From the IMG/VR virus record IMGVR_UViG_3300014137_000003: a stretch of 64,000 nt of DNA; one strand, given 5' to 3'. This DNA comes from a virus. Position numbers and translations under genes: made by a program. Shown here one piece after another: positions 1-64,000 of the stretch (position 1 is its first letter; every line of letters starts with the position of its first letter). The notes beneath the pieces were generated by a model. It saw only the letters and a program-made list of their open reading frames with translations, did no database searches and was not told the origin of the DNA.

Positions 1-333
1 GATGCAAATAGAGCAAATCAATCACATGTCAAATTCTCAGGTTTAGAATCTTGGCTAGAGGGGTATGTTCGAGGGACTTGTAAAAACATCTACAAAGCTC
101 TTAAGGGTGGTGCATTCAGTGCAGTAAATATCGCTGACTTCAACATGAAGGGTAGGGGTATGGTTTCCTTTGTAGATGAGTGGAAACGAATTGCGGAAGA
201 AGAAGGGCTTGAATACTACACTAATATTTATCTAGGTGTAACAGCCCGAGCAGGTTCTTTGGAACAAGAACTTGGGGTAGCTAAGAAGGAAATCATTATG
301 GTTTTTCGTTCGACTAAACCTGTGTGGGGTTAG
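1..333 (+). CDS. 3' end of a CDS starting upstream of the window; product unknown
   Basis: Frame +1 is open from base 1 to TAG 331-333 (own translation DANRANQSHVKFSG...RSTKPVWG*). The ORF track shows only the internal Met at 145. Confidence 0.5.
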   Translation, partial: DANRANQSHVKFSGLESWLEGYVRGTCKNIYKALKGGAFSAVNIADFNMKGRGMVSFVDEWKRIAEEEGLEYYTNIYLGVTARAGSLEQELGVAKKEIIMVFRSTKPVWG

Positions 334-361
334 TAGTAAGCTAATTAGAAATGGATAGTGT

Positions 362-646
362 ATGAGTAAAGAAGTAACTTGGAAGGTATTTGAAGAGGAG
401 AAAGCAAAACGCAAGTGGGTAGAAATTCAGTATCCACTTATCGGAACTCCTCTCTTTGAACATGCAACTGACTATATCGCTGAGCTAGAGAATGGTAGTC
501 GAGTTATGGTACGCAAGAAAGATAACTATGTATATGACAATGGTTCGGGTAGTGTAGCTAACGATAAGCAGATATCAGAATTACGAAAGAAAGCAGCTGA
601 GAAGTCAGAAATTAACCGTAAACGAAGAGATATGATTCTCTACTAG
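362..646 (+). CDS. hypothetical protein (94 aa)
   Basis: ATG ORF in the co-directional gene train with a basic C-terminus. No recognisable motif. Confidence 0.5.
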   Translation: MSKEVTWKVFEEEKAKRKWVEIQYPLIGTPLFEHATDYIAELENGSRVMVRKKDNYVYDNGSGSVANDKQISELRKKAAEKSEINRKRRDMILY

Positions 647-657
647 GAGGTAGGGTT

Positions 658-1017
658 ATGCTAGATGTAAGTAGGTTAGACGATAAAAGTTATGTTGGTA
701 ACTATATTAGAAAATCTCTCGAAGAAGTGTTAAAGTGGACAACTTTAAAGTGTGATTGGCGTAATGTAGATATCGAGATCCCTTATAATCTAGTTTTATC
801 TTCGGCAAGCCTACCTTGGGGGTATCGTTACAGATTGTACGATATTCCGAAGGGTACTATGACTTTGGTTAACATAGCAGAACCACAAGGTTTAGAGGAA
901 GTGTTAATTTCTCTTATCTCTAATTTCTGTACTACGAGGTGGGGTAACTTAGTGGATGGTAGAGCTACTCTGTATCATTTTGTACCCCAGGCTAAAAAAG
1001 CATACAACAGGAGTTAG
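658..1017 (+). CDS. hypothetical protein (119 aa)
   Basis: GGAGG (646-650) lies 7 nt upstream of ATG 658. No recognisable motif. Confidence 0.6.
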   Translation: MLDVSRLDDKSYVGNYIRKSLEEVLKWTTLKCDWRNVDIEIPYNLVLSSASLPWGYRYRLYDIPKGTMTLVNIAEPQGLEEVLISLISNFCTTRWGNLVDGRATLYHFVPQAKKAYNRS

Positions 1018-1056
1018 TAGGGTATCTTACTAACTTTTATTTTGAGGTATTAAATT

Positions 1057-1290
1057 ATGACATATAATGCTAAAGTATCGGAGGCTCATCAGTTAATCTC
1101 TTCTATGTTGATTTTGGATAGTAGAGAGGTGTTAGAGACTCCACATGGAATGGTAGCTAGATGGGTAGTAAATGAAACTTTATTCTATCTTGAAGCTATG
1201 TTAAATTATGGTTCTTGGCAGAATGCAGGTTTCAATGAACCTTGTTCTGAGGTTAAGACGTTTGCTCGGAGGTACGGGGTAGTTCTATGA
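1057..1290 (+). CDS. hypothetical protein (77 aa)
   Basis: GAGG upstream of the ATG. The stop overlaps the next start (ATGA at 1287-1290). Confidence 0.55.
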   Translation: MTYNAKVSEAHQLISSMLILDSREVLETPHGMVARWVVNETLFYLEAMLNYGSWQNAGFNEPCSEVKTFARRYGVVL

Positions 1291-1601
1291 CAGAGGTAAG
1301 CGAAAAGATTTCCCAACTAAAAGAGCTAAAAAGGTATTTAGCTCTCAAATATGACGATGAGGTATCGGTACATCTTAGCTATACAGCTTTCGATAGGGGA
1401 GGGGCATTCGGTGCTTGTTTGCTTGTCTCCTATAAGTGGAATTCTTTCAAGATAAAACTTGTTGGGGATGGCTCTGTTATCTACAGTTATAATTACTTAA
1501 ATAACCCGATTAGGTTTGTCTCTATTAGTGGAGTCTCTGTAGTAGAGTTTTGCAAGAAATTAAAATACGAATTACATCGTAGGTATAAAAAATTACATTA
1601 G
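1287..1601 (+). CDS. hypothetical protein (104 aa)
   Basis: ATGA start/stop overlap with the preceding ORF and GGAGG upstream. No motif. Confidence 0.6.
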   Translation: MTEVSEKISQLKELKRYLALKYDDEVSVHLSYTAFDRGGAFGACLLVSYKWNSFKIKLVGDGSVIYSYNYLNNPIRFVSISGVSVVEFCKKLKYELHRRYKKLH

Positions 1602-1605
1602 TTAG

Positions 1606-2358
1606 GTGGTAGTAGTAATGAGTTATGTTTTAAGTGAAAGAGACTTTAAAGTCTATTCGCAAGACTTTGCTCCCGTAGGATCTGTTAGTAGGACTTTGGG
1701 TGCAAATATAGGAGCCGTGTGGAGAGAGTTGTTATCTTTGGGTGATGACACTGTACACCGTGTCTCTGGGTTTGTATCTAGGGGTAGTAATGTCTATGCT
1801 TTAGTTTCGGATACTTATAAGGATGGTTTCAACCTTATAAACTGGGTAAAGGGGCACATCGATTTCAAACCTAAGGTATCTATCACTCCTATTAACTATT
1901 CTTTAGTTTTTGGTGAGGGTAGCTTACCTCGTGATATTGAAGAAATTCTAGAAGAGATTAACTCTGTTAGGTCTTTGTCACCGTCTTCTAGTCAGGTAAA
2001 CTCACCTTCTGAAGAAGTAGGTATCGCTTATGACGATGTTGCAACTTCTATCATCACTGAAGATTACTATTCTATTAGGGGTAGTGGTTTTGAGTTCTCA
2101 GTCTTTGATGAAGACAAAGAGTACATTATGGGACGTGGTTCTAACTGTGACTTTATTATCTCAGGTGTAGGGGTATCAAGACATCACTTGAAGTTCAAAT
2201 ATGAAGATGGTAGCTTGCAAGTGTTTGACTTAAACTCTACAAATGGTACTCGTGTAAACGGAAAACGAATTTATAGTGGCTCATGGGTAAACGTTGCTGA
2301 TGGTAGCACTATCAAGGTTGGTAGAGTTAACATGAGTGTAAATCTAAGGGAGGAATAG
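1606..2358 (+). CDS. FHA-domain protein (unassigned ~165-aa N-terminal region + C-terminal FHA)
   Basis: The C-terminal 80 aa carry the FHA signature (YIMGRGSNCDFII..VSRHHLKF..LQVFDLNSTNGTRVNGKRI). The start may be ATG 1618 rather than GTG 1606. Confidence 0.85.
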   Translation: MVVVMSYVLSERDFKVYSQDFAPVGSVSRTLGANIGAVWRELLSLGDDTVHRVSGFVSRGSNVYALVSDTYKDGFNLINWVKGHIDFKPKVSITPINYSLVFGEGSLPRDIEEILEEINSVRSLSPSSSQVNSPSEEVGIAYDDVATSIITEDYYSIRGSGFEFSVFDEDKEYIMGRGSNCDFIISGVGVSRHHLKFKYEDGSLQVFDLNSTNGTRVNGKRIYSGSWVNVADGSTIKVGRVNMSVNLREE

Positions 2359-2362
2359 TATT

Positions 2363-3037
2363 TTGGAGATACAAGGATTTACAGACATTGGTGTCCGTTA
2401 TAAAAATAATCAAGATACTTATCTTGTAATGAGGCTCAATATAGATGGTATTGAGTCTTGTCTACTTTTATTATGTGACGGTATGGGTGGTCTTGAGGAC
2501 GGTAGCTTTGCTAGTCAGAGCGTTGTAAAAGCTATTCGAGATTTGTGCGTTGAAGGTAACTTATCTAAGGAAAGTGTACGAGAAGCAATAAATAATGTTA
2601 ACTCTATGCTCTTAGATAAGTATGGTAGTGTAGGTAAGCAGTGTGGGACGACTTGTTCTGTCTTAGTTCTTTCTGAGGGGACTTATTGGGGGTATCATAT
2701 CGGTGATTCTCGTCTTTATCATTTTAGAGATAAAAACTACAAAATCTTGACAGAAGACCACACAGCCCTAAATATGAAACGTAAGCGTGGAGAGGTTATC
2801 ACTCCAGAGATTGAAAGACGTTATCGTTCTACTTTGTCGAGGTGTGTTGGGGTAGTTAAGAATCCTCGGTTAGATTACCTTGAGGGTAGTTACTCTGAGG
2901 GAGATACTTTTGTTGCTTGCTCTGATGGTTTTTGGCACTATTGGGATATGTCTTTAGACAACTTAGAAAATTCTATTGAATTGGTAAAATCTAAAGGCGA
3001 ACGAGATAACATTTCGGTAGTGAGCGTGGAGGTTTAG
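2363..3037 (+). CDS. PP2C/PPM-family Ser/Thr protein phosphatase
   Basis: PPM motifs NQDTY, LLCDGMGG, GTTCSVLVL, HIGDSRLY, LTEDHT and ACSDGFW. TTG start 4 nt after the FHA gene stop. Confidence 0.85.
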   Translation: MEIQGFTDIGVRYKNNQDTYLVMRLNIDGIESCLLLLCDGMGGLEDGSFASQSVVKAIRDLCVEGNLSKESVREAINNVNSMLLDKYGSVGKQCGTTCSVLVLSEGTYWGYHIGDSRLYHFRDKNYKILTEDHTALNMKRKRGEVITPEIERRYRSTLSRCVGVVKNPRLDYLEGSYSEGDTFVACSDGFWHYWDMSLDNLENSIELVKSKGERDNISVVSVEV

Positions 3038-3038
3038 T

Positions 3039-5006
3039 GTGAAAGTTAATGATATTGTATTAAACAAGTATATTATCACAAAGATTATTTCAGGAGATGG
3101 AACTAATCGTAGGGGTATGTCAAACCTTTACAAAGCTAGGGATAAGGACTTAGGTATTTATTGGGCTATCAAGGAAATCATAAAGAATTCTGATGGTACT
3201 ATTTCACTTCAACAGAGGTCTCTTATTCGAGAAGCACAGATTATGCGGAAGCTCCAGCATCCTTCTATTCCTAGGATTGTTTCTATTGAGCAATTAGATG
3301 ACAGGGTTCTAATTATAATGGACTGGGCTGATGGTAGGTCTGTTGGTGAGTGGATTCGCTCTAGTGGAGCCATGCCTTTGCAACGAGGTTTGAATATCAT
3401 AAAAACTGTCTGTGGAGTAGTGGGGTATTTGCATAGTCGTCCTACTCCTATCTTTTACAGGGATATGAAACCTGAGAACATTATGTATGACCCATCTTCT
3501 AAGAGGGTAATGTTATTGGACTTTGGTATTTCTGTTGAGGTAGATTTCAGTAAACCTATCTCGGACAGGGTAGGAACTAAGGGGTACTACGATAAGTATT
3601 CTATTGCCCCAACAAAACGTGAGCTAGCTAATGGGGTAGGACCTAGGTACTTTGATTTACGTTCTGATATCTACTCTCTAGGTTGGACGATGTTCGAGAT
3701 CTTTACTGGAGTTAGCCCATATAACTATATTTTGCTTAAGTCTAGGAAAGTTGAGACAGTTATCTTATCTTTGCTTGAGAGTCGCTTACCAGAATTTGAA
3801 GATGAAGACTCTGAAAACCCAGAACTAAAAGAAAAGACGTGGTCTAAGTTTAGTGGTAGTTTAAGTAAATCTCTTCGTCACTCTTTAGAAGAGTTGGTTA
3901 CTGGAGGAGATATTGATGTATTTATCTCTAAAGCTATCAAAATTATTAAATCTGAGGTTTCTATTTTTGTCCCAGATGAAAATATAGTTAATCACTGTAT
4001 GACTGGGTTAGATAAAGAGTTACAAAAAGCCATTCACTCTCTTGGGAATACTTACATAGCCACAAGAGATGTAAGGGAGTACGCTAAGAATATCCCTCAA
4101 TCTTTGGCTGATGTAATTATAAAAGCTACTGAACCTGAACCAATAGACAGATTTCAATCCATCGAAGAATTACAAATTGCTCTTGAAGACCTAGAAAAGG
4201 TAGACAAGGGTTACAACAAACTTCTAAAACGAAGGGTAAACCAAGTAATCACTCTAGGAGTTTTGGGTATTGGCTTATGTTTAGGTTCTATTGCCCCTTA
4301 CATGGCTTATGAACAAGGGTTAAAGAACCAGTACCAGGTCTTAGTTGCGAATGCAAGTAAGTCAGGTAGTTTCTCGGACTACTTAAAGGTTATTGAGTAT
4401 GACCCTAAGGAGATTGACCCTTACTTTGGTTTGATTGACTCTATTAAAGCAGATGGGGTGTTCACCAAAGACGAAGAGAGTACAATGCTAGACTTAATTA
4501 ACCCTAACCTCCCTACCTTAGAAAAGAGTAAGAGGTACAAGGAGTTAGCTTTCGAGATTGGTCGTTTATACTGGTTGTACTATGACGGTGGTAAATCAGA
4601 GGAAATTGCAAGTAGGTGGTTTAAAGACGCCAAGGGTTACAATCAGTTAGCTGATGTTTTCTATTCTATTGGTTCTTTCCCTACGGCAGTTGTTAAATCT
4701 GCTAACGAAGGTTCTGATGCAGGAATGTATAAGAAACAATGGGAAATCTTAAACTCTGTAACTGGTCAATCAGAGTTAACAAGTTTACAGATAGCAAAAG
4801 CTCAGCTTTACTTGGTAGATACCTATACTAGTAGGCTAAGGTCTGATGGGGTATCTAAGGAAGATGTTCTATCTAAGCTTTCTGAAATTTCTAGTTTAGT
4901 TAATAGCTCTTCTAGTGGTGATTCTCGTCAATCTCGTCTAGCTAATGAGCTTAAAAAATCTCTTCCAGAGGTTTTAGAAAAGGTTGAGGTGGCTTACAGT
5001 GTTTAG
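3039..5006 (+). CDS. Hanks-type Ser/Thr protein kinase with one TM helix and a ~230-aa helical ectodomain
   Basis: Kinase subdomains: WAIKEI (catalytic Lys), YRDMKPENIMY, LLDFGIS and SDIYSLGWTMFEIFTG. TM helix VITLGVLGIGLCLGSIAPYMAY. GTG start directly after the PP2C stop. Confidence 0.85.
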   Translation: MKVNDIVLNKYIITKIISGDGTNRRGMSNLYKARDKDLGIYWAIKEIIKNSDGTISLQQRSLIREAQIMRKLQHPSIPRIVSIEQLDDRVLIIMDWADGRSVGEWIRSSGAMPLQRGLNIIKTVCGVVGYLHSRPTPIFYRDMKPENIMYDPSSKRVMLLDFGISVEVDFSKPISDRVGTKGYYDKYSIAPTKRELANGVGPRYFDLRSDIYSLGWTMFEIFTGVSPYNYILLKSRKVETVILSLLESRLPEFEDEDSENPELKEKTWSKFSGSLSKSLRHSLEELVTGGDIDVFISKAIKIIKSEVSIFVPDENIVNHCMTGLDKELQKAIHSLGNTYIATRDVREYAKNIPQSLADVIIKATEPEPIDRFQSIEELQIALEDLEKVDKGYNKLLKRRVNQVITLGVLGIGLCLGSIAPYMAYEQGLKNQYQVLVANASKSGSFSDYLKVIEYDPKEIDPYFGLIDSIKADGVFTKDEESTMLDLINPNLPTLEKSKRYKELAFEIGRLYWLYYDGGKSEEIASRWFKDAKGYNQLADVFYSIGSFPTAVVKSANEGSDAGMYKKQWEILNSVTGQSELTSLQIAKAQLYLVDTYTSRLRSDGVSKEDVLSKLSEISSLVNSSSSGDSRQSRLANELKKSLPEVLEKVEVAYSV

Positions 5007-5424
5007 TTTATTTATTGTAATGTTGGTGAGTGGTTTACTACTTTTAGTCTTATCTGCAGTTCTTTATGTTGTATGGAATATTCCAGATGCAGTAGATGAG
5101 CTAAGTGGTAAAAAACGTAAAAGGCAGATAGAAAAACTACAAAAGGCAAGTATGGCAATTGGGGCTACTGGTGTTGTAGCTAGTACAACTCAGATGTTTA
5201 AGGATAGTGAGGAAGAAGAAGAGATTACAAATCTTATTCAAAATGCTCGTAATTCTTACACTGGTGAAGTACATTCTGATACTGACCCTTTAGAGGAAGA
5301 AGCTACTGGTATCATTCCTGAAGAACCTGTAGAAGAGTCCGTTGCTACGTTTTCCGAATCTGGTACTGTTGATAAGTTCGAGAATATTGTTATCTTGGAA
5401 GAGATAACTAATTTGGAGGTTTAA
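4984..5424 (+). CDS. small membrane protein with an acidic C-terminal tail
   Basis: N-terminal TM helix (FSLFIVMLVSGLLLLVLSAVLYVVW), a KKRKRQ stop-transfer and a Glu-rich tail. It overlaps the kinase stop. The more likely start is GTG 4999, behind GAGGTGG. Confidence 0.6.
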   Translation: MRWLTVFSLFIVMLVSGLLLLVLSAVLYVVWNIPDAVDELSGKKRKRQIEKLQKASMAIGATGVVASTTQMFKDSEEEEEITNLIQNARNSYTGEVHSDTDPLEEEATGIIPEEPVEESVATFSESGTVDKFENIVILEEITNLEV

Positions 5425-5425
5425 T

Positions 5426-8398
5426 GTGAATAAGAGAACTAAAAATAGTTTAACGACAGGTCTTTTATTAAGTACTGCCGTACTAGGGGTATATGCATCT
5501 AAGGGGTATGTATCTGCCGACGAGTTAACTAATAACCCCTCTACTTCGGTTGTTTCAGGTGCGACTCCTAGTACAGGGGTAGCATCGGTGGAAGTACCTA
5601 AGGTAGCTTCAACGGTGGAGGCAACTCCTACAGTTGAGGTAGCACCTAAGGCTGAGGTTACCCCTACAACAGGGGTAGCTCCTACTAATAATGTAGCTCC
5701 CACAGCTCCTACAGCTCCTACAGTTTCCGAAGCTCCTACAAACAAGGTAACTTCTCCAGCTGAGGCAGCTCCTACAACTGAGGTGAAACCTAGCGTAGCT
5801 GAAACTCCCAAGGCAGAAGAAAAACCTAAAGCTGAGACTCCTAAAGCAGAAGAAAAACCTAAAGAAAAGGTAATTACTAACGCTGAGGAGAAACCTAGCA
5901 TTGGCAAAGCTCCTAAATCTGAGGACGGCTCAACTTCAAAAGATGAAGAAAAACCTAACACTGGTGAGACACCTAAATCTGAGGAAACTCCAAAGGCGTC
6001 TACACCTACATTTAACTTCACCTTAGGTGGAAGGGATGAGTCTGTAACGGATACTCCTAGTAAGCTTGACTTAGGTGAGGAGGTTTCTTTCGAGAATAAC
6101 ACAAAACATACGGATGTCACTTATAAACAAGTTACATCTAATGGTGTTACTTTCGATTTAACAAAGAACAAAGTTAAACCTATCACTTCTAAGCTTATCG
6201 CAGTGTATAAAGACGATAAAGGTGAAGAACAGGAAGTCCAAGTTGCTGAAATTACTGGTACTAAGGTTTATAACCTAGATCTATCCTATAGTAACACAGG
6301 TAACTCAGTGACTTATACTTTTGATGTAAACCAACTATTGGAAAAAGACTCTTATCAGTCTAAGTATAAAGTCTTGGTAGATGGGGTAGAAGTTCAGGAC
6401 TTTGACTCTACAGAAGATGAAATCACTGGTACTCTTAATTTAATTAATAAATTAAGCGAAGGTACTCACACAGTTGAGATTGCAGGTCAATCGAAGTTTG
6501 GGGTAGTTGTTTCGGGTAAAGATACTGTTATTGTCCCTAAAGAGTTTGTTCCAAACCCATCTCCAGCACCTCTTCCTAATAGCGATAAGCAACCAGGAAC
6601 TGCGACTGGTGGGGATGTACCTTACAACCCAGTACCAGGGTATGACAACACTAACACCAACCCTAAAGTAAACCCTACGGTTACTCCTACAGTTAATCCT
6701 ACGGTTACTCCTGCAGGTGGTGGAGATGCTCCAGTAGTTAATCCGGATAGAGGTAACACTGGTGGGTTGACTCCAACTCCTAGTCCTATTCCTAGCCCAA
6801 GCAAGGATAACAATCCTTATGAAGTACCTACTGCTCCTCAACCAGCTCCAGTTAAAGAGCCAGTTAGGGGTGTTGAGGACGTAAGAGTTGGTGGAGTTTC
6901 TATTTATGGGGACGCTCCTAAACCTAGTGGGGTAGCTACTAATGGTGACACTACTACATTCACAGACCCTAAAAAAGTAGACATTAGGGTAAATCTTGAT
7001 ACGTCAGTAATTGATAGCTCTCGTACAGTACTTAAGCTTGTAGGTCGTGAGCAGGGTGAGATTGGTGCTAGTCAGTTTGTAGAGTTGAAAGACGGTGCTT
7101 ATAAGATTAAAGGTGTCGCAAAAGACGACTTCTACACTCTTACCATTAAAGCCTATGACAAAAACGGTAATTTGGTTACTGACACAGTTGAAACGTTCTC
7201 TGTGAACAAGGGAGGTTCTAAGTACTCTATCTCCAACAAAGGTCTTGCAGGTTCATCTGTTAAAAACCTCAATTCTAATCTTAAGATTGAGGAAACTAAC
7301 GTAGATAAAATCAAATCAGATAAAACTACTATTAAGGTATTCCTAGATGGTAAGCTTGTTGAGTTACCTAAAGATGCAATTAAAGTATCTAGGTCTGGTG
7401 GAGTTTCAGGTAAATGGAAGTACACTTACTCAATCAACAAGAATAAGTTTAAGGCTGAAGGGGTATACACTATTGAGGTTTATTCTGAATCTGAAACTGG
7501 TGTAAACTACAATTCAACTAAGAAAACTCTTCAATTTACGGTTGATAGGACTCCAGCGGAAATTTCTATTAGTGGTGTCCGTGATGGTGGTAGGTATAAG
7601 GCATCTAGCAAACGTATCACTATTGATATTCGTGATATCTCTGAGTTAAAATCTGTTAAAGCATTCTTGAATGGTAAAGAAGTAGAACTTGAATACGATT
7701 CAGAGACTGGTCTTTACTACTATGAAATGAAATCTAGTGGTAAGGGTAAAAATGAATTTGTTGTTGAGGTAGAAGATGCAGCAGGTAACGTATCTACTGA
7801 AACTGTTAAAGGTTTCTACTTAAGTGAAGATTTGGCTTTCTCTATCTTTAACGATGACAACTTGTACTGGCTACTAGGGGGTATCGCAGCAGCAACTGGT
7901 GGATTCTTAGGATTCTTGGCTCTACGTCGTAAACGTAAACTTGATGAAGAAGACCGCTTGGCTCTAGAACAGGCTGAGTTACTTGCAGCAAGTGCCTCAT
8001 CTAGTGGTTCTGAGACAGTAGGTGAATCTCCAGAGTCTTCTGATGAACGCTTTAACGTAGATGATATTCTACCAGCGGGTGAAGAAATTTTGTCTGTCTC
8101 TACTGAAGAAGTTCAAGATACTGATTTGGAAGGTTCTCAAGACGTTGAAGCAACTGATGTTCTTCCAGAAGATGAAGAGTTCTCAGAAGATAATGAAGCA
8201 ACAGATGTTATCCCAGAAGACGACGAGGACTCAGAAGATAACGAAGCTACTGACGTTATTGAAGACGACGAAGAATCTGAAGACAACCAAGAAACAGATG
8301 TTATCGAAGACTCTTCTGACGAAGACGAGTTAAAAACTGATGTTATTGATGAAGACTCTTCTGAAGATAACGAACCTACTGATATTGTAGAAGATTAA
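5426..8398 (+). CDS. large surface protein anchored by a C-terminal TM helix, with a hyper-acidic cytoplasmic repeat tail (no LPXTG)
   Basis: GTG start behind GGAGG. Signal peptide, then a Pro/Thr/Ala/Lys-rich low-complexity region and a long beta-rich middle part. TM helix LYWLLGGIAAATGGFLGFLAL followed by RRKRK, then a 150-aa Asp/Glu tail with six TD-containing repeats. Confidence 0.8.
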   Translation: MNKRTKNSLTTGLLLSTAVLGVYASKGYVSADELTNNPSTSVVSGATPSTGVASVEVPKVASTVEATPTVEVAPKAEVTPTTGVAPTNNVAPTAPTAPTVSEAPTNKVTSPAEAAPTTEVKPSVAETPKAEEKPKAETPKAEEKPKEKVITNAEEKPSIGKAPKSEDGSTSKDEEKPNTGETPKSEETPKASTPTFNFTLGGRDESVTDTPSKLDLGEEVSFENNTKHTDVTYKQVTSNGVTFDLTKNKVKPITSKLIAVYKDDKGEEQEVQVAEITGTKVYNLDLSYSNTGNSVTYTFDVNQLLEKDSYQSKYKVLVDGVEVQDFDSTEDEITGTLNLINKLSEGTHTVEIAGQSKFGVVVSGKDTVIVPKEFVPNPSPAPLPNSDKQPGTATGGDVPYNPVPGYDNTNTNPKVNPTVTPTVNPTVTPAGGGDAPVVNPDRGNTGGLTPTPSPIPSPSKDNNPYEVPTAPQPAPVKEPVRGVEDVRVGGVSIYGDAPKPSGVATNGDTTTFTDPKKVDIRVNLDTSVIDSSRTVLKLVGREQGEIGASQFVELKDGAYKIKGVAKDDFYTLTIKAYDKNGNLVTDTVETFSVNKGGSKYSISNKGLAGSSVKNLNSNLKIEETNVDKIKSDKTTIKVFLDGKLVELPKDAIKVSRSGGVSGKWKYTYSINKNKFKAEGVYTIEVYSESETGVNYNSTKKTLQFTVDRTPAEISISGVRDGGRYKASSKRITIDIRDISELKSVKAFLNGKEVELEYDSETGLYYYEMKSSGKGKNEFVVEVEDAAGNVSTETVKGFYLSEDLAFSIFNDDNLYWLLGGIAAATGGFLGFLALRRKRKLDEEDRLALEQAELLAASASSSGSETVGESPESSDERFNVDDILPAGEEILSVSTEEVQDTDLEGSQDVEATDVLPEDEEFSEDNEATDVIPEDDEDSEDNEATDVIEDDEESEDNQETDVIEDSSDEDELKTDVIDEDSSEDNEPTDIVED
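8147..8398 (+). repeat. six in-frame tandem repeats of ~42-48 bp encoding E-A-T-D-V-I/L-P/E-E-D-D-E-x-S-E-D-N
   Basis: Read directly: EATDVLPEDEEFSEDN / EATDVIPEDDEDSEDN / EATDVIEDDEESEDN / QETDVIEDSSDEDE / LKTDVIDEDSSEDN / EPTDIVED*. Confidence 0.9.
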
Positions 8399-8400
8399 TT

Positions 8401-8433
8401 AAGATAGCCCTTAATTGGGTTATCTTTTTTTAT
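8401..8433 (+). terminator. rho-independent terminator
   Basis: AAGATAGCCC-ttaatt-GGGTTATCTT hairpin followed by a T-run. Confidence 0.7.
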
Positions 8434-8461
8434 TTGCCACAAAGAGTGGAGGGGGTATAAG
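8434..8461 (+). promoter_or_regulatory. possible sigma-A promoter for the ardC operon
   Basis: TTGCCA (8434-8439), a 16-nt spacer, then TATAAG (8456-8461). The -10 overlaps a GGGGTA copy. Confidence 0.3.
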
Positions 8462-8529
8462 TTCTATTTAATTATCTTTGAGATTATTATATACTAGGTA
8501 TAGAAAAACTTTTGGAGGTATTTTGGTTT

Positions 8530-9552
8530 ATGGAAAAGAATAAGCCTAAGAAGAAGGTAGTTGATGTTGTTATTGATTCTTTCTTAAAGCGTGTTCAAGA
8601 GAAGGGTGTTATGCCTTGGCAGGACCCTCATACGTTCGGTATTGCTATCAACTGGGTATCTAAGAAGATGTATCGTGGTCTTAACCGTATGATTCTCCCT
8701 AACGGAGAGTATATGACTAAGAACCAGTTAAACAAGTACAATGAAGAGCACGGTGAAGACTATAAATTCCAAAAGGGTATCGAATGGTTCCCAGTTGTAT
8801 TTTATTCTTTAAAACAGTACAAAATTAAAGCAGAGGATATTAACACTGAACTAGAAGGTAATACTTTGAAGGTTGGTCAAAGTTATGTCAATCTTAAAGG
8901 TAGGAAAATCACTAGAACTAAGACTGGGTATTTCAGCGAGTATATGATTATGAAGTATTCATTGGTTGCTGAAATTCATCACTTTAAGAACTCTAAGGGT
9001 GAGACGTTACCTCGTCGGATTGGTGATACTCTAGATTCTGACTTAATGCTTTCAAAAGAAGAACCCCAAAAGGTTATTGACAGTTATGTTAAACGTTCAG
9101 GCGTTAAATTTGAAGAAATCAACGACGGTATGTCTTATTATAACCCAGTTAGGGATTTAGTGCATGTCAATGAGAGTTATAATTGGGCTAATGCCAAGTA
9201 TTCTGTTACCTTTCATGAATTAGCTCATTCTACTGGTCATGCTACTCGCCTAGACCGTATCGGGGTAACTTCCTCCGATGGATTTGCAGGTGCTAAGTAT
9301 TCAGTAGAAGAGTGTATCGCTGAGATGACTGCAGCTCTCTTGTGTCAGGAGACTGGTATTAGTGATTTCGTTACATCGGGTACTTTAAGTGAAACTAACT
9401 CTTTAGCTTATGTACAGCATTGGTCTAAGGCAATTAAAGACTTTGGTAGCAAGTTCCCTAGTATCTGTCGTCAGGCAGAGCAAGCTTATCTCTACATTCT
9501 TGGAGAAGATGAGGATAGCCAAGTTGGTGGAAGTTCTGTTACAGAAAGATAG
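8530..9552 (+). CDS. ardC: ArdC-family antirestriction protein (N-terminal ssDNA-binding domain + zincin-like metalloprotease domain)
   Basis: N-terminal PW...Y.G.N..L pattern (VMPWQDPH..MYRGLNRMIL). C-terminal FHELAHSTGHATRLDR and YSVEECIAEMTAALLC. GGAGG lies upstream of ATG 8530; the ORF track starts at 8512. Confidence 0.85.
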   Translation: MEKNKPKKKVVDVVIDSFLKRVQEKGVMPWQDPHTFGIAINWVSKKMYRGLNRMILPNGEYMTKNQLNKYNEEHGEDYKFQKGIEWFPVVFYSLKQYKIKAEDINTELEGNTLKVGQSYVNLKGRKITRTKTGYFSEYMIMKYSLVAEIHHFKNSKGETLPRRIGDTLDSDLMLSKEEPQKVIDSYVKRSGVKFEEINDGMSYYNPVRDLVHVNESYNWANAKYSVTFHELAHSTGHATRLDRIGVTSSDGFAGAKYSVEECIAEMTAALLCQETGISDFVTSGTLSETNSLAYVQHWSKAIKDFGSKFPSICRQAEQAYLYILGEDEDSQVGGSSVTER

Positions 9553-9571
9553 AAAGATAAGGTGGAGTAAT

Positions 9572-9901
9572 ATGCAACAATTTGTTTTAATTCGTGTCAC
9601 AAAGAACACTAACGTATATGATGGTCTTTTGAGGGAAGGTGACTTTATTCTCGGACCATCTTCAACTATTAGTGTATTGGTTAATCACTCCAGTTCTTGG
9701 AACTCAAATCAGATGGACTGTAAAGCAGCAACAGTTGAAGAACTTAAAAACTGTCGTGCAGGTCACATAAGGTTCCATCTTTTCGAGAGTGCAAATCTAG
9801 CAGGCTTTAGACGTATCCTAGTAAGCAAGGAGTCTGCTCTTGAGTTTATCAAAAAGTATGGTATTAACTTATCATCGCAAAAGTATTACGAGAAACCCTA
9901 G
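9572..9901 (+). CDS. hypothetical protein (109 aa)
   Basis: ATG 9572 preceded by AAGGTGGAG. The upstream part of track ORF 9410-9901 overlaps ardC in another frame and is probably not translated. Confidence 0.55.
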   Translation: MQQFVLIRVTKNTNVYDGLLREGDFILGPSSTISVLVNHSSSWNSNQMDCKAATVEELKNCRAGHIRFHLFESANLAGFRRILVSKESALEFIKKYGINLSSQKYYEKP

Positions 9902-9954
9902 TTAGGGGTACCTAACTCTGCAATAAATTAGTTAGTTCAGAATTTTGCTTATTT

Positions 9955-9998
9955 TTACCACTATCTAAAGTAGTGGTAAGGAGTAGGCAAAATTTTTT
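9955..9998 (+). terminator. hairpin plus T-run (terminator-like)
   Basis: Perfect 9-bp stem TTACCACTA / TAGTGGTAA with a 7-nt loop, flanked by an outer AATTTTGC / GCAAAATT pairing and TTTTTT. Confidence 0.5.
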
Positions 9999-10136
9999 GG
10001 TAGAATAGTTTGTAATTTTTGTATAATTATTGTAAAATTTATATATATAGTTTAGGTAGCTTGCTAGTTGGTTTAGTTATTTATATAGTAATAATTTTTA
10101 TTAGTCTTACTAATTATATGAGAAAGGAACTTAATA

Positions 10137-10556
10137 ATGAATAGAATTCGTAATTTACAAACAATGTATGCACATGGACCAATGCTCTATGAAACAAATA
10201 AAATCCTATTAAAGCCTAGTTCAAACTGTAAGGTTGTAAAAGTAAAGACTGATAGAGTTTGTGCTGAGTGTGGTTCCGAAGTACCTAAAGGTAGTTCTTG
10301 TTATACCTTAAACCTGAGGGGTATGGGTAGACATTGGGTTTGTTTCTCTTGCATACCAGCCCCAGATGTCGAGGAAACTCGTGAAATTGGAGAGAGACAA
10401 GGTATGGGTACTGATACTCAGTTAGTCTTATTCTCTGAGGATACGGACAGTTGGGGACGGCATAAGCAGTTTGGTGAACTTACCTCTGAGGAGGTAGATG
10501 ATTTCTACGATAACCGTGAAAAAGCTATTTGGGCAAGTATGCCAAACGAGTATTAA
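10137..10556 (+). CDS. hypothetical zinc-ribbon protein (139 aa)
   Basis: CAECG...C...CFSC cysteine pairs and AGGAA upstream of the ATG. Confidence 0.6.
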   Translation: MNRIRNLQTMYAHGPMLYETNKILLKPSSNCKVVKVKTDRVCAECGSEVPKGSSCYTLNLRGMGRHWVCFSCIPAPDVEETREIGERQGMGTDTQLVLFSEDTDSWGRHKQFGELTSEEVDDFYDNREKAIWASMPNEY

Positions 10557-10568
10557 GGAGGTGTAGGT

Positions 10569-11057
10569 TTGTTTTCATTAAAAGATACAGAAACAAATGT
10601 AGAATATACTTTTGAAGACAATGTGGCTTTAAGGGAACAGTATATGTTAGGTTTGTTATTGCCTATTAGGGGTAGAGAGACCTTTAAGGTAGTAGTGCGA
10701 AAGACTTCTTGTTTTGATTATTCTATGGTTAATAAGATACTTAATCGAATCGGTTCTCCAACTAAATACTATAAATACTACAAGTCTGGCGATGTTCACG
10801 TTCTTGAAGGGTTCACTGATGAGAATGAGTATAGACTCTATAAGAAGGAAGAATTACGTCAAAATGTCTTCAATGCCTTCTTTTTTGTAATTGCATTTAT
10901 TGTCATTTACCTATTCCAGAGGTATGTATTTGATATACAAAGTCTTTTGTTAGCTAGTTTCTATTGGTTTCTTGTTTTAGGGTGTGTTATGTTTGTTTTA
11001 TCTTTACTCCCAGATAAACCTAAGAATATTGTCATCTTAGATTGTGATAAGTTATAA
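10569..11057 (+). CDS. membrane protein, paralog A of a tandem pair
   Basis: Shares ALREQYMLGLLLPIRG.E.FKVVVR..YSMV..RIGSP.KYYKYY..VLEGFTDE.EY with ORF 11129. Two C-terminal TM helices. TTG start behind GGAGG. Confidence 0.65.
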   Translation: MFSLKDTETNVEYTFEDNVALREQYMLGLLLPIRGRETFKVVVRKTSCFDYSMVNKILNRIGSPTKYYKYYKSGDVHVLEGFTDENEYRLYKKEELRQNVFNAFFFVIAFIVIYLFQRYVFDIQSLLLASFYWFLVLGCVMFVLSLLPDKPKNIVILDCDKL

Positions 11058-11128
11058 GGGGTATCTCTTTGGAAGAGATAGGATTATTGAAGCAAGCATG
11101 CCAGATGATTATTAAGGAGTAAAGTATT

Positions 11129-11674
11129 ATGATTTCATTTAAGGATTTATTTTGGGAAAAATGGTGTAAGTTTCTAGAAAGGGAGCGTTTAAAGTCTGAG
11201 AAAAGTAAACGTGACTTTGAGGAGACTCTCGCTCTAAGAGAGCAGTATATGCTAGGTCTGTTATTGCCTATTAGGGGTAAAGAGTCCTTTAAAGTAGTAG
11301 TTAGAGACCCTTTCAACTTTGACTATTCTATGGTTAAGGAGTTACTCCATCGTATTGGCTCCCCTGCTAAGTATTACAAATACTATGAGTATGACAGTGT
11401 TTGTGTCCTTGAGGGTTTTACTGACGAGAAAGAGTATAAGTCCTACAAGAGAGCAGAGCTGTATCAACTTGCATCAATGGTATTTTTCTATGTAGTTTTA
11501 TTTATTATTGTCTATATATTCCAAAGGTATGTGTATGGAATATATGGTATTTTTATAGCCAGCCTTTATTTGTCAGTCTCAGCTTATCTTGTTGTAGGAA
11601 TTGGTGTATTTGTTTTATCTTTATTTCCTAGTGAATCAGGGAACAAATCTCTCATAGGGTATGATATATTATGA
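11129..11674 (+). CDS. membrane protein, paralog B of a tandem pair
   Basis: About 85% nucleotide identity to 10569-11057 over the conserved core. AGGAG upstream. Two C-terminal TM helices. Confidence 0.7.
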   Translation: MISFKDLFWEKWCKFLERERLKSEKSKRDFEETLALREQYMLGLLLPIRGKESFKVVVRDPFNFDYSMVKELLHRIGSPAKYYKYYEYDSVCVLEGFTDEKEYKSYKRAELYQLASMVFFYVVLFIIVYIFQRYVYGIYGIFIASLYLSVSAYLVVGIGVFVLSLFPSESGNKSLIGYDIL

Positions 11675-12096
11675 GTCCTCAAGTAATAGAGTTTTTGACT
11701 GCTCTTAAAATGTTCGATGGTTTCGTTGTAACGGAAGACTATAAGGTTTATCATCGTGATAATTTCTTAATGTCTTTCGATTCTGACGGCTCCATCTTTT
11801 TGTCTTATAGGTTATCTTGCGATCAGGCTTATCGTAATTATACTCAACTTATCAGAGACCAGATTAAAACTAATTCACTAGGTAATTTCTCCTTATGTGA
11901 TAGCTATCCTGTCAGTGGTAAGTATATAATGATTTCTGAGATGTATTATGCTAACTTATTGGCTAATTACGAGGGGTATCGCATTGAGTGCAAGGAGTAT
12001 CCTCATGATTTAGCTAGTTTGTCTGCAGCGTTGGATATCTGTCTAGGGGTAAAATGGCAGATAACTTATCAGTTAGTTGAGAGTATTCTTAAGTAA
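11671..12096 (+). CDS. hypothetical protein (141 aa)
   Basis: ATGA overlap with the previous gene. No motif. Confidence 0.6.
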   Translation: MSPQVIEFLTALKMFDGFVVTEDYKVYHRDNFLMSFDSDGSIFLSYRLSCDQAYRNYTQLIRDQIKTNSLGNFSLCDSYPVSGKYIMISEMYYANLLANYEGYRIECKEYPHDLASLSAALDICLGVKWQITYQLVESILK

Positions 12097-12108
12097 GGAG
12101 TTTTAGTT

Positions 12109-12465
12109 ATGGCATTGTATTCTTATATTGTTTGTGAGAAGCGTTATCAAGAGAGTAACTCTCCTATAATTCCTCTAAAGAAAGGCTTACAAAATAACTT
12201 AGGTGTATATTTTAGCTTAGAAACGGCGTATGAACAACTTAAAGGGTATGCTAACAGTCTAAGGATTGAAGAAGTACCACTTATGATTAGGTCTTTAGAG
12301 GAGTTAAGTCAAGAATTTTATGAAAATAAGTATGTTACTAACTTCATTCTTTTAGTTGCTCAAGAGAATCAGGTAAGTTTTGTTCCGTCTGAGCCCAGCA
12401 TTAAAATTTATAATAAGGTAGACTATTATATTCAGGTAATAGTTCCTAATCAAATTATCTATTAG
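12109..12465 (+). CDS. hypothetical protein (118 aa)
   Basis: AAGGAG upstream of ATG 12109. No motif. Confidence 0.6.
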   Translation: MALYSYIVCEKRYQESNSPIIPLKKGLQNNLGVYFSLETAYEQLKGYANSLRIEEVPLMIRSLEELSQEFYENKYVTNFILLVAQENQVSFVPSEPSIKIYNKVDYYIQVIVPNQIIY

Positions 12466-12714
12466 TAGTTACCCTCATCCTATATACTCTGGTATGGTTG
12501 AGGGTATTTCTTTTATATAATGTATCTTTGAGAGATGTTTTGCCTATTGGGGTATTTAAGAGTTGTTCTACTTACAATTAAATAAGGGTACTATTTTTAT
12601 AGCTACCTAGAACTAAGGGTGTGTCCTTTAGTTGTGGGTATCTATAAGATATTTTTGTTACCTGAGGCAATTAACCAACTAACTAAACAACTATCAGGTA
12701 GAAAGATATATAAA

Positions 12715-13758
12715 ATGACTAATTTTATAACTGTAAGCAGTCAAGGTGGTTCATCAAAGACTGTAGTGAATGTAAATTCACTTAATCGTGTTTCTTACCA
12801 CCTTAGTAAGTCAGCTCGTGAAGTAGTTGAATGTTATCTTAACTACGGAGTGTTGGGGTTATTTAAAGGAAATGATTTTTATTCTGTTTTAGACGTTAAT
12901 GGTTCCAATATTAACACTTTAGACTCCATTGATGAAGTAGAGGACAAATTAAATGGAGTAGTAGGTAGTGGTCACGGTATGTTTTATATCCCTAATGCTG
13001 TGTTAAAGTCAAATGAGGAAGTCTTATCTAGACCTTACATGTTAGCTAGTTACATGAGCGAGTTTGCACATTTTGTTTACAAAGATAAGGTATTTCGAGG
13101 ACCAGATAAAGACGTAAGTTTGGCTTGGACAGACGAGATGCTTAATTCGTTAATTTCTCATTATAGAGATTATGCAAAAGAGATACCAGAAGATTTTGTT
13201 TACGAGTTTTCTTGTCCTTTAGATTATTTTCCAACAGATCGTGTTGAATTTATCAAAGGAAAGCCTTGTATAGGTATTCCTTTAAAGATTGCTAAGAATC
13301 TAAAAATTGGAACAGATTTCGGAATATCACTTATAACAGACTTATCTAGCTTTGATTTGAAGTATATAACTGCTAAGAGGTGTGTATCTCCTAGTCGTGT
13401 ATCTGATGAAGGGAAGGGTAGTGTAGTAGGTGTAAGTGATTATAATAGTGTTCTAGTTGACATTTCTTTCCCGTTTAAAGTAATACTAACTGTAGAATTC
13501 CTTATTAAGTATATGGTAATTATTTTAAAGGAAGCTTGTGGAGTAGACTATGCAGAGAAGTTTTTAGATGGTTTGTTCACTGTTCTTTGTGATGTTGAGA
13601 CTGGTGGGCTATTTGATTGTTTGTCTAGCAGTCAGGCAGCGGACTACCTTGAAGTTAAAAACAAGTCTACTGTAAGTGCTGATTCTTATACGGTTAAGGG
13701 CGATTACGCTTATGTACCCCTAAAGGTAAATTTGGGAGGTAGTTATGGCAAACTATAA
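12715..13758 (+). CDS. hypothetical protein (~347 aa)
   Basis: Long ORF whose end overlaps the ParB-like gene by 14 nt. ATG 12715 is preferred over the GTG 12619 of the ORF track, but the start is uncertain. Confidence 0.6.
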   Translation: MTNFITVSSQGGSSKTVVNVNSLNRVSYHLSKSAREVVECYLNYGVLGLFKGNDFYSVLDVNGSNINTLDSIDEVEDKLNGVVGSGHGMFYIPNAVLKSNEEVLSRPYMLASYMSEFAHFVYKDKVFRGPDKDVSLAWTDEMLNSLISHYRDYAKEIPEDFVYEFSCPLDYFPTDRVEFIKGKPCIGIPLKIAKNLKIGTDFGISLITDLSSFDLKYITAKRCVSPSRVSDEGKGSVVGVSDYNSVLVDISFPFKVILTVEFLIKYMVIILKEACGVDYAEKFLDGLFTVLCDVETGGLFDCLSSSQAADYLEVKNKSTVSADSYTVKGDYAYVPLKVNLGGSYGKL

Positions 13759-14539
13759 GTCCTCAACAAACCAAGTAGGGGTATCTGTTATAGGCTCTTT
13801 ATTTTCTACTACAGATTATTCTCTATTTAAGAAAATGAAAGGTAATCGTAGCGTAAGCTCTAACTCCAACCTAGAAGAAGAAATCAAGGAAATGGGACAG
13901 CTTTCTCCCGTTTTGGTAAATAGTCGGTATGAAATTATTGATGGTCAGCATCGTGTAGAAGTGTTAAAGAAACTTAACATGCCAGTTATCTTTATTATTT
14001 CTGACCATATTGTTCCTCGTACTGTAATATCTATTAACTCTACTCAACGTAATTGGAAAGATGAAGATTACCTCAACTTCCATAAAGAGAGGGGCATCGG
14101 TTCTTATATTAGGTTTGCTAAAATCTATAGCCAGTATAAGGATTATGTAGCTCTAACTGTTTTGATTGATATGGTATGCAGTGATAAACAAGTCTTTAAG
14201 CGGGGAGACATGGTAATTAAGGATGAAGTAACTCTACTTGCTAAGTTATCATTCTTGAAAGAGTTTGCTCTTAAAACCGAAGTACATAAGCTTAGGCAGA
14301 CCTTGCAGATTGCTTTACTTCGTTTTATATCTATCGAGGGTATTAGTAAGACACGTCTTATTGACAAGTTTATCGCTTTAGGTATGCCTAGGAAGATGCA
14401 CCTCTTTAGGAACAGGGAACAAGCTTTTGAGGTTTTGGTAGTAGAGGTTTATAACCATAAGCTGAAACCTAGCAGCTCAAATTATATTCCGTACTACTAT
14501 AGTAGTACAAAAACTTTAATTGTTGGTGTTAAGGAGTAG
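13745..14539 (+). CDS. ParB/Srx-fold N-terminal domain protein with DGQHR motif
   Basis: LSPVLVNSRYEIIDGQHRVEVLKKLNMPVIFI matches the ParB-like nuclease/DGQHR signature. GGAGG lies 5 nt upstream. Confidence 0.75.
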   Translation: MANYKSSTNQVGVSVIGSLFSTTDYSLFKKMKGNRSVSSNSNLEEEIKEMGQLSPVLVNSRYEIIDGQHRVEVLKKLNMPVIFIISDHIVPRTVISINSTQRNWKDEDYLNFHKERGIGSYIRFAKIYSQYKDYVALTVLIDMVCSDKQVFKRGDMVIKDEVTLLAKLSFLKEFALKTEVHKLRQTLQIALLRFISIEGISKTRLIDKFIALGMPRKMHLFRNREQAFEVLVVEVYNHKLKPSSSNYIPYYYSSTKTLIVGVKE

Positions 14540-14570
14540 AACCAAACTATCTTAAGGATAGTAAATAAAG

Positions 14571-14602
14571 AAATAGCTTGTCTAAGTAGACTGGCTATTT
14601 TT
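14571..14602 (+). terminator. rho-independent terminator
   Basis: AAATAGC-tt-GTCTA-ag-TAGAC-tg-GCTATTT interrupted hairpin followed by Ts. Confidence 0.55.
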
Positions 14603-14650
14603 ATATAGCTTTGCTAAAATAGTATTATAAAAATTAAAGGTTTAAAATTT

Positions 14651-15046
14651 ATGGAAAATAGTACACTACAAAACTATCTAAAGGAAGGTCGCATTACTGC
14701 TCTTGAGCGAGGTTTGTGCTTAGAAGAATCTCTAGGGTTTGCTGATGGGCATTTTGAGTTTAGTGAGTTAGATTGGTCTGATGAACCTAATGGTCAAACT
14801 GCCTTAGAACAATATCGTAAGTTCGTAGGGATTGCTTGGTCTTATTCATCCCTAGTAGGGGTAGTTTTTAAGGAAAAACAATCCGTTACACATACTACAA
14901 CTATTGTATTCTATAATGATTTTTACCGAGTTCAGGTAGAATCTTTCGATATGGAAGAAGAATCAAAACACAACAACTCAGGGGTATTCAAGGAGTATGT
15001 TGATGCTCTTACGTTTGCTTATAGTGTAGTAAAAGGAGAAGATTAG
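14651..15046 (+). CDS. small paralog family member 1 (131 aa)
   Basis: Shares the family pattern (N-terminal LQ..L.G, central W/F.EF, I.FY...Y.VQV, C-terminal Y..AL.Y/F) with the next three ORFs and with 23318-23695. Confidence 0.65.
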   Translation: MENSTLQNYLKEGRITALERGLCLEESLGFADGHFEFSELDWSDEPNGQTALEQYRKFVGIAWSYSSLVGVVFKEKQSVTHTTTIVFYNDFYRVQVESFDMEEESKHNNSGVFKEYVDALTFAYSVVKGED

Positions 15047-15047
15047 T

Positions 15048-15437
15048 ATGGAACAGTTTAAAAATAGTCCTATAAAGGCTCATTTACATGGTCAACAAAA
15101 GCAGTGGTTGTCTGGTCTTGAAGTCAAATTACAGTTGGGTATAAGTCAAGGATTTTATTTTGCTAAATATTTCCAAAAGTATGTGCAATGGAAGTCTGAA
15201 GAAGATTTCGATAAATTCTTATCTTATTGTAAGACTGCTCCAGTTGTTTGCAGTACTCTAGATATGTCAGAAGTTTCCTACCGTATTGGGATTGTATTCT
15301 ATGGGGGAGACTACTTTGTTTACCTAAGAAAGATTGCTCAAGGAGGGAATATCACTAAATACACCCTCTCAACTAAGACTTATGGAGAGGCTCTTGAGTG
15401 GCTGAACGAGATGATTTTTAATCAAGGGGAAGATTAG
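15048..15437 (+). CDS. small paralog family member 2 (129 aa)
   Basis: Starts 1 nt after the previous stop (TAGTATG). Carries IGIVFYGGDYFVYL and YGEALEWL. Confidence 0.65.
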   Translation: MEQFKNSPIKAHLHGQQKQWLSGLEVKLQLGISQGFYFAKYFQKYVQWKSEEDFDKFLSYCKTAPVVCSTLDMSEVSYRIGIVFYGGDYFVYLRKIAQGGNITKYTLSTKTYGEALEWLNEMIFNQGED

Positions 15438-15438
15438 T

Positions 15439-15828
15439 ATGGAACAAGAAATCAAAGTATGTTCTCTTCAACAACACTTGGATAGAGGGCGTATTCCATT
15501 TTACGAAGATGCTCTAAATCTTAAGGCAACCATAGGTTTTCCTTATGAAGAGTTTGAACGTTTAACTTATATGAGCGATTTCCGATATTTGGATTACAAC
15601 GAGTTTGTTGAGTATGGAAGAGAAGCAGCCACTGTTAGTGGCGAATATTATAATAAGGAAAGAGAGATAGACTTTGACATTACTATCATTCTTTATGATG
15701 ATATGTACTTTACGCAAGTAGGGGAGAACGGAAAAGAAGATACTTACCAGTGGTGTAGCTCATTTCAAAATTACCTCTCTGCTTTAGAGTACTTGTATGG
15801 AGTGGCTGTTAAGGGGTATATAGTATGA
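15439..15828 (+). CDS. small paralog family member 3 (129 aa)
   Basis: Starts 1 nt after the previous stop. Carries SLQQHL, LNLKATIGFPY, ITIILYDDMYFTQV and YLSALEYLY. Confidence 0.7.
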   Translation: MEQEIKVCSLQQHLDRGRIPFYEDALNLKATIGFPYEEFERLTYMSDFRYLDYNEFVEYGREAATVSGEYYNKEREIDFDITIILYDDMYFTQVGENGKEDTYQWCSSFQNYLSALEYLYGVAVKGYIV

Positions 15829-16205
15829 ACCAAGAAAATAATGTAAGTTCTTTGCAAGAACATTTGAAGGGTGCTGATATTTCTGTTTGGGAGACTGCCT
15901 TAAATCTTAAAGCAACCAAAGGTTTTCCTTACTTTGACTATAGGTACTCGAAATTTGATTGGGAGTACGAGATAGACTATAATAACTTTATTGACTTTGG
16001 TCGTACAGCTAACTCCCTCGGAGGTAGTTATTATGATAGTCGTAAAGGTGTTAGGTACGATACTACTATTATGCTATATAATGGCAAGTATTATGTACAG
16101 GTTGATAAAAAGGAGGATGGGGGTTGCACTGAGTTCTATTATGATCATTATTCAGACTATCGAACAGCTTTGAATTATGCTTATAGAATAGTATTTAACG
16201 ATTAG
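15825..16205 (+). CDS. small paralog family member 4 (126 aa)
   Basis: ATGA overlap with the previous gene. Carries SLQEHL, LNLKATKGFPY, TTIMLYNGKYYVQV and YRTALNYAY. Confidence 0.7.
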   Translation: MNQENNVSSLQEHLKGADISVWETALNLKATKGFPYFDYRYSKFDWEYEIDYNNFIDFGRTANSLGGSYYDSRKGVRYDTTIMLYNGKYYVQVDKKEDGGCTEFYYDHYSDYRTALNYAYRIVFND

Positions 16206-16224
16206 TGGAATATAAGCAACAAAG

Positions 16225-16250
16225 AAAGTCCCTTAAAGGGGCTTTTATTT
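16225..16250 (+). terminator. rho-independent terminator (first copy of a repeated hairpin)
   Basis: AAAGTCCC-ttaaa-GGGGCTTT stem (one G-U pair) followed by a T-run. A near-identical hairpin lies at 21681-21710. Confidence 0.65.
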
Positions 16251-16265
16251 ATTTTGTGAATAGGG

Positions 16266-16271
16266 TATAAT
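16266..16271 (+). promoter_or_regulatory. candidate -10 box (TATAAT) without a clear -35
   Basis: GGGTATAAT lies 16 nt after the terminator and ~90 nt upstream of the helicase gene. Confidence 0.3.
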
Positions 16272-16358
16272 AAAATAGAAATATTTATTTTTTGCTTATG
16301 GGGGTATCTTCCTTACCCCTAGTAGTAAACTTTATAAAAGAAAGGCTAACTGTATAGA

Positions 16359-17678
16359 ATGATTAAACTAAGAGATTATCAACAAGAAATTTTCAACAGA
16401 GTTCTCGAACATGGCAAAGAAAACTCTATTATCCAACTTGCATCGGGTGCAGGTAAGTCTTATATTATTGCAAAATTGGCTGAGTTATATAAGGCTCAGG
16501 GTTTGGATGTAGTAGTTTTAGTTCCTTGGATAGTTGTTCGCTACCAGATTGTCGAATTATTAGAAGAGCATGGTATCAATGTACCTGTTTCATCTGCTAA
16601 TCTTGTAAATAGAAATAAGAATAAAATTAAAAACATTGATGTTTTCCTTATCGATGAGGCTCATCACTCTTCTGCAGACAGCTATCAAGAGGTCTTTAAG
16701 GCTTTCCCTGATGCTCAGCGTGTGGGTTTCTCAGCAACGCCTATGCGTAATGATGTTAAAGATTTGATTGGGGTATATCAAAACTTAATTCAGTCTGATG
16801 TTACTACAAAAGACTTGATTGACCGTGGTTATCTATCTAAGTTTGTTTACTATGCTCCTAGCAACTCCGATATTGCTAGCCATTCTATCTCAAAAGACAA
16901 GTTAAACGTAGGTAGTGGCTATTCTATTGACCGTGGAACTGTTCCTCTTACACGTACAGTTTATGGCGATGTGGTAGATACTTGGCTTAAGTATGGTAAA
17001 AATTATCAAACTGTCTTATTTGCTCCAGATGTTGAAACTTCTAAAAAGTATGCCCAGTTATTTGGGAAGAGGGGTATCCTAGCTGAAAGCATTGACTCTT
17101 CGATGACCTCAAAAGAAGTTGCTAGCATTATAGACCGTTATCGTAAGGGTGAGATTAAAATCCTCTGCAATTATAACATGATTTCAGAAGGTTTTGATAT
17201 GAAGGAGTGTGACTGCGTAATACTAACTTCAACTACTTTCTCTTATCCGATGTTTTACCAGCGTGCTTATCGAGCTCTCCGTAAGAATGGTAATAGACAT
17301 GCAATTGTTATCGACCATGGTGACAATGTTTTCGTTCACGGTATGCTAGATGACATCAAATACTATTCTCTTACTGAATCTGAAGAACGCAAACAAAGAG
17401 AGGAGCGTGAAAAGGTATTTGATAGAGCGGGTTCCGACTGGGCATTCGATGAGATTTTGGGCGTTGAGTTAGAAGAGGTCTATCGATATGGCAAAGGTTA
17501 CGACTCCAAGTACGATAAACTCGTAGATAAGGCTAACTCTCTAGCTAACATGGAAGGTTTCATGCTATTAGTTCAGGTACAGACTGAGTTGAAGATTGTA
17601 TCTGCACCAGGTCAGCCTGCTTGGGCTTATGCCTATGCCTTGTCTAAGGGGTATGAAGGCATCCCAGTTATGGAGTAG
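16359..17678 (+). CDS. SF2 DEAH-box helicase (phage/plasmid type, type III restriction Res-like core)
   Basis: LRDYQQE, motif I QLASGAGKSY, motif II FLIDEAHHS, motif III GFSATP and motif VI QRAYRALR. Confidence 0.85.
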   Translation: MIKLRDYQQEIFNRVLEHGKENSIIQLASGAGKSYIIAKLAELYKAQGLDVVVLVPWIVVRYQIVELLEEHGINVPVSSANLVNRNKNKIKNIDVFLIDEAHHSSADSYQEVFKAFPDAQRVGFSATPMRNDVKDLIGVYQNLIQSDVTTKDLIDRGYLSKFVYYAPSNSDIASHSISKDKLNVGSGYSIDRGTVPLTRTVYGDVVDTWLKYGKNYQTVLFAPDVETSKKYAQLFGKRGILAESIDSSMTSKEVASIIDRYRKGEIKILCNYNMISEGFDMKECDCVILTSTTFSYPMFYQRAYRALRKNGNRHAIVIDHGDNVFVHGMLDDIKYYSLTESEERKQREEREKVFDRAGSDWAFDEILGVELEEVYRYGKGYDSKYDKLVDKANSLANMEGFMLLVQVQTELKIVSAPGQPAWAYAYALSKGYEGIPVME

Positions 17679-17688
17679 GGGGTATTAG

Positions 17689-18462
17689 ATGGGTATTCAT
17701 ATTAAAAGCACCAAGGAGGTTTTTATTACACCTTCTCTACCTAGTTCTTTCCCTTATGTAAAAGTTATAAATGGTTCTTTGTTTATTCGAATAAATGATC
17801 ACCGTACTCCTTATATTTCTTTAGAAAATTATCTAAGTGTTATGGAGTCTCACGGTGTAGTTGTAAAAACTACAGAAGAGTTGTCCTCAGCGTTAGGGGT
17901 ATCTATGATAGAAGTGGCGGATAATGTATTTCTAATAAATGGTTCTTTGCATAAGATATTCTCTTTGAAGACACTTTTAAGTGCGATAAATATAAGTAGA
18001 AGTTTTGCTTTAAAGTGTAAGGAAAATCATTTTTTGTATTATGATGTATTCAAAGACTTATTCAGAGATTACGCAAGGTCTAAAAGGTCTAAAAGGTCTG
18101 GAGCTAAAAAACCTGTAAAAGATTTTAATGGTAGGGTTTTCCCATCACAGACTGCTATGTTAGAGTTCTATGGTATTCCTTCAGGAACTTTTAATTCAAG
18201 AATGAGAAGTGGGTTTTCTTTAAAAGATTCTTTAACTTTACCTCAACTAAAGAAATCTAATAAAGTTAAGTGCAAAGACCATAAAGGTCGGGTTTTTTCT
18301 TCCATAAATGCTATGGCAGACTTCTATGGTATCGCCCCTCAAACTCTAAGGTACAGGTTAAAGAAAGGACTTTTTATAAAAGATGCTCTAACTAAACCTA
18401 TACAGGTCGAAATGGCTAGAAATAAAGGAGGTAGGCGTGTCTCTAGTAGGGAATCAAAATAA
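17689..18462 (+). CDS. HTH-repeat family protein 1 (conserved N-domain + 2 copies of a 42-aa NUMOD1-like repeat)
   Basis: Repeats VKDFNGRVFPSQTAMLEFYGIPSGTFNSRMRSGFSLKDSLTLP and CKDHKGRVFSSINAMADFYGIAPQTLRYRLKKGLFIKDALTKP. The N-domain is ~65% identical to 18535. Confidence 0.7.
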   Translation: MGIHIKSTKEVFITPSLPSSFPYVKVINGSLFIRINDHRTPYISLENYLSVMESHGVVVKTTEELSSALGVSMIEVADNVFLINGSLHKIFSLKTLLSAINISRSFALKCKENHFLYYDVFKDLFRDYARSKRSKRSGAKKPVKDFNGRVFPSQTAMLEFYGIPSGTFNSRMRSGFSLKDSLTLPQLKKSNKVKCKDHKGRVFSSINAMADFYGIAPQTLRYRLKKGLFIKDALTKPIQVEMARNKGGRRVSSRESK

Positions 18463-18534
18463 GGTAATCTACTAGAATGAAGTTAACTAGCAGTGGTTGC
18501 CTCTTATAGAGGGTCTAGTTTAAGGGGGTATTAA

Positions 18535-19104
18535 ATGGGTATTCTTTTCCGTAAGACTAGAGAGGTTTTTATTACTCCGACTTTGCCTAGTTCTTTTCCT
18601 TATGTGAAGGTTAAGGGTGATTCTTTGTTTATCGTAGTCGAAGGAAAGTCTCACCCCTACATCTCCTTAGAAAATTATTTAAGTGTTACGGAGTCTTACG
18701 GTGTAGTTGTTAGGACTACCGAAGAGCTATCAAAGGCTATAGGGGTATCTTTATTAGAGGTAGAGGACAATCTTTATTTACTTAATGGGAAGTTGTTTTC
18801 TATATACTCCTTATCTACACTATTAAGTGCTTTAGGTGTCCGTATCGGAACTGTAAATACTCAAAGGAAAAACTATGCTTTATACTACGATCTGTTTAAA
18901 GATTACTTTTCCAAAGGAAAGTTCCTTACTCAGAGAAAAGAGGGAATAGTAAAGGACTTCGAAGGAAGAGTTTTTAGCAGTATTTCTGAGATGTGTAGGT
19001 TTCACGGTATCAGCCTACAGACTTACTATCTAAGGAAAGAAAGAGGTCTGAAAGGGAAAGACTTATTTAGGAAAGGAAGGTTTAATCGTGGCACTAGTCG
19101 ATAA
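18535..19104 (+). CDS. HTH-repeat family protein 2 (1 repeat)
   Basis: The N-domain is ~80% nucleotide-identical to 17689. One repeat: VKDFEGRVFSSISEMCRFHGISLQTYYLRKERGLKGKDLF. Confidence 0.7.
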   Translation: MGILFRKTREVFITPTLPSSFPYVKVKGDSLFIVVEGKSHPYISLENYLSVTESYGVVVRTTEELSKAIGVSLLEVEDNLYLLNGKLFSIYSLSTLLSALGVRIGTVNTQRKNYALYYDLFKDYFSKGKFLTQRKEGIVKDFEGRVFSSISEMCRFHGISLQTYYLRKERGLKGKDLFRKGRFNRGTSR

Positions 19105-20083
19105 TATAAATAAGGTTATCTATTGGGACGAGGTAAACTGGCAGTGGTTTCCCTATATTAAGATTGAAGGTGAGAAGTTAAAAGTAAGGGATTTCAACCA
19201 AGGTATTAACATGTATAAAGATGTGCATTCCAGAGAAGAAATTATAGATCTTTTGTCAGAGGAGGGGTATCTGTTCTCTTCACTAAGTAGTTTAGGTGTA
19301 ACTGAGATTTCTAAGGGGTGTTACTTATATAATGGGACGATTTATAGAAAGATTGGAGAAGGTTCATTTAAGAATTTTTCTCAATTTCTATCTATGGTTA
19401 CGGGGTGGTCATTGGGTTATATTTATAAACAACTTAAGGGTTTAGGTGTAGTTTCTAAACAGTGGATAGAGGAATTAAACTCAAAAAAATCTAAGATTAC
19501 ATTTCAAGGAAAAGTTTATAATAGTTATTCGGAGTTTACTAAAGAATATGGACTTTCAAAGGCATATCTACATTCTAAACTGGATAAAGGTTTTAGCTTA
19601 GAGGAGATTGTTACTAATTATAAAAGCCCTAGAATGTCAATGAAGGATCATTTAGGGAATAAATTTAGCTCGGTAAATGAAATGGTAAAACATTGGGATA
19701 TCTCTTATTCTGCCTACAAAAGGCGTCTAGATAGGGGGTGGTCTTTAGAGAAGACTTTAACCACTCCTGTTAAAAAGAAGACTATAGTTAAAGAGTGCGT
19801 AGACTTTAAAGGTAATGTTTTTCCATCTATAAAAAGTATGGCTGAGAATTATGAAGTTCCATATTCTACCTTGTATAAACTTATAACTGGGGGTATGACT
19901 CCAGAAGAGGCTTTAGAATATTTATTATCTAAACGGGAAGTTACTGACCACTTAGGCAACTCTTTTACATCATATAATAAAATGGCAAAATTTTACGGAA
20001 TAAAGTCAGGAACCCTAAGCACACGTCTAAAGCGTGGTTGGACTTTAGAAGAGGCACTAACAGGTAAAAGAAAAGAGAGGTAA
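19088..20083 (+). CDS. HTH-repeat family protein 3 (4 repeats)
   Basis: GTG start overlapping the previous gene. Four repeats, e.g. MKDHLGNKFSSVNEMVKHWDISYSAYKRRLDRGWSLEKTLTTP and VTDHLGNSFTSYNKMAKFYGIKSGTLSTRLKRGWTLEEALTG. Confidence 0.7.
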   Translation: MALVDNINKVIYWDEVNWQWFPYIKIEGEKLKVRDFNQGINMYKDVHSREEIIDLLSEEGYLFSSLSSLGVTEISKGCYLYNGTIYRKIGEGSFKNFSQFLSMVTGWSLGYIYKQLKGLGVVSKQWIEELNSKKSKITFQGKVYNSYSEFTKEYGLSKAYLHSKLDKGFSLEEIVTNYKSPRMSMKDHLGNKFSSVNEMVKHWDISYSAYKRRLDRGWSLEKTLTTPVKKKTIVKECVDFKGNVFPSIKSMAENYEVPYSTLYKLITGGMTPEEALEYLLSKREVTDHLGNSFTSYNKMAKFYGIKSGTLSTRLKRGWTLEEALTGKRKER

Positions 20084-20095
20084 TAGTATATTTAA

Positions 20096-21682
20096 ATGGC
20101 GTTAAGGGATATAAAAAGAAAAATAGCTTATTGGGATGGTGTAAATATAACTTTCTTGCCGAATGTTACTCTAGGACCAAGGGGTAGTGGCTTGATGTAT
20201 AAGGGTAAGTTTTTCAAAGGAAAATTAGAGGAGTTAGTTCCACTAGTTGAGAAGGAGTACAAGTTAGTTACTTTTGATTCCTTGGGTCTAGATATAATGG
20301 AGGTAAAATCTAAGTGCTTTGTAGTAAAAGTTTTAGGGCAGTACCGTATAATTGAGACAGGAGCTCTAATTACTTTTATGTTAAACTATCTAACATTCTA
20401 TGGACGGGGTATTTCCCTAGAGTCTATTTCTACAAAGTATAGGGTAAATGACGTCCTTTCTATGACTTTACAGGACTTCATTAATTTCCCTCGCAAAGAG
20501 GAATTACTTCTAGGACTATCATCTGAGTTTGTTTTATATAACGGAGTTGTTTACCCTAGTTTAGATTACTTACAAAACCATCTTAAATTACAAGACTCTG
20601 ATATCTTTAAACTTTGTTGTAGTGGTTCAATTAAGGGTGAAGATCTCTTTAAGTTATCTGCCCCTTATGGCTCAGAGGAATTACAATCGGTAAGAAAGGT
20701 TGGCTCTAACCTTGTATTAGATTTCTCTGACGGTTCTTCTCCTTATATTGCACCAGAGTTATTCGAACTTTTTATGAGAAATGCAATACCTTTTAAACCC
20801 AGCTATGATTTAGGGAAAGGTGATCTAGGTATAAGGGATATAAATACGCTCTATACTGATTTTTACCTAAATAATTTTACTTTGAGAAAACATATTACAA
20901 AAACCAGAGGTTCTATATATGTAACTAAGAAGTACGAATCTTCTATATCTAACTATGTATCCTACTTCAAGGTAACAGGGAATGGTGAAATACTGTCTAG
21001 AATTTGTTTGTATTGTTATTATGAAGGTTTGTCTACTCTTTACAAATTAGGAATAAGTCAAGCAAAAGCTAAGTTAGTTTCCTTAGAAGGTTATTCTCTT
21101 TTTGAGAGTTTAGGAGAACGATTTAAAGAACATGTTAGAAGGTTTTCTGATTTATCTTATTCTGTTTCTCCTACTGTCAATCTAGAAAGGAAGAAAGTAC
21201 GTTTCTTAGGTAAGTCGTTCACAACTAACGTTTCTTTAGATAGTTACCTAAAAGAGATAGAAAATTTTCTTAAAGATACTCAAGAGTTTCTTACTGTGGT
21301 TAGATTTTTAGGGTTTACACTTCCTAGCAAAGATGTTTTCGTTAGCTTATACAGGAAGTCACAAGAAGGTAGGGTAATTTACAAAGACCATTTAGGTAAA
21401 GAGTTTATGCGTTTAGCAGATATGGCTGATGCGTGGGGTATCTCTGTTTTTGCTTTAAAATATAGACTTGGTAGAGGGTGGGATGTTGAGCGTGCTTTAA
21501 CTCAGCAAGAACCTAAGTCGTTATCTTTTCTTGGTGAGGAAATTAGAGATCACTTAGGAAATCAATATAAGTCTTTTAATGCTATGTGTAAAGCCTATGA
21601 TTTAAATCCCTCTACTGTTAAAGCTAGACTTAAAGGCGGAATGCCTTTAGAAGAAGCACTAACAAAAAGACCACGAAAGTAA
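20096..21682 (+). CDS. HTH-repeat family protein 4 (long N-region + 2 repeats)
   Basis: The N-terminus IAYWDGVN..FLPNV resembles 19088. C-terminal repeats YKDHLGKEFMRLADMADAWGISVFALKYRLGRGWDVERALTQ and IRDHLGNQYKSFNAMCKAYDLNPSTVKARLKGGMPLEEALTK. Confidence 0.7.
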   Translation: MALRDIKRKIAYWDGVNITFLPNVTLGPRGSGLMYKGKFFKGKLEELVPLVEKEYKLVTFDSLGLDIMEVKSKCFVVKVLGQYRIIETGALITFMLNYLTFYGRGISLESISTKYRVNDVLSMTLQDFINFPRKEELLLGLSSEFVLYNGVVYPSLDYLQNHLKLQDSDIFKLCCSGSIKGEDLFKLSAPYGSEELQSVRKVGSNLVLDFSDGSSPYIAPELFELFMRNAIPFKPSYDLGKGDLGIRDINTLYTDFYLNNFTLRKHITKTRGSIYVTKKYESSISNYVSYFKVTGNGEILSRICLYCYYEGLSTLYKLGISQAKAKLVSLEGYSLFESLGERFKEHVRRFSDLSYSVSPTVNLERKKVRFLGKSFTTNVSLDSYLKEIENFLKDTQEFLTVVRFLGFTLPSKDVFVSLYRKSQEGRVIYKDHLGKEFMRLADMADAWGISVFALKYRLGRGWDVERALTQQEPKSLSFLGEEIRDHLGNQYKSFNAMCKAYDLNPSTVKARLKGGMPLEEALTKRPRK

Positions 21683-21710
21683 AGTCCCTTAAGGGGGCTT
21701 TATTTCTTTT
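21681..21710 (+). terminator. rho-independent terminator (second copy of the repeated hairpin)
   Basis: AAAGTCCC-ttaag-GGGGCTTT followed by a T-run. Confidence 0.65.
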
Positions 21711-21718
21711 TATCTCTA

Positions 21719-21727
21719 TGGTATAAT
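21719..21727 (+). promoter_or_regulatory. extended -10 promoter (TGgTATAAT), no clear -35
   Basis: Read directly; 35 nt upstream of ATG 21762. Confidence 0.45.
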
Positions 21728-21761
21728 ATAGACATATTAAAATTACTAGGTGGAGGTCTTT

Positions 21762-22907
21762 ATGAATCCAGAATTACTTAAAGAATTGTCTAAATATGCT
21801 AAAGATTTGATATTAGGCTTAGATTTTGACAGATTAGATAAAATGAGGTATGTTTTCAATTTTACAGACGAAGACTTTAAAAAGCTAATATTGGATACTT
21901 ACGCTATCACAAATCAAGAAGGGGTATCTCTAAAAGAACAACAAAATTCAACAAAAGAAGAGGTATCTTCAAAAGAACAAAAACAAAAATCAACAAATTC
22001 AAAACCAATATACCTACTAAGTCGCAAAGTTTTAGGTGCAAACCTAATAAACACTGAAACTAATGAGAAGGGGGTTTACTTAAAAGAGTATTTCTTCTTC
22101 CAAAATGACTTTGAAGACGGTGACCTAGTTACCTTAGAGTATGGTAGTGATAATTCTCCAGTACTTACAAAGGTGGGTAAGGGTGAATCTACTGCGGCTA
22201 ATAGATTAGGGGTATTCCCTAAGGGTATTGTTAAAAAGTCTATCTTAGACGGCACTTATTATGTAGAGGACAACATAAACGGTGAATTGTTAGGGGAATA
22301 TAATTCAACTGAACGTCGATATGTTATTGGAGATTCTTTACCTATTTTGGGTTCTGTAGCACCTAAAGAGGGTGATACGGTTGACTTAGCTTGGGAGTTA
22401 GGTAAACCTGCTACAATTCTTCAAAGACAGTGGTACTCTAGTGAAGAACTCCCAGAAAAAGCTGAGCCAAAAGCTCCTAAGAAAAAGAAATCAACTCAAA
22501 AAGAAAAAGAAGAGGACTCTACGTCTGTAACTCTTGACTATGACTTAGAAGGTAAGAAAATAGGTCTTGTTCTTGGTGATGGTATGCGTAGTGGTTTGAT
22601 GTCTTTCCTTGTTGTAGAACATGGAGGAGTACCAGTCACTCTAGACGCTCACCGCTATCAAGGTGATGAGTCTGCATATAAACATAAGCTAAAAGATTGC
22701 GATGCAGTGGTAGTGGCTAAGGATTATGTAAGACATGCAGTAACTAAGGCTCTTAGAAATGTAACTAAAGAACTCGGAATTGGTTATGCTATGGCAAATG
22801 GGGTAGGCTTTGCCCAGGTTGAAAAAGCAATCTATCGTGCAATCAATGGTTTACAGGTTGACGAGGTTGGTGCTAATATTGATTACCCATTGTTATCGTC
22901 TAAGTAA
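21762..22907 (+). CDS. hypothetical protein with a C-terminal DUF2325-like domain
   Basis: GGAGG upstream of ATG 21762. C-terminal KIGLVLGDG...DCDAVVVAKDYVRHAVTKALRNVTKELGIGYAMANG resembles DUF2325, recalled from memory. Confidence 0.55.
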   Translation: MNPELLKELSKYAKDLILGLDFDRLDKMRYVFNFTDEDFKKLILDTYAITNQEGVSLKEQQNSTKEEVSSKEQKQKSTNSKPIYLLSRKVLGANLINTETNEKGVYLKEYFFFQNDFEDGDLVTLEYGSDNSPVLTKVGKGESTAANRLGVFPKGIVKKSILDGTYYVEDNINGELLGEYNSTERRYVIGDSLPILGSVAPKEGDTVDLAWELGKPATILQRQWYSSEELPEKAEPKAPKKKKSTQKEKEEDSTSVTLDYDLEGKKIGLVLGDGMRSGLMSFLVVEHGGVPVTLDAHRYQGDESAYKHKLKDCDAVVVAKDYVRHAVTKALRNVTKELGIGYAMANGVGFAQVEKAIYRAINGLQVDEVGANIDYPLLSSK

Positions 22908-23012
22908 TTTTCTTACTCATTAAGAAGTTAAAGGATAGTGCTTAAGTGTACTGGCTTTTCTGTTTATAATAGGGTATGGTAGTAGTATAGTTATTAGGAA
23001 GGAATTATAGAA

Positions 23013-23318
23013 ATGTCATTTGTTTTAGGTAATAATAGCCATTACTTGTCTGTTGGTGATTATCTTGTTTACGATAGCTTAGAAGCATTAGATACTGGTG
23101 CTTATAGCGAGGGTCTTGGTAAGGTAATCGTTGACGGTAATGAGGATGTGCTAGTACCTTTAGAGTTGAAGGACTTGGCAGGCGTTGAGTATGCGACGAA
23201 AGAAAGTCCTCTATCCTTTATGGGTGATGGTTCGCTTACGATGGGGTATGGCAACCCTTGGTATGAAGTATATAAAGACAATGAAACTGGATATTACATT
23301 GTAGAGAGGGTTAAATAA
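23013..23318 (+). CDS. hypothetical protein (101 aa)
   Basis: AGGAAGGA upstream. The stop overlaps the next start (TAATG). Confidence 0.55.
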   Translation: MSFVLGNNSHYLSVGDYLVYDSLEALDTGAYSEGLGKVIVDGNEDVLVPLELKDLAGVEYATKESPLSFMGDGSLTMGYGNPWYEVYKDNETGYYIVERVK

Positions 23319-23695
23319 TGGGTGAACAAATTAAAAATAGCTCATTCCAACAACATCTTATGGGTGGTAGTGTGGAGCTTTTGGAGTCTAAGCTAGGTAT
23401 AAAGGCTTGTGAAGGTTTCCCTCAGTCTTGGGAAATGAAAGAAAAATTTCCTTGGGATAGCGATGAGGACTTTAATGAGTTTGTATCTTATTGTAAGGAT
23501 GCTAACACTTTGTCTAGCAATATGGGTCACATCCGAAAGGCAACAAGTTGGCGATCTTACGTTGTATTTTACAAAGGAAAATATTATGTTCAAGTAAATA
23601 CATGTTGGAAACAGGCAAGGAAACATGTCAGTACTGCTTTGTATGACAATTATCTTGATGCTTTACTCTTTATTGAAGAGAAAGTATTTGCTTAA
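23318..23695 (+). CDS. small paralog family member 5 (125 aa), dispersed copy
   Basis: SSFQQHL, LGIKACEGFP, YVVFYKGKYYVQV and YLDALLFIE align with the 14651-16205 family. Confidence 0.65.
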   Translation: MGEQIKNSSFQQHLMGGSVELLESKLGIKACEGFPQSWEMKEKFPWDSDEDFNEFVSYCKDANTLSSNMGHIRKATSWRSYVVFYKGKYYVQVNTCWKQARKHVSTALYDNYLDALLFIEEKVFA

Positions 23696-23751
23696 CCATC
23701 GTATTAAGAAGAATAAATAATGGTAGAAGAAAATAAACAAGGAGAAAGAAT

Positions 23752-24054
23752 ATGTCAAAAGAATTCAGTTACGAAATTATTGAAGAGATAGGCACTATTG
23801 GTAGTCCTACTGCTAGTGGTTGGTCAACACGCCTAAACCTTATCTCATGGAATGGGGGTACTCCTAAGCTAGATATCCGTTCTTGGAATGAGGATATGAC
23901 CCGAATGGGTAAGGGGGTTACTTTTAGTAAGGAAGACGCTAAAGATTTAGAAGTCTTGTTGAACTCTTATTTAGGACTTAGTGAAGATGACTTAGATCGT
24001 CCTCTTACAAATGAAGAAATGCTCGCTGAGTTGAAAGAGCAAGGAGGTATGTAA
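23752..24054 (+). CDS. PC4/YdbC-like ssDNA-binding protein
   Basis: EIIEEIGTIGS..SGWSTRLNLISWNGGTPKLDIRSWNEDMTRMGKGVTFSKEDAKDL closely follows the YdbC (PC4-fold) pattern. AGGAG upstream. Confidence 0.65.
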   Translation: MSKEFSYEIIEEIGTIGSPTASGWSTRLNLISWNGGTPKLDIRSWNEDMTRMGKGVTFSKEDAKDLEVLLNSYLGLSEDDLDRPLTNEEMLAELKEQGGM

Positions 24055-24527
24055 TGGCATCTAAAGTAGCATTTGGTTTTATTCCAGTACCAGTCGAAGA
24101 GACTACAAAAATTCTTACGGGGACTCCTTTGACTGAGTTACTGGCTAAGCATATTACAGATTTTGTTCAGTTATCTTCTTTTGCAGATGGGTTGAACTAC
24201 AGTTTCTTTGCAAATACCCCACTTAAGGAGTATGAAGTTCGAGATGCTCTTTGGGTATATAGTCTAGGTAAGAATAAACGCTTGGAAGAAGTAGATAAAA
24301 CTAAGTTTTATACTATTATCCCAGTAATTTTGAATCAAGGTAATATTAGCTTAAGTCTCCACCCAGTTAAACCTTTAAACCAGCTTACTTGGGGTGATGT
24401 TGACGAGTTGCTAACTCACATGAATTTCCTATCAAGTCGTAAGTTAAGTAAGTGGAAATCTAAATATGATATGCCAAAAGAGTGGGTGTTTGATGAACTA
24501 AATAACCCTATAGAGTCCTTTTTCTAG
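24054..24527 (+). CDS. hypothetical protein (157 aa)
   Basis: TAATG overlap with the previous gene. No motif. Confidence 0.6.
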   Translation: MASKVAFGFIPVPVEETTKILTGTPLTELLAKHITDFVQLSSFADGLNYSFFANTPLKEYEVRDALWVYSLGKNKRLEEVDKTKFYTIIPVILNQGNISLSLHPVKPLNQLTWGDVDELLTHMNFLSSRKLSKWKSKYDMPKEWVFDELNNPIESFF

Positions 24528-24538
24528 GAGGGATTGTA

Positions 24539-25021
24539 ATGATTATCTTTGAATCCAGGAAAACGTCACATGTACCTTTAGTGGTTGTAAACAATGCCTT
24601 TAAATCATGGGGTATTCATTTCAATAATACCTCAGAAGAAAATCAAAAAATTTTCGAGACTGGTATTAACTCCTTAAAAGAAGAGTTGCTTAATTTAGAT
24701 AAGTCTAAGATGAAGGATGTTAGAGTTTACTTCTATAAACCCGAATCTTACTTTCACCCAACCTACTTAAAAACCTTAGCAAGTGCACTTTTAGAGTTAT
24801 CTAAGATTGGTGTCGAGGTTGTAATCGAGTCTAATAGTGGTAGTCTAGTCAACGAGTTTGGTTATCAGATTGAATTAGGTTGTGTTTCTAAAGATGGGTT
24901 TAAGGTTAGCTTAGAAGTAGAAAAAGATGGTAAACCCTATTTTCTTGATTTATACTATGATGATGAAGGTATCTTGAACGGTAAGAAGGGTTATAACTTC
25001 CCTATTGGTTACTTTAACTAG
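24539..25021 (+). CDS. hypothetical protein (160 aa)
   Basis: GGAGG upstream. No confident motif. Confidence 0.6.
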   Translation: MIIFESRKTSHVPLVVVNNAFKSWGIHFNNTSEENQKIFETGINSLKEELLNLDKSKMKDVRVYFYKPESYFHPTYLKTLASALLELSKIGVEVVIESNSGSLVNEFGYQIELGCVSKDGFKVSLEVEKDGKPYFLDLYYDDEGILNGKKGYNFPIGYFN

Positions 25022-25031
25022 GGGGTAGCCT

Positions 25032-25685
25032 ATGAAGAACAAATTCAAAATGTTTTTCGATAAGCACGGTACAGCTCTAGCATACTTAGCTATCTTTACA
25101 CTTATATTTGGATCTTTATTTAACCTTGGAGTTTTTGATAGTATTCACTATGTAAGACGTTCCCCAGCGGTTAACACCGTTACCTATAAAGACGACAGCA
25201 GCATTCACCCTATTTACGTTTCTTGGGTTTATGACGAAGGAAGGAATGCTGAGAAGCTTGCACCTAAACTTAAGTCTCTTGATACAAGCATTGAGGATGT
25301 ATGGAAGTTTAATTCACCCCTCTCTGCACATAGTGAATTTATTGCTACTCTTACTTATGGGAGGGTAAGAACTGCTCTAGGGGTATTTCCAAAATTGGGT
25401 GATAGGGGTTATCTCTACCTTTATAATGAAGAAGCTAACACTTATAAGGGGTATAGGGTAGCTTACTTTAAGTCCTTTAGCGATAAAGGGGACGTAGTTA
25501 AGAAATTTAAAACCAAGTATGGCAGTGCCTACGATTCCCTTCCTTGGAAGTACCGTGCAAAACGTTCTATGAAAGTAGTTCACTTGAAAGACGGCAGGGT
25601 AGAGGTTTATTTAAAAGAACGGTATTATTTAGAAAATCAGGATGAAGTCGATGAGGCTTACAAGAATATACCTAAAGAAGAATAG
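25032..25685 (+). CDS. N-terminally anchored membrane protein, paralog of 27081-27839
   Basis: TM helix ALAYLAIFTLIFGSLFNLGVF. The C-terminal domain ends ..LYNEE.NTY....ENQDEVDEAYKNIPKEE, parallel to LYNKSEKTY....ENEDEIKSYISSAPKKED in 27081. Confidence 0.6.
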   Translation: MKNKFKMFFDKHGTALAYLAIFTLIFGSLFNLGVFDSIHYVRRSPAVNTVTYKDDSSIHPIYVSWVYDEGRNAEKLAPKLKSLDTSIEDVWKFNSPLSAHSEFIATLTYGRVRTALGVFPKLGDRGYLYLYNEEANTYKGYRVAYFKSFSDKGDVVKKFKTKYGSAYDSLPWKYRAKRSMKVVHLKDGRVEVYLKERYYLENQDEVDEAYKNIPKEE

Positions 25686-25692
25686 TAGTAGA

Positions 25693-25725
25693 AGAGGTGT
25701 AAAAGTATTGCACCTCTTTTTAATT
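25693..25725 (+). terminator. rho-independent terminator
   Basis: AGAGGTG / CACCTCT 7-bp stem with an 11-nt loop, followed by TTTTAATTT. Confidence 0.55.
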
Positions 25726-25786
25726 TCTATTGCTTTTTGGTTGTTAAGGTGGTAAGATTATATTATCAAAAATTTGAGGTATAATT

Positions 25787-26266
25787 ATGAAAGTAGATAG
25801 TAGTAAAGTTATGGTTGATTTTGAAACTACAAAACAAGTTGAATATTGGGAAGCCCAGCTAAAGAAAATAAAAGAGGAAGACTTTTATATAAGGAAATAT
25901 CTACGTTATTTTGAAGTTGAAGATTTCTCTAACTCCAACTTGCAATTATTAAAAAGCGGATTATTGATTGTTATAATATTTAACAATAAAATATTGTCGT
26001 GGTCTAACCATGGGGTATCTAAATATTGCATAAATATTGAGGATGCTGAGCAACTTTGCGATTGTGTGGGTATTTATTCAAATGGTGAAAACGGGGATTT
26101 TGCTCACTCTAAAGAGTTTTGGAGTTTCACTAAATCTAAATACTACTTAATGAGTCTTTTATTGACTTATTATAAAACGCCAGGCAAGTACCCTACGGAG
26201 TTAGCAGACAGTTTAAAGATGGCAATCAGTTTGATTGCTAACGCTGAAAACATCTTAAAGGGTTAG
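25787..26266 (+). CDS. hypothetical protein (159 aa)
   Basis: GAGG upstream. No motif. Confidence 0.6.
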   Translation: MKVDSSKVMVDFETTKQVEYWEAQLKKIKEEDFYIRKYLRYFEVEDFSNSNLQLLKSGLLIVIIFNNKILSWSNHGVSKYCINIEDAEQLCDCVGIYSNGENGDFAHSKEFWSFTKSKYYLMSLLLTYYKTPGKYPTELADSLKMAISLIANAENILKG

Positions 26267-26277
26267 GAGATTTATCT

Positions 26278-26403
26278 ATGAAGTACGCAGTGAAAGCTAA
26301 CAAAATCACAGTGCACGATGAAGATTATGATGAAACTGTGATTTTATCACTTTTCATCATAGTGATTAATTTAATCATGACGATTTTAATGTGTGTGGAC
26401 TAA
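26278..26403 (+). CDS. small hydrophobic protein (41 aa), below the ORF-track cut-off
   Basis: Own translation MKYAVKANKITVHDEDYDETVILSLFIIVINLIMTILMCVD*. AGGAG (26265-26269) lies 8 nt upstream, and the ORF fills the gap between flanking genes. Confidence 0.45.
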   Translation: MKYAVKANKITVHDEDYDETVILSLFIIVINLIMTILMCVD

Positions 26404-26415
26404 AGGAGTTAATGA

Positions 26416-26826
26416 ATGATAAGTAAAAATATTAAATTAGTTAAAGGAGTCCTCGATAGTTTAGTTGAGGACTCTAAGGGCTTGGTAGTCATGGACTTCG
26501 GTTGTGGTCGAGGGGTATTCGCAGAGTACCTAAAAGAGCTCGGTCATAAATATATAGGTGTTGATATTGACAGGGATGCCTTAGAAGGTTTGTCCGAGCG
26601 TGGTTTTACTACATATCATCCCGACAACTTACCTAAAGACTTAGCAGTTGATATTCTCTTGTTAGGTAATATGGGTGGCATTGAAACAGGTATGCACTTA
26701 ATTAATGCTCGTAAGTTACTTACTGACGAGGGTATCGTGTTTATGTGGGACTTCTCCCAGCAAGGTTTGCCGAGAGGTAAATCTCAAAGTACGGTTGCTA
26801 TGTCGGTTGTAGCTAAGGAGGGTTGA
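26416..26826 (+). CDS. small class I SAM-dependent methyltransferase-like protein
   Basis: Motif I VVMDFGCGRGVFAEYL, an acidic loop (IGVDIDRDAL) and LLLGNM (motif IV region). Only 136 aa, and the substrate is unknown. Confidence 0.55.
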   Translation: MISKNIKLVKGVLDSLVEDSKGLVVMDFGCGRGVFAEYLKELGHKYIGVDIDRDALEGLSERGFTTYHPDNLPKDLAVDILLLGNMGGIETGMHLINARKLLTDEGIVFMWDFSQQGLPRGKSQSTVAMSVVAKEG

Positions 26827-26862
26827 TATGTCTAAGAGAGATAAACTTCCTTGGTATAAGCG
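26825..26862 (+). repeat. 38-bp direct repeat, copy 1 (copy 2 at 27078-27115, one mismatch)
   Basis: GATATGTCTAAGAGAGATA(A/G)ACTTCCTTGGTATAAGCG read at both positions. It includes the start codons of two consecutive genes. Confidence 0.9.
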
Positions 26863-27088
26863 GTTATATATGTCTGTAGAGGGTAGCATGGAAGAGTCTT
26901 TTGGTGATTTTGCTCCCTTTTTCACTGCTATGTTCTTTATACTAGGTGCACTAGAGCTCTTTATTATAGCTTCTATTATAGTTTCAATGGTATGGGGTAC
27001 GGTATTTCAATCTAAACCTTTAGTAGACACACTCAAACCTAATATAGTAACTTATATAGAAAATTTTAAGGAGGGAGGATATGTCTAA
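26828..27088 (+). CDS. small membrane protein (86 aa) sharing its N-terminus with the next gene
   Basis: MSKRDKLPWYKRLY followed by one TM helix. The 38-bp 5' repeat is shared with 27081. Confidence 0.6.
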   Translation: MSKRDKLPWYKRLYMSVEGSMEESFGDFAPFFTAMFFILGALELFIIASIIVSMVWGTVFQSKPLVDTLKPNIVTYIENFKEGGYV

Positions 27089-27839
27089 GAGAGATAGACT
27101 TCCTTGGTATAAGCGATATTGGAAGTTTCTACAGAGTAGATTTGGCAGTGTTATTGCATTCTTTATGACGGTAGTAATTTTAGATGTTACTTTTATATTG
27201 CTTGTTATCTTGTGGTGTTTGTTATTCAACATCAGTTTAAAGGATAATATTAAGTCAAAGACTACATATACTGAGTCCTCTACTGTAGTTCCAGTATATA
27301 CTACTTATGATAAGGATAGCAAAGCCTTTCAAAGGGTAGTTACGGATTTAGAGTTTTATAGCACTAAACCAGAGAAAACAGAAGATACTCAAACTACAAA
27401 GGTAAAAACAATGTTTGGGACTGTTAGTTCTGAGGATACAACTTCATTGATAGACGGTAAGGACGCTGAATCTTTGTACTATCATAAAGGTACGAGTTTC
27501 AACCCATTAGATATGGTTGATTCTTTCTTTGGGAAGCTAAGCGAGAGTGTGGGTACTCTTATCCTTTACAACAAGTCAGAAAAAACTTACACTACTCATA
27601 CTGTGAGAGGAATTAAGTTTTCTCGTAACTCATCTAAGAATTCTGTAGTAGTCCACTACTCTAGAGACTACTCAGATTACCAAGGAGCTCCTAAACCTGT
27701 GTATTCTTATAGTCCTACGGTAAAGCTTACGGAATATAAGGATGGTACTTATATGTGGAAGTACAAAGATAATTGGAAGATTGAAAACGAAGATGAAATT
27801 AAGTCTTACATTTCTTCTGCTCCTAAAAAGGAAGACTAG
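27081..27839 (+). CDS. N-terminally anchored membrane protein, paralog of 25032-25685
   Basis: MSKRDRLPWYKRYW followed by a TM helix. The C-terminal domain is similar to 25032. GGAGGGAGG upstream. Confidence 0.65.
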   Translation: MSKRDRLPWYKRYWKFLQSRFGSVIAFFMTVVILDVTFILLVILWCLLFNISLKDNIKSKTTYTESSTVVPVYTTYDKDSKAFQRVVTDLEFYSTKPEKTEDTQTTKVKTMFGTVSSEDTTSLIDGKDAESLYYHKGTSFNPLDMVDSFFGKLSESVGTLILYNKSEKTYTTHTVRGIKFSRNSSKNSVVVHYSRDYSDYQGAPKPVYSYSPTVKLTEYKDGTYMWKYKDNWKIENEDEIKSYISSAPKKED

Positions 27840-27861
27840 TTAAACTTTAGGAGGTTCTAGT

Positions 27862-28545
27862 ATGATTGACCAAAAATACTGCACAGAAGATATACCTATC
27901 TCCTTACAAGATATTGTGCATGCGTATAACACCTCATGTTCTAGGTTCTGTAATTATGCAGGTTATGTTCAGTTCCCTTATATTTTGACTTCTTCAACCC
28001 TATTAGGGGTACTACTAAAGAAGATACTTCTTAAAGTGAATGGTGGTTACGAAGACTCTCACGTTCCTAAGGACTTAGTACAGTCCTTATCTTCCCTAGG
28101 TGTAAGTATAAGAAGTTTTACCGAAGAAGAAATCTCTTTCTTAAAGTTAGATTTTTCTTCCCTTAAACCTGAGTGGTTTGACATTGAAAGTAGAGAAATC
28201 AGAGAAGACGTTGTCGATGGTATCTTTGAGTATTTCCTTAAACTGGCAATACGCTTAGGGGTAGAGGAGCCTAGTTGCTTAGAACAAGGCAAACTTCTTA
28301 GACGAGTTTTCCAAACACCTCAACTTAAGGAGGGTACTTACAGGGCTTTCATTTGGGAGCCAGGCTCCATAATAGTAATACTTCTAACTAAAGATGAGGA
28401 CTCCATTTATGTTGAATCTTCTGAAGCATTTACGAAGATACTCTTAGATGGAGAGTACGATTTCAACATTGGCTTTGACCATAGTGGTGGTATGGAGGCT
28501 GTGGAGCGTATGCTTAGGTGTGGGTGCGAAGAAGTTATCGTGTAA
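27862..28545 (+). CDS. hypothetical protein (227 aa)
   Basis: AGGAGG upstream. No motif. Confidence 0.6.
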   Translation: MIDQKYCTEDIPISLQDIVHAYNTSCSRFCNYAGYVQFPYILTSSTLLGVLLKKILLKVNGGYEDSHVPKDLVQSLSSLGVSIRSFTEEEISFLKLDFSSLKPEWFDIESREIREDVVDGIFEYFLKLAIRLGVEEPSCLEQGKLLRRVFQTPQLKEGTYRAFIWEPGSIIVILLTKDEDSIYVESSEAFTKILLDGEYDFNIGFDHSGGMEAVERMLRCGCEEVIV

Positions 28546-28596
28546 CTCTTTAGTGCAGTCACTAATTACCGAATGTTTTAAATAGAAAGGCTAAAA

Positions 28597-29928
28597 ATGA
28601 CATTTAATCCAAAAAGTAAAATGGACCGAGTCCTAATCGTGGACTTCAATCACATGGCTCACAACTTCTCCTATGGAGGGGTACGGCTAACTAAGCAGAT
28701 GGCAGTAGGTAATACTATTGAAACGGTAGATACAACTATTGCTAACGGTACTATCAAAAACATCTTTAACTGGTCACGTGGTGGTCAGGTTCCTACGGTA
28801 GTTTGTTTTGATAGACCTTGTCCTAGTAGGAAGGCTTACTTCATGACAGAGCAGTCTGAAGGAGTCGACGGTGAGTACAAAGGAAAACGTGAGTCTATGT
28901 CTCAGAGTATGTTTTCGGGTGTTGCTTTAGCTCAGGATTACCTTGAGCGAGGAGGGGTATCTTGCCTAGCCCTACATAACTGGGAGGCAGATGACCTAGT
29001 TTTCCTAGCAATCCAACAAGCTAAACGACAGTACCCTAATCATTACATTGATTTGGTAACTAATGATGCTGACATGTTACCTTTGGTAGACGAGCAGGTA
29101 TCGGTCTTCTTTAGAAGTAAGAAATTTACTTGGGCTACAGATAAGTTCTTAGAAAAGAATCGGTATATGCAGGTAACTCCAGAAAATTACCAAGAAGTTA
29201 TCGAAGGTCTTTCTAGTTTTAAGAACTTATATGTTCCTTACAATAGCTTACTCCTTTATAAGGTATTGCGTGGTGACGTTGCTGATGGTATTGTTTCTCC
29301 GTTCCCTAAGGGTACGATGACACCTAGACGTCTAGCTAGTATTGTATGGCAGTTGGAAAATGGGGTACTCGAAGAAGGTTTCTCATTAGCTTTTAGCGTT
29401 GGTTCTAATATTCCAGTTGGTATCAAAACTACTAAGCCAAAAGCAATTTATCTCTTCGAAGAGTCTGAATATGCCGATTTTATAGAGTCTGCGTTTAGGC
29501 ATAATAGTGATGGTAGTAGGGTAACGTATGATTTATCGAAATTATTTGTTTATACCCCTAACCAGAAGAGTTACCACTTGTTGGATGGTAGTGAGCTAAG
29601 CTTAAAAGAAGCTAAGGCTATCATGGACGATTTTAAATCCCAAGAAGGTTGGGAGAACAAGGAACGTCCTATTGAAATCAGGTATAACGACAACCCATTG
29701 CTAGACAAAATGGTTGAGGCTTTATCTCTTGTAGGCTTAACTGAAGAAGAGTGTGCTACTTTTAGAAAGCAATATAGGGGTATGAACTTAGCACAGGCTT
29801 TCCCTAACTTACCTCAGAATATTAAAAGGCTACCGAAGAAGCTTAATAGTATCAGTGGGTATGACGGAAGGGTGCTTAACTCGGTTGTTAATGTGTTGGG
29901 AATTAACTTAAATTCCCGTTACCTTTAG
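28597..29928 (+). CDS. 5'-3' exonuclease / flap endonuclease-like protein (Pol I N-terminal-domain type) with an extra C-terminal region
   Basis: PIN-like acidic motifs: LIVDFNHMAHNF, WEADDLV, LVTNDADMLPLVDEQVSVF and an H3TH-like LYKVLRGDVADGI. Confidence 0.6.
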   Translation: MTFNPKSKMDRVLIVDFNHMAHNFSYGGVRLTKQMAVGNTIETVDTTIANGTIKNIFNWSRGGQVPTVVCFDRPCPSRKAYFMTEQSEGVDGEYKGKRESMSQSMFSGVALAQDYLERGGVSCLALHNWEADDLVFLAIQQAKRQYPNHYIDLVTNDADMLPLVDEQVSVFFRSKKFTWATDKFLEKNRYMQVTPENYQEVIEGLSSFKNLYVPYNSLLLYKVLRGDVADGIVSPFPKGTMTPRRLASIVWQLENGVLEEGFSLAFSVGSNIPVGIKTTKPKAIYLFEESEYADFIESAFRHNSDGSRVTYDLSKLFVYTPNQKSYHLLDGSELSLKEAKAIMDDFKSQEGWENKERPIEIRYNDNPLLDKMVEALSLVGLTEEECATFRKQYRGMNLAQAFPNLPQNIKRLPKKLNSISGYDGRVLNSVVNVLGINLNSRYL

Positions 29929-29937
29929 GTAAACAAT

Positions 29938-29965
29938 GAGGTCTTATGACCTCTTTTATTTTTGT
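29938..29965 (+). terminator. rho-independent terminator
   Basis: GAGGTC-ttat-GACCTC followed by TTTTATTTTTG. Confidence 0.7.
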
Positions 29966-29995
29966 TTTCCGAATCTATCATCTCTTCTCTTAAAT

Positions 29996-30004
29996 TGTTA
30001 TACT
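29996..30004 (+). promoter_or_regulatory. extended -10 promoter (TGtTATACT) for the adhesin gene
   Basis: Same TGTTATACT nonamer as at 53049-53057; the -35 is weak. Confidence 0.4.
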
Positions 30005-30054
30005 CTTTGTGTATTTCAAAAATACAGTTTTATATCTATATTTTGAGGTGACTT

Positions 30055-33000
30055 ATGAAAGAAATTAAGTTAGTTAGTAAACAAGGTTTCCGTATGTGGA
30101 AATCAGGTAAAATTTGGTTAACTTCTGGTGCCGTTGCAGGTGTGGCAGTAGTAGCCCTTGCAGGAGGTACTGTTAAAGCGGATGAAAATACTGCAGCAAC
30201 AACTTCGGGTGCACCGACAACTGCCGTAACTGCTCCAGCTCCTGCAGCAACAACTGCACCAGCAGCTCCGGTGGCAGCTACTACAACTCCAGCTCCAGCA
30301 GCAACAACTCCAGCTCCAGCAGCAACTGCTGAAACTCCTGCAGCTACAACAACTGCTCCAGCAACTTCAACTGCTCCATCTGAACCTACTGGCGTAGCCG
30401 TAACTGAGGGTTCTATTACAAATGATACTGCCACTGGTTTGGCAGCTAATAACCTTAAGGATGCAGCAGCAGGTCGTTCTGAAGAAGGAAAACAAGCTGA
30501 TTCTAACGCAGGTAAAGTTACTGGTGAAACATCAGTATCTATCGACCACAAAGAAGTAACTGACGCAGCTAAAAAGGCTGAAGGTGTTGGTGTAAAAGTG
30601 GTTCAAGACCCTACATCTGTAGCTCCTACAGCATCAAATGCATCACAAGCTGAAAAATCTAAAGGTTCAATCGTAGCTAAAGAGCATGCAAAAGCAGAAG
30701 AATTGAAATCAACTGCTACTGCACATTCAACTGCAGTGTCTAACTGGACAGCAGAAAAGAATTCTGTAGTTAAAGCAAATGAAGATTTGAATAATGCTCA
30801 CAAATCAGCAGTCGAAGCTTACAACAAATTTGTATCAACTTTAGATGCAGATACTGCAGCAGTAGTTGCAAAACACAAAGATGCTATCATCAAAACTACT
30901 GAAAAAGTACAAAACCTTGCTGACGGTTCTACCGTAGAGGGGTATCAAGCTTACATTAAATCACTCGCTGATCAACAAGCTTTGAACAAACAAGCTATTG
31001 CTGATTACTTGGCTAAAAAGGCAGAATTCGATGCAACTTCTGCTAAAGCTAAAGCAACTGTAGCAGAAAATGCTAGTCTTTCTGCTAGTGTAGTAGCTAA
31101 GAACAACAGCCTTTCTGCAAGTGTTGTAGCTAAAAACAACAGTCTTTCTGCAAGTGCAGTAGCAGAAACTGCTAGTCGTTCTAACTCTGCGAAAGCTGAA
31201 AACGAACGTTTGTCTCTATCAGCACAAAAAGCTACTGATGGTACTAACGCTACTGCATCAAACGCAGCTAAAAAAGTCAATGACGAAGCTAATGCCTACA
31301 ACAAATCTGTTATGGAAGCAGCAGGTCTTCAATGGACTGGTGATTACGCTAAAGATAGTGCCACTGTAGAAGCTTACAACTCTAAGAAATCAAAAGAAGC
31401 TAACTCTTCTGAAGACCCAGTATTTAACGGTGGTTACGACCGTAATCAAGCTCTTCCAGCAGCAGCTAACGGTTACACACCTAGCGGATCTTCAACTATG
31501 TTGAGCAAGGTTGAAGTTGCACCAGGTATTGAAGCCATCGCAACTGGTGACCTTACACAACACGGTGCTAAAGTTCACTTGCGTGGTGATAATGTTAACC
31601 CAGCTAAAATCGTTACAAAAGTAAACTGGGGTAACGTCGAACTTGAAGGTGATAACAAACGTACTTTCGTACCAGGTGACAACAATGACATTTGGGGTAA
31701 CACTTATGGATATGCAAGTGGTGGAGCTAATCGTTTCTACATTGTAAACCAACTTCAATGGTACAAGATTCCTAATGGTGCCACTACAATGGATGGTACA
31801 GTTCATGACCTTTGGGTAATGTTCCACAAAGATGCAACAGGTTTGCACCCAGCTTATCAAACTGGTGAAGTAGCCGTTTGGAACGCAAATGGTGCAGTTA
31901 ACGCCATTGACGGTGGTACAGAACACCTTAGCGACCGCCCAGGGGATGGTATTCGTGCAGTCTACTCTCTAGACACACCTGACAACCATGACCCAGAAGT
32001 TCTTTGGATGGAATTGATTGCTGACATCGACGGTGGTCAAATGATGCAAGATATTGGGGGTATGAAGATCCTCGGTGTCGGTGGTGGTTTCGCTACTGAC
32101 TCTGTAGTTACTAATAACCCTCGTGTAGACGAACAACTTGGTTACGAGTATGGTATCGGACGTAACGATAAGTCTGCATTGAATGGTTACAATTCATCAC
32201 CAGATGGTACTCTCCTTGCAATCGGTTCAGGTCTCTTCACTTATGTAGTTCGTAACACACCAGGTGGTAACAGTACAGGTGTTGCCCGTGCTGACTTCGG
32301 TGGTGATGCAACTACATCAGTAGCACTCGTTAAGAAGTTTAATCCTATCACTCTTAAACCTTTGACTTCTTACAACCCAGGTAAATCTGAGTACACTCCA
32401 GTAACTTTCAAACCTGCTGAGTTTACTCCAGAGAAGTTCACTCCAGAAAACTTCACTCCGAAAGAAGTTCCTAACGTTCCTCAAGCTCCAACATTGAGCT
32501 TGACTAAACTTACTGACCCAGCTAAACCTAAGCTTAAAGAAGTTCCTAAAGAACCTCAAGCTCCAACAGTTCACTACAATTTGACAGCTTTGAATGTTAA
32601 CACACCTGTTGACAAGTCTGTTGAAAATGAAGATGGCGTTGACATCAATGGTCAGTCTGTTGCTAAAGGTTCTGTAAACGTATTTAAACTTTCTCCAAAA
32701 GCTCTTTCAGCTGGTCGTCCTGTTACGGAATCTATCGTAAACAGCGACTACATCGACAATGGTTTGGAAACTCTTGTTGATAAAGTCAAAGAAGACAACA
32801 GCAAGGCTTATGATGTAACTTATGATGCAACAACTCGTTTGTTGACATTCAAAGCTAACGCATCTGAAATTGCTCGTGCGAATGCTGATCGCTCTAAAGA
32901 GTACACACCAACTCCAATCAAAGTTACTTACAAAGTGCTTAACGATGCAGCAATGTATGAAAATACATTCAAGATGGATGTGAACGGTGGTGCTACTACT

Positions 33001-34419
33001 GGTAAGGGGTATACATCATATTCTAACAAAGTTCGTATTTACACACCAGGTAAACCAAACAATCCTAACGACCCACAAAACCCAAATGGTGGGGGTAACC
33101 ATAAGATTCAACCAGTTAAGAACAATACCAACAAAGAAGGTAAAAATATTAACGGTAAGACTCTCCTCCAAAACGACGTAAACTACTACGTTGCAGAGTG
33201 GGATATGGACCAATACATCAATGATAAATCTTCTAAATCAGCTATTGCTGAAGGTTTCGGTTATCTTGATAACCCACAAGACGATGCTTTAGAGGGTATC
33301 GAAAAAGACTTTAAAGCAGTTGATGCTAAAGGTAATGATGTTACTAAAGAGTTGAACTTCTACAAAGCTGACTCAGCTAAGTTGTCTGAATTGCCAGAAG
33401 AAGCTCAAAAACTAATTAAGAAGAGCGGTATTGATGTATCTAACTTCGGTACATTCTACGTTTGGACAGCTAAAGATAACCAAGCATTCTACGACAAGTA
33501 TGTGAAGACTGGTACTGATATCTTCTTCAACTTACCAATGTCTATTAAAAAAGGCTTTACTGGTGACTACACTAACCAAACATGGCAAATTGACTTCGGT
33601 AACGGATACACTGGTAACATTGTTAAAAACGACGTACCAGGTTTGACTCCTAAGAAAGATGTCATCGTAGATGGTAAATCTTCTGACGGAGCAACAGTTG
33701 CTTACGGTCAAGAGTTCCAATACTTGCTTAACGGTGCTATCATCCCAGGAAACCGTGGGGAAGCTCTTTGGGAATACAAATACCTCGATGATTACGATCA
33801 AACAGGTGACAAATTCCTTGGAACATACACTGTGAAAGCTACTACAGATGTTACTGTAGCACACAAAGTTACTCTTACAGAGGATACAACTTACAAAGAA
33901 GATGTTACTCTTGAAGACGGAACTGTTGTAAAAGCAGGTCAAACTGTTCGTAAGGGTTCTGTAGTGAAAGTGAAAGAAGTACTTGCTAAGGGTACTGACT
34001 TGACTAAGTACACTACTATGGAACACAATGCTACAGATGGTATCGTAACTATCGCATTCAAGGAAGACTTCCTTGCATCTATCGTAGATGACAGCAAGTT
34101 CGGTGCTGATGCAGCTCTTGACTTCAAACGTATTGCTTACGGTACTTTTGAAAACACTTACATCAACCGTGTAAACGGGGTAGACTACATCTCTAACACT
34201 GTTAAGACAACTACTCCTAAACCAGAAACACCAAAACCTAACACACCAACTCCTAACACACCAACTCCTAGCACTCCAACTCCAGCTCCAGCGCCAGAGA
34301 AGAAAGTGTTGCCTCATACTGGTGAAGAAAAATCAGCTATGGGTATTGTAGGTGGATTGATGGCTCTCATGTCTCTTGTTGGTATTGGTATGGGTACTAA
34401 ACGTACTAAAGAAGACTAA
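30055..34419 (+). CDS. antigen I/II-family (SpaP/SspB/PrgB-like) LPXTG cell-wall adhesin
   Basis: KxYKxGKxW-type signal (FRMWKSGKIWLTSG). Ala-rich A region with 11-aa repeats (SASVVAKNNSL). A GbpC/V-like globular region and a Pro-rich P region (FTPEKFTPENFTPKEVPNVPQAPT...KEVPKEPQAPT). C-terminal isopeptide-type domains, a PKPxTP wall spacer, and LPHTGE followed by a TM helix and KRTKED. Confidence 0.85.
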   Translation: MKEIKLVSKQGFRMWKSGKIWLTSGAVAGVAVVALAGGTVKADENTAATTSGAPTTAVTAPAPAATTAPAAPVAATTTPAPAATTPAPAATAETPAATTTAPATSTAPSEPTGVAVTEGSITNDTATGLAANNLKDAAAGRSEEGKQADSNAGKVTGETSVSIDHKEVTDAAKKAEGVGVKVVQDPTSVAPTASNASQAEKSKGSIVAKEHAKAEELKSTATAHSTAVSNWTAEKNSVVKANEDLNNAHKSAVEAYNKFVSTLDADTAAVVAKHKDAIIKTTEKVQNLADGSTVEGYQAYIKSLADQQALNKQAIADYLAKKAEFDATSAKAKATVAENASLSASVVAKNNSLSASVVAKNNSLSASAVAETASRSNSAKAENERLSLSAQKATDGTNATASNAAKKVNDEANAYNKSVMEAAGLQWTGDYAKDSATVEAYNSKKSKEANSSEDPVFNGGYDRNQALPAAANGYTPSGSSTMLSKVEVAPGIEAIATGDLTQHGAKVHLRGDNVNPAKIVTKVNWGNVELEGDNKRTFVPGDNNDIWGNTYGYASGGANRFYIVNQLQWYKIPNGATTMDGTVHDLWVMFHKDATGLHPAYQTGEVAVWNANGAVNAIDGGTEHLSDRPGDGIRAVYSLDTPDNHDPEVLWMELIADIDGGQMMQDIGGMKILGVGGGFATDSVVTNNPRVDEQLGYEYGIGRNDKSALNGYNSSPDGTLLAIGSGLFTYVVRNTPGGNSTGVARADFGGDATTSVALVKKFNPITLKPLTSYNPGKSEYTPVTFKPAEFTPEKFTPENFTPKEVPNVPQAPTLSLTKLTDPAKPKLKEVPKEPQAPTVHYNLTALNVNTPVDKSVENEDGVDINGQSVAKGSVNVFKLSPKALSAGRPVTESIVNSDYIDNGLETLVDKVKEDNSKAYDVTYDATTRLLTFKANASEIARANADRSKEYTPTPIKVTYKVLNDAAMYENTFKMDVNGGATTGKGYTSYSNKVRIYTPGKPNNPNDPQNPNGGGNHKIQPVKNNTNKEGKNINGKTLLQNDVNYYVAEWDMDQYINDKSSKSAIAEGFGYLDNPQDDALEGIEKDFKAVDAKGNDVTKELNFYKADSAKLSELPEEAQKLIKKSGIDVSNFGTFYVWTAKDNQAFYDKYVKTGTDIFFNLPMSIKKGFTGDYTNQTWQIDFGNGYTGNIVKNDVPGLTPKKDVIVDGKSSDGATVAYGQEFQYLLNGAIIPGNRGEALWEYKYLDDYDQTGDKFLGTYTVKATTDVTVAHKVTLTEDTTYKEDVTLEDGTVVKAGQTVRKGSVVKVKEVLAKGTDLTKYTTMEHNATDGIVTIAFKEDFLASIVDDSKFGADAALDFKRIAYGTFENTYINRVNGVDYISNTVKTTTPKPETPKPNTPTPNTPTPSTPTPAPAPEKKVLPHTGEEKSAMGIVGGLMALMSLVGIGMGTKRTKED
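31071..31175 (+). repeat. 33-bp in-frame tandem repeats in the adhesin A region
   Basis: Three consecutive copies encoding (A)SLSASVVAKNN / SLSASVVAKNN / SLSASAVAET. Confidence 0.8.
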
Positions 34420-34442
34420 CTAACTTAGTTAATATATTAAGA

Positions 34443-34470
34443 AGCTCGCAGTTACTGTGGGCTTTTTATT
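34443..34470 (+). terminator. rho-independent terminator
   Basis: AGCTCGCAG-tta-CTGTGGGCT stem (two G-U pairs) followed by TTTTTATTT. Confidence 0.65.
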
Positions 34471-34789
34471 TAATTCTTGTACTGTATATGTTATTAAAGG
34501 TTGGGGTAGTTAAATTACTGTGGAAGTAGTTTAAGTCTTTCAACTTGGGAAGTTACTTGGGGTAGCTTATTCCAGACGGGATTTATTTTAGTATCGTTTT
34601 GTTACTATTTTACATTCCTTTGTTTTCTTATATACAGTTACTTTAAATTTTTTAGGGAATTACTTTGTATTTTTTATAAGTTTATAGTAAACTTATATTT
34701 GTAGTTTGGTAGGTGTGTCGTAGGTTTATTACCTATTATATACTTTACCTATTCTTATATTTTATGTTTAACACAAGGAGTTTTATATT

Positions 34790-37700
34790 ATGTTTAAAGA
34801 CAAAGTTCAAGGGCATGGCTCTATTAAGAAATTGCGTACTGGTGCAGTTGTGTCAGTACTAACACTATCAGTACTAGGTGGGGTATCTGTTGTAAACGCA
34901 GACGAAACAACCTTAACTGAAGCTACTGCAAATAATGTAGAAGTAGTTGCGAAAGATACTACAGCTGAGGCTACTACCGGTAATGTAGCAGTAGCTTCAA
35001 CAGAAGCAAAATCTGAAACAACTCCAGTAGCACAGCCTACTGGAGTCAAAGCTGAAACGGTAGCAGAAACACCTGTTGCCCCAACAGTAACCGCAGATCA
35101 AGTTGCTAACGCTAAAGTCGTAGCAAACCAAGCTAATCAAGCATTGAACGCTCAAGAGGGTGTTGTTGCTAGTGCTGAAACAGCAGTAACTGAAAACAAC
35201 AACACTGTTACTGATTTGGGTAATCAAATCACGGAAGTTGAAAAGATTACACCTGAGGTAGTTGCCGAAGCTAAATCAGATCAAGCGAAAGCTAAAGAAA
35301 CACTAGACCAAGCTACAGCAGCTACAACAAGTGTTGAGGGTAGCCTTACTGATGCTACAAATAAAGAAGCAACTCAAAAAGGTGTAGTTGCCAAAGCTGA
35401 GTCAACTGTTGAAAAGACTGCAAGTGCAGTTGCTGATGCTGAGAAGAAAGTAGAAGCTCTTTCAGCTACAACAGATACTGCTAAATTGGATCAAGACGTT
35501 AAGGACTTGACTACAAAAGTAGCTGAAGACACTACTAATGTAAAATCTGCTAAGGACTCTCTTGAGGCAGCTAAGTTGTCTGTAAGTAACAAAGACCAAG
35601 CAATCAAGGATCAAAAATCTGTTGTAACTACTGCTGAGGGTACTGTTGAAAGCTCTTCTAAAGCGTATGATACTGCTAAAGGCAACCAAGAAGGTACTCA
35701 AACAGCTGAAAATTCAACTAAATCTGCTCTTGACGAAGCTAAGAAAGGTAAAGTTGTAACAGAAACTGTTAAAGCAGGTGAAGTTACAACTGTAACAGCC
35801 GATGGGGTATATTTGAACAAAGGTGTTGCTTATTCAAACTTTACAGAAACTAATGGTATAGTTACAAGCCAAGCTTATTTGGATGCAATCAAAGCCCTTG
35901 CTAAAGGTACAGGGTCTGTCCAAGCCGTTAAGGATGCAATCAAGAAGGGTGACGAAAATGGTAACAACCTAGCTATCGTGTCAGCTCCTACTTCATCTGC
36001 ATATAATTCATGGGTTAAAAACATGGATTTCAACTTTGCTAACACAGATTCAGCAACTAAGTTGGATGTTAACAATTTGTCTGACAGCCAGTTGACTGAC
36101 TTGGCATTGTTCTACACTGCTTTGCTTAACGACCTTCGTTTCAAAGTGGGTACTAACTTGGTAACTGTAACCGATCAAAGTGTCGCTGAAGCTAAGAAGA
36201 CAGTAACATCTATCTTTGACAAGTTGTTCCCAGCTTACAAAGGCATGGATGGAGCTCAACTTGAAGCTAATGGTTTTTGGAACTCTATGTCAGATCCTAA
36301 GAACCCTTTGAAATACACAGGTACTAGCTTGCAAGATACTGTTAAGGGTATTGACTCTGAAGATATAACTGTTATCGGGCAAAAACCCGCAAACAACGTA
36401 AGCTATGAAAACAATGACGGACGTAAACAGACTATGTTCGACTTGAAAGCTAAAATCTTTGCTAACTTGGGTAACCAACTCTATGGTACTTCAGGTATGG
36501 GGTATCTTGGTGAAGCTTACGGTGGTGTTGATGGCAAACGCTCTGACAACTTTGATCTAGCTTTGGAAGTTCTTGGTCTTAAGGGTACTTCTACAACAGC
36601 AGGTATTGATTTTGGATTCACAAACACTTACAATGGTATGATTGACCGTGCACCAAGCACTTACACTGTACTAGGTAATTCTTATGGTAAAGCTATCAAC
36701 AATCCTTACCAAACACTTGAAAACCCTAAAGAAACTGTAACTCCAGTCTATAAAGACGTAGAACGTACTATTGTAGATGATGCAGCAGTTGCTAAGGCTC
36801 AAACAAACTATAATGCAGCAGTAAAAGCTAACCAAGACGCTAAATCTAAGGTAGCTACTGCAGAGACTGCCTATAACACTGCAAAAGAAGCTCTTGCAAA
36901 CGCTCAGAAACGTTTGGCTGACTTGGTAGGGGGTACTGTAGATATTCCAGCTCTTGAGAAAGCGTTGGCTGAGGCTCAAACTCAACTTGAATCTGATCAG
37001 GCTTCTCTTCAAACTGCAAAAGAAACTCTTGCTTTGGCTAAGGCTAGTGCAACCGACAAGGCTAAGGCTTTGGAAGTAGCTAAGACTGAACTTGCTGAAG
37101 CTACAAAATCTAGCGAAACAGCCAAAGGGGTACTCGCTAAAGAAAAAGAAACTCTTGAAATTCTTGCTAAAGCCGTAGCAGTTGCTCAAACAGCTCTTAC
37201 AGACGCTCGTACTAAACAAGACGTTGCTAAAACAAAATTCATTACTGCTAGTGTTAAAGCTGAAGACCTTGCCACTAAATTGGCTAATAAGGCAACAGTA
37301 TTGGCTGACTTGAATTCTAAGCTTGCTGACGCTAAAGCTAAGTCTAGCAAACTCGCTGATGAACTTAAGACTGCTAAAGAGCGTTACGAAACTCTTAAGA
37401 AAGACTCAAACGCTAAGAACGTAGAATACCTCCGTTTGGCAACTGTAAAAGCTGAACAAGATAAGGCTGAGGCTGAAGTTGCGCGTTTGCAGGCTCTTAA
37501 AGATAAGGCTGATGCAATCGTTGCACAAGGTGGTGTTGTAGTACAGGTAGTTGACGCTGATGGTAATGTTGTTGACGTAGTGGATGGTACTAAAGCAACT
37601 AAGAACGCTGACGGCTCTATCGCTATCGAAGGTAAACAGTATGCTCTTAACAATGATGGTACTGTATCTAGGGTAGTTGTTCCAACAGCTGACACTGGGG

Positions 37701-37933
37701 TATCTTCTGCTAACGCTAACGGCACAGGGGTAGCAAACAATAACTTTGTTACAACTAGCTATGCAAAAGGTTTTGCAACATCTTACTATGCAGGAAGCTA
37801 CACAGATTCTGCTAATAAGTCTAAATCTCTACCAAACACTGGTGAGGCTGACTCATCTGTATGGGCTAAGGTGGGTGTAGGGTTGCTTTCAGCTCTTACG
37901 CTTGGATACTTTATGAAACGTAAAGAAAACTAA
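34790..37933 (+). CDS. PrgA/Sec10-like surface-exclusion-type LPXTG coiled-coil protein
   Basis: YSIRK-type signal (GHGSIKKLRTGAVVSV). Two long Ala/Lys/Glu coiled-coil arms flank a globular domain containing LSDSQLTDLALFYTALLNDLRFKVGT (Sec10/PgrA-domain-like, recalled from memory). LPNTGE followed by a TM helix and KRKEN. Confidence 0.7.
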   Translation: MFKDKVQGHGSIKKLRTGAVVSVLTLSVLGGVSVVNADETTLTEATANNVEVVAKDTTAEATTGNVAVASTEAKSETTPVAQPTGVKAETVAETPVAPTVTADQVANAKVVANQANQALNAQEGVVASAETAVTENNNTVTDLGNQITEVEKITPEVVAEAKSDQAKAKETLDQATAATTSVEGSLTDATNKEATQKGVVAKAESTVEKTASAVADAEKKVEALSATTDTAKLDQDVKDLTTKVAEDTTNVKSAKDSLEAAKLSVSNKDQAIKDQKSVVTTAEGTVESSSKAYDTAKGNQEGTQTAENSTKSALDEAKKGKVVTETVKAGEVTTVTADGVYLNKGVAYSNFTETNGIVTSQAYLDAIKALAKGTGSVQAVKDAIKKGDENGNNLAIVSAPTSSAYNSWVKNMDFNFANTDSATKLDVNNLSDSQLTDLALFYTALLNDLRFKVGTNLVTVTDQSVAEAKKTVTSIFDKLFPAYKGMDGAQLEANGFWNSMSDPKNPLKYTGTSLQDTVKGIDSEDITVIGQKPANNVSYENNDGRKQTMFDLKAKIFANLGNQLYGTSGMGYLGEAYGGVDGKRSDNFDLALEVLGLKGTSTTAGIDFGFTNTYNGMIDRAPSTYTVLGNSYGKAINNPYQTLENPKETVTPVYKDVERTIVDDAAVAKAQTNYNAAVKANQDAKSKVATAETAYNTAKEALANAQKRLADLVGGTVDIPALEKALAEAQTQLESDQASLQTAKETLALAKASATDKAKALEVAKTELAEATKSSETAKGVLAKEKETLEILAKAVAVAQTALTDARTKQDVAKTKFITASVKAEDLATKLANKATVLADLNSKLADAKAKSSKLADELKTAKERYETLKKDSNAKNVEYLRLATVKAEQDKAEAEVARLQALKDKADAIVAQGGVVVQVVDADGNVVDVVDGTKATKNADGSIAIEGKQYALNNDGTVSRVVVPTADTGVSSANANGTGVANNNFVTTSYAKGFATSYYAGSYTDSANKSKSLPNTGEADSSVWAKVGVGLLSALTLGYFMKRKEN

Positions 37934-37949
37934 TTAAATAGTTAGATAG

Positions 37950-37983
37950 ATAAGTCTAGTTTTCTAGGCTTATCTTTTTTTAT
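37950..37983 (+). terminator. rho-independent terminator
   Basis: ATAAGTCTAG-tttt-CTAGGCTTAT followed by CTTTTTTTT. Confidence 0.7.
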
Positions 37984-38020
37984 TTAATAGGTTATTTTAC
38001 TGCCCCTAAAGACTGTATAG

Positions 38021-38527
38021 TTGAAAATTGGAATGTATGAGGTTTTCAGTATGAGATGTTCTCTAAGTAAGTTTAAGGGGTTGTATTTATCAGCTCTTGG
38101 TTTGGTTCTACCAGTAGTTTTTCAGGTAAGTTTTGTTAGTTTAGCGTTGTACCTATACTACACGGGTATGGGAAGAGACCATTTTGGGGATAGGATTGGT
38201 TGGGTTTTGCTCTGTTTGGTAGCTTTGTCCAGTGATATTTTGTTCTATTGCATTAAGAGAATGAGAGCTGAGGGGTATAGTTCTAGTTATTTATCTGCTA
38301 ATGCTCTTACTTCTAGGTCGTTCAGAGTATTACTTTTCTTGGTAATTTACTTAGTTCCTTTGTTATATTTAGTAACTGTATCTAGTCCAGCCTTTATCTT
38401 TTGGTTATTGTTACTTTCAGGGTCTGCAAGATTGGCAGTTTACTATGTTGTAAGGGAAGCAGAAAGAAGTAAGATTGAAGTAGAGGTTTGGAGCTTACTT
38501 AGGAAGAAAGATAAAGAAAGTAACTAA
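38021..38527 (+). CDS. polytopic membrane protein (about 4 TM helices)
   Basis: Hydrophobic segments throughout. The start is uncertain (TTG 38021, ATG 38033 or ATG 38051). Confidence 0.55.
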   Translation: MKIGMYEVFSMRCSLSKFKGLYLSALGLVLPVVFQVSFVSLALYLYYTGMGRDHFGDRIGWVLLCLVALSSDILFYCIKRMRAEGYSSSYLSANALTSRSFRVLLFLVIYLVPLLYLVTVSSPAFIFWLLLLSGSARLAVYYVVREAERSKIEVEVWSLLRKKDKESN

Positions 38528-38637
38528 TGAATTAGGTCTTGTTACTTAATTAATTTTAAATTTATAGGCATTGTAGAAGTACAAATTTAGAAGATTAAGG
38601 GTCTAGGTATAAGGCTCTTTCTTTATTTGTTGTTTTG

Positions 38638-38646
38638 TGGTATAAT
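38638..38646 (+). promoter_or_regulatory. extended -10 promoter (TGgTATAAT)
   Basis: TTTTGTGGTATAATATAG resembles TTTTGTGTTATAATATAT at 44531-44550. Confidence 0.45.
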
Positions 38647-38689
38647 ATAGTTTAAGATTATGGTAGTTATTATTTGAAAGGTTAAGATT

Positions 38690-38848
38690 ATGAAATTATT
38701 ATTCAGTTTGATACTCTTTGCAGTAGCATTTATCTTCTTTGTGTGGGCGTTGTCTTACTTAGCTATTGCGTTAGCTATCTTTGGGGTAGTCGTGGTAGGG
38801 GGTATCTTATTCTTGGTTATTCGCCTTGCGTGGTGTCTTACACGGTAG
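38690..38848 (+). CDS. small two-TM hydrophobic protein (52 aa), below the ORF-track cut-off
   Basis: Own translation MKLLFSLILFAVAFIFFVWALSYLAIALAIFGVVVVGGILFLVIRLAWCLTR*. GAAAGG upstream and a promoter 45 nt upstream. Confidence 0.45.
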   Translation: MKLLFSLILFAVAFIFFVWALSYLAIALAIFGVVVVGGILFLVIRLAWCLTR

Positions 38849-38879
38849 TGGTAGGGCTGATATACTAGGTATCGTTTTA

Positions 38880-40595
38880 GGGGCTTTATAGGGGCTATAT
38901 GGGGCTTGTGTGGGGTGTCGCCTTAAAGTTGATTGATTATATTGACAATCGTGAGTATATTGAAAATGTTGTAGATTTAGGAAATATTTGTTTGTAGAAA
39001 GGGGAAAATGGATGAGACCATGCAAATTTACTGTTGTTGCACAGTTACACGAAGATCAAAATCATGATTTAATTGAATATGTAGACTCATGTTTTGCAAT
39101 ATACGGTAAAGCAAAGCGTGAAACTTTTCATGTGCTCAAGCGTAATGCTGACTTTAACAAATCAACCTTTAATACGCACTTACAAACAAAATACAACATC
39201 TTAAAACGTACGGCTAATTCTATTATTTCAGATGCTCAAGGTACATTAAATGCTTTAATAGAGTTGAAGAAGTATGAAAAATCTCAACTTGAACGTAAAA
39301 TTTCATCATTAGAAAACTTGATTGGTAAACTTGAAATGAAGGTTGCTGATAATAAAACTTTGTTACGATTAAATGATAAATCGGTATCTCTGGTTACACA
39401 TCGCAATTTGAAACGTAAGTTAGTTTCTAAAAAGAATCAACTGAATAACAAAAAGCAGAGATTAAAAAATCTTCAGTATCAGATTAAACATGGTATTTAT
39501 AAATTGTGTTTTGGTACAAAATACTTACTCAAACGTGATTATAATGAGTTTATAGCTCGTAGAGATAGTCAGTTGTCTTTTGTTGGGACTAAGACTGAAA
39601 AAGCCGGGAATCAAGTTCTACAATTATCGTATAACTATCAAAATAATCAGTTTGATATTCAATTGCGTAAAGATATCGGTGGATTCAAAGACCAACGTGG
39701 TTCTTACGTGAATGGTAAAGTTCATTTTAATCATTACAAACGAGAGTTGACTTTGATTTTAGCTAATCGTAATAGTCCATTATCTTATAAAATTATTAAG
39801 AAAAATGGACGTTACTACCTATATTGCACTTTTGAGATTCAACGTGATGAATCCTCTTTTACCACTCGTTCTTCAAATGGTGTAATCGGTATTGATTTCA
39901 ATAAAGGTTTTGTAACCTTAAGTGAGACTAATCAATATGGGCACATGGTGGGTATTGATTTAATTAGATACCGTTTCAAAGAAGGTAATGCAACTCAAAC
40001 CGATTTAGAGTTAATTGCAAATAAGGTTAAATTACGTGCTCTAGCAACGGGTAAGGACGTTGTAATTGAAGGTCTTAATTTCAAAGACACTAAAGCAAAA
40101 ACACTAAGCAAGGAAGGTAAGAAATACAATGGTATGTTACACTCACTCGCATATCGTAAATTTACAGACGTTATGGAGAATGTTTGCTATCGTAATTGTA
40201 TTTGGTTGAGGAAAGTCAATCCCGCATGGACAAGTTGGGTTGCGAAACAAAAGTATTGTCCGAACATGAAATTAAACATCCATACAGGAGCAAGTTTTGT
40301 TATTGCTCGCAGAGGTCAAGGTTATACCGATGCTGTGTAGTGTGAAATAACCTAATCCTTGTCGTATAAAGATGTATTAGATGCAAGACAATCTAGCATT
40401 TCCCTTTACGACATTGTAATCAAATTAGAAGTTCAAACAACAGAAATTGTTGAATGGTTAAGAATTGAAACAATTTGAGTTTGGATGGAAGAGGTTAGCC
40501 GTATGACTTTGTGTTGAAAAACACTAAAAACAATCTCGAATGGCAATTTCTAAAATTTCGTTATTTTGAGTTACGGCTTATATGGGCTTGTATTT
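38880..40595 (+). mobile_element. IS200/IS605-type (stand-alone tnpB-like, IS1341-style) insertion; boundaries approximate
   Basis: The segment is visibly more AT-rich, with different codon usage and no GGGGTA between ~38,810 and ~40,810. It is bracketed by imperfect 19-bp repeats, GGCTATATGGGGCTTGTGT (38893-38911) and GGCTTATATGGGCTTGTAT (40575-40593). No tnpA is present. Confidence 0.45.
39012..40340 (+). CDS. TnpB-related protein lacking the C-terminal zinc finger and apparently the RuvC-III aspartate
   Basis: RuvC-I VIGIDFNKGFVTL, RuvC-II DVVIEGLNFKD and a VNPAWTSWV block typical of TnpB/Cas12. The C-terminus (VAKQKYCPNMKLNIHTGASFVIARRG) has no CxxC pairs and reads H-T-G where D-x-N of the ADxNAAxNI motif is expected. 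ATG 39012 sits behind AAAGGGG. Confidence 0.7.
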   Translation: MRPCKFTVVAQLHEDQNHDLIEYVDSCFAIYGKAKRETFHVLKRNADFNKSTFNTHLQTKYNILKRTANSIISDAQGTLNALIELKKYEKSQLERKISSLENLIGKLEMKVADNKTLLRLNDKSVSLVTHRNLKRKLVSKKNQLNNKKQRLKNLQYQIKHGIYKLCFGTKYLLKRDYNEFIARRDSQLSFVGTKTEKAGNQVLQLSYNYQNNQFDIQLRKDIGGFKDQRGSYVNGKVHFNHYKRELTLILANRNSPLSYKIIKKNGRYYLYCTFEIQRDESSFTTRSSNGVIGIDFNKGFVTLSETNQYGHMVGIDLIRYRFKEGNATQTDLELIANKVKLRALATGKDVVIEGLNFKDTKAKTLSKEGKKYNGMLHSLAYRKFTDVMENVCYRNCIWLRKVNPAWTSWVAKQKYCPNMKLNIHTGASFVIARRGQGYTDAV

Positions 40596-40600
40596 TATTT
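40341..40600 (+). ncRNA. candidate omega-RNA/reRNA-like structured transcript downstream of the tnpB-like gene
   Basis: A 260-nt non-coding stretch with local hairpins (CAACAgaaatTGTTG, GTGTTgaaaAACAC) and long-range pairings (GTCGTA..AAG / CTTTACGAC; AGCCGTA 40498-40504 / TACGGCT 40574-40580). Function is inferred from TnpB biology only. Confidence 0.3.
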
Positions 40601-40619
40601 TGTAGGAGGTATTTATTAG

Positions 40620-40793
40620 ATGGTTAAAGCACACAGAATGAGTTATGATGTTGTTTTGGGTGGTTTCAGTTACGATGATATTAAAAGAATAGCTAAAGAC
40701 TTCGAACTAACTATAGAGGAAGTTACTAATCTATATAAGAAAAGTAAGACTGCCACTGATTTTGAGAAGGGGTTTGTAAGGTTAGTGGGATGA
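40620..40793 (+). CDS. small hypothetical protein (57 aa), below the ORF-track cut-off
   Basis: Own translation MVKAHRMSYDVVLGGFSYDDIKRIAKDFELTIEEVTNLYKKSKTATDFEKGFVRLVG*. GGAGG upstream. Its stop overlaps the next ATG (ATGA). Confidence 0.45.
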   Translation: MVKAHRMSYDVVLGGFSYDDIKRIAKDFELTIEEVTNLYKKSKTATDFEKGFVRLVG

Positions 40794-41323
40794 AGAAACT
40801 ATATCTAGACATGGATGGGGTAGTGTTTGATACCTATGGTACTTTAGGGGAAGTTAAACAGTACCTAAAAAACAATAAAGAAGAATTAGGGATAGATGGT
40901 AAAGATATTTCTGATGCAGCGTGGCTTTACCTATATTCTAATTATGATAAGATAAAAACAATGCCCTATTTTACGGAGGTTTTGGGTTTACTTAAGGGCT
41001 CTTTTGATATTACTTTTGTTTCGATGTATGTATCCGAGGAAGAGTATGCTTATAAGGAGTACTTTGCTAGGTCTTTGAATTTGCCTATAATTTTATTAGA
41101 CTCTAAGAAGCACGAAGATAAGTCTAGTGTAGACATGTCTGAGGGGTACTTTATCGATGATAACCCTAACTATCTTAAATCTAGTAACGCTAGTAAAAAA
41201 TTCTTAATGGCTAAGGGGTTAGCTTACTATCTTAGTATCTTACAGAGTAAGTCCTCTCACATAGTAGTCCAGGATTGGGTAGATGTGGGGATTAGACTGG
41301 GGGTATTAAATGGCAAAGAATAA
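40790..41323 (+). CDS. HAD-superfamily hydrolase, 5'(3')-deoxyribonucleotidase-like
   Basis: N-terminal LYLDMDGVVFDT (DxDxV/T nucleophile motif) and C-terminal YFIDDNPNYL. Confidence 0.6.
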   Translation: MKKLYLDMDGVVFDTYGTLGEVKQYLKNNKEELGIDGKDISDAAWLYLYSNYDKIKTMPYFTEVLGLLKGSFDITFVSMYVSEEEYAYKEYFARSLNLPIILLDSKKHEDKSSVDMSEGYFIDDNPNYLKSSNASKKFLMAKGLAYYLSILQSKSSHIVVQDWVDVGIRLGVLNGKE

Positions 41324-42101
41324 CTTAAAAGCTCGAAGGTTAAAAGAAAAGGGTAGCAGGCGTGTCTCGGCTATAATTTTAACTTTCTGTATAGGTTTAG
41401 CATCTATTTTCCTCTTTGGGGGTAGTATTGGTTCTTACCACGTCAAGGGGTATTTACCTAAGATTGAGCATTGGACAAAAGGCAAGACTGCACCTGTACG
41501 GTCTACTAAGCAGGCAAATAGTGGTCTGTATTTTTCTGACGGAAGTGCTATACCAGCTTATAGTGGTAAGCAGTCCATAGACATAAACGGTGGAGTTCCC
41601 TTCTTTACGGTTGAGGAAAAGAACTTAACAAATAGCCCAACTTTTACAAAATATTCAGGTAATGACTATTTAGGTAGGGCAACAGGTGTTGTATCTGTGT
41701 TTTCTAGGAAAGATTTAATATCATCCAAGGGTAGACCTGAGTTACCTAATCCTCCAGGTTGGGTTAGTAGGTCTAAAGGGGGTATCTATGACCGCTCTCA
41801 TTTGAAGGCATATACCTTTGCGGGCAGTAATAACTTAGAAAACCTTATTACTGGTACTATCTCGTTAAACCAGAAGTATATGGTAGAGGTTGAGAACGCT
41901 ACTCGAGACTTCTTAGAAAAAAGCAATCAGTCTGTAATTTACCGTGTAACTCCTTATTACTTAGGCGATGAGTTAGTTCCACGTGGCGTGTTGATGGAGG
42001 TTTATTCCTCTACAGGAAGTTTGAGTATTTGTAAGTACATTTATAATGTACAAGATGGTTTTACAATAAACTATAAAGATGGAAGTGTAGTAGCGGACTG
42101 A
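41310..42101 (+). CDS. membrane-anchored/secreted DNA/RNA non-specific endonuclease (EndA/NS_2-like)
   Basis: N-terminal TM/signal anchor (VSAIILTFCIGLASIFLFGG). Also GGIYDRSHLKAY (DRGH-type active-site region), NLITGT..LNQ and VIYRVTPYYLGDELVPRGVLMEV. Confidence 0.7.
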   Translation: MAKNNLKARRLKEKGSRRVSAIILTFCIGLASIFLFGGSIGSYHVKGYLPKIEHWTKGKTAPVRSTKQANSGLYFSDGSAIPAYSGKQSIDINGGVPFFTVEEKNLTNSPTFTKYSGNDYLGRATGVVSVFSRKDLISSKGRPELPNPPGWVSRSKGGIYDRSHLKAYTFAGSNNLENLITGTISLNQKYMVEVENATRDFLEKSNQSVIYRVTPYYLGDELVPRGVLMEVYSSTGSLSICKYIYNVQDGFTINYKDGSVVAD

Positions 42102-42152
42102 TTGTATTAGTCTCAGTTAGAATTTAATTTATTTATAGGGGGGTTTTGGTGT

Positions 42153-42848
42153 ATGGTTTCACAGCAAAGTTTAGGGAAATTGAGGCTTTTAAATAACTTA
42201 GCCAGTCGTGGGTTTTTGAATAAAGATATGGTCTTTTATGTAGACCGTCTTATCCCTTTAGGAGACTTGCTTTCTTGCCTCACCGACAGACAAAAATATG
42301 TTGTTTCTTTACTTTATGGGCTAGGTAATAGCCCCCTTTTATCTGCTAACAGTTTGGCAAATAGTCTTACAGTAACAAAGACTAGAATTTTACAAATAGA
42401 GTCTAAGGCTCTTAGAGACTTGGGTATTAGTATTAATGCTCATCTTAAAGATGTTGAGAGAAAAGATTCTGAGTTCTTTGTTTCTCCTACTACTTTTGAG
42501 GCAATGACTCCTAGCATTACCACTGGTGTAAGCATGCCTATTTTAAGAACTATAACTATCGATAGTTTGGGATTGAGGGAACGTGCTTGTAATATCCTAA
42601 AGTCTCATAAACTTACAACTGCGTATGAACTTATATATGACTTACCTACTCTACCAAGCTTAAGGAATGTAGGCGAGGAAACAACTAGAAATGTTATTGG
42701 TGTCCTAGCTTCGCTTGTAGGAGGGGTATCTGGAATAACTGATATTTACATAACTGTAAGAAACCCCCAAACAAAATTAGAACTAGGTCAATACCTTTCT
42801 GATGTTTGGTGGGAAGATAATGCAAAAAGAAGATACGGGGTGCGGTAA
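42153..42848 (+). CDS. fusion protein: sigma-70 region 4.2-like HTH + RpoA alpha-CTD-like helix-hairpin-helix domain
   Basis: LTDRQKYVVSLLYGLGNSPLLSANSLANSLTVTKTRILQIESKALRDL follows the sigma region 4 consensus. ITIDSLGLRERACNILKSHKLTTAYELIYDLPTLPSLRNVGEETTRNVIGVL follows the alpha-CTD consensus. No sigma region 2 is present. Confidence 0.65.
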   Translation: MVSQQSLGKLRLLNNLASRGFLNKDMVFYVDRLIPLGDLLSCLTDRQKYVVSLLYGLGNSPLLSANSLANSLTVTKTRILQIESKALRDLGISINAHLKDVERKDSEFFVSPTTFEAMTPSITTGVSMPILRTITIDSLGLRERACNILKSHKLTTAYELIYDLPTLPSLRNVGEETTRNVIGVLASLVGGVSGITDIYITVRNPQTKLELGQYLSDVWWEDNAKRRYGVR

Positions 42849-43654
42849 TGGCAACACTAGACGAAATATTTAAGAGTGAATTTAACAAAACTAGAAATAA
42901 CTTAAAGGGGTATATTTCAATATACGATTTAGGTATTAAACCGAAGTCTCTACCTAAAAACGACTTCTATAACGTTAAGGGTGTTGAGGTAGAGTATTAC
43001 AAGAAACTAAACGACAGTAATGTAATGCTTGTACCTCGTGGTTTTGAGCTACGAAGACGTCTATTAAAGGCTAAAGATGAGGGTGGTTTCCGTAGAGATA
43101 AGGACGGAAATATTAGGACTGTAGAGGTAAGCGTCCCTAGAGGTTCTGTTGCAGTTATGTCTCCTATGCCTTTAGGGTTGCCTTTCTCGTTTAAGGCAGA
43201 GGGGTATGATTATGTAGATTATATAGAAGAGGGTGGTAAGCGTAGATATATCTATATACTTCCAACTTCTGTTCTCTATAAGACTAATTTTAACGCCTTA
43301 GCAATTTCTACAAAGAAGATGAAATGCTTTTCAGGGGTAGCTATAAAGACATGGAATATGGGTATTCTAAATATCTGTGTTGTACCGTATAAGGTAGGAA
43401 GAACTTATGAAAGCACCATAATTTTAAAGGTAAAACAAAGCTTAGACTTTACCAAAGACGTAGCCCAGTTAACTAAAGTTTTAGAGTCTAAAGGTGTTAT
43501 CTCTAATCCTGTAGACTATATGACAGAAGAGGGCGAAAATATAGGAGTTACACCTATAGTTCCTGCTTATGACTCAATAGAGTATAACCCAGTAGAAATT
43601 TCTTCTTTGGCAGACGCTAACATTAAAGGAATCGAGGACATAATAGATGTTTAA
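42848..43654 (+). CDS. hypothetical protein (268 aa)
   Basis: TAATG overlap with the previous gene. No motif. Confidence 0.6.
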   Translation: MATLDEIFKSEFNKTRNNLKGYISIYDLGIKPKSLPKNDFYNVKGVEVEYYKKLNDSNVMLVPRGFELRRRLLKAKDEGGFRRDKDGNIRTVEVSVPRGSVAVMSPMPLGLPFSFKAEGYDYVDYIEEGGKRRYIYILPTSVLYKTNFNALAISTKKMKCFSGVAIKTWNMGILNICVVPYKVGRTYESTIILKVKQSLDFTKDVAQLTKVLESKGVISNPVDYMTEEGENIGVTPIVPAYDSIEYNPVEISSLADANIKGIEDIIDV

Positions 43655-44129
43655 GAAAGCGTTTAAGACGGTATTAAAGTTTTGTTTAGCTCTTACCCTA
43701 GTGTTTGTAGTAGGGGTATTTATTGGAAGGAACTCTTATTCTAGGGTAGTTGTTAGTGGTCATTCTATGGACTACACTTTACAGGATGGTGAGCACTTGT
43801 GGGTTGAAAACTTCCCTTGGGGTAAGTACAAGCAGGGGAGTGTTGTTGTTCTAAAGGAATCCGACAAGCGTATGGTTAAACGAATTATCGGTACGCCAGG
43901 AGATACTTTGGTCTTTAAGGGTGATACCTTATATCGAAATGGAAAGGCTTTAGACGAGCCCTATGTTACGGATAGTGGGTATGAAAAAGGTCTATTAAAG
44001 GGCGAAGTCACTCTAGCTAAAGATGAGTATTTTGTTATGGGGGATAATAGGGATGTCTCTAATGACTCTCGTTACTTCGGTGCAATCAAGAAGAATGAAT
44101 TACAAGGTAGGGTAGTAGGTTATGAGTAA
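43647..44129 (+). CDS. signal peptidase I (S26 family)
   Basis: N-terminal TM helix, SGHSMDYTL (catalytic Ser box), VKRIIGTPGD (Lys box) and GDNRDVSNDSRYFG. Confidence 0.9.
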   Translation: MFKKAFKTVLKFCLALTLVFVVGVFIGRNSYSRVVVSGHSMDYTLQDGEHLWVENFPWGKYKQGSVVVLKESDKRMVKRIIGTPGDTLVFKGDTLYRNGKALDEPYVTDSGYEKGLLKGEVTLAKDEYFVMGDNRDVSNDSRYFGAIKKNELQGRVVGYE

Positions 44130-44487
44130 TTATAAATTAGCAAGGGTTGGTGGAGGTTCTGTACTAGCAGACTTTGACACTAAGGTAGTAAAGACTTTTA
44201 ATTCATCGGGAAGGTTTGTTTCTAACGGTTTTAGTGGGACTCCTAAGTTTTCAGAATGTTATGTTATCTCTTTAGTACAGGTAGGCACAGGGGCATGCTT
44301 ATACGATGGGGTATCTGAGAAGGAAGTTACCTCTGCTCCAAAAGTTTTAGCGACTTTAATGAAAAGTCCATTTTCTGTGTACCCTCTTCAAGTAGATGGG
44401 GTATCTCCTAAGGGTATTCGCTACAAGCAGTATATTTTCTGTTATAGTTCTAAAGAATCTCAATCTACAGCTTTAGCTAGTCTATAA
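44122..44487 (+). CDS. hypothetical protein (121 aa)
   Basis: Overlaps the previous stop (ATGA). No motif. Confidence 0.55.
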   Translation: MSNYKLARVGGGSVLADFDTKVVKTFNSSGRFVSNGFSGTPKFSECYVISLVQVGTGACLYDGVSEKEVTSAPKVLATLMKSPFSVYPLQVDGVSPKGIRYKQYIFCYSSKESQSTALASL

Positions 44488-44500
44488 GAGAAGGTTATTA

Positions 44501-44530
44501 GGCAGTCTTAATTTGACTGTCCTTTTTTAT
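44501..44530 (+). terminator. rho-independent terminator
   Basis: GGCAGTC-ttaatttg-GACTGTC stem followed by CTTTTTTAT. Confidence 0.7.
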
Positions 44531-44537
44531 ATTTTTG

Positions 44538-44546
44538 TGTTATAAT
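44538..44546 (+). promoter_or_regulatory. extended -10 promoter (TGtTATAAT)
   Basis: Immediately after the terminator and 40 nt upstream of ATG 44587. Confidence 0.45.
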
Positions 44547-44586
44547 ATATAATAAATATTTACTAGAGACTAGGGGGAGTATTCCG

Positions 44587-45846
44587 ATGCTTGAAGAGCT
44601 ACTTAGCTTAACTAATAACAAATATACTTTACGTCCAGAGAGGTTTTACGAAGTAAAAAGAAAGTACATGGGTCTATATCAGGCTCAATTGCTAAAGATG
44701 TGGGACTTGGGTTATACAATGGAGGTGTCTGTCTTTAAAGAAGAGGACTTTTTAGCATCTTATTCAGACGAAGGTATTAACCTAAAATTCCGAAATGGCA
44801 AAGTAAAATTAGAACCTTGGGTTTTCTATACTGAGTGGTTGTTATCAGGTCGTAAGAGCGAATTTTACTATGATATGTACCAACTCTTGGAGTATAGAGA
44901 GGCTTGTATTACGATTGATCTTATCTACGATAACTCTAAAATGTATAAAGCTAAATCAACCAAGCCTTTCCAATGGGGTATCTCTTATTCTTATTCAGGT
45001 ATGAGGGGTACTTCTAGGGCGACGCAGCTTGGTCGAGTGGGGTATGAGTTACTTATTTCTGAAGATAAGTATATCCGAGAAGTGGAGATTTCTTCTTTGG
45101 TAAGTCTTGTTATTGCTAAGGAGTTAGGTTTCTCTATGGAAGCTATTACTGTGTTAGATGGTATCAGTTTATATGATTTAGGTTCTTATGCTGAGGACCT
45201 CTTGACTGGAGGTGTTGTTCTCGATAATGATTTCCTTACTCGACTTTTAGGGGTAGGTGGTTCGGTAGTTGAGTCTATTTCTAACCTACTACATAAGCAT
45301 AAAGATGTAGTAGAGAAGCACCTTTCTGAATATGATTTATCTCGTTATGGGGTTTTTATGGGTGTAAGTAATACCCATCTTTACTTCTCTGTGGATAAGG
45401 ATACAGGTTATCGTGAGAAGTTGCCTTTTGGTGCGTTTAGCGTAGACTATGATAGTGGTAAAGTTTTATCATCTCTAAATAATTACTATGGTATCACCGG
45501 AGATTTTGTTACTTTTAGTAGTTCTCTATTTAGTGAGGATGGACTCAATTTTGTGGGTTGTCCTATATATTTATTTGATGAGAATGGCGAGAAGTCTCTA
45601 TATGTCAGCGTAGAGCAAGTTGAGGGGTTAGGTGAGTCATCACTAATCTATGATCTTGGGTTGGAGTTATCATTTAGACCTAGTGGCACTTACTCGTTAC
45701 GGGAGGAGATGAGCTTGGTTGATTATTATGTAAATAGTCATGAATTAGCAGAGGAAGGTTTATTCTTCCGATTCCTAACGGGGTATTATAGCTCCGACGA
45801 AAGAGACCTCGCAATTAAAAAAGCTAATAGCTTACTTGGAGGGTAA
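44587..45846 (+). CDS. hypothetical protein (419 aa), first gene of an ORFan block
   Basis: GGGGGAG upstream. No motif recognised. Confidence 0.65.
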   Translation: MLEELLSLTNNKYTLRPERFYEVKRKYMGLYQAQLLKMWDLGYTMEVSVFKEEDFLASYSDEGINLKFRNGKVKLEPWVFYTEWLLSGRKSEFYYDMYQLLEYREACITIDLIYDNSKMYKAKSTKPFQWGISYSYSGMRGTSRATQLGRVGYELLISEDKYIREVEISSLVSLVIAKELGFSMEAITVLDGISLYDLGSYAEDLLTGGVVLDNDFLTRLLGVGGSVVESISNLLHKHKDVVEKHLSEYDLSRYGVFMGVSNTHLYFSVDKDTGYREKLPFGAFSVDYDSGKVLSSLNNYYGITGDFVTFSSSLFSEDGLNFVGCPIYLFDENGEKSLYVSVEQVEGLGESSLIYDLGLELSFRPSGTYSLREEMSLVDYYVNSHELAEEGLFFRFLTGYYSSDERDLAIKKANSLLGG

Positions 45847-45848
45847 CA

Positions 45849-46376
45849 ATGAAAATGAAAATCCGTAAAGGAGATAGTAATCTCTGGTCTTTTGTCGAAG
45901 TTTGGGATAGGAAGTACAAGTACTCAGGTTATGGGGTAGTTAAAGCCTTGTTTGGGGTAAGATTAACCCAAGATGGCTTTACTTCTTTACCTTTGGTCTT
46001 AAAGGGTAATGATTTCTTACCTTTAAGTGATAGCTTGAAATCTTATGATTTGCCTACTTGGTTGAACTCTAAGAAGCCTATTTATTCTAGTATCTCTCAA
46101 AGCATTGTTAGATTCTTGGTTAGGTATGATTTGAAGACGTTAGAACCAGATTTCGAACATAGTTCTTTTGAGTTATATCAGCCTATTATGGATTTAGCAA
46201 CTGAAGAGTATGTACCCCTAACAAGGGTATTTAATCTACCCTCTGAGCTTGAGGAACGTCTTAACGATATTATGCATCAATTATTTGAGGGTAGCGTTGA
46301 TAGGAAAACGTTTCTAGAAAGGAGGATATCTATTAGTGAAAGTATTGAAGATAACCAACAAAAACGGACGGACTGA
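45849..46376 (+). CDS. hypothetical protein (175 aa)
   Basis: Starts 2 nt after the previous stop. Confidence 0.6.
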   Translation: MKMKIRKGDSNLWSFVEVWDRKYKYSGYGVVKALFGVRLTQDGFTSLPLVLKGNDFLPLSDSLKSYDLPTWLNSKKPIYSSISQSIVRFLVRYDLKTLEPDFEHSSFELYQPIMDLATEEYVPLTRVFNLPSELEERLNDIMHQLFEGSVDRKTFLERRISISESIEDNQQKRTD

Positions 46377-47007
46377 TTTCTTAATTACTGAGTCTTATGG
46401 TCATAGTGGTAAGTTTTTTGAAACTAGTTCTAAGCATATTGTACAGGTAAAGAGTCGTCCTTTCCTTTATTCTTTAGAAGAGAGTAAGGCAGGAAAGAGG
46501 TTAGAATACCTAGAGGCTTTACAGTTTGATGGGAGTGTAGGTGTTTCCAACCTTGAGGGGTATGCTAGTGTAGGTTTTGTAATGGGCTTGCTAGATAAGT
46601 TAGGGCTAGTCAAGGACAAGGGTTATGTACCTTATCGCTTACGGGATTACTCTTATGCCATAACCTATGGAGAATTGGGGTATCTTTTAGCTTACGCTTG
46701 TAAGCGTGAGGAAGACTTCCCAGCATTAGGTAAGTATAAACCTAGTGACCCTAAAATGAAGATTTCTATAATTAGTGTAGAATCGGAAGGTCAAAGGGTA
46801 CCAGAATTTAGGCTTGGGCAGTATAGCTCGGATACTTTATTTAGTAAGTATCTAGAGGACATTAGGTTAGGTAGTCGCCCAGTACCGTTACCTTTATTCT
46901 ATGGGTTCAGGGAGTATTTCTCTGAAGAGGATGTAACTCTTTTAGGTCAGGTACCGAGGGGAAAAGTTTTAGATTTATTGGGTGTTGATTATTTAGAAGA
47001 CAAATAG
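46336..47007 (+). CDS. hypothetical protein (223 aa)
   Basis: GTG start behind GGAAAGGAGGA. It overlaps the previous gene by 41 nt, so the start is uncertain. Confidence 0.55.
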   Translation: MKVLKITNKNGRTDFLITESYGHSGKFFETSSKHIVQVKSRPFLYSLEESKAGKRLEYLEALQFDGSVGVSNLEGYASVGFVMGLLDKLGLVKDKGYVPYRLRDYSYAITYGELGYLLAYACKREEDFPALGKYKPSDPKMKISIISVESEGQRVPEFRLGQYSSDTLFSKYLEDIRLGSRPVPLPLFYGFREYFSEEDVTLLGQVPRGKVLDLLGVDYLEDK

Positions 47008-47025
47008 ATAGCAGGGTAGTAGTAA

Positions 47026-48279
47026 ATGAGTAAGTTTTTTGATGTAGAAGAAGTAGATTTCGACCTATTGGGTGCTAAGAACCCTTTGAGGTCGATACTA
47101 GAGGGGTATGTAAGCACTCTAGCTGAAGAAGGAAGAGGTTTCACCTTTGGGAGAAGGGTAGACGATCGACAGGTAGATGTCTTAAAATTAGAGGATAATG
47201 TAGGTCAAGTTTTGGGTAATAAACTTAAAATGTTTTATCCAAATGTATCTCCTTACCTAGCAGCAGCTAAGTATTTCTTAAGGGATTTCCTTTGTTATAT
47301 TGAGGTTCCTACGTTCCATACTGAGCGTGAGACTGGTCTTAAGAAAGCTAGTTATACTAAGTTTTTAGCGACTGCAAATTTGGAAGTAGCTAACTTTTGG
47401 GTAGATGGTGACTTATCTGAGACTGTTTCTAAGTATGAAAAATCAGTAATCCATTTTGATGAAGTAGAAACAGACGACTATGAAGTACCTATTCTTAAGC
47501 TAGGTTCAAACAAGAATGGTAGAAGTATTACAAGACCTCGTTCTTACTTAGATTTATCTAAGAAGGGAACTAGGGTAGTACCTGTGTTCGCTCTTAAGTC
47601 TTATGTAGACACTTTGTATAAACGTATTCATTCGAACGTAGCTAGGGTAACCTTTATTAAAGATAATGGTACTTTACGAGAGTTGGATACTTGTATGTCT
47701 GAGGAGTTATTGGTAGACCTTTACAAAGATTCTTCTTTTGTAGCAGGAATGCTTGAGAGTGCTTACGATGGTGACTTCCTTGGCTCTAAGGTTATAGACA
47801 GGGGGTATATCCGAGTGCCAGAGGTTGGCTCTAGTATCTACGATGGTTCAGGTATCAGGGCTATCTCTTATACTAGGATTGCCGAAATTCAGTATGGGGT
47901 AGAGCCGGACATGGAGTTTGCAAGGGTAGACTTGGATGGAGTTGTTTTTTCTTTCTCTTCTAAGCTTTCAAAACTTACATTGGATGAAGTAGGTCGTGTA
48001 GCTAATGCACTTGTTGCTGATGGTTTCGATGTATCTAGCTTGATTGATTCTGAAGGACGTCACAAGTTCCAGATTGATTCTTATCAACTTGAGAATTGGG
48101 CTGACTTGATGAACCGAGTTCTATCTACTACATTCCAACGTAATTTATATTTATTTATGGTATCTAATCCTCAGTGGTTCGGTGGTTACACTGGAGAGAG
48201 GGTTAGTCTTGCGAGTGAGGTTAATCTAGGTGGCTTTAATTCTGCAAGTATCTTGGATGACCTAGATGATTTAGAATAG
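47026..48279 (+). CDS. hypothetical protein (417 aa)
   Basis: Contains ARVTFIKDNGTLRELDTCMS, reminiscent of phage SH3-barrel (DUF2693/WYL_2-like) modules; low-confidence recall. Confidence 0.6.
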   Translation: MSKFFDVEEVDFDLLGAKNPLRSILEGYVSTLAEEGRGFTFGRRVDDRQVDVLKLEDNVGQVLGNKLKMFYPNVSPYLAAAKYFLRDFLCYIEVPTFHTERETGLKKASYTKFLATANLEVANFWVDGDLSETVSKYEKSVIHFDEVETDDYEVPILKLGSNKNGRSITRPRSYLDLSKKGTRVVPVFALKSYVDTLYKRIHSNVARVTFIKDNGTLRELDTCMSEELLVDLYKDSSFVAGMLESAYDGDFLGSKVIDRGYIRVPEVGSSIYDGSGIRAISYTRIAEIQYGVEPDMEFARVDLDGVVFSFSSKLSKLTLDEVGRVANALVADGFDVSSLIDSEGRHKFQIDSYQLENWADLMNRVLSTTFQRNLYLFMVSNPQWFGGYTGERVSLASEVNLGGFNSASILDDLDDLE

Positions 48280-48292
48280 CTAAGGAGTTAGC

Positions 48293-49921
48293 ATGAAAGA
48301 TAAAGATTTATGGGGTATTCCTTCTCCCTTTAGTGGAATGGTTGATATCATTCAATCAGAAATAGTATCTACGGTTGGCGTAGGGAAGGTTCTTACTTTA
48401 CCGACTGTAGCCAGCTTGCTTAATTCTCATAAGGGGTTACGAGACTTAGTACAGGAAAAGTTCGAGTCGACTGAGGCAAAGACTGGTAAATATGGTGATG
48501 TAGCTTATGACATCCAGTTGCTCCAAGGGGTACTTCTTACAAGCCTAGTGTTTGGGTATCATAAGCCTAGTGGAAAGGTAGCTCTTTATACTGCTTGCGA
48601 GAAAGTATTTACTGCTATTACCCCAGACTACAATTTTAACAATAGTAAAACTTATGAATGGAATGTAGAAGGGGTACTAAACGCAGCAAGGGTTGATATT
48701 GATTACACTTCCCAAAATACTTTTAATGCTAAGTTAACTAAGTTGACTGTTAGAACTAAGTTAGTTGCAGATGATTACATTTTTGTACCTTTGGAGAGTG
48801 TATCTGCTTTAGTGGGTATTATTAAAGACCAACTATCCAAGGGTAGGATTGCTTATACGCAACAGATTGTATCAGGCTTAGTAAAGGAACGATATATCAC
48901 CATGAACGCTACTGTACTTCGTAAGTACTCTGATTCTGAGGGGTTTGCCTCTGATGTATCTTCTAAATCTTTACTACAGTTGGCTAGGCACAAGGCTTAT
49001 TTCCCAGTAGTTGGTGCTACGTCTAATACAGTGGGTATGACCTCTGTGGATTTGCTTTTGCTTGAGAAACTTGGTTTTGTAAAAGACAATGGTTCTCTTG
49101 TTGAAGTAAGTGATTTTGGTGGAGCAATTCGTTTAGTTGTTACAAGTTTGCTTAGTAATGAACTTGCACGTAACTATTCTGAAGAGTTGCAATCTAAATA
49201 TAACGATTATATTAGTGGTATCGTAGATATCATTACCCAAGAGAAGTTCTTGGAAGTTGTAGATGACATCGTTACACCAAAAGATATGCCAAGCGATGCT
49301 ATTGTATCTTTGGAAGCAGCTAACTTAATCTTACGAGATATGACAGACCAACAACTCCAAGATACTTGGTTAATGTTTAGGGAAAGGGGTATGCAATCTG
49401 AGAACCCTCAAGAGTTGGTTAAGTTGATTAGTAGTTCTTATGAGCAGTTACCTACAAATATCTCTACAGAAGAACTTAGGGACTTGCTTAATAATAGTGT
49501 TCTCAAGGTAGTTACCACTAAGAAGAATGGTTCATTCTCTACTATGTATGTAACTAACAACGAAGACGTCTTATCTCAAGTTTATGGTGCAGATTACCGT
49601 AAGAACCTTGAGTCTATTGGGGTACGCATTAGGGAAGCTAAAAAATACCTTGGTCAGGGTGAGCTTACTTTCGATGAAGTAATGGAATACTTAGGGTTTG
49701 ATAGCTTTATTGGTAGGGGACCTGAGTTACCTAAGGATAACTTAGCAACTTTTGAAGAGTTAGTGGCTACGGAAAGCAACTACAAACCTAGAAAATCAAA
49801 TTCTAATGAGAACTTAGTTCAAGGTAGGCGTCTGTTTGGGGTAGTAACTCCGAAAGGTGTAGATGGTTATTACTGTAATATCGACACAACACGTATTTAT
49901 CAAATCGTTAAATTAGCATAA
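48293..49921 (+). CDS. hypothetical protein (542 aa)
   Basis: AAGGAG upstream. Contains GRIAYTQQIVSGLVKERYITMN and LKVVTTKKNGSFSTMYVTNN, the same motif style as 47026. Confidence 0.65.
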   Translation: MKDKDLWGIPSPFSGMVDIIQSEIVSTVGVGKVLTLPTVASLLNSHKGLRDLVQEKFESTEAKTGKYGDVAYDIQLLQGVLLTSLVFGYHKPSGKVALYTACEKVFTAITPDYNFNNSKTYEWNVEGVLNAARVDIDYTSQNTFNAKLTKLTVRTKLVADDYIFVPLESVSALVGIIKDQLSKGRIAYTQQIVSGLVKERYITMNATVLRKYSDSEGFASDVSSKSLLQLARHKAYFPVVGATSNTVGMTSVDLLLLEKLGFVKDNGSLVEVSDFGGAIRLVVTSLLSNELARNYSEELQSKYNDYISGIVDIITQEKFLEVVDDIVTPKDMPSDAIVSLEAANLILRDMTDQQLQDTWLMFRERGMQSENPQELVKLISSSYEQLPTNISTEELRDLLNNSVLKVVTTKKNGSFSTMYVTNNEDVLSQVYGADYRKNLESIGVRIREAKKYLGQGELTFDEVMEYLGFDSFIGRGPELPKDNLATFEELVATESNYKPRKSNSNENLVQGRRLFGVVTPKGVDGYYCNIDTTRIYQIVKLA

Positions 49922-49937
49922 TTAGTAGGAGTAGGAA

Positions 49938-51365
49938 ATGAATGGGTATCAATTATATTTAGAGAATATTATAAACGCTCTAGCTAGGGTTGGTATTCAT
50001 TACCCTCTCAAACTAGAAAGCTATGAGGACTTATTTTACACTTCAGAATCTCTAGGTTCGTTCCTAGAGATTAACTCATTTTTACAAAGAGTTGGTGAAG
50101 GTTATAGTATTGCAGGCTTAGATGAGTCTGTAACTTATAGGTCTTACTGGTATTCTGAGTTTTATTTAGAGTTTCAGGAACGTGTCTTGACTACTGATTT
50201 CTATAAGGCTTTAGAGTCTGAGGAAGAAAGCATAGAGGACGTAGAAGACTTAGAAAGTACAGAAGACGTAAAAGAAGAACAAACAAACTCAGAAGAAAAA
50301 GAAGTTGCTTCTATAGTTTCACCTTTTGGTAAGTATTCTAGTATAGTTGGTACCACGTTAGATGGGTTTGACTCTTATGGTGTCCCATTCGATGTTGAGG
50401 AGGAAGATGATGGCTCTGAAACGAAAGAAGAAAACACTGATAGGGAAAAAGAAGATGTTTCTAATTACTCAGGTTTAACTGGTACTAATTCGGATGGTCT
50501 AGATGTCTATGGGGTAGATTTGGAAGAAGAAGTTCCAGACGAAGATGTCTCAAACAAAGGAGAATCGGAAGAAAAAGACTCGGAAGAAGTTGAAGACAAA
50601 GACGAAGTATCTGAACCTACTGAATTTGTTTCTACAGACTTTGATTTTCCAGAGGAAAACGTTGAGGATATAGTAAGTACTGTTGAAGTGCCGACTAGCG
50701 AGACTGTGTCTTCTGACGGTTTTGACCTTTATGGTGTTGAGTTGGAGGATTTCGATGAAGAAGACTCTGAAGATTATAACGAAGAGGACGATCCGAACAA
50801 TCCAGAAAGTGGAGTAGTGGTTGACTTGGTAGGTAATGAGTCTGAGGGGTATGTAGAGAACTTCGAAGAGTACGACGAAGAAAACGACCCAGATAACCCA
50901 GATAGTGGTTCTTATGTTGATTTAGCAACTCCTAGCTTTGAAGAGTATGACGAAGAAAACGACCCCGACAATCCAGATAATGGTAACTATCAGGATTTAG
51001 TAGGTGAGGGGTACGAAGAGAACTTCGAAGAGTACGACGAAGAAAACGACCCAGATAATCCCGACAATGGTAATTATCAGGATTTAGTATCTTCTAGCTA
51101 TGATGACGAAGATGAAGATTATGAAAATGACCCCGATAACCCAGAAAATAGTATTTATCGGGATGTTGTTGAATCCTCTAGCACCCAAGGTTACGTTGAG
51201 TCCCCACAACAAACACAAGTTGCCCCTAATCCTCCACAAGCTAAACCTAAGCAGGTTAAATCTCCAGTAAATAAAAACATGGAAAGTACGCAAAATATGT
51301 TGAACTTTTTAGGAAGGTTTGAAAAAACTATACTAGGAAAGGTGAAGAAAAATGGTAAAAACTAA
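49938..51365 (+). CDS. hyper-acidic repeat protein (475 aa)
   Basis: Three DG(F/L)D.YGV.(F/L) motifs, five Y(D/N)EE(N/D)DP(D/N)NP(D/E).G.Y.DL repeats and a short basic C-terminus. Confidence 0.7.
   Translation: MNGYQLYLENIINALARVGIHYPLKLESYEDLFYTSESLGSFLEINSFLQRVGEGYSIAGLDESVTYRSYWYSEFYLEFQERVLTTDFYKALESEEESIEDVEDLESTEDVKEEQTNSEEKEVASIVSPFGKYSSIVGTTLDGFDSYGVPFDVEEEDDGSETKEENTDREKEDVSNYSGLTGTNSDGLDVYGVDLEEEVPDEDVSNKGESEEKDSEEVEDKDEVSEPTEFVSTDFDFPEENVEDIVSTVEVPTSETVSSDGFDLYGVELEDFDEEDSEDYNEEDDPNNPESGVVVDLVGNESEGYVENFEEYDEENDPDNPDSGSYVDLATPSFEEYDEENDPDNPDNGNYQDLVGEGYEENFEEYDEENDPDNPDNGNYQDLVSSSYDDEDEDYENDPDNPENSIYRDVVESSSTQGYVESPQQTQVAPNPPQAKPKQVKSPVNKNMESTQNMLNFLGRFEKTILGKVKKNGKN
50771..51170 (+). 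repeat. five in-frame tandem repeats (~60-75 bp) in the acidic protein gene
   Basis: YNEEDDPNNPESGVVVDLVG / YDEENDPDNPDSGSYVDLAT / YDEENDPDNPDNGNYQDLVG / YDEENDPDNPDNGNYQDLVS / YENDPDNPENSIYRDVVE. Confidence 0.85.
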
Positions 51366-52236
51366 ATTAGATTTACTAACAAAGGCAGAATTCGAAGAGT
51401 CTGTTGCTTTGTATCAAGAGGAGGTAGCTAGACTACCTAAGATAGTACCTCTTATCTATACTGCAAGCGAACTTCGTAAGTCTCTTTTAGAGAGGGACGA
51501 GATGTTACGAAAGGCTTTATCTCAGTTTGGTAAAACTCCTAAGTTGGGGTATCTTGTATCGTCTGAAGGGGGTAGCTTTTTAGTAACTATTGTAAGAAAA
51601 TCTAGAGAAGACAGTTTAACAAGCAGTTTTGCTTTTAGGTTTTCGGTAAAGAGTGTTCACTCTTTGTCTAGCTTACAGGATTTCCAAGATGGCGTGTTCT
51701 CTCGACTTTTAAAGGAGTTGCTTCTTGCTCGTAATTTAGAGTATGTCAACTCATTGCTAGAGAGTCAACTAGTAGAAAATAGTTTTTCTATCGAGTTCAT
51801 GCCTGACATCTTTACGTCAGGATATGTATCTTATATCTCTAATTCTAGCTTGGTCTTAGTAGCAGACACAGTTAGTTTGTTTTCATTGGTTGACGCCCTA
51901 AAGAACTCAGACATTGAACGTGTTAAAGAGTTAGAGTATAATAGTCTGAGTGTTTGTCAATCTACTGTAGAGGCTTTAGGTGTCAAATCTCCAATTATTA
52001 AATATCTATTGAATAGTGGTAAGCTTGGTCTTAAGAAGTTACTTAAACCTATTTATAACAAAACAGTTAAGCAATTAAGAACTTACCCTACAGCTTTAGG
52101 GTATGGGTATTACTTAGAGGGAAACTCATTTGGGGTACTACATCGTAGCGAGTATGGTTTGGAAGTAGTTTTGGATGTATATAATCTAGATACTTTTGAA
52201 AAAGAGGATTTAGATTTGCTTGAGGAGGTTGTTTAG
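51352..52236 (+). CDS. hypothetical protein (294 aa)
   Basis: Overlaps the previous gene by 14 nt. No motif. Confidence 0.6.
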   Translation: MVKTKLDLLTKAEFEESVALYQEEVARLPKIVPLIYTASELRKSLLERDEMLRKALSQFGKTPKLGYLVSSEGGSFLVTIVRKSREDSLTSSFAFRFSVKSVHSLSSLQDFQDGVFSRLLKELLLARNLEYVNSLLESQLVENSFSIEFMPDIFTSGYVSYISNSSLVLVADTVSLFSLVDALKNSDIERVKELEYNSLSVCQSTVEALGVKSPIIKYLLNSGKLGLKKLLKPIYNKTVKQLRTYPTALGYGYYLEGNSFGVLHRSEYGLEVVLDVYNLDTFEKEDLDLLEEVV

Positions 52237-52237
52237 T

Positions 52238-52849
52238 ATGAAACCAGAGAAGTCAGAGAAACCAGGGAAACCTATGAAACCGTGGAAAGCAGTTTGCTTT
52301 GTCTGTTTCCTTGGGTTTATTGGATTAGTGGTAGCTTATGCTCTAGGGGGTGTAGGTGTTACGAAGAGGGATGAATCTGCTAAACCAGCAACTTCATCTT
52401 CTGTCGCTAAGTCTTCGGATAACCCCTTGAAGGGTTATGCTACTAAGCCCAAGAAGGTAGAAGACTCTTCGTCTTCGAGTAGTTCTTCTACTAAGGAATC
52501 TAGTTCTAGTAAAAAACCTAGTTCCTCTAGTAGCAGTTCCGAAACAAAAGGTAAGGAATCTAAGACTGAATCAGGGTCTTCGGACCTTCCTCAAGTAAAC
52601 TACCCTAGCATTAAGTCAGAAGATAAATCTACTGCCGTTGTTAGTGCTAAAAAGGTTTACAAGAAAGGTGATACTTTAGTCTTTGCTCTAGAACTTACTT
52701 TGCCAACAAAAGAGTTAGGAACAGTAACAGTTGAGTACTTTACTTCAGGTGTAAATTACAATACTGTGAAAGTGGGTGACCTCCTATCCGTAGAATATGG
52801 GGTATCCTCTGATGGCTCCGTTGCTTTGGCAGTTGTTAACACGATTTAG
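52238..52849 (+). CDS. membrane-anchored protein with a Ser-rich linker (about 203 aa)
   Basis: GGAGG upstream of ATG 52238. Lys/Pro-rich N-terminus, TM helix (AVCFVCFLGFIGLVVAYALGG), a poly-Ser linker and a ~90-aa C-terminal domain. Confidence 0.6.
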   Translation: MKPEKSEKPGKPMKPWKAVCFVCFLGFIGLVVAYALGGVGVTKRDESAKPATSSSVAKSSDNPLKGYATKPKKVEDSSSSSSSSTKESSSSKKPSSSSSSSETKGKESKTESGSSDLPQVNYPSIKSEDKSTAVVSAKKVYKKGDTLVFALELTLPTKELGTVTVEYFTSGVNYNTVKVGDLLSVEYGVSSDGSVALAVVNTI

Positions 52850-52877
52850 AAAATTTTTGAACGATTCTTAAATAGCA

Positions 52878-52960
52878 GATACCTTTAAGCCAGTTGTACT
52901 ATTGTTAGTGTTATTTAGTTAACATTAGTTTATTCCCCTAGCTTGAAGGTATTTTTCCTT
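52878..52960 (+). terminator. long stem-loop followed by a T-run (terminator-like or regulatory)
   Basis: GATACCTTTAAGC (52878-52890) pairs with GCTTGAAGGTAT (52941-52952), one wobble. It encloses a nested TAGTGTTA/TAACATTA hairpin and is followed by TTTTTCCTTT. Confidence 0.35.
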
Positions 52961-53028
52961 TGGTTTCGGAGGTGGTTGCAGTATTTCTGAAGGATTTATA
53001 AATTTTTTATATTTTATTCGTTAATCGC

Positions 53029-53057
53029 TTGCAATCTAAAAATACTTATGTTATACT
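53029..53057 (+). promoter_or_regulatory. strong sigma-A-type promoter
   Basis: TTGCAA (53029-53034), a 17-nt spacer, then TATACT (53052-57), with an extended TG at 53049-50. Confidence 0.7.
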
Positions 53058-53129
53058 TATATCAGAAAGTTGGTAGGGGAGGTTTTCCCTATTGATCACC
53101 TAAAAATAAAATTTAATGGAGGTGTCCTT

Positions 53130-53948
53130 ATGGCACTTAATGACACAAAAGTATTGGGAGCAGAACAAGCCCCAGTTGAAGCACCAGAAGAAGTAAAAGC
53201 TCCTGCAACAGACGCACAAGCACCACAACATGAAGAAGTTGTAGAAAACTTCAATCCTGAAGAACTTGGTTCACTCTCTGACAAGTGGGCTTACGTTGCC
53301 GCAATTACTGATGATTCAGTAAAAGACAACAACACTATCAAAGATCCTAAGACTGGTAAAGAAAAAGATATCTCTACTGGTAAAATCATTGGTTATGTCT
53401 TGAAAGCCCTTGAAGATGGTCTTGAATACCCACAAACTAAGATTAACTCTTACTACCGTGACAACATGTTCCGTTTCGAAGGTAATGTTGAATACAAAGT
53501 AGCTAAGAAAGGTGAAGAAGTTCAATTTACTGTTGCAGAAGCACTTGGTTTGGCAGCGGATCCTAAATTGAATGGTGTTATCTCTGGTGGTAAAGTTTCT
53601 GTTAACGCATCTTACACTATTCCTAAAGCAGGCGGAGATTTGAACTCTAACCCAGAAATTCTTCCAGCTCGTGGTTTCTTGAAACCAGGTAAAGGTGGAC
53701 CATCTCTTAAAGAATTGGAATTGCGTACAGCTATTACTTCTGAATCTAAACCAAATCCTAAGAATCCAAAATTCCCAATCGTTACTCGTAAGATTGTTAA
53801 AGGGTTTGAACGTTTTGAACCAGCTATCGCAGAAAAACCTCGTAAGGCTTCAACAGCATCTGCAGGTGCACTTGAAGATACTTACAAAACTACACGTAAT
53901 GCGAAAGCAGCAGCCTTCGCAGCAGCATTCAATGCTCGTCGTGGTTAA
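53130..53948 (+). CDS. abundant-looking protein of unknown function (272 aa)
   Basis: GGAGG lies 8 nt upstream of ATG 53130; the track ORF starts at TTG 53070. Codon usage is strongly biased (CGT, GGT, GCT/GCA, AAA, GAA, CTT; no AGG/AGA/GGG by eye). It has its own promoter and terminator. Acidic/Pro-rich N-terminus and a basic Ala-rich C-terminus. Confidence 0.75.
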   Translation: MALNDTKVLGAEQAPVEAPEEVKAPATDAQAPQHEEVVENFNPEELGSLSDKWAYVAAITDDSVKDNNTIKDPKTGKEKDISTGKIIGYVLKALEDGLEYPQTKINSYYRDNMFRFEGNVEYKVAKKGEEVQFTVAEALGLAADPKLNGVISGGKVSVNASYTIPKAGGDLNSNPEILPARGFLKPGKGGPSLKELELRTAITSESKPNPKNPKFPIVTRKIVKGFERFEPAIAEKPRKASTASAGALEDTYKTTRNAKAAAFAAAFNARRG

Positions 53949-53970
53949 TAGTTTCTGTAATCTTGGAGGA

Positions 53971-54003
53971 CAGGTCGGGCAGTTTGCCCCCTGTTTTTCT
54001 TTT
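53971..54003 (+). terminator. rho-independent terminator
   Basis: CAGG-tc-GGGCA-gtt-TGCCC-c-CTG GC-rich hairpin followed by TTTTTCTTTT. Confidence 0.7.
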
Positions 54004-54054
54004 GTCTTAAATTGTAGTAGTATTTTTAGTTAATTTGGTAGGAGTGTGAACTTA

Positions 54055-55356
54055 ATGGTAGAAGAGAGAACGTTTGCTAGGTACTATCGTCCGAATTCTT
54101 TGGGTACATACGTTGGTAACCAGCAAGTAAAGGATACTGTTCGTAATGTAATTAGTAGGGGTCGACGCCCTCAGGTAGTTCTTATTACAGGGTTTACTGG
54201 TAGTGGGAAGACCACCTTGTCTCGTATTTTGATGAAGGAGTATGAGTGTACTGGTCGCAAGAAGGGTGAAGATGCATGTGGGGTATGTGAGTCTTGTAGA
54301 GAGTTTGATGAATACATTAAGACTGGCGTATTAGATAATTTGCCAGATGTTAATGAAATTAACGTTGCCGAAAACTCAGGTAAGGGTGATGTTGTTGACC
54401 TCTTAGAAGATAGGGTATATGCTCCAAACTATGGAAAGTATAAATATTATTACTTTGACGAAGTGCATAAGGCATCTGACGCTTTGCAGAACTACTTGCT
54501 AAAACCTATTGAAGAACCTGAAGAGCATGTTGTTTATATTCTAGCTACAACTGACCCAGATAAGTTATTGCCTACTATTAGGAATAGGGCACAGCTTGTA
54601 CTAAACATTAAGAAGGCTAGTGAGCGAGATATTCTAACCTTGTTAGGTTCTATCTGTAAGCAAGAAGAAATCAAATTCGAAGAAGAAGCACTTCGTATGA
54701 TTGCAACTCGAGCCGATTATATTATTCGTGAATCTTTAAACTATCTACAACAGGTAGTGGACGCTAATGGCGAATGTATGGCTGAACAGGTATCTAAAGA
54801 GTTCGACTTAGTTACAGACTCTGTTATTTTTAACTTCTATAATGCTTATATCCAACGAGATTATATGCGTTATATGACTGTTTTACACAATATAAAGACA
54901 ACCATGACTTTTGAGTCTTTCTTAATCTCTCTAAGGAACTTCACTACTAGGGGTATCTATATCCTTAATGGAATCGAAGTAGAGGGTATGCACAAGGAAG
55001 AAATTCGTAAGTTCTCTGAGTTGTTTGGTAGATTTGATGTAACTCAGTTATCTCTGTTGTTATCTAGGTTACTAACTCTAGGTAATGGTGATATTGAAGC
55101 TAACTTACTTAACTTCATTTATCGCCAGAACTTAGAGGATGGTATTGCTACTAAATATAGTGCTGAAGAGGAACTGGAAGTTGCTCCTAAGGTAGCTATC
55201 TCTAAGAAAGAAGAGATTTCTCAACGAAACCATAATAAGGAAGTTGCTCGTGAAGAAGCAGAACTTAAAGGACAGTTGGCTTTATCTTCTGAGGTAGAGA
55301 GGGTATCTCTCTTGGACAATTTGGACAGTTTCCAAGTACAGAAAGTAATAAAATAA
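54055..55356 (+). CDS. DnaX-like (DNA polymerase III gamma/tau-type) AAA+ clamp-loader subunit
   Basis: ARYYRPNSLGTYVGNQ, Walker A GFTGSGKTT, Zn module CGVCESC, Walker B/DExx YYYFDEVHK, LLKPIEEPEEHVVYILATTD and sensor PTIRNRAQ. Confidence 0.8.
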   Translation: MVEERTFARYYRPNSLGTYVGNQQVKDTVRNVISRGRRPQVVLITGFTGSGKTTLSRILMKEYECTGRKKGEDACGVCESCREFDEYIKTGVLDNLPDVNEINVAENSGKGDVVDLLEDRVYAPNYGKYKYYYFDEVHKASDALQNYLLKPIEEPEEHVVYILATTDPDKLLPTIRNRAQLVLNIKKASERDILTLLGSICKQEEIKFEEEALRMIATRADYIIRESLNYLQQVVDANGECMAEQVSKEFDLVTDSVIFNFYNAYIQRDYMRYMTVLHNIKTTMTFESFLISLRNFTTRGIYILNGIEVEGMHKEEIRKFSELFGRFDVTQLSLLLSRLLTLGNGDIEANLLNFIYRQNLEDGIATKYSAEEELEVAPKVAISKKEEISQRNHNKEVAREEAELKGQLALSSEVERVSLLDNLDSFQVQKVIK

Positions 55357-55366
55357 GAGGTTGATT

Positions 55367-56206
55367 ATGAAGAAAAGATTGTACACATCTTTGGTTTGTG
55401 GGGCTATGCTATTAGGGGTAGGTTTCACCCCAGTGGTTAGTCATTTTGTCAATAACGATACTAATATTGTATATGCTCTTGACAATTTTGGTAATAGTAG
55501 TGATAATAGTAATTCCACTAAAGAAAATACAACTAATTCTGCTGAAACAAATAGTGGAACTACTGGTGATGTAAATACAGGTACTGGGCAACGTCAAGGA
55601 AGCGATGTTTCTGACACCTTAAAGGGTTTTAAACCTGTAACTAAGGAAGACATGGCTAAGGCTAGGCAAAGTTCGTCATGGTTAACTGACATCATTGGTT
55701 ATGCTATTAGTCTCCTTGTAATCTTAACGTTCTTGGGTATTGGACTTATAACTGCGTTAGATGTTCTTTATATGGCTTTCCCACCAGTTCGTAGCTTTTT
55801 ATACACTGCAGGAACAGATGGTGCAGGCGGTATGTCAGGTATGAATATGTCAGGTAATAGCTCTATTGGTGGTCGTCAGTGGGTATCTGATGAAGCTGTT
55901 CAGGTAGCATCTATGCTTGGTGGTTCTGCTCAAGCTACTGGTCATGCTCCAGGAATGGGTATGGGAATGCCAATGGGTATGATGGGAATGCCGGGAGCTC
56001 AAAGCCCTCAGAAACAACAAGGTGGTGGACGTGTAGCTATCGGGGTATATCTACAGAAAAGGGTTGTATTCCTATTCTTCCTTGGTTTAGCGAGTGTATT
56101 GCTCTTCACTTCAGCATTCACCGACTTTGGTATTAACGTAGGTGGCATGGTATTAGAGTTGGTGAGTATGCTCGTTGAGAAGATGTCTAATATCCACTTC
56201 GGGTAG
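55367..56206 (+). CDS. envelope protein family member 1 (signal peptide + C-terminal two-helix membrane module; Met/Gly-rich loop)
   Basis: Signal peptide MKKRLYTSLVCGAMLLGVG. The module LDVLYMAFPPVRSFL ... WVSDEAV ... GVYLQKRVVFLFFLGL is shared with 57717, 58644 and 60086. Confidence 0.65.
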   Translation: MKKRLYTSLVCGAMLLGVGFTPVVSHFVNNDTNIVYALDNFGNSSDNSNSTKENTTNSAETNSGTTGDVNTGTGQRQGSDVSDTLKGFKPVTKEDMAKARQSSSWLTDIIGYAISLLVILTFLGIGLITALDVLYMAFPPVRSFLYTAGTDGAGGMSGMNMSGNSSIGGRQWVSDEAVQVASMLGGSAQATGHAPGMGMGMPMGMMGMPGAQSPQKQQGGGRVAIGVYLQKRVVFLFFLGLASVLLFTSAFTDFGINVGGMVLELVSMLVEKMSNIHFG

Positions 56207-56229
56207 AATTTTAGAAAGTTGGTTTATGT

Positions 56230-56514
56230 ATGAATGAAGTTCTTGAAGTTATAAAAGATAAGTATTTCTCTAAAGGTAAATCAGCTGCAACTAATCAATT
56301 ACAGAGGGTGAGGGTTAGGAACGCAATTCTTAAGTTGTGTGAAGACCAGTTAAGTTCACCTGACGATATTCTAGTATTCGAGGTAATGAGTGATTCATTA
56401 CCTTTTGCAGTTGCAGTTTTAGAGGATGAACTATTAGTTTCTCAGTTTGATGTAGTACAGATTTCTGAGACACTATTCGAAGCCAGGATGGTAACATTGG
56501 AAGGGGTAATTTAA
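56230..56514 (+). CDS. hypothetical protein (94 aa)
   Basis: ORF between envelope genes whose stop overlaps the next start (TAATG). Confidence 0.5.
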   Translation: MNEVLEVIKDKYFSKGKSAATNQLQRVRVRNAILKLCEDQLSSPDDILVFEVMSDSLPFAVAVLEDELLVSQFDVVQISETLFEARMVTLEGVI

Positions 56515-56975
56515 TGGCAAGTGTTTTATATTCATCAAATTTGATTTTGTCCTCTTCTTGGTGGACTGGTAGTTCTCAGACTTTGGTAAAGTCAATCGTT
56601 GACGAGTACAATAATTTAGTAGTAGAGGAAGTATCTAATGGAAATTCTGTAAATTACTTAGATTTAGCAATAATCACAGTTGACGGTTCTAGGAATTCAA
56701 CTCCCTTGGGGTATTATTACTATGCAGTAGCTAAACGTTTAAGTTTGGAGTACATTGTAGTAGAAAATATTTTATCAAGGTATGCTGAACTTATTAAAAA
56801 CAATTTACTTTCAAAAAATATTGTGGTTGTTTATGGCATTCTTAAGTTCTCTCCTAGAGACTCGTATAAGGTTAGTGTTAAAAGTTCTTCTCGAATTAGT
56901 TCGTTAAGGGAAAACGTTAGGGTTAAACTTAATCCATATTGGAAATATGAGATAGAAAAGTTGCCCTTTAGATAG
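56514..56975 (+). CDS. hypothetical protein (153 aa)
   Basis: TAATG overlap. No motif. Confidence 0.55.
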   Translation: MASVLYSSNLILSSSWWTGSSQTLVKSIVDEYNNLVVEEVSNGNSVNYLDLAIITVDGSRNSTPLGYYYYAVAKRLSLEYIVVENILSRYAELIKNNLLSKNIVVVYGILKFSPRDSYKVSVKSSSRISSLRENVRVKLNPYWKYEIEKLPFR

Positions 56976-56984
56976 GAGTTTCTT

Positions 56985-57692
56985 ATGGAAGGTAAGTCTC
57001 ACCGAGTGGGTGGAGTTCTAGCAGCACTTGGCGGATACTATATGTTAAAGGAGCAGGGTTACTTGATAGAAGGGGTTACTCCCTTAGTTCAGTTAGCTAT
57101 CATCTATCCTTTCAGTATTGTAGGTTCTTTGTTACCAGACCAAGACCATCATGAGGAGTCAGCTCCTATGAAGGATGTAATCTCTTTAACATTCTGTAAG
57201 ATATTACACTTAACAACCAAACTAAGAAAAAGAATGAAGGCTCAGGGGGTTAGCGAGAAAAGTACGTTGTATCGGGTCTTAGGGGTATTTGATGCCAAGC
57301 ATAGGTCTTGGCAAACTCACTCCGACTTATCCTTTTTCTTAACTTGTTGGATGTTGTTAGGGGTAATGAGCTCTAGTGGTGGGTTACTTACTGCTCAAGG
57401 AATTATCATCAAACTAATTTCTATAGGACTTATATTAGGATTGTTGTCACACCTTATACTAGATAGTTTAACCCCTAGTGGTGTATGGTGTCTGTCGTTC
57501 GTAGGGTTAAATAAGTTGATAGGGAGAAAGGTATTCCCCGAAAAGATTCACTTCGTACCAAATCGTAAGTTCTTCTCAACAGGAGGAACTTGGGAAAGTT
57601 GGTGGCGATGGGGTATGGGGGTAGTAAGTTTCTTGTTATTCTTCTACATTATATATACTATGTTACCATATCAACTAATATTCAAATTTTAA
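56985..57692 (+). CDS. YdjM/DUF457-like membrane-bound metal-dependent hydrolase
   Basis: KSHRVGG, GSLLPDQDHHES, KHRSWQTHSDLSF and HLILDSLTPSGVW, interleaved with TM helices. AGGAG upstream. Confidence 0.55.
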   Translation: MEGKSHRVGGVLAALGGYYMLKEQGYLIEGVTPLVQLAIIYPFSIVGSLLPDQDHHEESAPMKDVISLTFCKILHLTTKLRKRMKAQGVSEKSTLYRVLGVFDAKHRSWQTHSDLSFFLTCWMLLGVMSSSGGLLTAQGIIIKLISIGLILGLLSHLILDSLTPSGVWCLSFVGLNKLIGRKVFPEKIHFVPNRKFFSTGGTWESWWRWGMGVVSFLLFFYIIYTMLPYQLIFKF

Positions 57693-57716
57693 AATAACTA
57701 AGGAGTTTTATAAGTT

Positions 57717-58571
57717 ATGAAGAGAAAAGCTAAAAAGTCTTTATACGGCATAGTTTTACTTAGTGCCATGGCACTTGGTGGTCTTTCAAGCACTATTGTT
57801 GGTGCAGTAACTACCGAACAAGCAGAGTCAAACTTAACAACAGGTATCTATAATAAGATGGCAGAGCAAGAATACACCCTTGAGGGTGGTGGTTCTGTAG
57901 ACGGTAAGCAGTTGTTTAACAAAGAAAACAACGGTTCTAGTGGTACTAATTACGATGTAAACGAAGCTCAGTTCCAGGACTTAACTAAAGCAGAACAACA
58001 ACGTTTTACAACTGAGTTGGTAGAACACGCTAACGAACAGGTTGGTGAAAATGGTGTTACTAACTCTACTGTAACAGGTTTGTTGCAAAAACTTCAAACC
58101 AAGAAGGGTATGGGTTCTAAGCTCTTAACAGAAATTCTTAAGAATACCAAACCTGACTTCGTTAGGGGTAACGCTATCTATCAACCATTTAGTGGTTTGG
58201 TTGGTACAGTTTTAGGTTTGGGAGCAATCCTTATCCTAGCTTTCCTTGGTATCATCATGGTATCAGACTTGGCTTACATCACTCTTCCTCCATACCGTGC
58301 TTTAATGGGTGGTGGTGAAGGTGAAGGTGGTAAACGTGACGGAGCAGCTAAATTCTTAGTATCTCACGAAGCGGTATCAGCAGTAATCGAGTCAGAAGGA
58401 AGCAGCGAAGGTAGTCAGGGTGGCTACAAGTACGCAGTAGGGATTTACTTGAAACGTCGTGCTATTGCTTTGATTTTATTAGGATTAGCCTTACTTTACT
58501 TGGTACAAGGTCAAATCTATACACTAGTAGGTTACATCATGGACTTGGTACAAGGTTTCCTCGGATTTTAA
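57717..58571 (+). CDS. envelope protein family member 2
   Basis: Signal peptide, then YQPFSGLVGTVLGLGAILILAFLGIIMVSDLAYITLPPYRAL ... LVSHEAV ... GIYLKRRAIALILLGLALLYLVQGQIY. Confidence 0.7.
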   Translation: MKRKAKKSLYGIVLLSAMALGGLSSTIVGAVTTEQAESNLTTGIYNKMAEQEYTLEGGGSVDGKQLFNKENNGSSGTNYDVNEAQFQDLTKAEQQRFTTELVEHANEQVGENGVTNSTVTGLLQKLQTKKGMGSKLLTEILKNTKPDFVRGNAIYQPFSGLVGTVLGLGAILILAFLGIIMVSDLAYITLPPYRALMGGGEGEGGKRDGAAKFLVSHEAVSAVIESEGSSEGSQGGYKYAVGIYLKRRAIALILLGLALLYLVQGQIYTLVGYIMDLVQGFLGF

Positions 58572-58590
58572 GCCAGTGGTCGGTCAATGC

Positions 58591-58622
58591 AGCTTGGGGG
58601 TAGCCTCAAGCTTCTTTTATTT
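58591..58622 (+). terminator. terminator-like hairpin
   Basis: AGCTTGGG-ggtag-CC(t)CAAGCT followed by TCTTTTATTT. Confidence 0.5.
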
Positions 58623-58643
58623 AGAGTGGAGAGTTGAAGAACT

Positions 58644-60083
58644 ATGAGTAAGAAGGAAGAATATTTAGATATATTTGGTAGTAGTTCAAAACCCAAAAAT
58701 AAGAAAAAAGTTAGCAAAGGATTGATACTTGTCTTAACTCTCCTTACTTTAGGGGTAGTAGGGGGTGTTGGTGCTTTTGCATATAATTCTTATATGACGG
58801 TAAGTACTACTAACATTGTTGTAAAAGCCGATACTTTAGGTCAACAAAAGGCAAGGGCTTCTAAGTTGAAGAAAGAACGTTTAGATCTTCAAAGAACCTT
58901 AAATAAGAAAAAGAAAGAAAAGGAGAAGAATAACGATATTCTTCACCCTATCAAGGAAGCTAAATTAAATAGAGCTATAAAAGATCTTGAGAGCAGTATT
59001 AAAAAACACGATAAGGCTATTGCAGAGTTAGATAAGAAGATTTCCTCCAACCCAAATCAAAAGAAAATTGCAGAACATGAACGTTCTAGAGCTCTCAACC
59101 GTAGAGATGGTGGTAAAGAGTTCGCTGATAAGGAGTGGGACCGTACTAGTAAGGCTGAAGTAGATGCTCTTAACGGTGCAGATACTTCAGGTAACTCCAG
59201 TGATTCAGGTAAGTCAGGTTCTGATGGAGAAGGTGGCAAATCTAAAGCTAAGTCTAAAACCAAGGAAAAGAAGAAGGGTGGTAAGACTTCTGCAAACTGG
59301 AACGGTGGTAAAAACCAGGGGGTAAACACTGACAAGGTTGAGCGTACTTACGTTGAAGATTCTAGAAGACATAAGACAGATGCTATTAGGTTTATCTCTA
59401 ATGACCCAGCAACTGGAGCTTTAATGAATAGTATCATGAATACTATTAACTCTTCTGTAGGTGGCAAGTACTTAGTAGTTTATTCTTCTGATGGTATGTT
59501 CTCTTTCAGTAACACCATTTATAAGCCTATGGCTCAGGAAGATAAACGTAAAGTTATGGAGCTTGCCTTAAAGACTATCAAAGAGTCACAATTACCTACA
59601 AAGGTAAAAAACAAGGTAACTAACTTTATTGCAGACCAAGATAATGCTACTGCAGATGCCATTCAGGCTCTTAACTCTGATACTTCTTGGGAACTATCTA
59701 AGGGGTACGCTTGGTTCAGACCTTTTAGTGGGGGTATTTCTACTGTATTTGGTTTCTTGGCAATTGTTATCTTTGTATTTCTTTCAGCGTCTATTGTATT
59801 TGACCTAGCTTACTTAACTATCGGTGGTTTTAGAACATTACTCGATAATAAGGATGGTAAACCTAACCTAATTACTGGAGAAGCTTGGGAGACTGCAAAA
59901 GAAGTTGACCTTAGTTTGCAATCGGGTACTTATCGTGAGTACATTAGTGTATATTTTGGAAAGAGGGTCGGAATTTTTATCTTTACGGCTATTGTATTGA
60001 TTTACTTAATTAGTGGTCAAATCTACGATATCTCGTCTTGGTTCTTGAAGGTCTTCGAAGAAGTATTTCAGATTAGAGGTTAG
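58644..60083 (+). CDS. envelope protein family member 3 (N-terminal anchor, Lys-rich coiled-coil, shared juxtamembrane domain and two-helix module)
   Basis: TM anchor LILVLTLLTLGVVGGVGAFAY. Then WFRPFSGGISTVFGFLAIVIFVFLSASIVFDLAYLTIGGFRTL ... SVYFGKRVGIFIFTAIVLIYLISGQIY. Confidence 0.7.
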   Translation: MSKKEEYLDIFGSSSKPKNKKKVSKGLILVLTLLTLGVVGGVGAFAYNSYMTVSTTNIVVKADTLGQQKARASKLKKERLDLQRTLNKKKKEKEKNNDILHPIKEAKLNRAIKDLESSIKKHDKAIAELDKKISSNPNQKKIAEHERSRALNRRDGGKEFADKEWDRTSKAEVDALNGADTSGNSSDSGKSGSDGEGGKSKAKSKTKEKKKGGKTSANWNGGKNQGVNTDKVERTYVEDSRRHKTDAIRFISNDPATGALMNSIMNTINSSVGGKYLVVYSSDGMFSFSNTIYKPMAQEDKRKVMELALKTIKESQLPTKVKNKVTNFIADQDNATADAIQALNSDTSWELSKGYAWFRPFSGGISTVFGFLAIVIFVFLSASIVFDLAYLTIGGFRTLLDNKDGKPNLITGEAWETAKEVDLSLQSGTYREYISVYFGKRVGIFIFTAIVLIYLISGQIYDISSWFLKVFEEVFQIRG

Positions 60084-60085
60084 GT

Positions 60086-60910
60086 ATGAAAATAAGAAAA
60101 CTAATCGTGCTAGGGGGTGTTATATGCTCCTTAGCTTTCTCTTGTATAGGGGTAGTAACTCCTACAGTTCATGTTAGAGCAGAAACCCAAACTAGTTTCA
60201 GTTCTGACACTATAAAGATCAAATCTTCTTCCTACTTAGGTGATGAGTCTGCAATGTCCTTATTTATGCAGGTTGCTAAGGAGAGTAACGCTCACTCAGG
60301 TAGGGAAGTTCTATCTTACGATGGAAAGAGCAAGGTCATCTACTTTGACAACGCAGTTTATCAGGATATGTACCTAGAGGAGCGACAAGACTTTATGAAG
60401 TTTGCTCTTAAAATGGTAAACGATTCTAAGATAGATTCGAAAGGGAAGAATAAAATCTACAATTTTTTAACTTCCCAGGATAACGGTTCTGCTAAAATAT
60501 TGAGAAACCTAAAAGATGATGTGTCTGCCGATATTGCAAGTGGTCGTGAGTGGTGGGAACCCTTTAACGGACCAGTTACAACTATCTTAGGTCTTGTAGC
60601 CTTAGCTGTTTTTATTGGTACAGGTATTTCATTTGTAATAGATATAGCTTATATGGTACTTCCTATGGTTAGAACTATGATAGATAATAACCATAACGGC
60701 AAGTTACCTAAGCTTGTCTCATCTCAAGCTTACTTTGTAACAAGAGACCAAGACATGATGGGTAAAGGAAAGTATATGGGTAGTTACTTCATGAAGCGTA
60801 TATGGGTTGTTGCTCTATTATTCATAGCCTTGGGGTATTTGAATAGTGGGTTTATCTTTGATATTATTAGTAGATTCATGCAAGTATTCTCGGATGCTTT
60901 TGCAGAGTAG
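60086..60910 (+). CDS. envelope protein family member 4
   Basis: Signal peptide, then WWEPFNGPVTTILGLVALAVFIGTGISFVIDIAYMVLPMVRTM ... SYFMKRIWVVALLFIALGYL. The ectodomain segment MKFALKMVNDSKIDSKGKNKIYNFLTSQDN parallels MELALKTIKESQLPTKVKNKVTNFIADQDN in 58644. Confidence 0.7.
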   Translation: MKIRKLIVLGGVICSLAFSCIGVVTPTVHVRAETQTSFSSDTIKIKSSSYLGDESAMSLFMQVAKESNAHSGREVLSYDGKSKVIYFDNAVYQDMYLEERQDFMKFALKMVNDSKIDSKGKNKIYNFLTSQDNGSAKILRNLKDDVSADIASGREWWEPFNGPVTTILGLVALAVFIGTGISFVIDIAYMVLPMVRTMIDNNHNGKLPKLVSSQAYFVTRDQDMMGKGKYMGSYFMKRIWVVALLFIALGYLNSGFIFDIISRFMQVFSDAFAE

Positions 60911-60927
60911 TAGGAAAGGATTGGCAA

Positions 60928-63900
60928 ATGTTTAGAAAATTTGTTAATAGGTTATTAAGTTTAGGGTTAATCTTTATACTGTTAGGTGGTACTATAGTAC
61001 CTAGCCTTAACAGTGTTGTTTTTGCGGATGATGATAGTTCAGTAGTTACCTCTGACGAAGAGGATACTGGTTCAGATAAGTCAGATAGCAAAAAAGAGGA
61101 CAGTAAGAAAGACAGCAAGAAAGATAGCGAAGGTAACGAAAAGGGTGCAAAGTCTGACACTAAGGGTGCATCTTCTGACGGCTCTGCTAATAGTAGGGTT
61201 TCTACTTATATTAACTTCGCAGAAGGTAAGACTTTAGATTCGGCTTTAGTTAAGAGCTTGAATACTGAGCAACTCCGTTTTATGGGGGTATTCCTCAGTA
61301 ACTTCTATACTCCATGGATGACTGACCTCGGTAGTGGTAGTGATAAGACTTCTAAGGCAGCTCAAGAAGCTATGCAAACTGCCCTCAAAGACTATGCAGG
61401 TTTCGATGAAACTACTGCTAAAACCTTTGCAAACTACTTGCAGGGTATTACTAGGGCATCAGCTCAAAAGTTAACTCTTCGCTTTAAAGGTAAGCAGTCT
61501 GATGCTAAAACTGTAGACGCCCCTAAAGATTCTAAGATTAAAGGAAAAGAGTTTACTTATGCTGACTTACTTCTTATGGCTAGTGGGTATGTTTATGAGC
61601 ATAAGAAAGATCCAAGTTTTGAATCTTATGGTGGTAAGGACTACGGTGAAGGTGATTACCGTTATGGTTATCTAGGTTTTGAGAACTCTGACGGTTTCCA
61701 ACCCGTATTTAGTTTCGATACTCAAGCTAAAGATAATACAGCATCTATGGTAGCTTTCCTTAAAGCTATGGAAATGGTGGATACTGACAAAGGTTACGGT
61801 TTCGCAGCCTTAGACTTTAAGGACAAAGAGATTGATGTAACTGCAGAAGGCTTTAAAAAGTTGCTAGAGACTGTAGGAGAGAAGAACTTACAAAGTGGTT
61901 CCATCTATGGTGCACCCCTTAAGGTTTCTGCCTTTGGTGATATCATTTGGATGGGAGCAAACCACCAATATGTAATTCTTCCAGGTGCGATGAATCCCTT
62001 TACTTGGCAACGTACCGACAAGGATGGTAAAGATTACGGTAAGGCAGGTAATGCTCTTAACGTAGCAAATGCTCAAATGTTAGCCCATATTGGTAACAAC
62101 TCGTTGGGTAGTGTGAGCAAGGAAGAAGAAAAAAAGAGGGGTACGTTCTATGAACTATCACCACAAAACGGTGATCCTTTCCCTATGTCGAAGAGGGGCG
62201 AGGTTACTGACCTTAGGTTGGTAATTGGTTCTTCTGTCACTGATACCCAGCACTGGGGGGATACCTTGGCAGGTGCCTTTGGTAACAACAGCTCAGCTCA
62301 AGATAAACTCGGTCAGGCAATTAAGAAGGACTTCTTAAAACAACGTGGTCTAGACCTTAATGATAAAACTAAATTCTCTGGTGAGTATAATTCCCTTTAT
62401 GATATCTTTAGGGACGACAGTACAAAGCTACCTACTTTGGGGTATTCAGATGGCAAGGTTAATGTAATGGGTGGTCTTGCCTTACTTGATAGCTCAGGTT
62501 CTTATGGTTCTAAAAGCGATACTGGTGACTCATCTGAAGACTCTTATGGTAAAACTGATGATGAAGGTGGTAAATATAACCTAGTCCAAAAAGCAGATAT
62601 CATCAACGAAGCAGGAGATGGCTTTGAAAGTGCGTTTGGTAGTGCTAACGTTTCAGGAAATACTTGGGGTAACTCCTACAAAGAAACAAAAGACCAAGGT
62701 TATGCAAAATTAGATTCTTCAGGAACTGCTAAAACTACTTGGAAATATCTCTACACTACTTATCTTGTTGCAGGGTTAACAGATAACGGTAAGTTTGCAG
62801 GTGGCGACTACTTGGGGTATCGTATTAACTACCCAGCATCAGGGAATGGTAAAAATAAAGGTTTGCCAGATATCACAGGTGAATCTATTAACCTCTCAAA
62901 AGAAGATGAAGATGACTCAGTAACTAAAGCAATTCGTGACTGGTTGTATTACTTGTTACACCCTACAGACGGGTTTAAATATTTTGTAACTTGGATTACT
63001 AATAAAATCAAGGCTTTCATTATCGGTTGGCACAATGACATGGCTGGTACAGAAGGTGTTGGTGTACTTCCAGGTACTACTAAATATATTGGTTTTAGTG
63101 GGTATGTAACTACACCAGAACTTCAAGATATGTCTTGGACGAACGCCATGTTAAACTGGTATAAGTCAATCATTATTTACCTTATCATTGGTTTCTTTGT
63201 AATTATGATGGCTTATACACTACTAGGAATTTTAACATTCCAGAAATCAATACTTGGATTAGTTCTGTTTTCTGTGCTTGTATATACTCCTATCATAGTT
63301 GTAACTCAGTCTGTTAACTTGTCTAACAGGTTTGCAAACTTTGTATTTGGTGACAAGTTCGCCTATTGGGGTATCGTTCAGCAACAATCTTACTTCGCAG
63401 ACTTGGCTGACTCTATTGACTCATCTAATTCAACTTATAAGAATTACTTGTTAAATCTTTATAACGAGAATGCAAAAGAGTCAGGAAATCAGGGTGGCGA
63501 CAACATTGTACTTAGGTGGCAAGCTCCTAAGAAGATGGCAAACTTGGTTATGTCTAAAAATGAAGAGAACATCTACTCGGATGACTTCAAGCAAATGATT
63601 CAAGTGGTTACTGGTGGTAAGAACTCGGTTGAACACTTTACTGGTAATACATCTTCTACATATCTATATCGTTCATATACGGATATTGCAAACGTTTCAA
63701 TGTTTATGTATGGGGATCTCGTTTCTAACGGTCAAGCACGTGAAGGTGTAGACACTAAGACGGATACTTCTAACACTACTAGATGGTCTAAGGGTCTTAA
63801 AGACAACTGGGCTAACTTCACAACTAGGTATACAGACGATAGGAAAGACGGATATGGGGTAAAAGACTCTGAGGGTTCTACCGATGGTAGCCAAGCTTAC

Positions 63901-64000
63901 CGTGTAAGGTTGCCACTTGCAGGTAATATCTACTCAGATGCAGCGGATGTTGCAAAACAAGGTACGATTAAAGACTTAACACTAGGTAAGTATGTGGGTA
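60928..64000 (+). CDS. very large secreted/membrane protein, 5' part (>1,020 aa, runs off the window)
   Basis: Own translation from ATG 60928 (GGAAAGGA upstream) finds no stop to base 63999. Signal peptide LLSLGLIFILLGGTIVPSLNSVVFA, an acidic/Lys-rich linker and a ~700-aa ectodomain. Two TM helices lie near 63170-63300 (SIIIYLIIGFFVIMMAYTLLGIL / ILGLVLFSVLVYTPIIVV). It is not in the ORF track because it lacks a stop. Confidence 0.7.
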   Translation, partial: MFRKFVNRLLSLGLIFILLGGTIVPSLNSVVFADDDSSVVTSDEEDTGSDKSDSKKEDSKKDSKKDSEGNEKGAKSDTKGASSDGSANSRVSTYINFAEGKTLDSALVKSLNTEQLRFMGVFLSNFYTPWMTDLGSGSDKTSKAAQEAMQTALKDYAGFDETTAKTFANYLQGITRASAQKLTLRFKGKQSDAKTVDAPKDSKIKGKEFTYADLLLMASGYVYEHKKDPSFESYGGKDYGEGDYRYGYLGFENSDGFQPVFSFDTQAKDNTASMVAFLKAMEMVDTDKGYGFAALDFKDKEIDVTAEGFKKLLETVGEKNLQSGSIYGAPLKVSAFGDIIWMGANHQYVILPGAMNPFTWQRTDKDGKDYGKAGNALNVANAQMLAHIGNNSLGSVSKEEEKKRGTFYELSPQNGDPFPMSKRGEVTDLRLVIGSSVTDTQHWGDTLAGAFGNNSSAQDKLGQAIKKDFLKQRGLDLNDKTKFSGEYNSLYDIFRDDSTKLPTLGYSDGKVNVMGGLALLDSSGSYGSKSDTGDSSEDSYGKTDDEGGKYNLVQKADIINEAGDGFESAFGSANVSGNTWGNSYKETKDQGYAKLDSSGTAKTTWKYLYTTYLVAGLTDNGKFAGGDYLGYRINYPASGNGKNKGLPDITGESINLSKEDEDDSVTKAIRDWLYYLLHPTDGFKYFVTWITNKIKAFIIGWHNDMAGTEGVGVLPGTTKYIGFSGYVTTPELQDMSWTNAMLNWYKSIIIYLIIGFFVIMMAYTLLGILTFQKSILGLVLFSVLVYTPIIVVTQSVNLSNRFANFVFGDKFAYWGIVQQQSYFADLADSIDSSNSTYKNYLLNLYNENAKESGNQGGDNIVLRWQAPKKMANLVMSKNEENIYSDDFKQMIQVVTGGKNSVEHFTGNTSSTYLYRSYTDIANVSMFMYGDLVSNGQAREGVDTKTDTSNTTRWSKGLKDNWANFTTRYTDDRKDGYGVKDSEGSTDGSQAYRVRLPLAGNIYSDAADVAKQGTIKDLTLGKYVG

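Follow-up and report, generated by a model that had tools for sequence, protein, structure and literature searches.

Paralogous two-helix membrane proteins in a cluster that is probably part of a pXO16-type conjugative secretion locus

Organization of the cluster and its companion genes

We focused our attention on positions 55,367 to 64,000 of the window, that is, the whole 64-kb stretch of DNA analyzed, and on the gene immediately upstream. The following features were found, where A to D designate four paralogous genes:

54046..55356 (+): clamp-loader-like AAA+ ATPase, DNA Pol III delta'-like (Pfam DNA_pol3_delta2, E 1.7e-25)
55367..56206 (+): A-type paralog, 279 aa (family HMM, E 2.5e-55)
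56230..56514 (+): small soluble ORF, 94 aa (homolog of a pXO16 92-aa protein, E 9e-8)
56514..56975 (+): small soluble ORF, 153 aa (Pfam Bac_DNA_binding, E 3e-4, just under the cut-off)
56985..57692 (+): polytopic membrane metal-dependent hydrolase of the YdjM/DUF457 family (Pfam PF04307, E 5.7e-13)
57717..58571 (+): B-type paralog, 284 aa (family HMM, E 2.7e-118)
58591..58612 (+): terminator-like hairpin with a 9-bp stem (5 GC pairs), then the T-run TCTTTTATTT
58644..60083 (+): C-type paralog, 479 aa (BLASTP against D, E 2e-39)
60086..60910 (+): D-type paralog, 274 aa (family HMM, E 1.5e-109)
60928..64000 (+): N-terminal 1,024 aa of a giant protein, open to the window end (full length 1,623 aa)

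The genes of the cluster are 2-24 nt apart or overlapping, and this arrangement continues into the genes for the giant protein and a wall hydrolase. The only sizeable intergenic gap (72 nt) lies directly 3' of the B gene and contains the hairpin. The host element is plasmid-like, approximately 180-185 kb in size, with co-directionally transcribed genes, and metagenomes are its sole source so far: the tail of the window matches metagenome contigs of 180-185.5 kb, together with an IMG/VR contig measuring 180,840 bp, at 97-98.6% identity.

The clamp-loader-like ATPase, which also matches a PHROG clamp loader (E 9e-49) and is 37% identical to an AAA ATPase of plasmid pXO16 (E 3e-96), is encoded directly 5' of the A-type gene in loci L008, L009 and L015 and in pXO16, and probably belongs to the replication backbone rather than to a channel. 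Hydropathy analysis bore out the initial annotation in describing the two small ORFs as cytoplasmic, as hydrophobic segments are absent from both. The 94-aa ORF keeps its position in L008, L009 and L015, while the 153-aa product is possibly an HU/IHF-like DNA-binding protein, judging from a PHROG DNA-binding match (E 0.009) and from faint PF00216 matches of its counterparts in L009 and L015. The assignment of the YdjM-like hydrolase likewise stands (score 49.2 bits, cut-off 29); its His/Asp positions are invariant in four loci, and it is 35% identical to a pXO16 'metal-dependent hydrolase' (E 3e-48). TcpI of pCW3 also belongs to the YdjM family (E 3.5e-27), making the window protein its counterpart, and in pCW3 tcpI follows the gene for the VirB6-like TcpH, which provides a link to Tcp-type type IV secretion systems (T4SS).

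A paralogous family with a conserved two-helix module

Comparison by BLASTP established that the ORFs starting at 55367, 57717, 58644 and 60086 are true paralogs (C and D, 35% identity over 202 aa, E 2e-39; B and C, 30% over 137 aa, E 2e-19; A and B, 24% over 181 aa, E 4e-6), and a family HMM run against all six-frame ORFs of the window matched exactly these four. All four begin with a signal or anchor, continue into a variable ectodomain and end in a conserved two-helix module, in agreement with the single N-terminal and two C-terminal hydrophobic segments found by hydropathy. The motifs initially described for the module (PF.G preceding helix 1, D(L/I/V)(A/L)Y...R following it, (V/I)(S/T).(E/Q)A within the loop, Y(L/F).(K/R)R preceding helix 2, and GQIY) were all recovered, but PF.G is missing in A. 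Similarly, the juxtamembrane segment ALK...NF(I/L)..QDN, attributed to three of the paralogs, is clear in C and D but divergent in B. Across 41 family members, six residues are invariant (D186, A215, Y234, R238, L252 and G255, D numbering). The juxtamembrane segment, both helices and the stretches that follow helix 1 and precede helix 2 are the most conserved parts, and the ectodomain and mid-loop are less so; conservation is centred on the transmembrane (TM) helices and their cytoplasmic ends.

The ectodomains set the four proteins apart. A, for which an alternative TTG start exists at 55361, has a signal peptide, an S/T/N-rich ectodomain and a long G/M-rich cytoplasmic loop in its module. 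In C, a cytoplasmic tail and an anchor, read from the sequence as uncleaved and not as a signal peptide, precede a K/E-rich coiled-coil-like and G/S/K-rich ectodomain, a D-like juxtamembrane segment and the module; relatives of C bear Big_2 Ig-like repeats in place of this ectodomain type. D combines a signal peptide, a small alpha/beta ectodomain (pLDDT about 85 in the AlphaFold model) and the module, and its gene always adjoins that of the giant protein, on the upstream side. Among the subtypes, B, modelled with pLDDT 72 and helices at 148-189 and 236-282, is conserved best and has the most members (75 of the 150 best family representatives). Hairpins equivalent to that of the window, though unrelated in sequence, occur after the B-type gene in L009/L012, L008 and pXO16 but not in L015; since a terminator-like hairpin occurs there in four of five independent lineages, B is read as an abundant subunit, and is a candidate for the major one.

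The family comprises 1,252 clusters at 50% identity, and those inspected are of metagenomic origin only; within the plasmid collection, tblastn detected it in pXO16 only. The paralogs recur as a fixed A/B/D triad with C present or absent (C is lacking in pXO16 and L008), and the order A..YdjM-B-[C]-D-giant is identical in five further loci. No similarity of the family to known T4SS components was detected: Pfam returned nothing relevant, the family HMM found nothing below E 0.15 when run on every ORF of pCW3 and of positions 1-50 kb of pCF10, and hhalign against the TcpE family gave a probability of 4%.

The giant protein, the downstream genes and collinearity with pXO16

The signal, the ectodomain of approximately 700 aa and the at least two TM helices initially ascribed to the giant protein, as well as its continuation past the window, were all confirmed. 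Its length is 1,623 aa in contigs that share 97-98% identity with the window (full length read from L001), and about 7 TM helices follow the N-terminal signal/anchor. Two of these lie within the window, after the first ectodomain; a second extracytoplasmic domain of ~560 aa, about 5 further TM helices near the C-terminus and a basic cytoplasmic tail follow. Searches of Pfam, NCBIfam and PDB sequences gave no match, and a pXO16 protein of 1,834 aa is 35% identical over 1,025 aa (E 2e-177). The giant protein is a candidate extended VirB6-like translocon subunit, and no other product of the locus is a candidate for a VirB6-like role.

Genes past the window end were read from the near-identical contigs (97-98%). 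After D, these encode the giant protein, a 618-aa wall hydrolase (TM, SGNH and CHAP domains; CHAP E 4e-8), a 237-aa bitopic protein, a 365-aa TM-hairpin protein, proteins of 509 and 413 aa, a 693-aa Walker-A ATPase, a 315-aa bitopic protein and a 731-aa protein with two TM helices and an FtsK_SpoIIIE domain (E 3e-16), which is a membrane-anchored FtsK/SpoIIIE coupling ATPase. The 693-aa protein appears to be VirB4-like: the best PDB match of its family profile (30 sequences) is the VirB4 ATPase domain 4AG5 (E 4.3e-4), and there is a weak DUF87 match. Two ATPases are thus encoded beyond position 64,000, where the initial annotation had proposed to look for them; together with the CHAP hydrolase and the collinearity with pXO16 described below, they favor its idea of a mating channel. 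No relaxase was identified.

By tblastn and BLASTP, the element is collinear, gene for gene, with pXO16 of Bacillus thuringiensis sv. israelensis. Both share the order clamp loader, A (33% identity to a 254-aa protein, E 9e-20), 94-aa ORF, YdjM, B (34%, 292 aa, E 3e-47), D (29%, 269 aa, E 1e-31), giant protein, hydrolase position, 365-aa homolog (E 3e-51), VirB4-like ATPase (38%, E 6e-150), FtsK, SpoVG and SNF2 helicase. The pXO16 homologs of the paralogs have the accessions WP_000473712.1, WP_000415808.1 and WP_000226065.1. The 'tip' locus of pXO16 (25 kb, 16 CDS, two ATPases and the hydrolase TipB) is necessary for conjugation, in which ssDNA is moved by a mechanism distantly related to that of pCW3, and was called a novel T4SS in 2018 (PMC9673590; PMC6199540); the module is therefore not of an unrecognized type, as had been suggested. 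The collinear stretch most likely holds this locus, whose stated size and CDS count are compatible with a start at the A homolog (PMC9673590), and it is only from these two figures that we infer that it includes the A/B/D homologs. As the whole backbone is collinear, with SpoVG and SNF2 helicase following in both, the conserved proximity to T4SS genes says less about a functional link than it might seem to. Overall, we consider it probable that the cluster represents the first half, which encodes the membrane components, of a pXO16-type ('Tip'-type) conjugative T4SS locus.

Alternative explanations and a proposed arrangement

The paralogs share the membrane topology of VirB2/TraA pilins, in which a signal peptide is followed by two hydrophobic helices and the N- and C-termini both face outwards. 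B could then be a VirB2-like polymerizing major subunit pulled from the membrane, with A, C and D as minor or tip components of a Gram-positive conjugative filament or wall-spanning tube. The hairpin after B, suggestive of stoichiometric excess as for major pilin genes, and the Big_2 Ig-like repeats of C/D-type relatives, possible in a tip adhesin, would be compatible with such a pilus, as would the 2-11 divergent VirB2-like paralogs arrayed in T4SS loci of monoderm Patescibacteria (PMC12102498; PMC12857230) and the intercellular 'connections' seen by scanning EM in pXO16 matings (PMC6199540). However, the likeness to VirB2/TrbC pilins noted in the initial annotation found no support: none of the 41 members matched PF04956, PF18895 or other pilin families, even at E <= 5; Foldseek against the PDB gave no match at E <= 1e-3 for either of two AlphaFold models; and the mature paralogs, at ~250 aa against 60-100 aa, are three to four times larger than pilins. 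They also have a conserved cytoplasmic loop of 30-60 aa, whose invariant residues point to a fixed cytoplasmic partner and not to a pilus lumen. With the terminator absent in L015 as well, we regard a pilus or stalk as unlikely. Membrane-anchored surface proteins acting outside the channel, in mating-pair stabilization, recipient recognition or entry exclusion, would account for the ectodomains being the variable part of the family, with lengths between about 100 aa and, where Big_2 Ig-like repeats and S/T/G-rich linkers are present, >500 aa, but not readily for a fixed A/B/D triad in which the TM helices and cytoplasmic residues are strongly conserved, and which is retained between pXO16 and these elements. 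Moreover, separate upstream genes encode dedicated LPXTG aggregation adhesins (the 'PrgB-like' gene does lie upstream, about 21 kb away, but is an antigen I/II-family LPXTG adhesin), and the aggregation locus of pXO16 is separate from tip (PMC9673590), which leaves this explanation doubtful.

A phage-derived injection, lysis or holin-like module of a giant phage or phage-plasmid is very improbable, even though the element is catalogued as a viral genome in IMG/VR, its adjoining clamp loader matches phage families, and pXO16 has been termed phage-like for its uniformly oriented CDSs and many paralogs (PMC6199540). Neither the paralogs A to D nor the YdjM-like, small-ORF and giant proteins have a PHROG family, the D model has no match among BFVD viral structures, and megablast against 50,697 phage records gave zero matches; the locus encodes VirB4-like and FtsK-type coupling ATPases, and transfer of pXO16 is conjugation, plaques never having been obtained (PMC6199540; PMC9673590). 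We give equally little credence to an unrelated envelope system (wall remodelling, stress response or protein secretion) merely lying beside T4SS genes. Adjacency on a backbone collinear throughout proves little, and TcpI, the YdjM homolog of pCW3, is dispensable for transfer (PMC6137059); against this stand the tight gene spacing running into the giant and hydrolase genes, the fit of the tip locus to a start at the A homolog (PMC9673590), and the giant protein being the one VirB6-like candidate.

In addition to the paralogy, predicted topology, collinear homology with pXO16 and downstream ATPase and hydrolase identities that this analysis establishes, we infer that the paralogs would serve as structural subunits of a mating channel; their stoichiometry and partners are proposed in the same sense. 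Both termini would lie outside the cell, the parts running from a Sec signal (an anchor in C) through a variable extracytoplasmic domain, a conserved juxtamembrane helix and TM helix 1 to a cytoplasmic loop, with invariant residues at its two ends, and TM helix 2. A, B (in excess) and D, and optionally C, may assemble around the 1,623-aa extended-VirB6-like protein or next to it within the membrane, forming with it a translocon and a wall-spanning extension. The conserved cytoplasmic face would be the docking site of the VirB4-like ATPase, the FtsK-type coupling protein or both, while the ectodomains may reach into the peptidoglycan layer opened by the CHAP/SGNH hydrolase; the YdjM-like protein, as the TcpI counterpart, would probably be a dispensable accessory. 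Paralogs A to D would then be an unnamed family specific to the pXO16-type conjugation machine, and the cluster probably belongs to an apparatus already known from B. thuringiensis pXO16, though little studied.

Gene content of the cluster and of the region past the window end

The window has a GC content of 37.6% and carries all of its sizeable ORFs on the + strand. The cluster at 55367-64000 is composed of the following genes.

Genes of the cluster inside the window
55367-56206, + strand, A, paralogous membrane protein, 279 aa
56230-56514, + strand, small ORF, 94 aa
56514-56975, + strand, small ORF, 153 aa
56985-57692, + strand, YdjM-like polytopic protein, 235 aa
57717-58571, + strand, B, paralogous membrane protein, 284 aa
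58644-60083, + strand, C, paralogous membrane protein, 479 aa
60086-60910, + strand, D, paralogous membrane protein, 274 aa
60928 to window end, + strand, giant protein, 1,024 codons inside the window

The initial annotation had proposed four paralogs sharing a two-helix module, and this was borne out by BLASTP for the pairs C/D (E 2e-39), B/C (E 2e-19) and A/B (E 4e-6), with the listed motifs present apart from PF.G, which had been attributed to all four proteins and is lacking in A. Moreover, a family HMM run against all six-frame ORFs of the window found exactly A, B, C and D, and hydropathy analysis placed one N-terminal and two C-terminal hydrophobic segments in each of them. Two further details were only partly upheld: the juxtamembrane segment described for three paralogs is clear only in C and D, and, of the signal peptides or anchors assigned to every N-terminus, that of C is an anchor and not a cleaved signal. 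The YdjM assignment held well, as the protein matches Pfam PF04307 far over the cut-off (E 5.7e-13; 49.2 bits against 29), and its residues H6, D52, D54, H55, H106, H112, H156 and D160 are invariant across four loci.

The only sizeable intergenic gap of the cluster lies 3' of B, where a strong terminator-like hairpin was found (58591-58612). Hairpins occur at the same place in the Bacillus thuringiensis plasmid pXO16 and in the related metagenome contigs L008 and L009/L012, with unrelated sequences, so that in pXO16 and three metagenome lineages the position has been kept and the sequence has not; in another such contig, L015, no terminator-like hairpin follows the B-type gene. The position of the hairpin fits with B being produced in excess over the downstream genes.

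The exact D protein is present on metagenome contigs of 180-185.5 kb, and an IMG/VR contig (UViG 3300008274_000007; 180,840 bp) carries the same locus. With 97-98.6% identity to the tail of the window, these contigs are strain variants of the element to which the window belongs, and they reveal the rest of the locus. The giant protein has a full length of 1,623 aa, composed of a signal or anchor, a domain of ~700 aa, two TM helices, a domain of ~560 aa, about five TM helices and a basic tail, and it is the sole protein of the locus with five or more TM helices. VirB6-like proteins have 4-6 or more TM helices, and their "extended" forms reach 700-900 aa. The genes that follow are listed below.

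Genes downstream of the giant gene
1. 618 aa, N-terminal TM helices, GDSL/SGNH-like region and CHAP domain (E 4e-8), directly after the giant gene
2. 237 aa, bitopic
3. 365 aa, TM hairpin
4. 509 aa and 413 aa, soluble
5. 693 aa, Walker-A ATPase
6. 315 aa, bitopic
7. 731 aa, two TM helices and Pfam FtsK_SpoIIIE (E 3e-16)
8. SpoVG, then SNF2 helicase

As a single sequence, the 693-aa ATPase gave only a weak match to DUF87/HerA; with a family profile of 30 sequences, its best PDB match was the VirB4 ATPase domain 4AG5 (E 4.3e-4). Queried against PDB sequences, the hydrolase and the 315-aa bitopic protein returned nothing, nor did the giant protein, either as a single sequence or as a profile of four sequences. 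The initial annotation would have given up its idea if no secretion or translocation ATPase were encoded downstream; a CHAP hydrolase together with VirB4-like and FtsK/SpoIIIE ATPases is encoded there. No relaxase or oriT was recognised among the window ORFs scanned, and neither has been identified in pXO16 (PMC9673590).

Collinearity with the probable tip locus of pXO16

When B and the VirB4-like ATPase were used as tblastn queries against 72,556 plasmids, a match was obtained in B. thuringiensis sv. israelensis, on its 350-kb plasmid pXO16 (pBTHD789-1 / pAM65-52-2-350K). The annotated gene order of the matching region begins with an AAA ATPase, proteins of 254, 92 and 122 aa, a metal-dependent hydrolase and proteins of 292 and 269 aa, and continues with a 1,834-aa protein, a 710-aa protein, several more genes, a 678-aa protein, FtsK/SpoIIIE, SpoVG and a helicase. 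This order is that of the window element, and BLASTP paired the proteins one to one, the other cluster proteins giving weaker matches than those listed here.

BLASTP matches between proteins of the window element and of pXO16
Clamp loader: AAA ATPase, 37% identity, E 3e-96
A: 254-aa protein, E 9e-20
YdjM-like protein: metal-dependent hydrolase, E 3e-48
B: 292-aa protein, E 3e-47
C: 269-aa protein, E 1e-28
D: 269-aa protein, E 1e-31
Giant protein: 1,834-aa protein, 35% over 1,025 aa, E 2e-177
365-aa protein: 445-aa protein, E 3e-51
VirB4-like ATPase: 678-aa protein, 38% identity, E 6e-150

It has been reported that the CDSs of pXO16 all share one orientation and include many paralogs, and that no T4SS was recognisable in the plasmid at first. 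A "tip" locus of 25 kb and 16 CDSs, which encodes two ATPases and the hydrolase TipB, was later described as needed for conjugation, and pXO16 moves ssDNA by a mechanism distantly related to that of pCW3; reviews list no recognisable core components beyond the two ATPases and the hydrolase, and locus-dependent conjugative transfer is known for pXO16 itself only (PMC9673590; PMC6199540). In pXO16, the stretch that starts at the A homolog and closes with the FtsK gene measures 24.3 kb and holds 18 RefSeq CDSs (three of them tiny). As these figures fit the published size and CDS count, and as the alternative of a downstream extension would add many small CDSs, we infer that the paralog genes lie inside the published tip locus.

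The two elements have in common the stretch from the clamp loader through the FtsK-type ATPase to SpoVG and the SNF2 helicase, in the same order and with all genes on one strand, as well as a giant-plasmid nature and adhesin genes elsewhere. They differ in size (~185 against 350 kb) and host, low-GC and non-Bacillus in the case of the window element, and their proteins are 29-38% identical. Moreover, four paralogs are found in the window element against three in pXO16, C being an additional D-like copy, and the hydrolase combines SGNH and CHAP, whereas the pXO16 protein at that position shows only weak similarity to NlpC/P60 (E 7e-4). Altogether, with collinear homologs from the clamp loader to FtsK, two transfer ATPases and a wall hydrolase at the TipB position, the cluster is very likely a transfer locus of the pXO16 type, a type of locus that is already known, though poorly characterised.

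The paralog family, its distribution and the elements that carry it

A profile search of 1.84 billion representatives retrieved 1,252 clusters at E <= 1e-3, 343 of them at E <= 1e-30. All 10 clusters looked up, as well as all 120 matches listed in the first family search, were of metagenome origin, and none of these carried a functional name, "hypothetical protein" being the most that was given. Contigs of 216, 236, 245 and 367 kb present the order clamp loader, A, small ORFs, YdjM, B, optional C, D and giant protein; three paralogs (A, B, D) occur in pXO16 and in one metagenome lineage, and four in the others. In some C/D-type relatives, the ectodomain is replaced by 400-500 aa of Big_2 Ig-like repeats with S/T/G-rich linkers. 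Isolate-derived copies of the family were found in pXO16 only.

When GTDB genomes were scanned for the giant protein, a single MAG contig and no isolate host were recovered. This contig (L012; CAKAFX010000005.1, 235,995 bp), the sole match in the GTDB species representatives, was binned in an "uncultured Mogibacterium sp." MAG, and is probably a plasmid-like element swept into that bin; its C-type gene region has stop codons, and decay is possible. Distant Bacillus plasmids (143-216 kb) also encode VirB4-like and FtsK-like ATPases. Among them, L016 (Bacillus sp. PM8313, 145 kb) and L017 (B. velezensis, 216 kb) have a VirB4-like ATPase with 24-28% identity and a large FtsK/SpoIIIE protein, and L017 shows a similar order of AAA ATPase, YdjM-like hydrolase, wall hydrolases and a 2,023-aa giant protein. 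Just upstream of this giant gene, a 275-aa protein gave a marginal match to the paralog family (E 0.013, in a small search). For the VirB4-like ATPase, a relative with 51% identity (P0321) is annotated at NCBI as a hypothetical protein of Clostridium baratii, and cultured hosts of related elements may thus exist outside Bacillus.

The window element resembles a smaller relative of pXO16, with co-oriented genes and collinearity that extends past the transfer genes to SpoVG and the SNF2 helicase. Other genes were observed in the window.

Other genes of the window
1606-5006, + strand, three adjacent genes forming a signalling trio (FHA-domain protein, PP2C phosphatase, Ser/Thr protein kinase)
8512-9552, + strand, ArdC-like protein (ArdC N-terminal domain and zincin-like metallopeptidase)
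30055-34419, + strand, large LPXTG surface protein of the antigen I/II family (AgI_II_C2, Antigen_C and Adhesin_P1_N domains)
34790-37933, + strand, large LPXTG surface protein
49938-51365, + strand, extremely acidic protein of 475 aa with repeated EEYDEENDPDNPD-like units and no family match

ArdC-like proteins are typical of conjugative elements. The antigen I/II protein could plausibly correspond to the aggregation genes of pXO16 or to PrgB, and gives a hint that the host is streptococcus-like.

We compared the element with Inocles, giant, metagenome-only plasmid-like elements of oral Streptococcus for which VirB4 and VirD4 have been reported (Kiguchi et al. 2025, PMC12340149). Membership of the window element was rejected on size and GC, as Inocles are reported to have 245-395 kb and 24-32% GC, against about 181-185 kb for the element and 37.6% GC for the window; in addition, the InoC marker PF13814 had no match among the window ORFs scanned. 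Family members with the same gene order do reach the Inocle size range, on contigs of 216-367 kb (L008, L009, L012 and L015), but the GC of these stretches is about 40%. A relationship between pXO16, which goes unmentioned in the Inocle paper (PMC12340149), and Inocles is possible.

The Tcp system of pCW3 (Clostridium perfringens) and other Gram-positive MPF_FA systems (Tn916, ICEBs1) share with the window element a TcpA-like FtsK/SpoIIIE coupling protein with N-terminal TM helices, a VirB4-like ATPase and a peptidoglycan hydrolase (PMC12857230). They also have one large polytopic "extended VirB6" protein, for which the giant protein is the candidate in the window element, and the bitopic proteins of 237 and 315 aa are candidates for the VirB8-like/TcpC-like component with an NTF2-like fold. 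No sequence similarity links the giant protein to TcpH (E 0.85), which is about half as large, and Pfam and the PDB gave no match for it; roughly 1,250 of its residues are predicted to be extracellular. By BLASTP and HMM comparison, no cluster protein matched the pCW3 and pCF10 proteins significantly, and the sole links were the FtsK/SpoIIIE domain and the YdjM family, to which TcpI of pCW3 belongs (E 3.5e-27). The tcpI gene directly follows that of the VirB6-like TcpH, and a YdjM-like gene can therefore be seen as an accessory that recurs in Gram-positive T4SS loci of the FtsK type; TcpI is reported to be dispensable for transfer (PMC6137059).

Like A-D, the small proteins TcpD and TcpE of Tcp systems, which are needed for transfer, have two TM helices (PMC12857230); they are devoid of ectodomains such as those of A-D (100-300 aa). 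The family HMM found nothing significant in pCW3 or in the 1-50 kb region of pCF10. A TcpE/VirB3 identity for A-D was considered, as TcpE was the top, though non-significant, match in pCW3 (E 0.15), and single-sequence hhalign aligned PF.PVTT with PFP.PITT at a probability of 12%; it was dropped, since the family profile reached only 4% against the TcpE family alignment. None of the 41 family members matched PF12648, the TcpE family. Searches of Pfam, NCBIfam and PHROGs with A-D and the giant protein gave nothing meaningful, and Pfam matches of the 41 members at E <= 5 were scattered and weak (MotA_ExbB in five, best E 0.0033; SpoIIIAF in three), and were taken as noise from TM composition.

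Possible role of the paralogs in transfer

Six positions are invariant among the 41 family members. Conservation peaks at the juxtamembrane helix, at both TM helices and at their cytoplasmic ends, and the invariant residues of the cytoplasmic face are D after helix 1, S..A in the loop and Y...R before helix 2. Hydropathy and the K/R residues on either side of the loop predict an N-out/C-out hairpin with a signal peptide. The paralogs combine a variable outside domain with a fixed triad of subtypes, and their genes are tightly packed with those of the giant protein and the hydrolase. On the whole, we consider it reasonably likely that A, B, D and C serve in the membrane as structural subunits of the mating channel. 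They would act together with the giant protein, as an extended VirB6-like partner; their conserved cytoplasmic face would dock an ATPase, and their ectodomains may occupy the wall that the hydrolase opens.

It is also conceivable, although we regard it as unlikely, that in Firmicutes A-D are the material of a conjugative filament or of a tube through the wall, with B as the major polymerising subunit, in excess through the proposed attenuating terminator after its gene, and A, C and D as minor or tip subunits with variable, sometimes Ig-like heads. Like VirB2/TrbC/TraA pilins, A-D have a signal peptide, two hydrophobic helices and, by prediction, both termini outside, and like the VirB2-like arrays of Patescibacteria they form a group of several divergent paralogs within a T4SS locus. 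They are, however, three to four times the size of pilins (about 250 aa for mature A, B and D against about 60-100 aa), with an added N-terminal folded ectodomain and, in place of a short basic loop, a long conserved cytoplasmic loop (30-60 aa) in which S, A and Y residues are invariant. HMM and structural comparisons revealed no similarity to these pilins: PF04956, PF18895 and PF05513 had no match in the 41 members at E <= 5, and no pilin appeared in the Foldseek PDB lists for the AlphaFold2 models, that of D with pLDDT 65 (about 85 in the ectodomain) and that of B with pLDDT 72 (about 80-85 in the TM helices). With these models of moderate confidence, Foldseek gave no match at E <= 1e-3 for D or B against the PDB or for D against BFVD, and the best matches of B, Wzz co-polymerases, were not significant (E 1.6).

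The variable outside domains could also be read in terms of a pure adhesion or exclusion role, which we hold improbable next to the conserved cytoplasmic face. A phage-derived module is highly improbable. Megablast of the cluster region matched neither plasmids nor phages, and the filing of the element as viral in IMG/VR probably reflects its replication genes of phage-like type, the clamp loader among them. An envelope function unrelated to transfer is likewise highly improbable.

VirB2 and VirB5 are reported to be absent from Gram-positive T4SSs except in Patescibacteria, which have divergent VirB2-like pilin arrays (PMC12857230; PMC12102498), and for this reason the filament would be of special interest: if it were true, it would provide a functional counterpart of VirB2/VirB5 in a Gram-positive T4SS and account for the cell-to-cell "connections" in pXO16 matings. 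If the paralogs are instead a wall-spanning part of the channel, this would bear on how a thick wall is crossed in systems devoid of VirB2, VirB5 and VirB7-10. The paralog family is not described in the literature covered here, and its definition, with that of its triad, is contributed by this work, together with the TcpI/YdjM parallel, the terminator after B and the link between pXO16 and many giant elements that are metagenome-only in the sources inspected. The pXO16 transfer system is among the least understood conjugation machines, and its candidate subunits, namely the A/B/D hairpin triad, the giant protein and the TcpI-like YdjM protein, are now concrete enough to be deleted and imaged. 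The cluster shows this machine to be common among plasmid-like elements of giant size that are so far metagenome-only, and B. thuringiensis carrying pXO16 could therefore be used as their genetic model.
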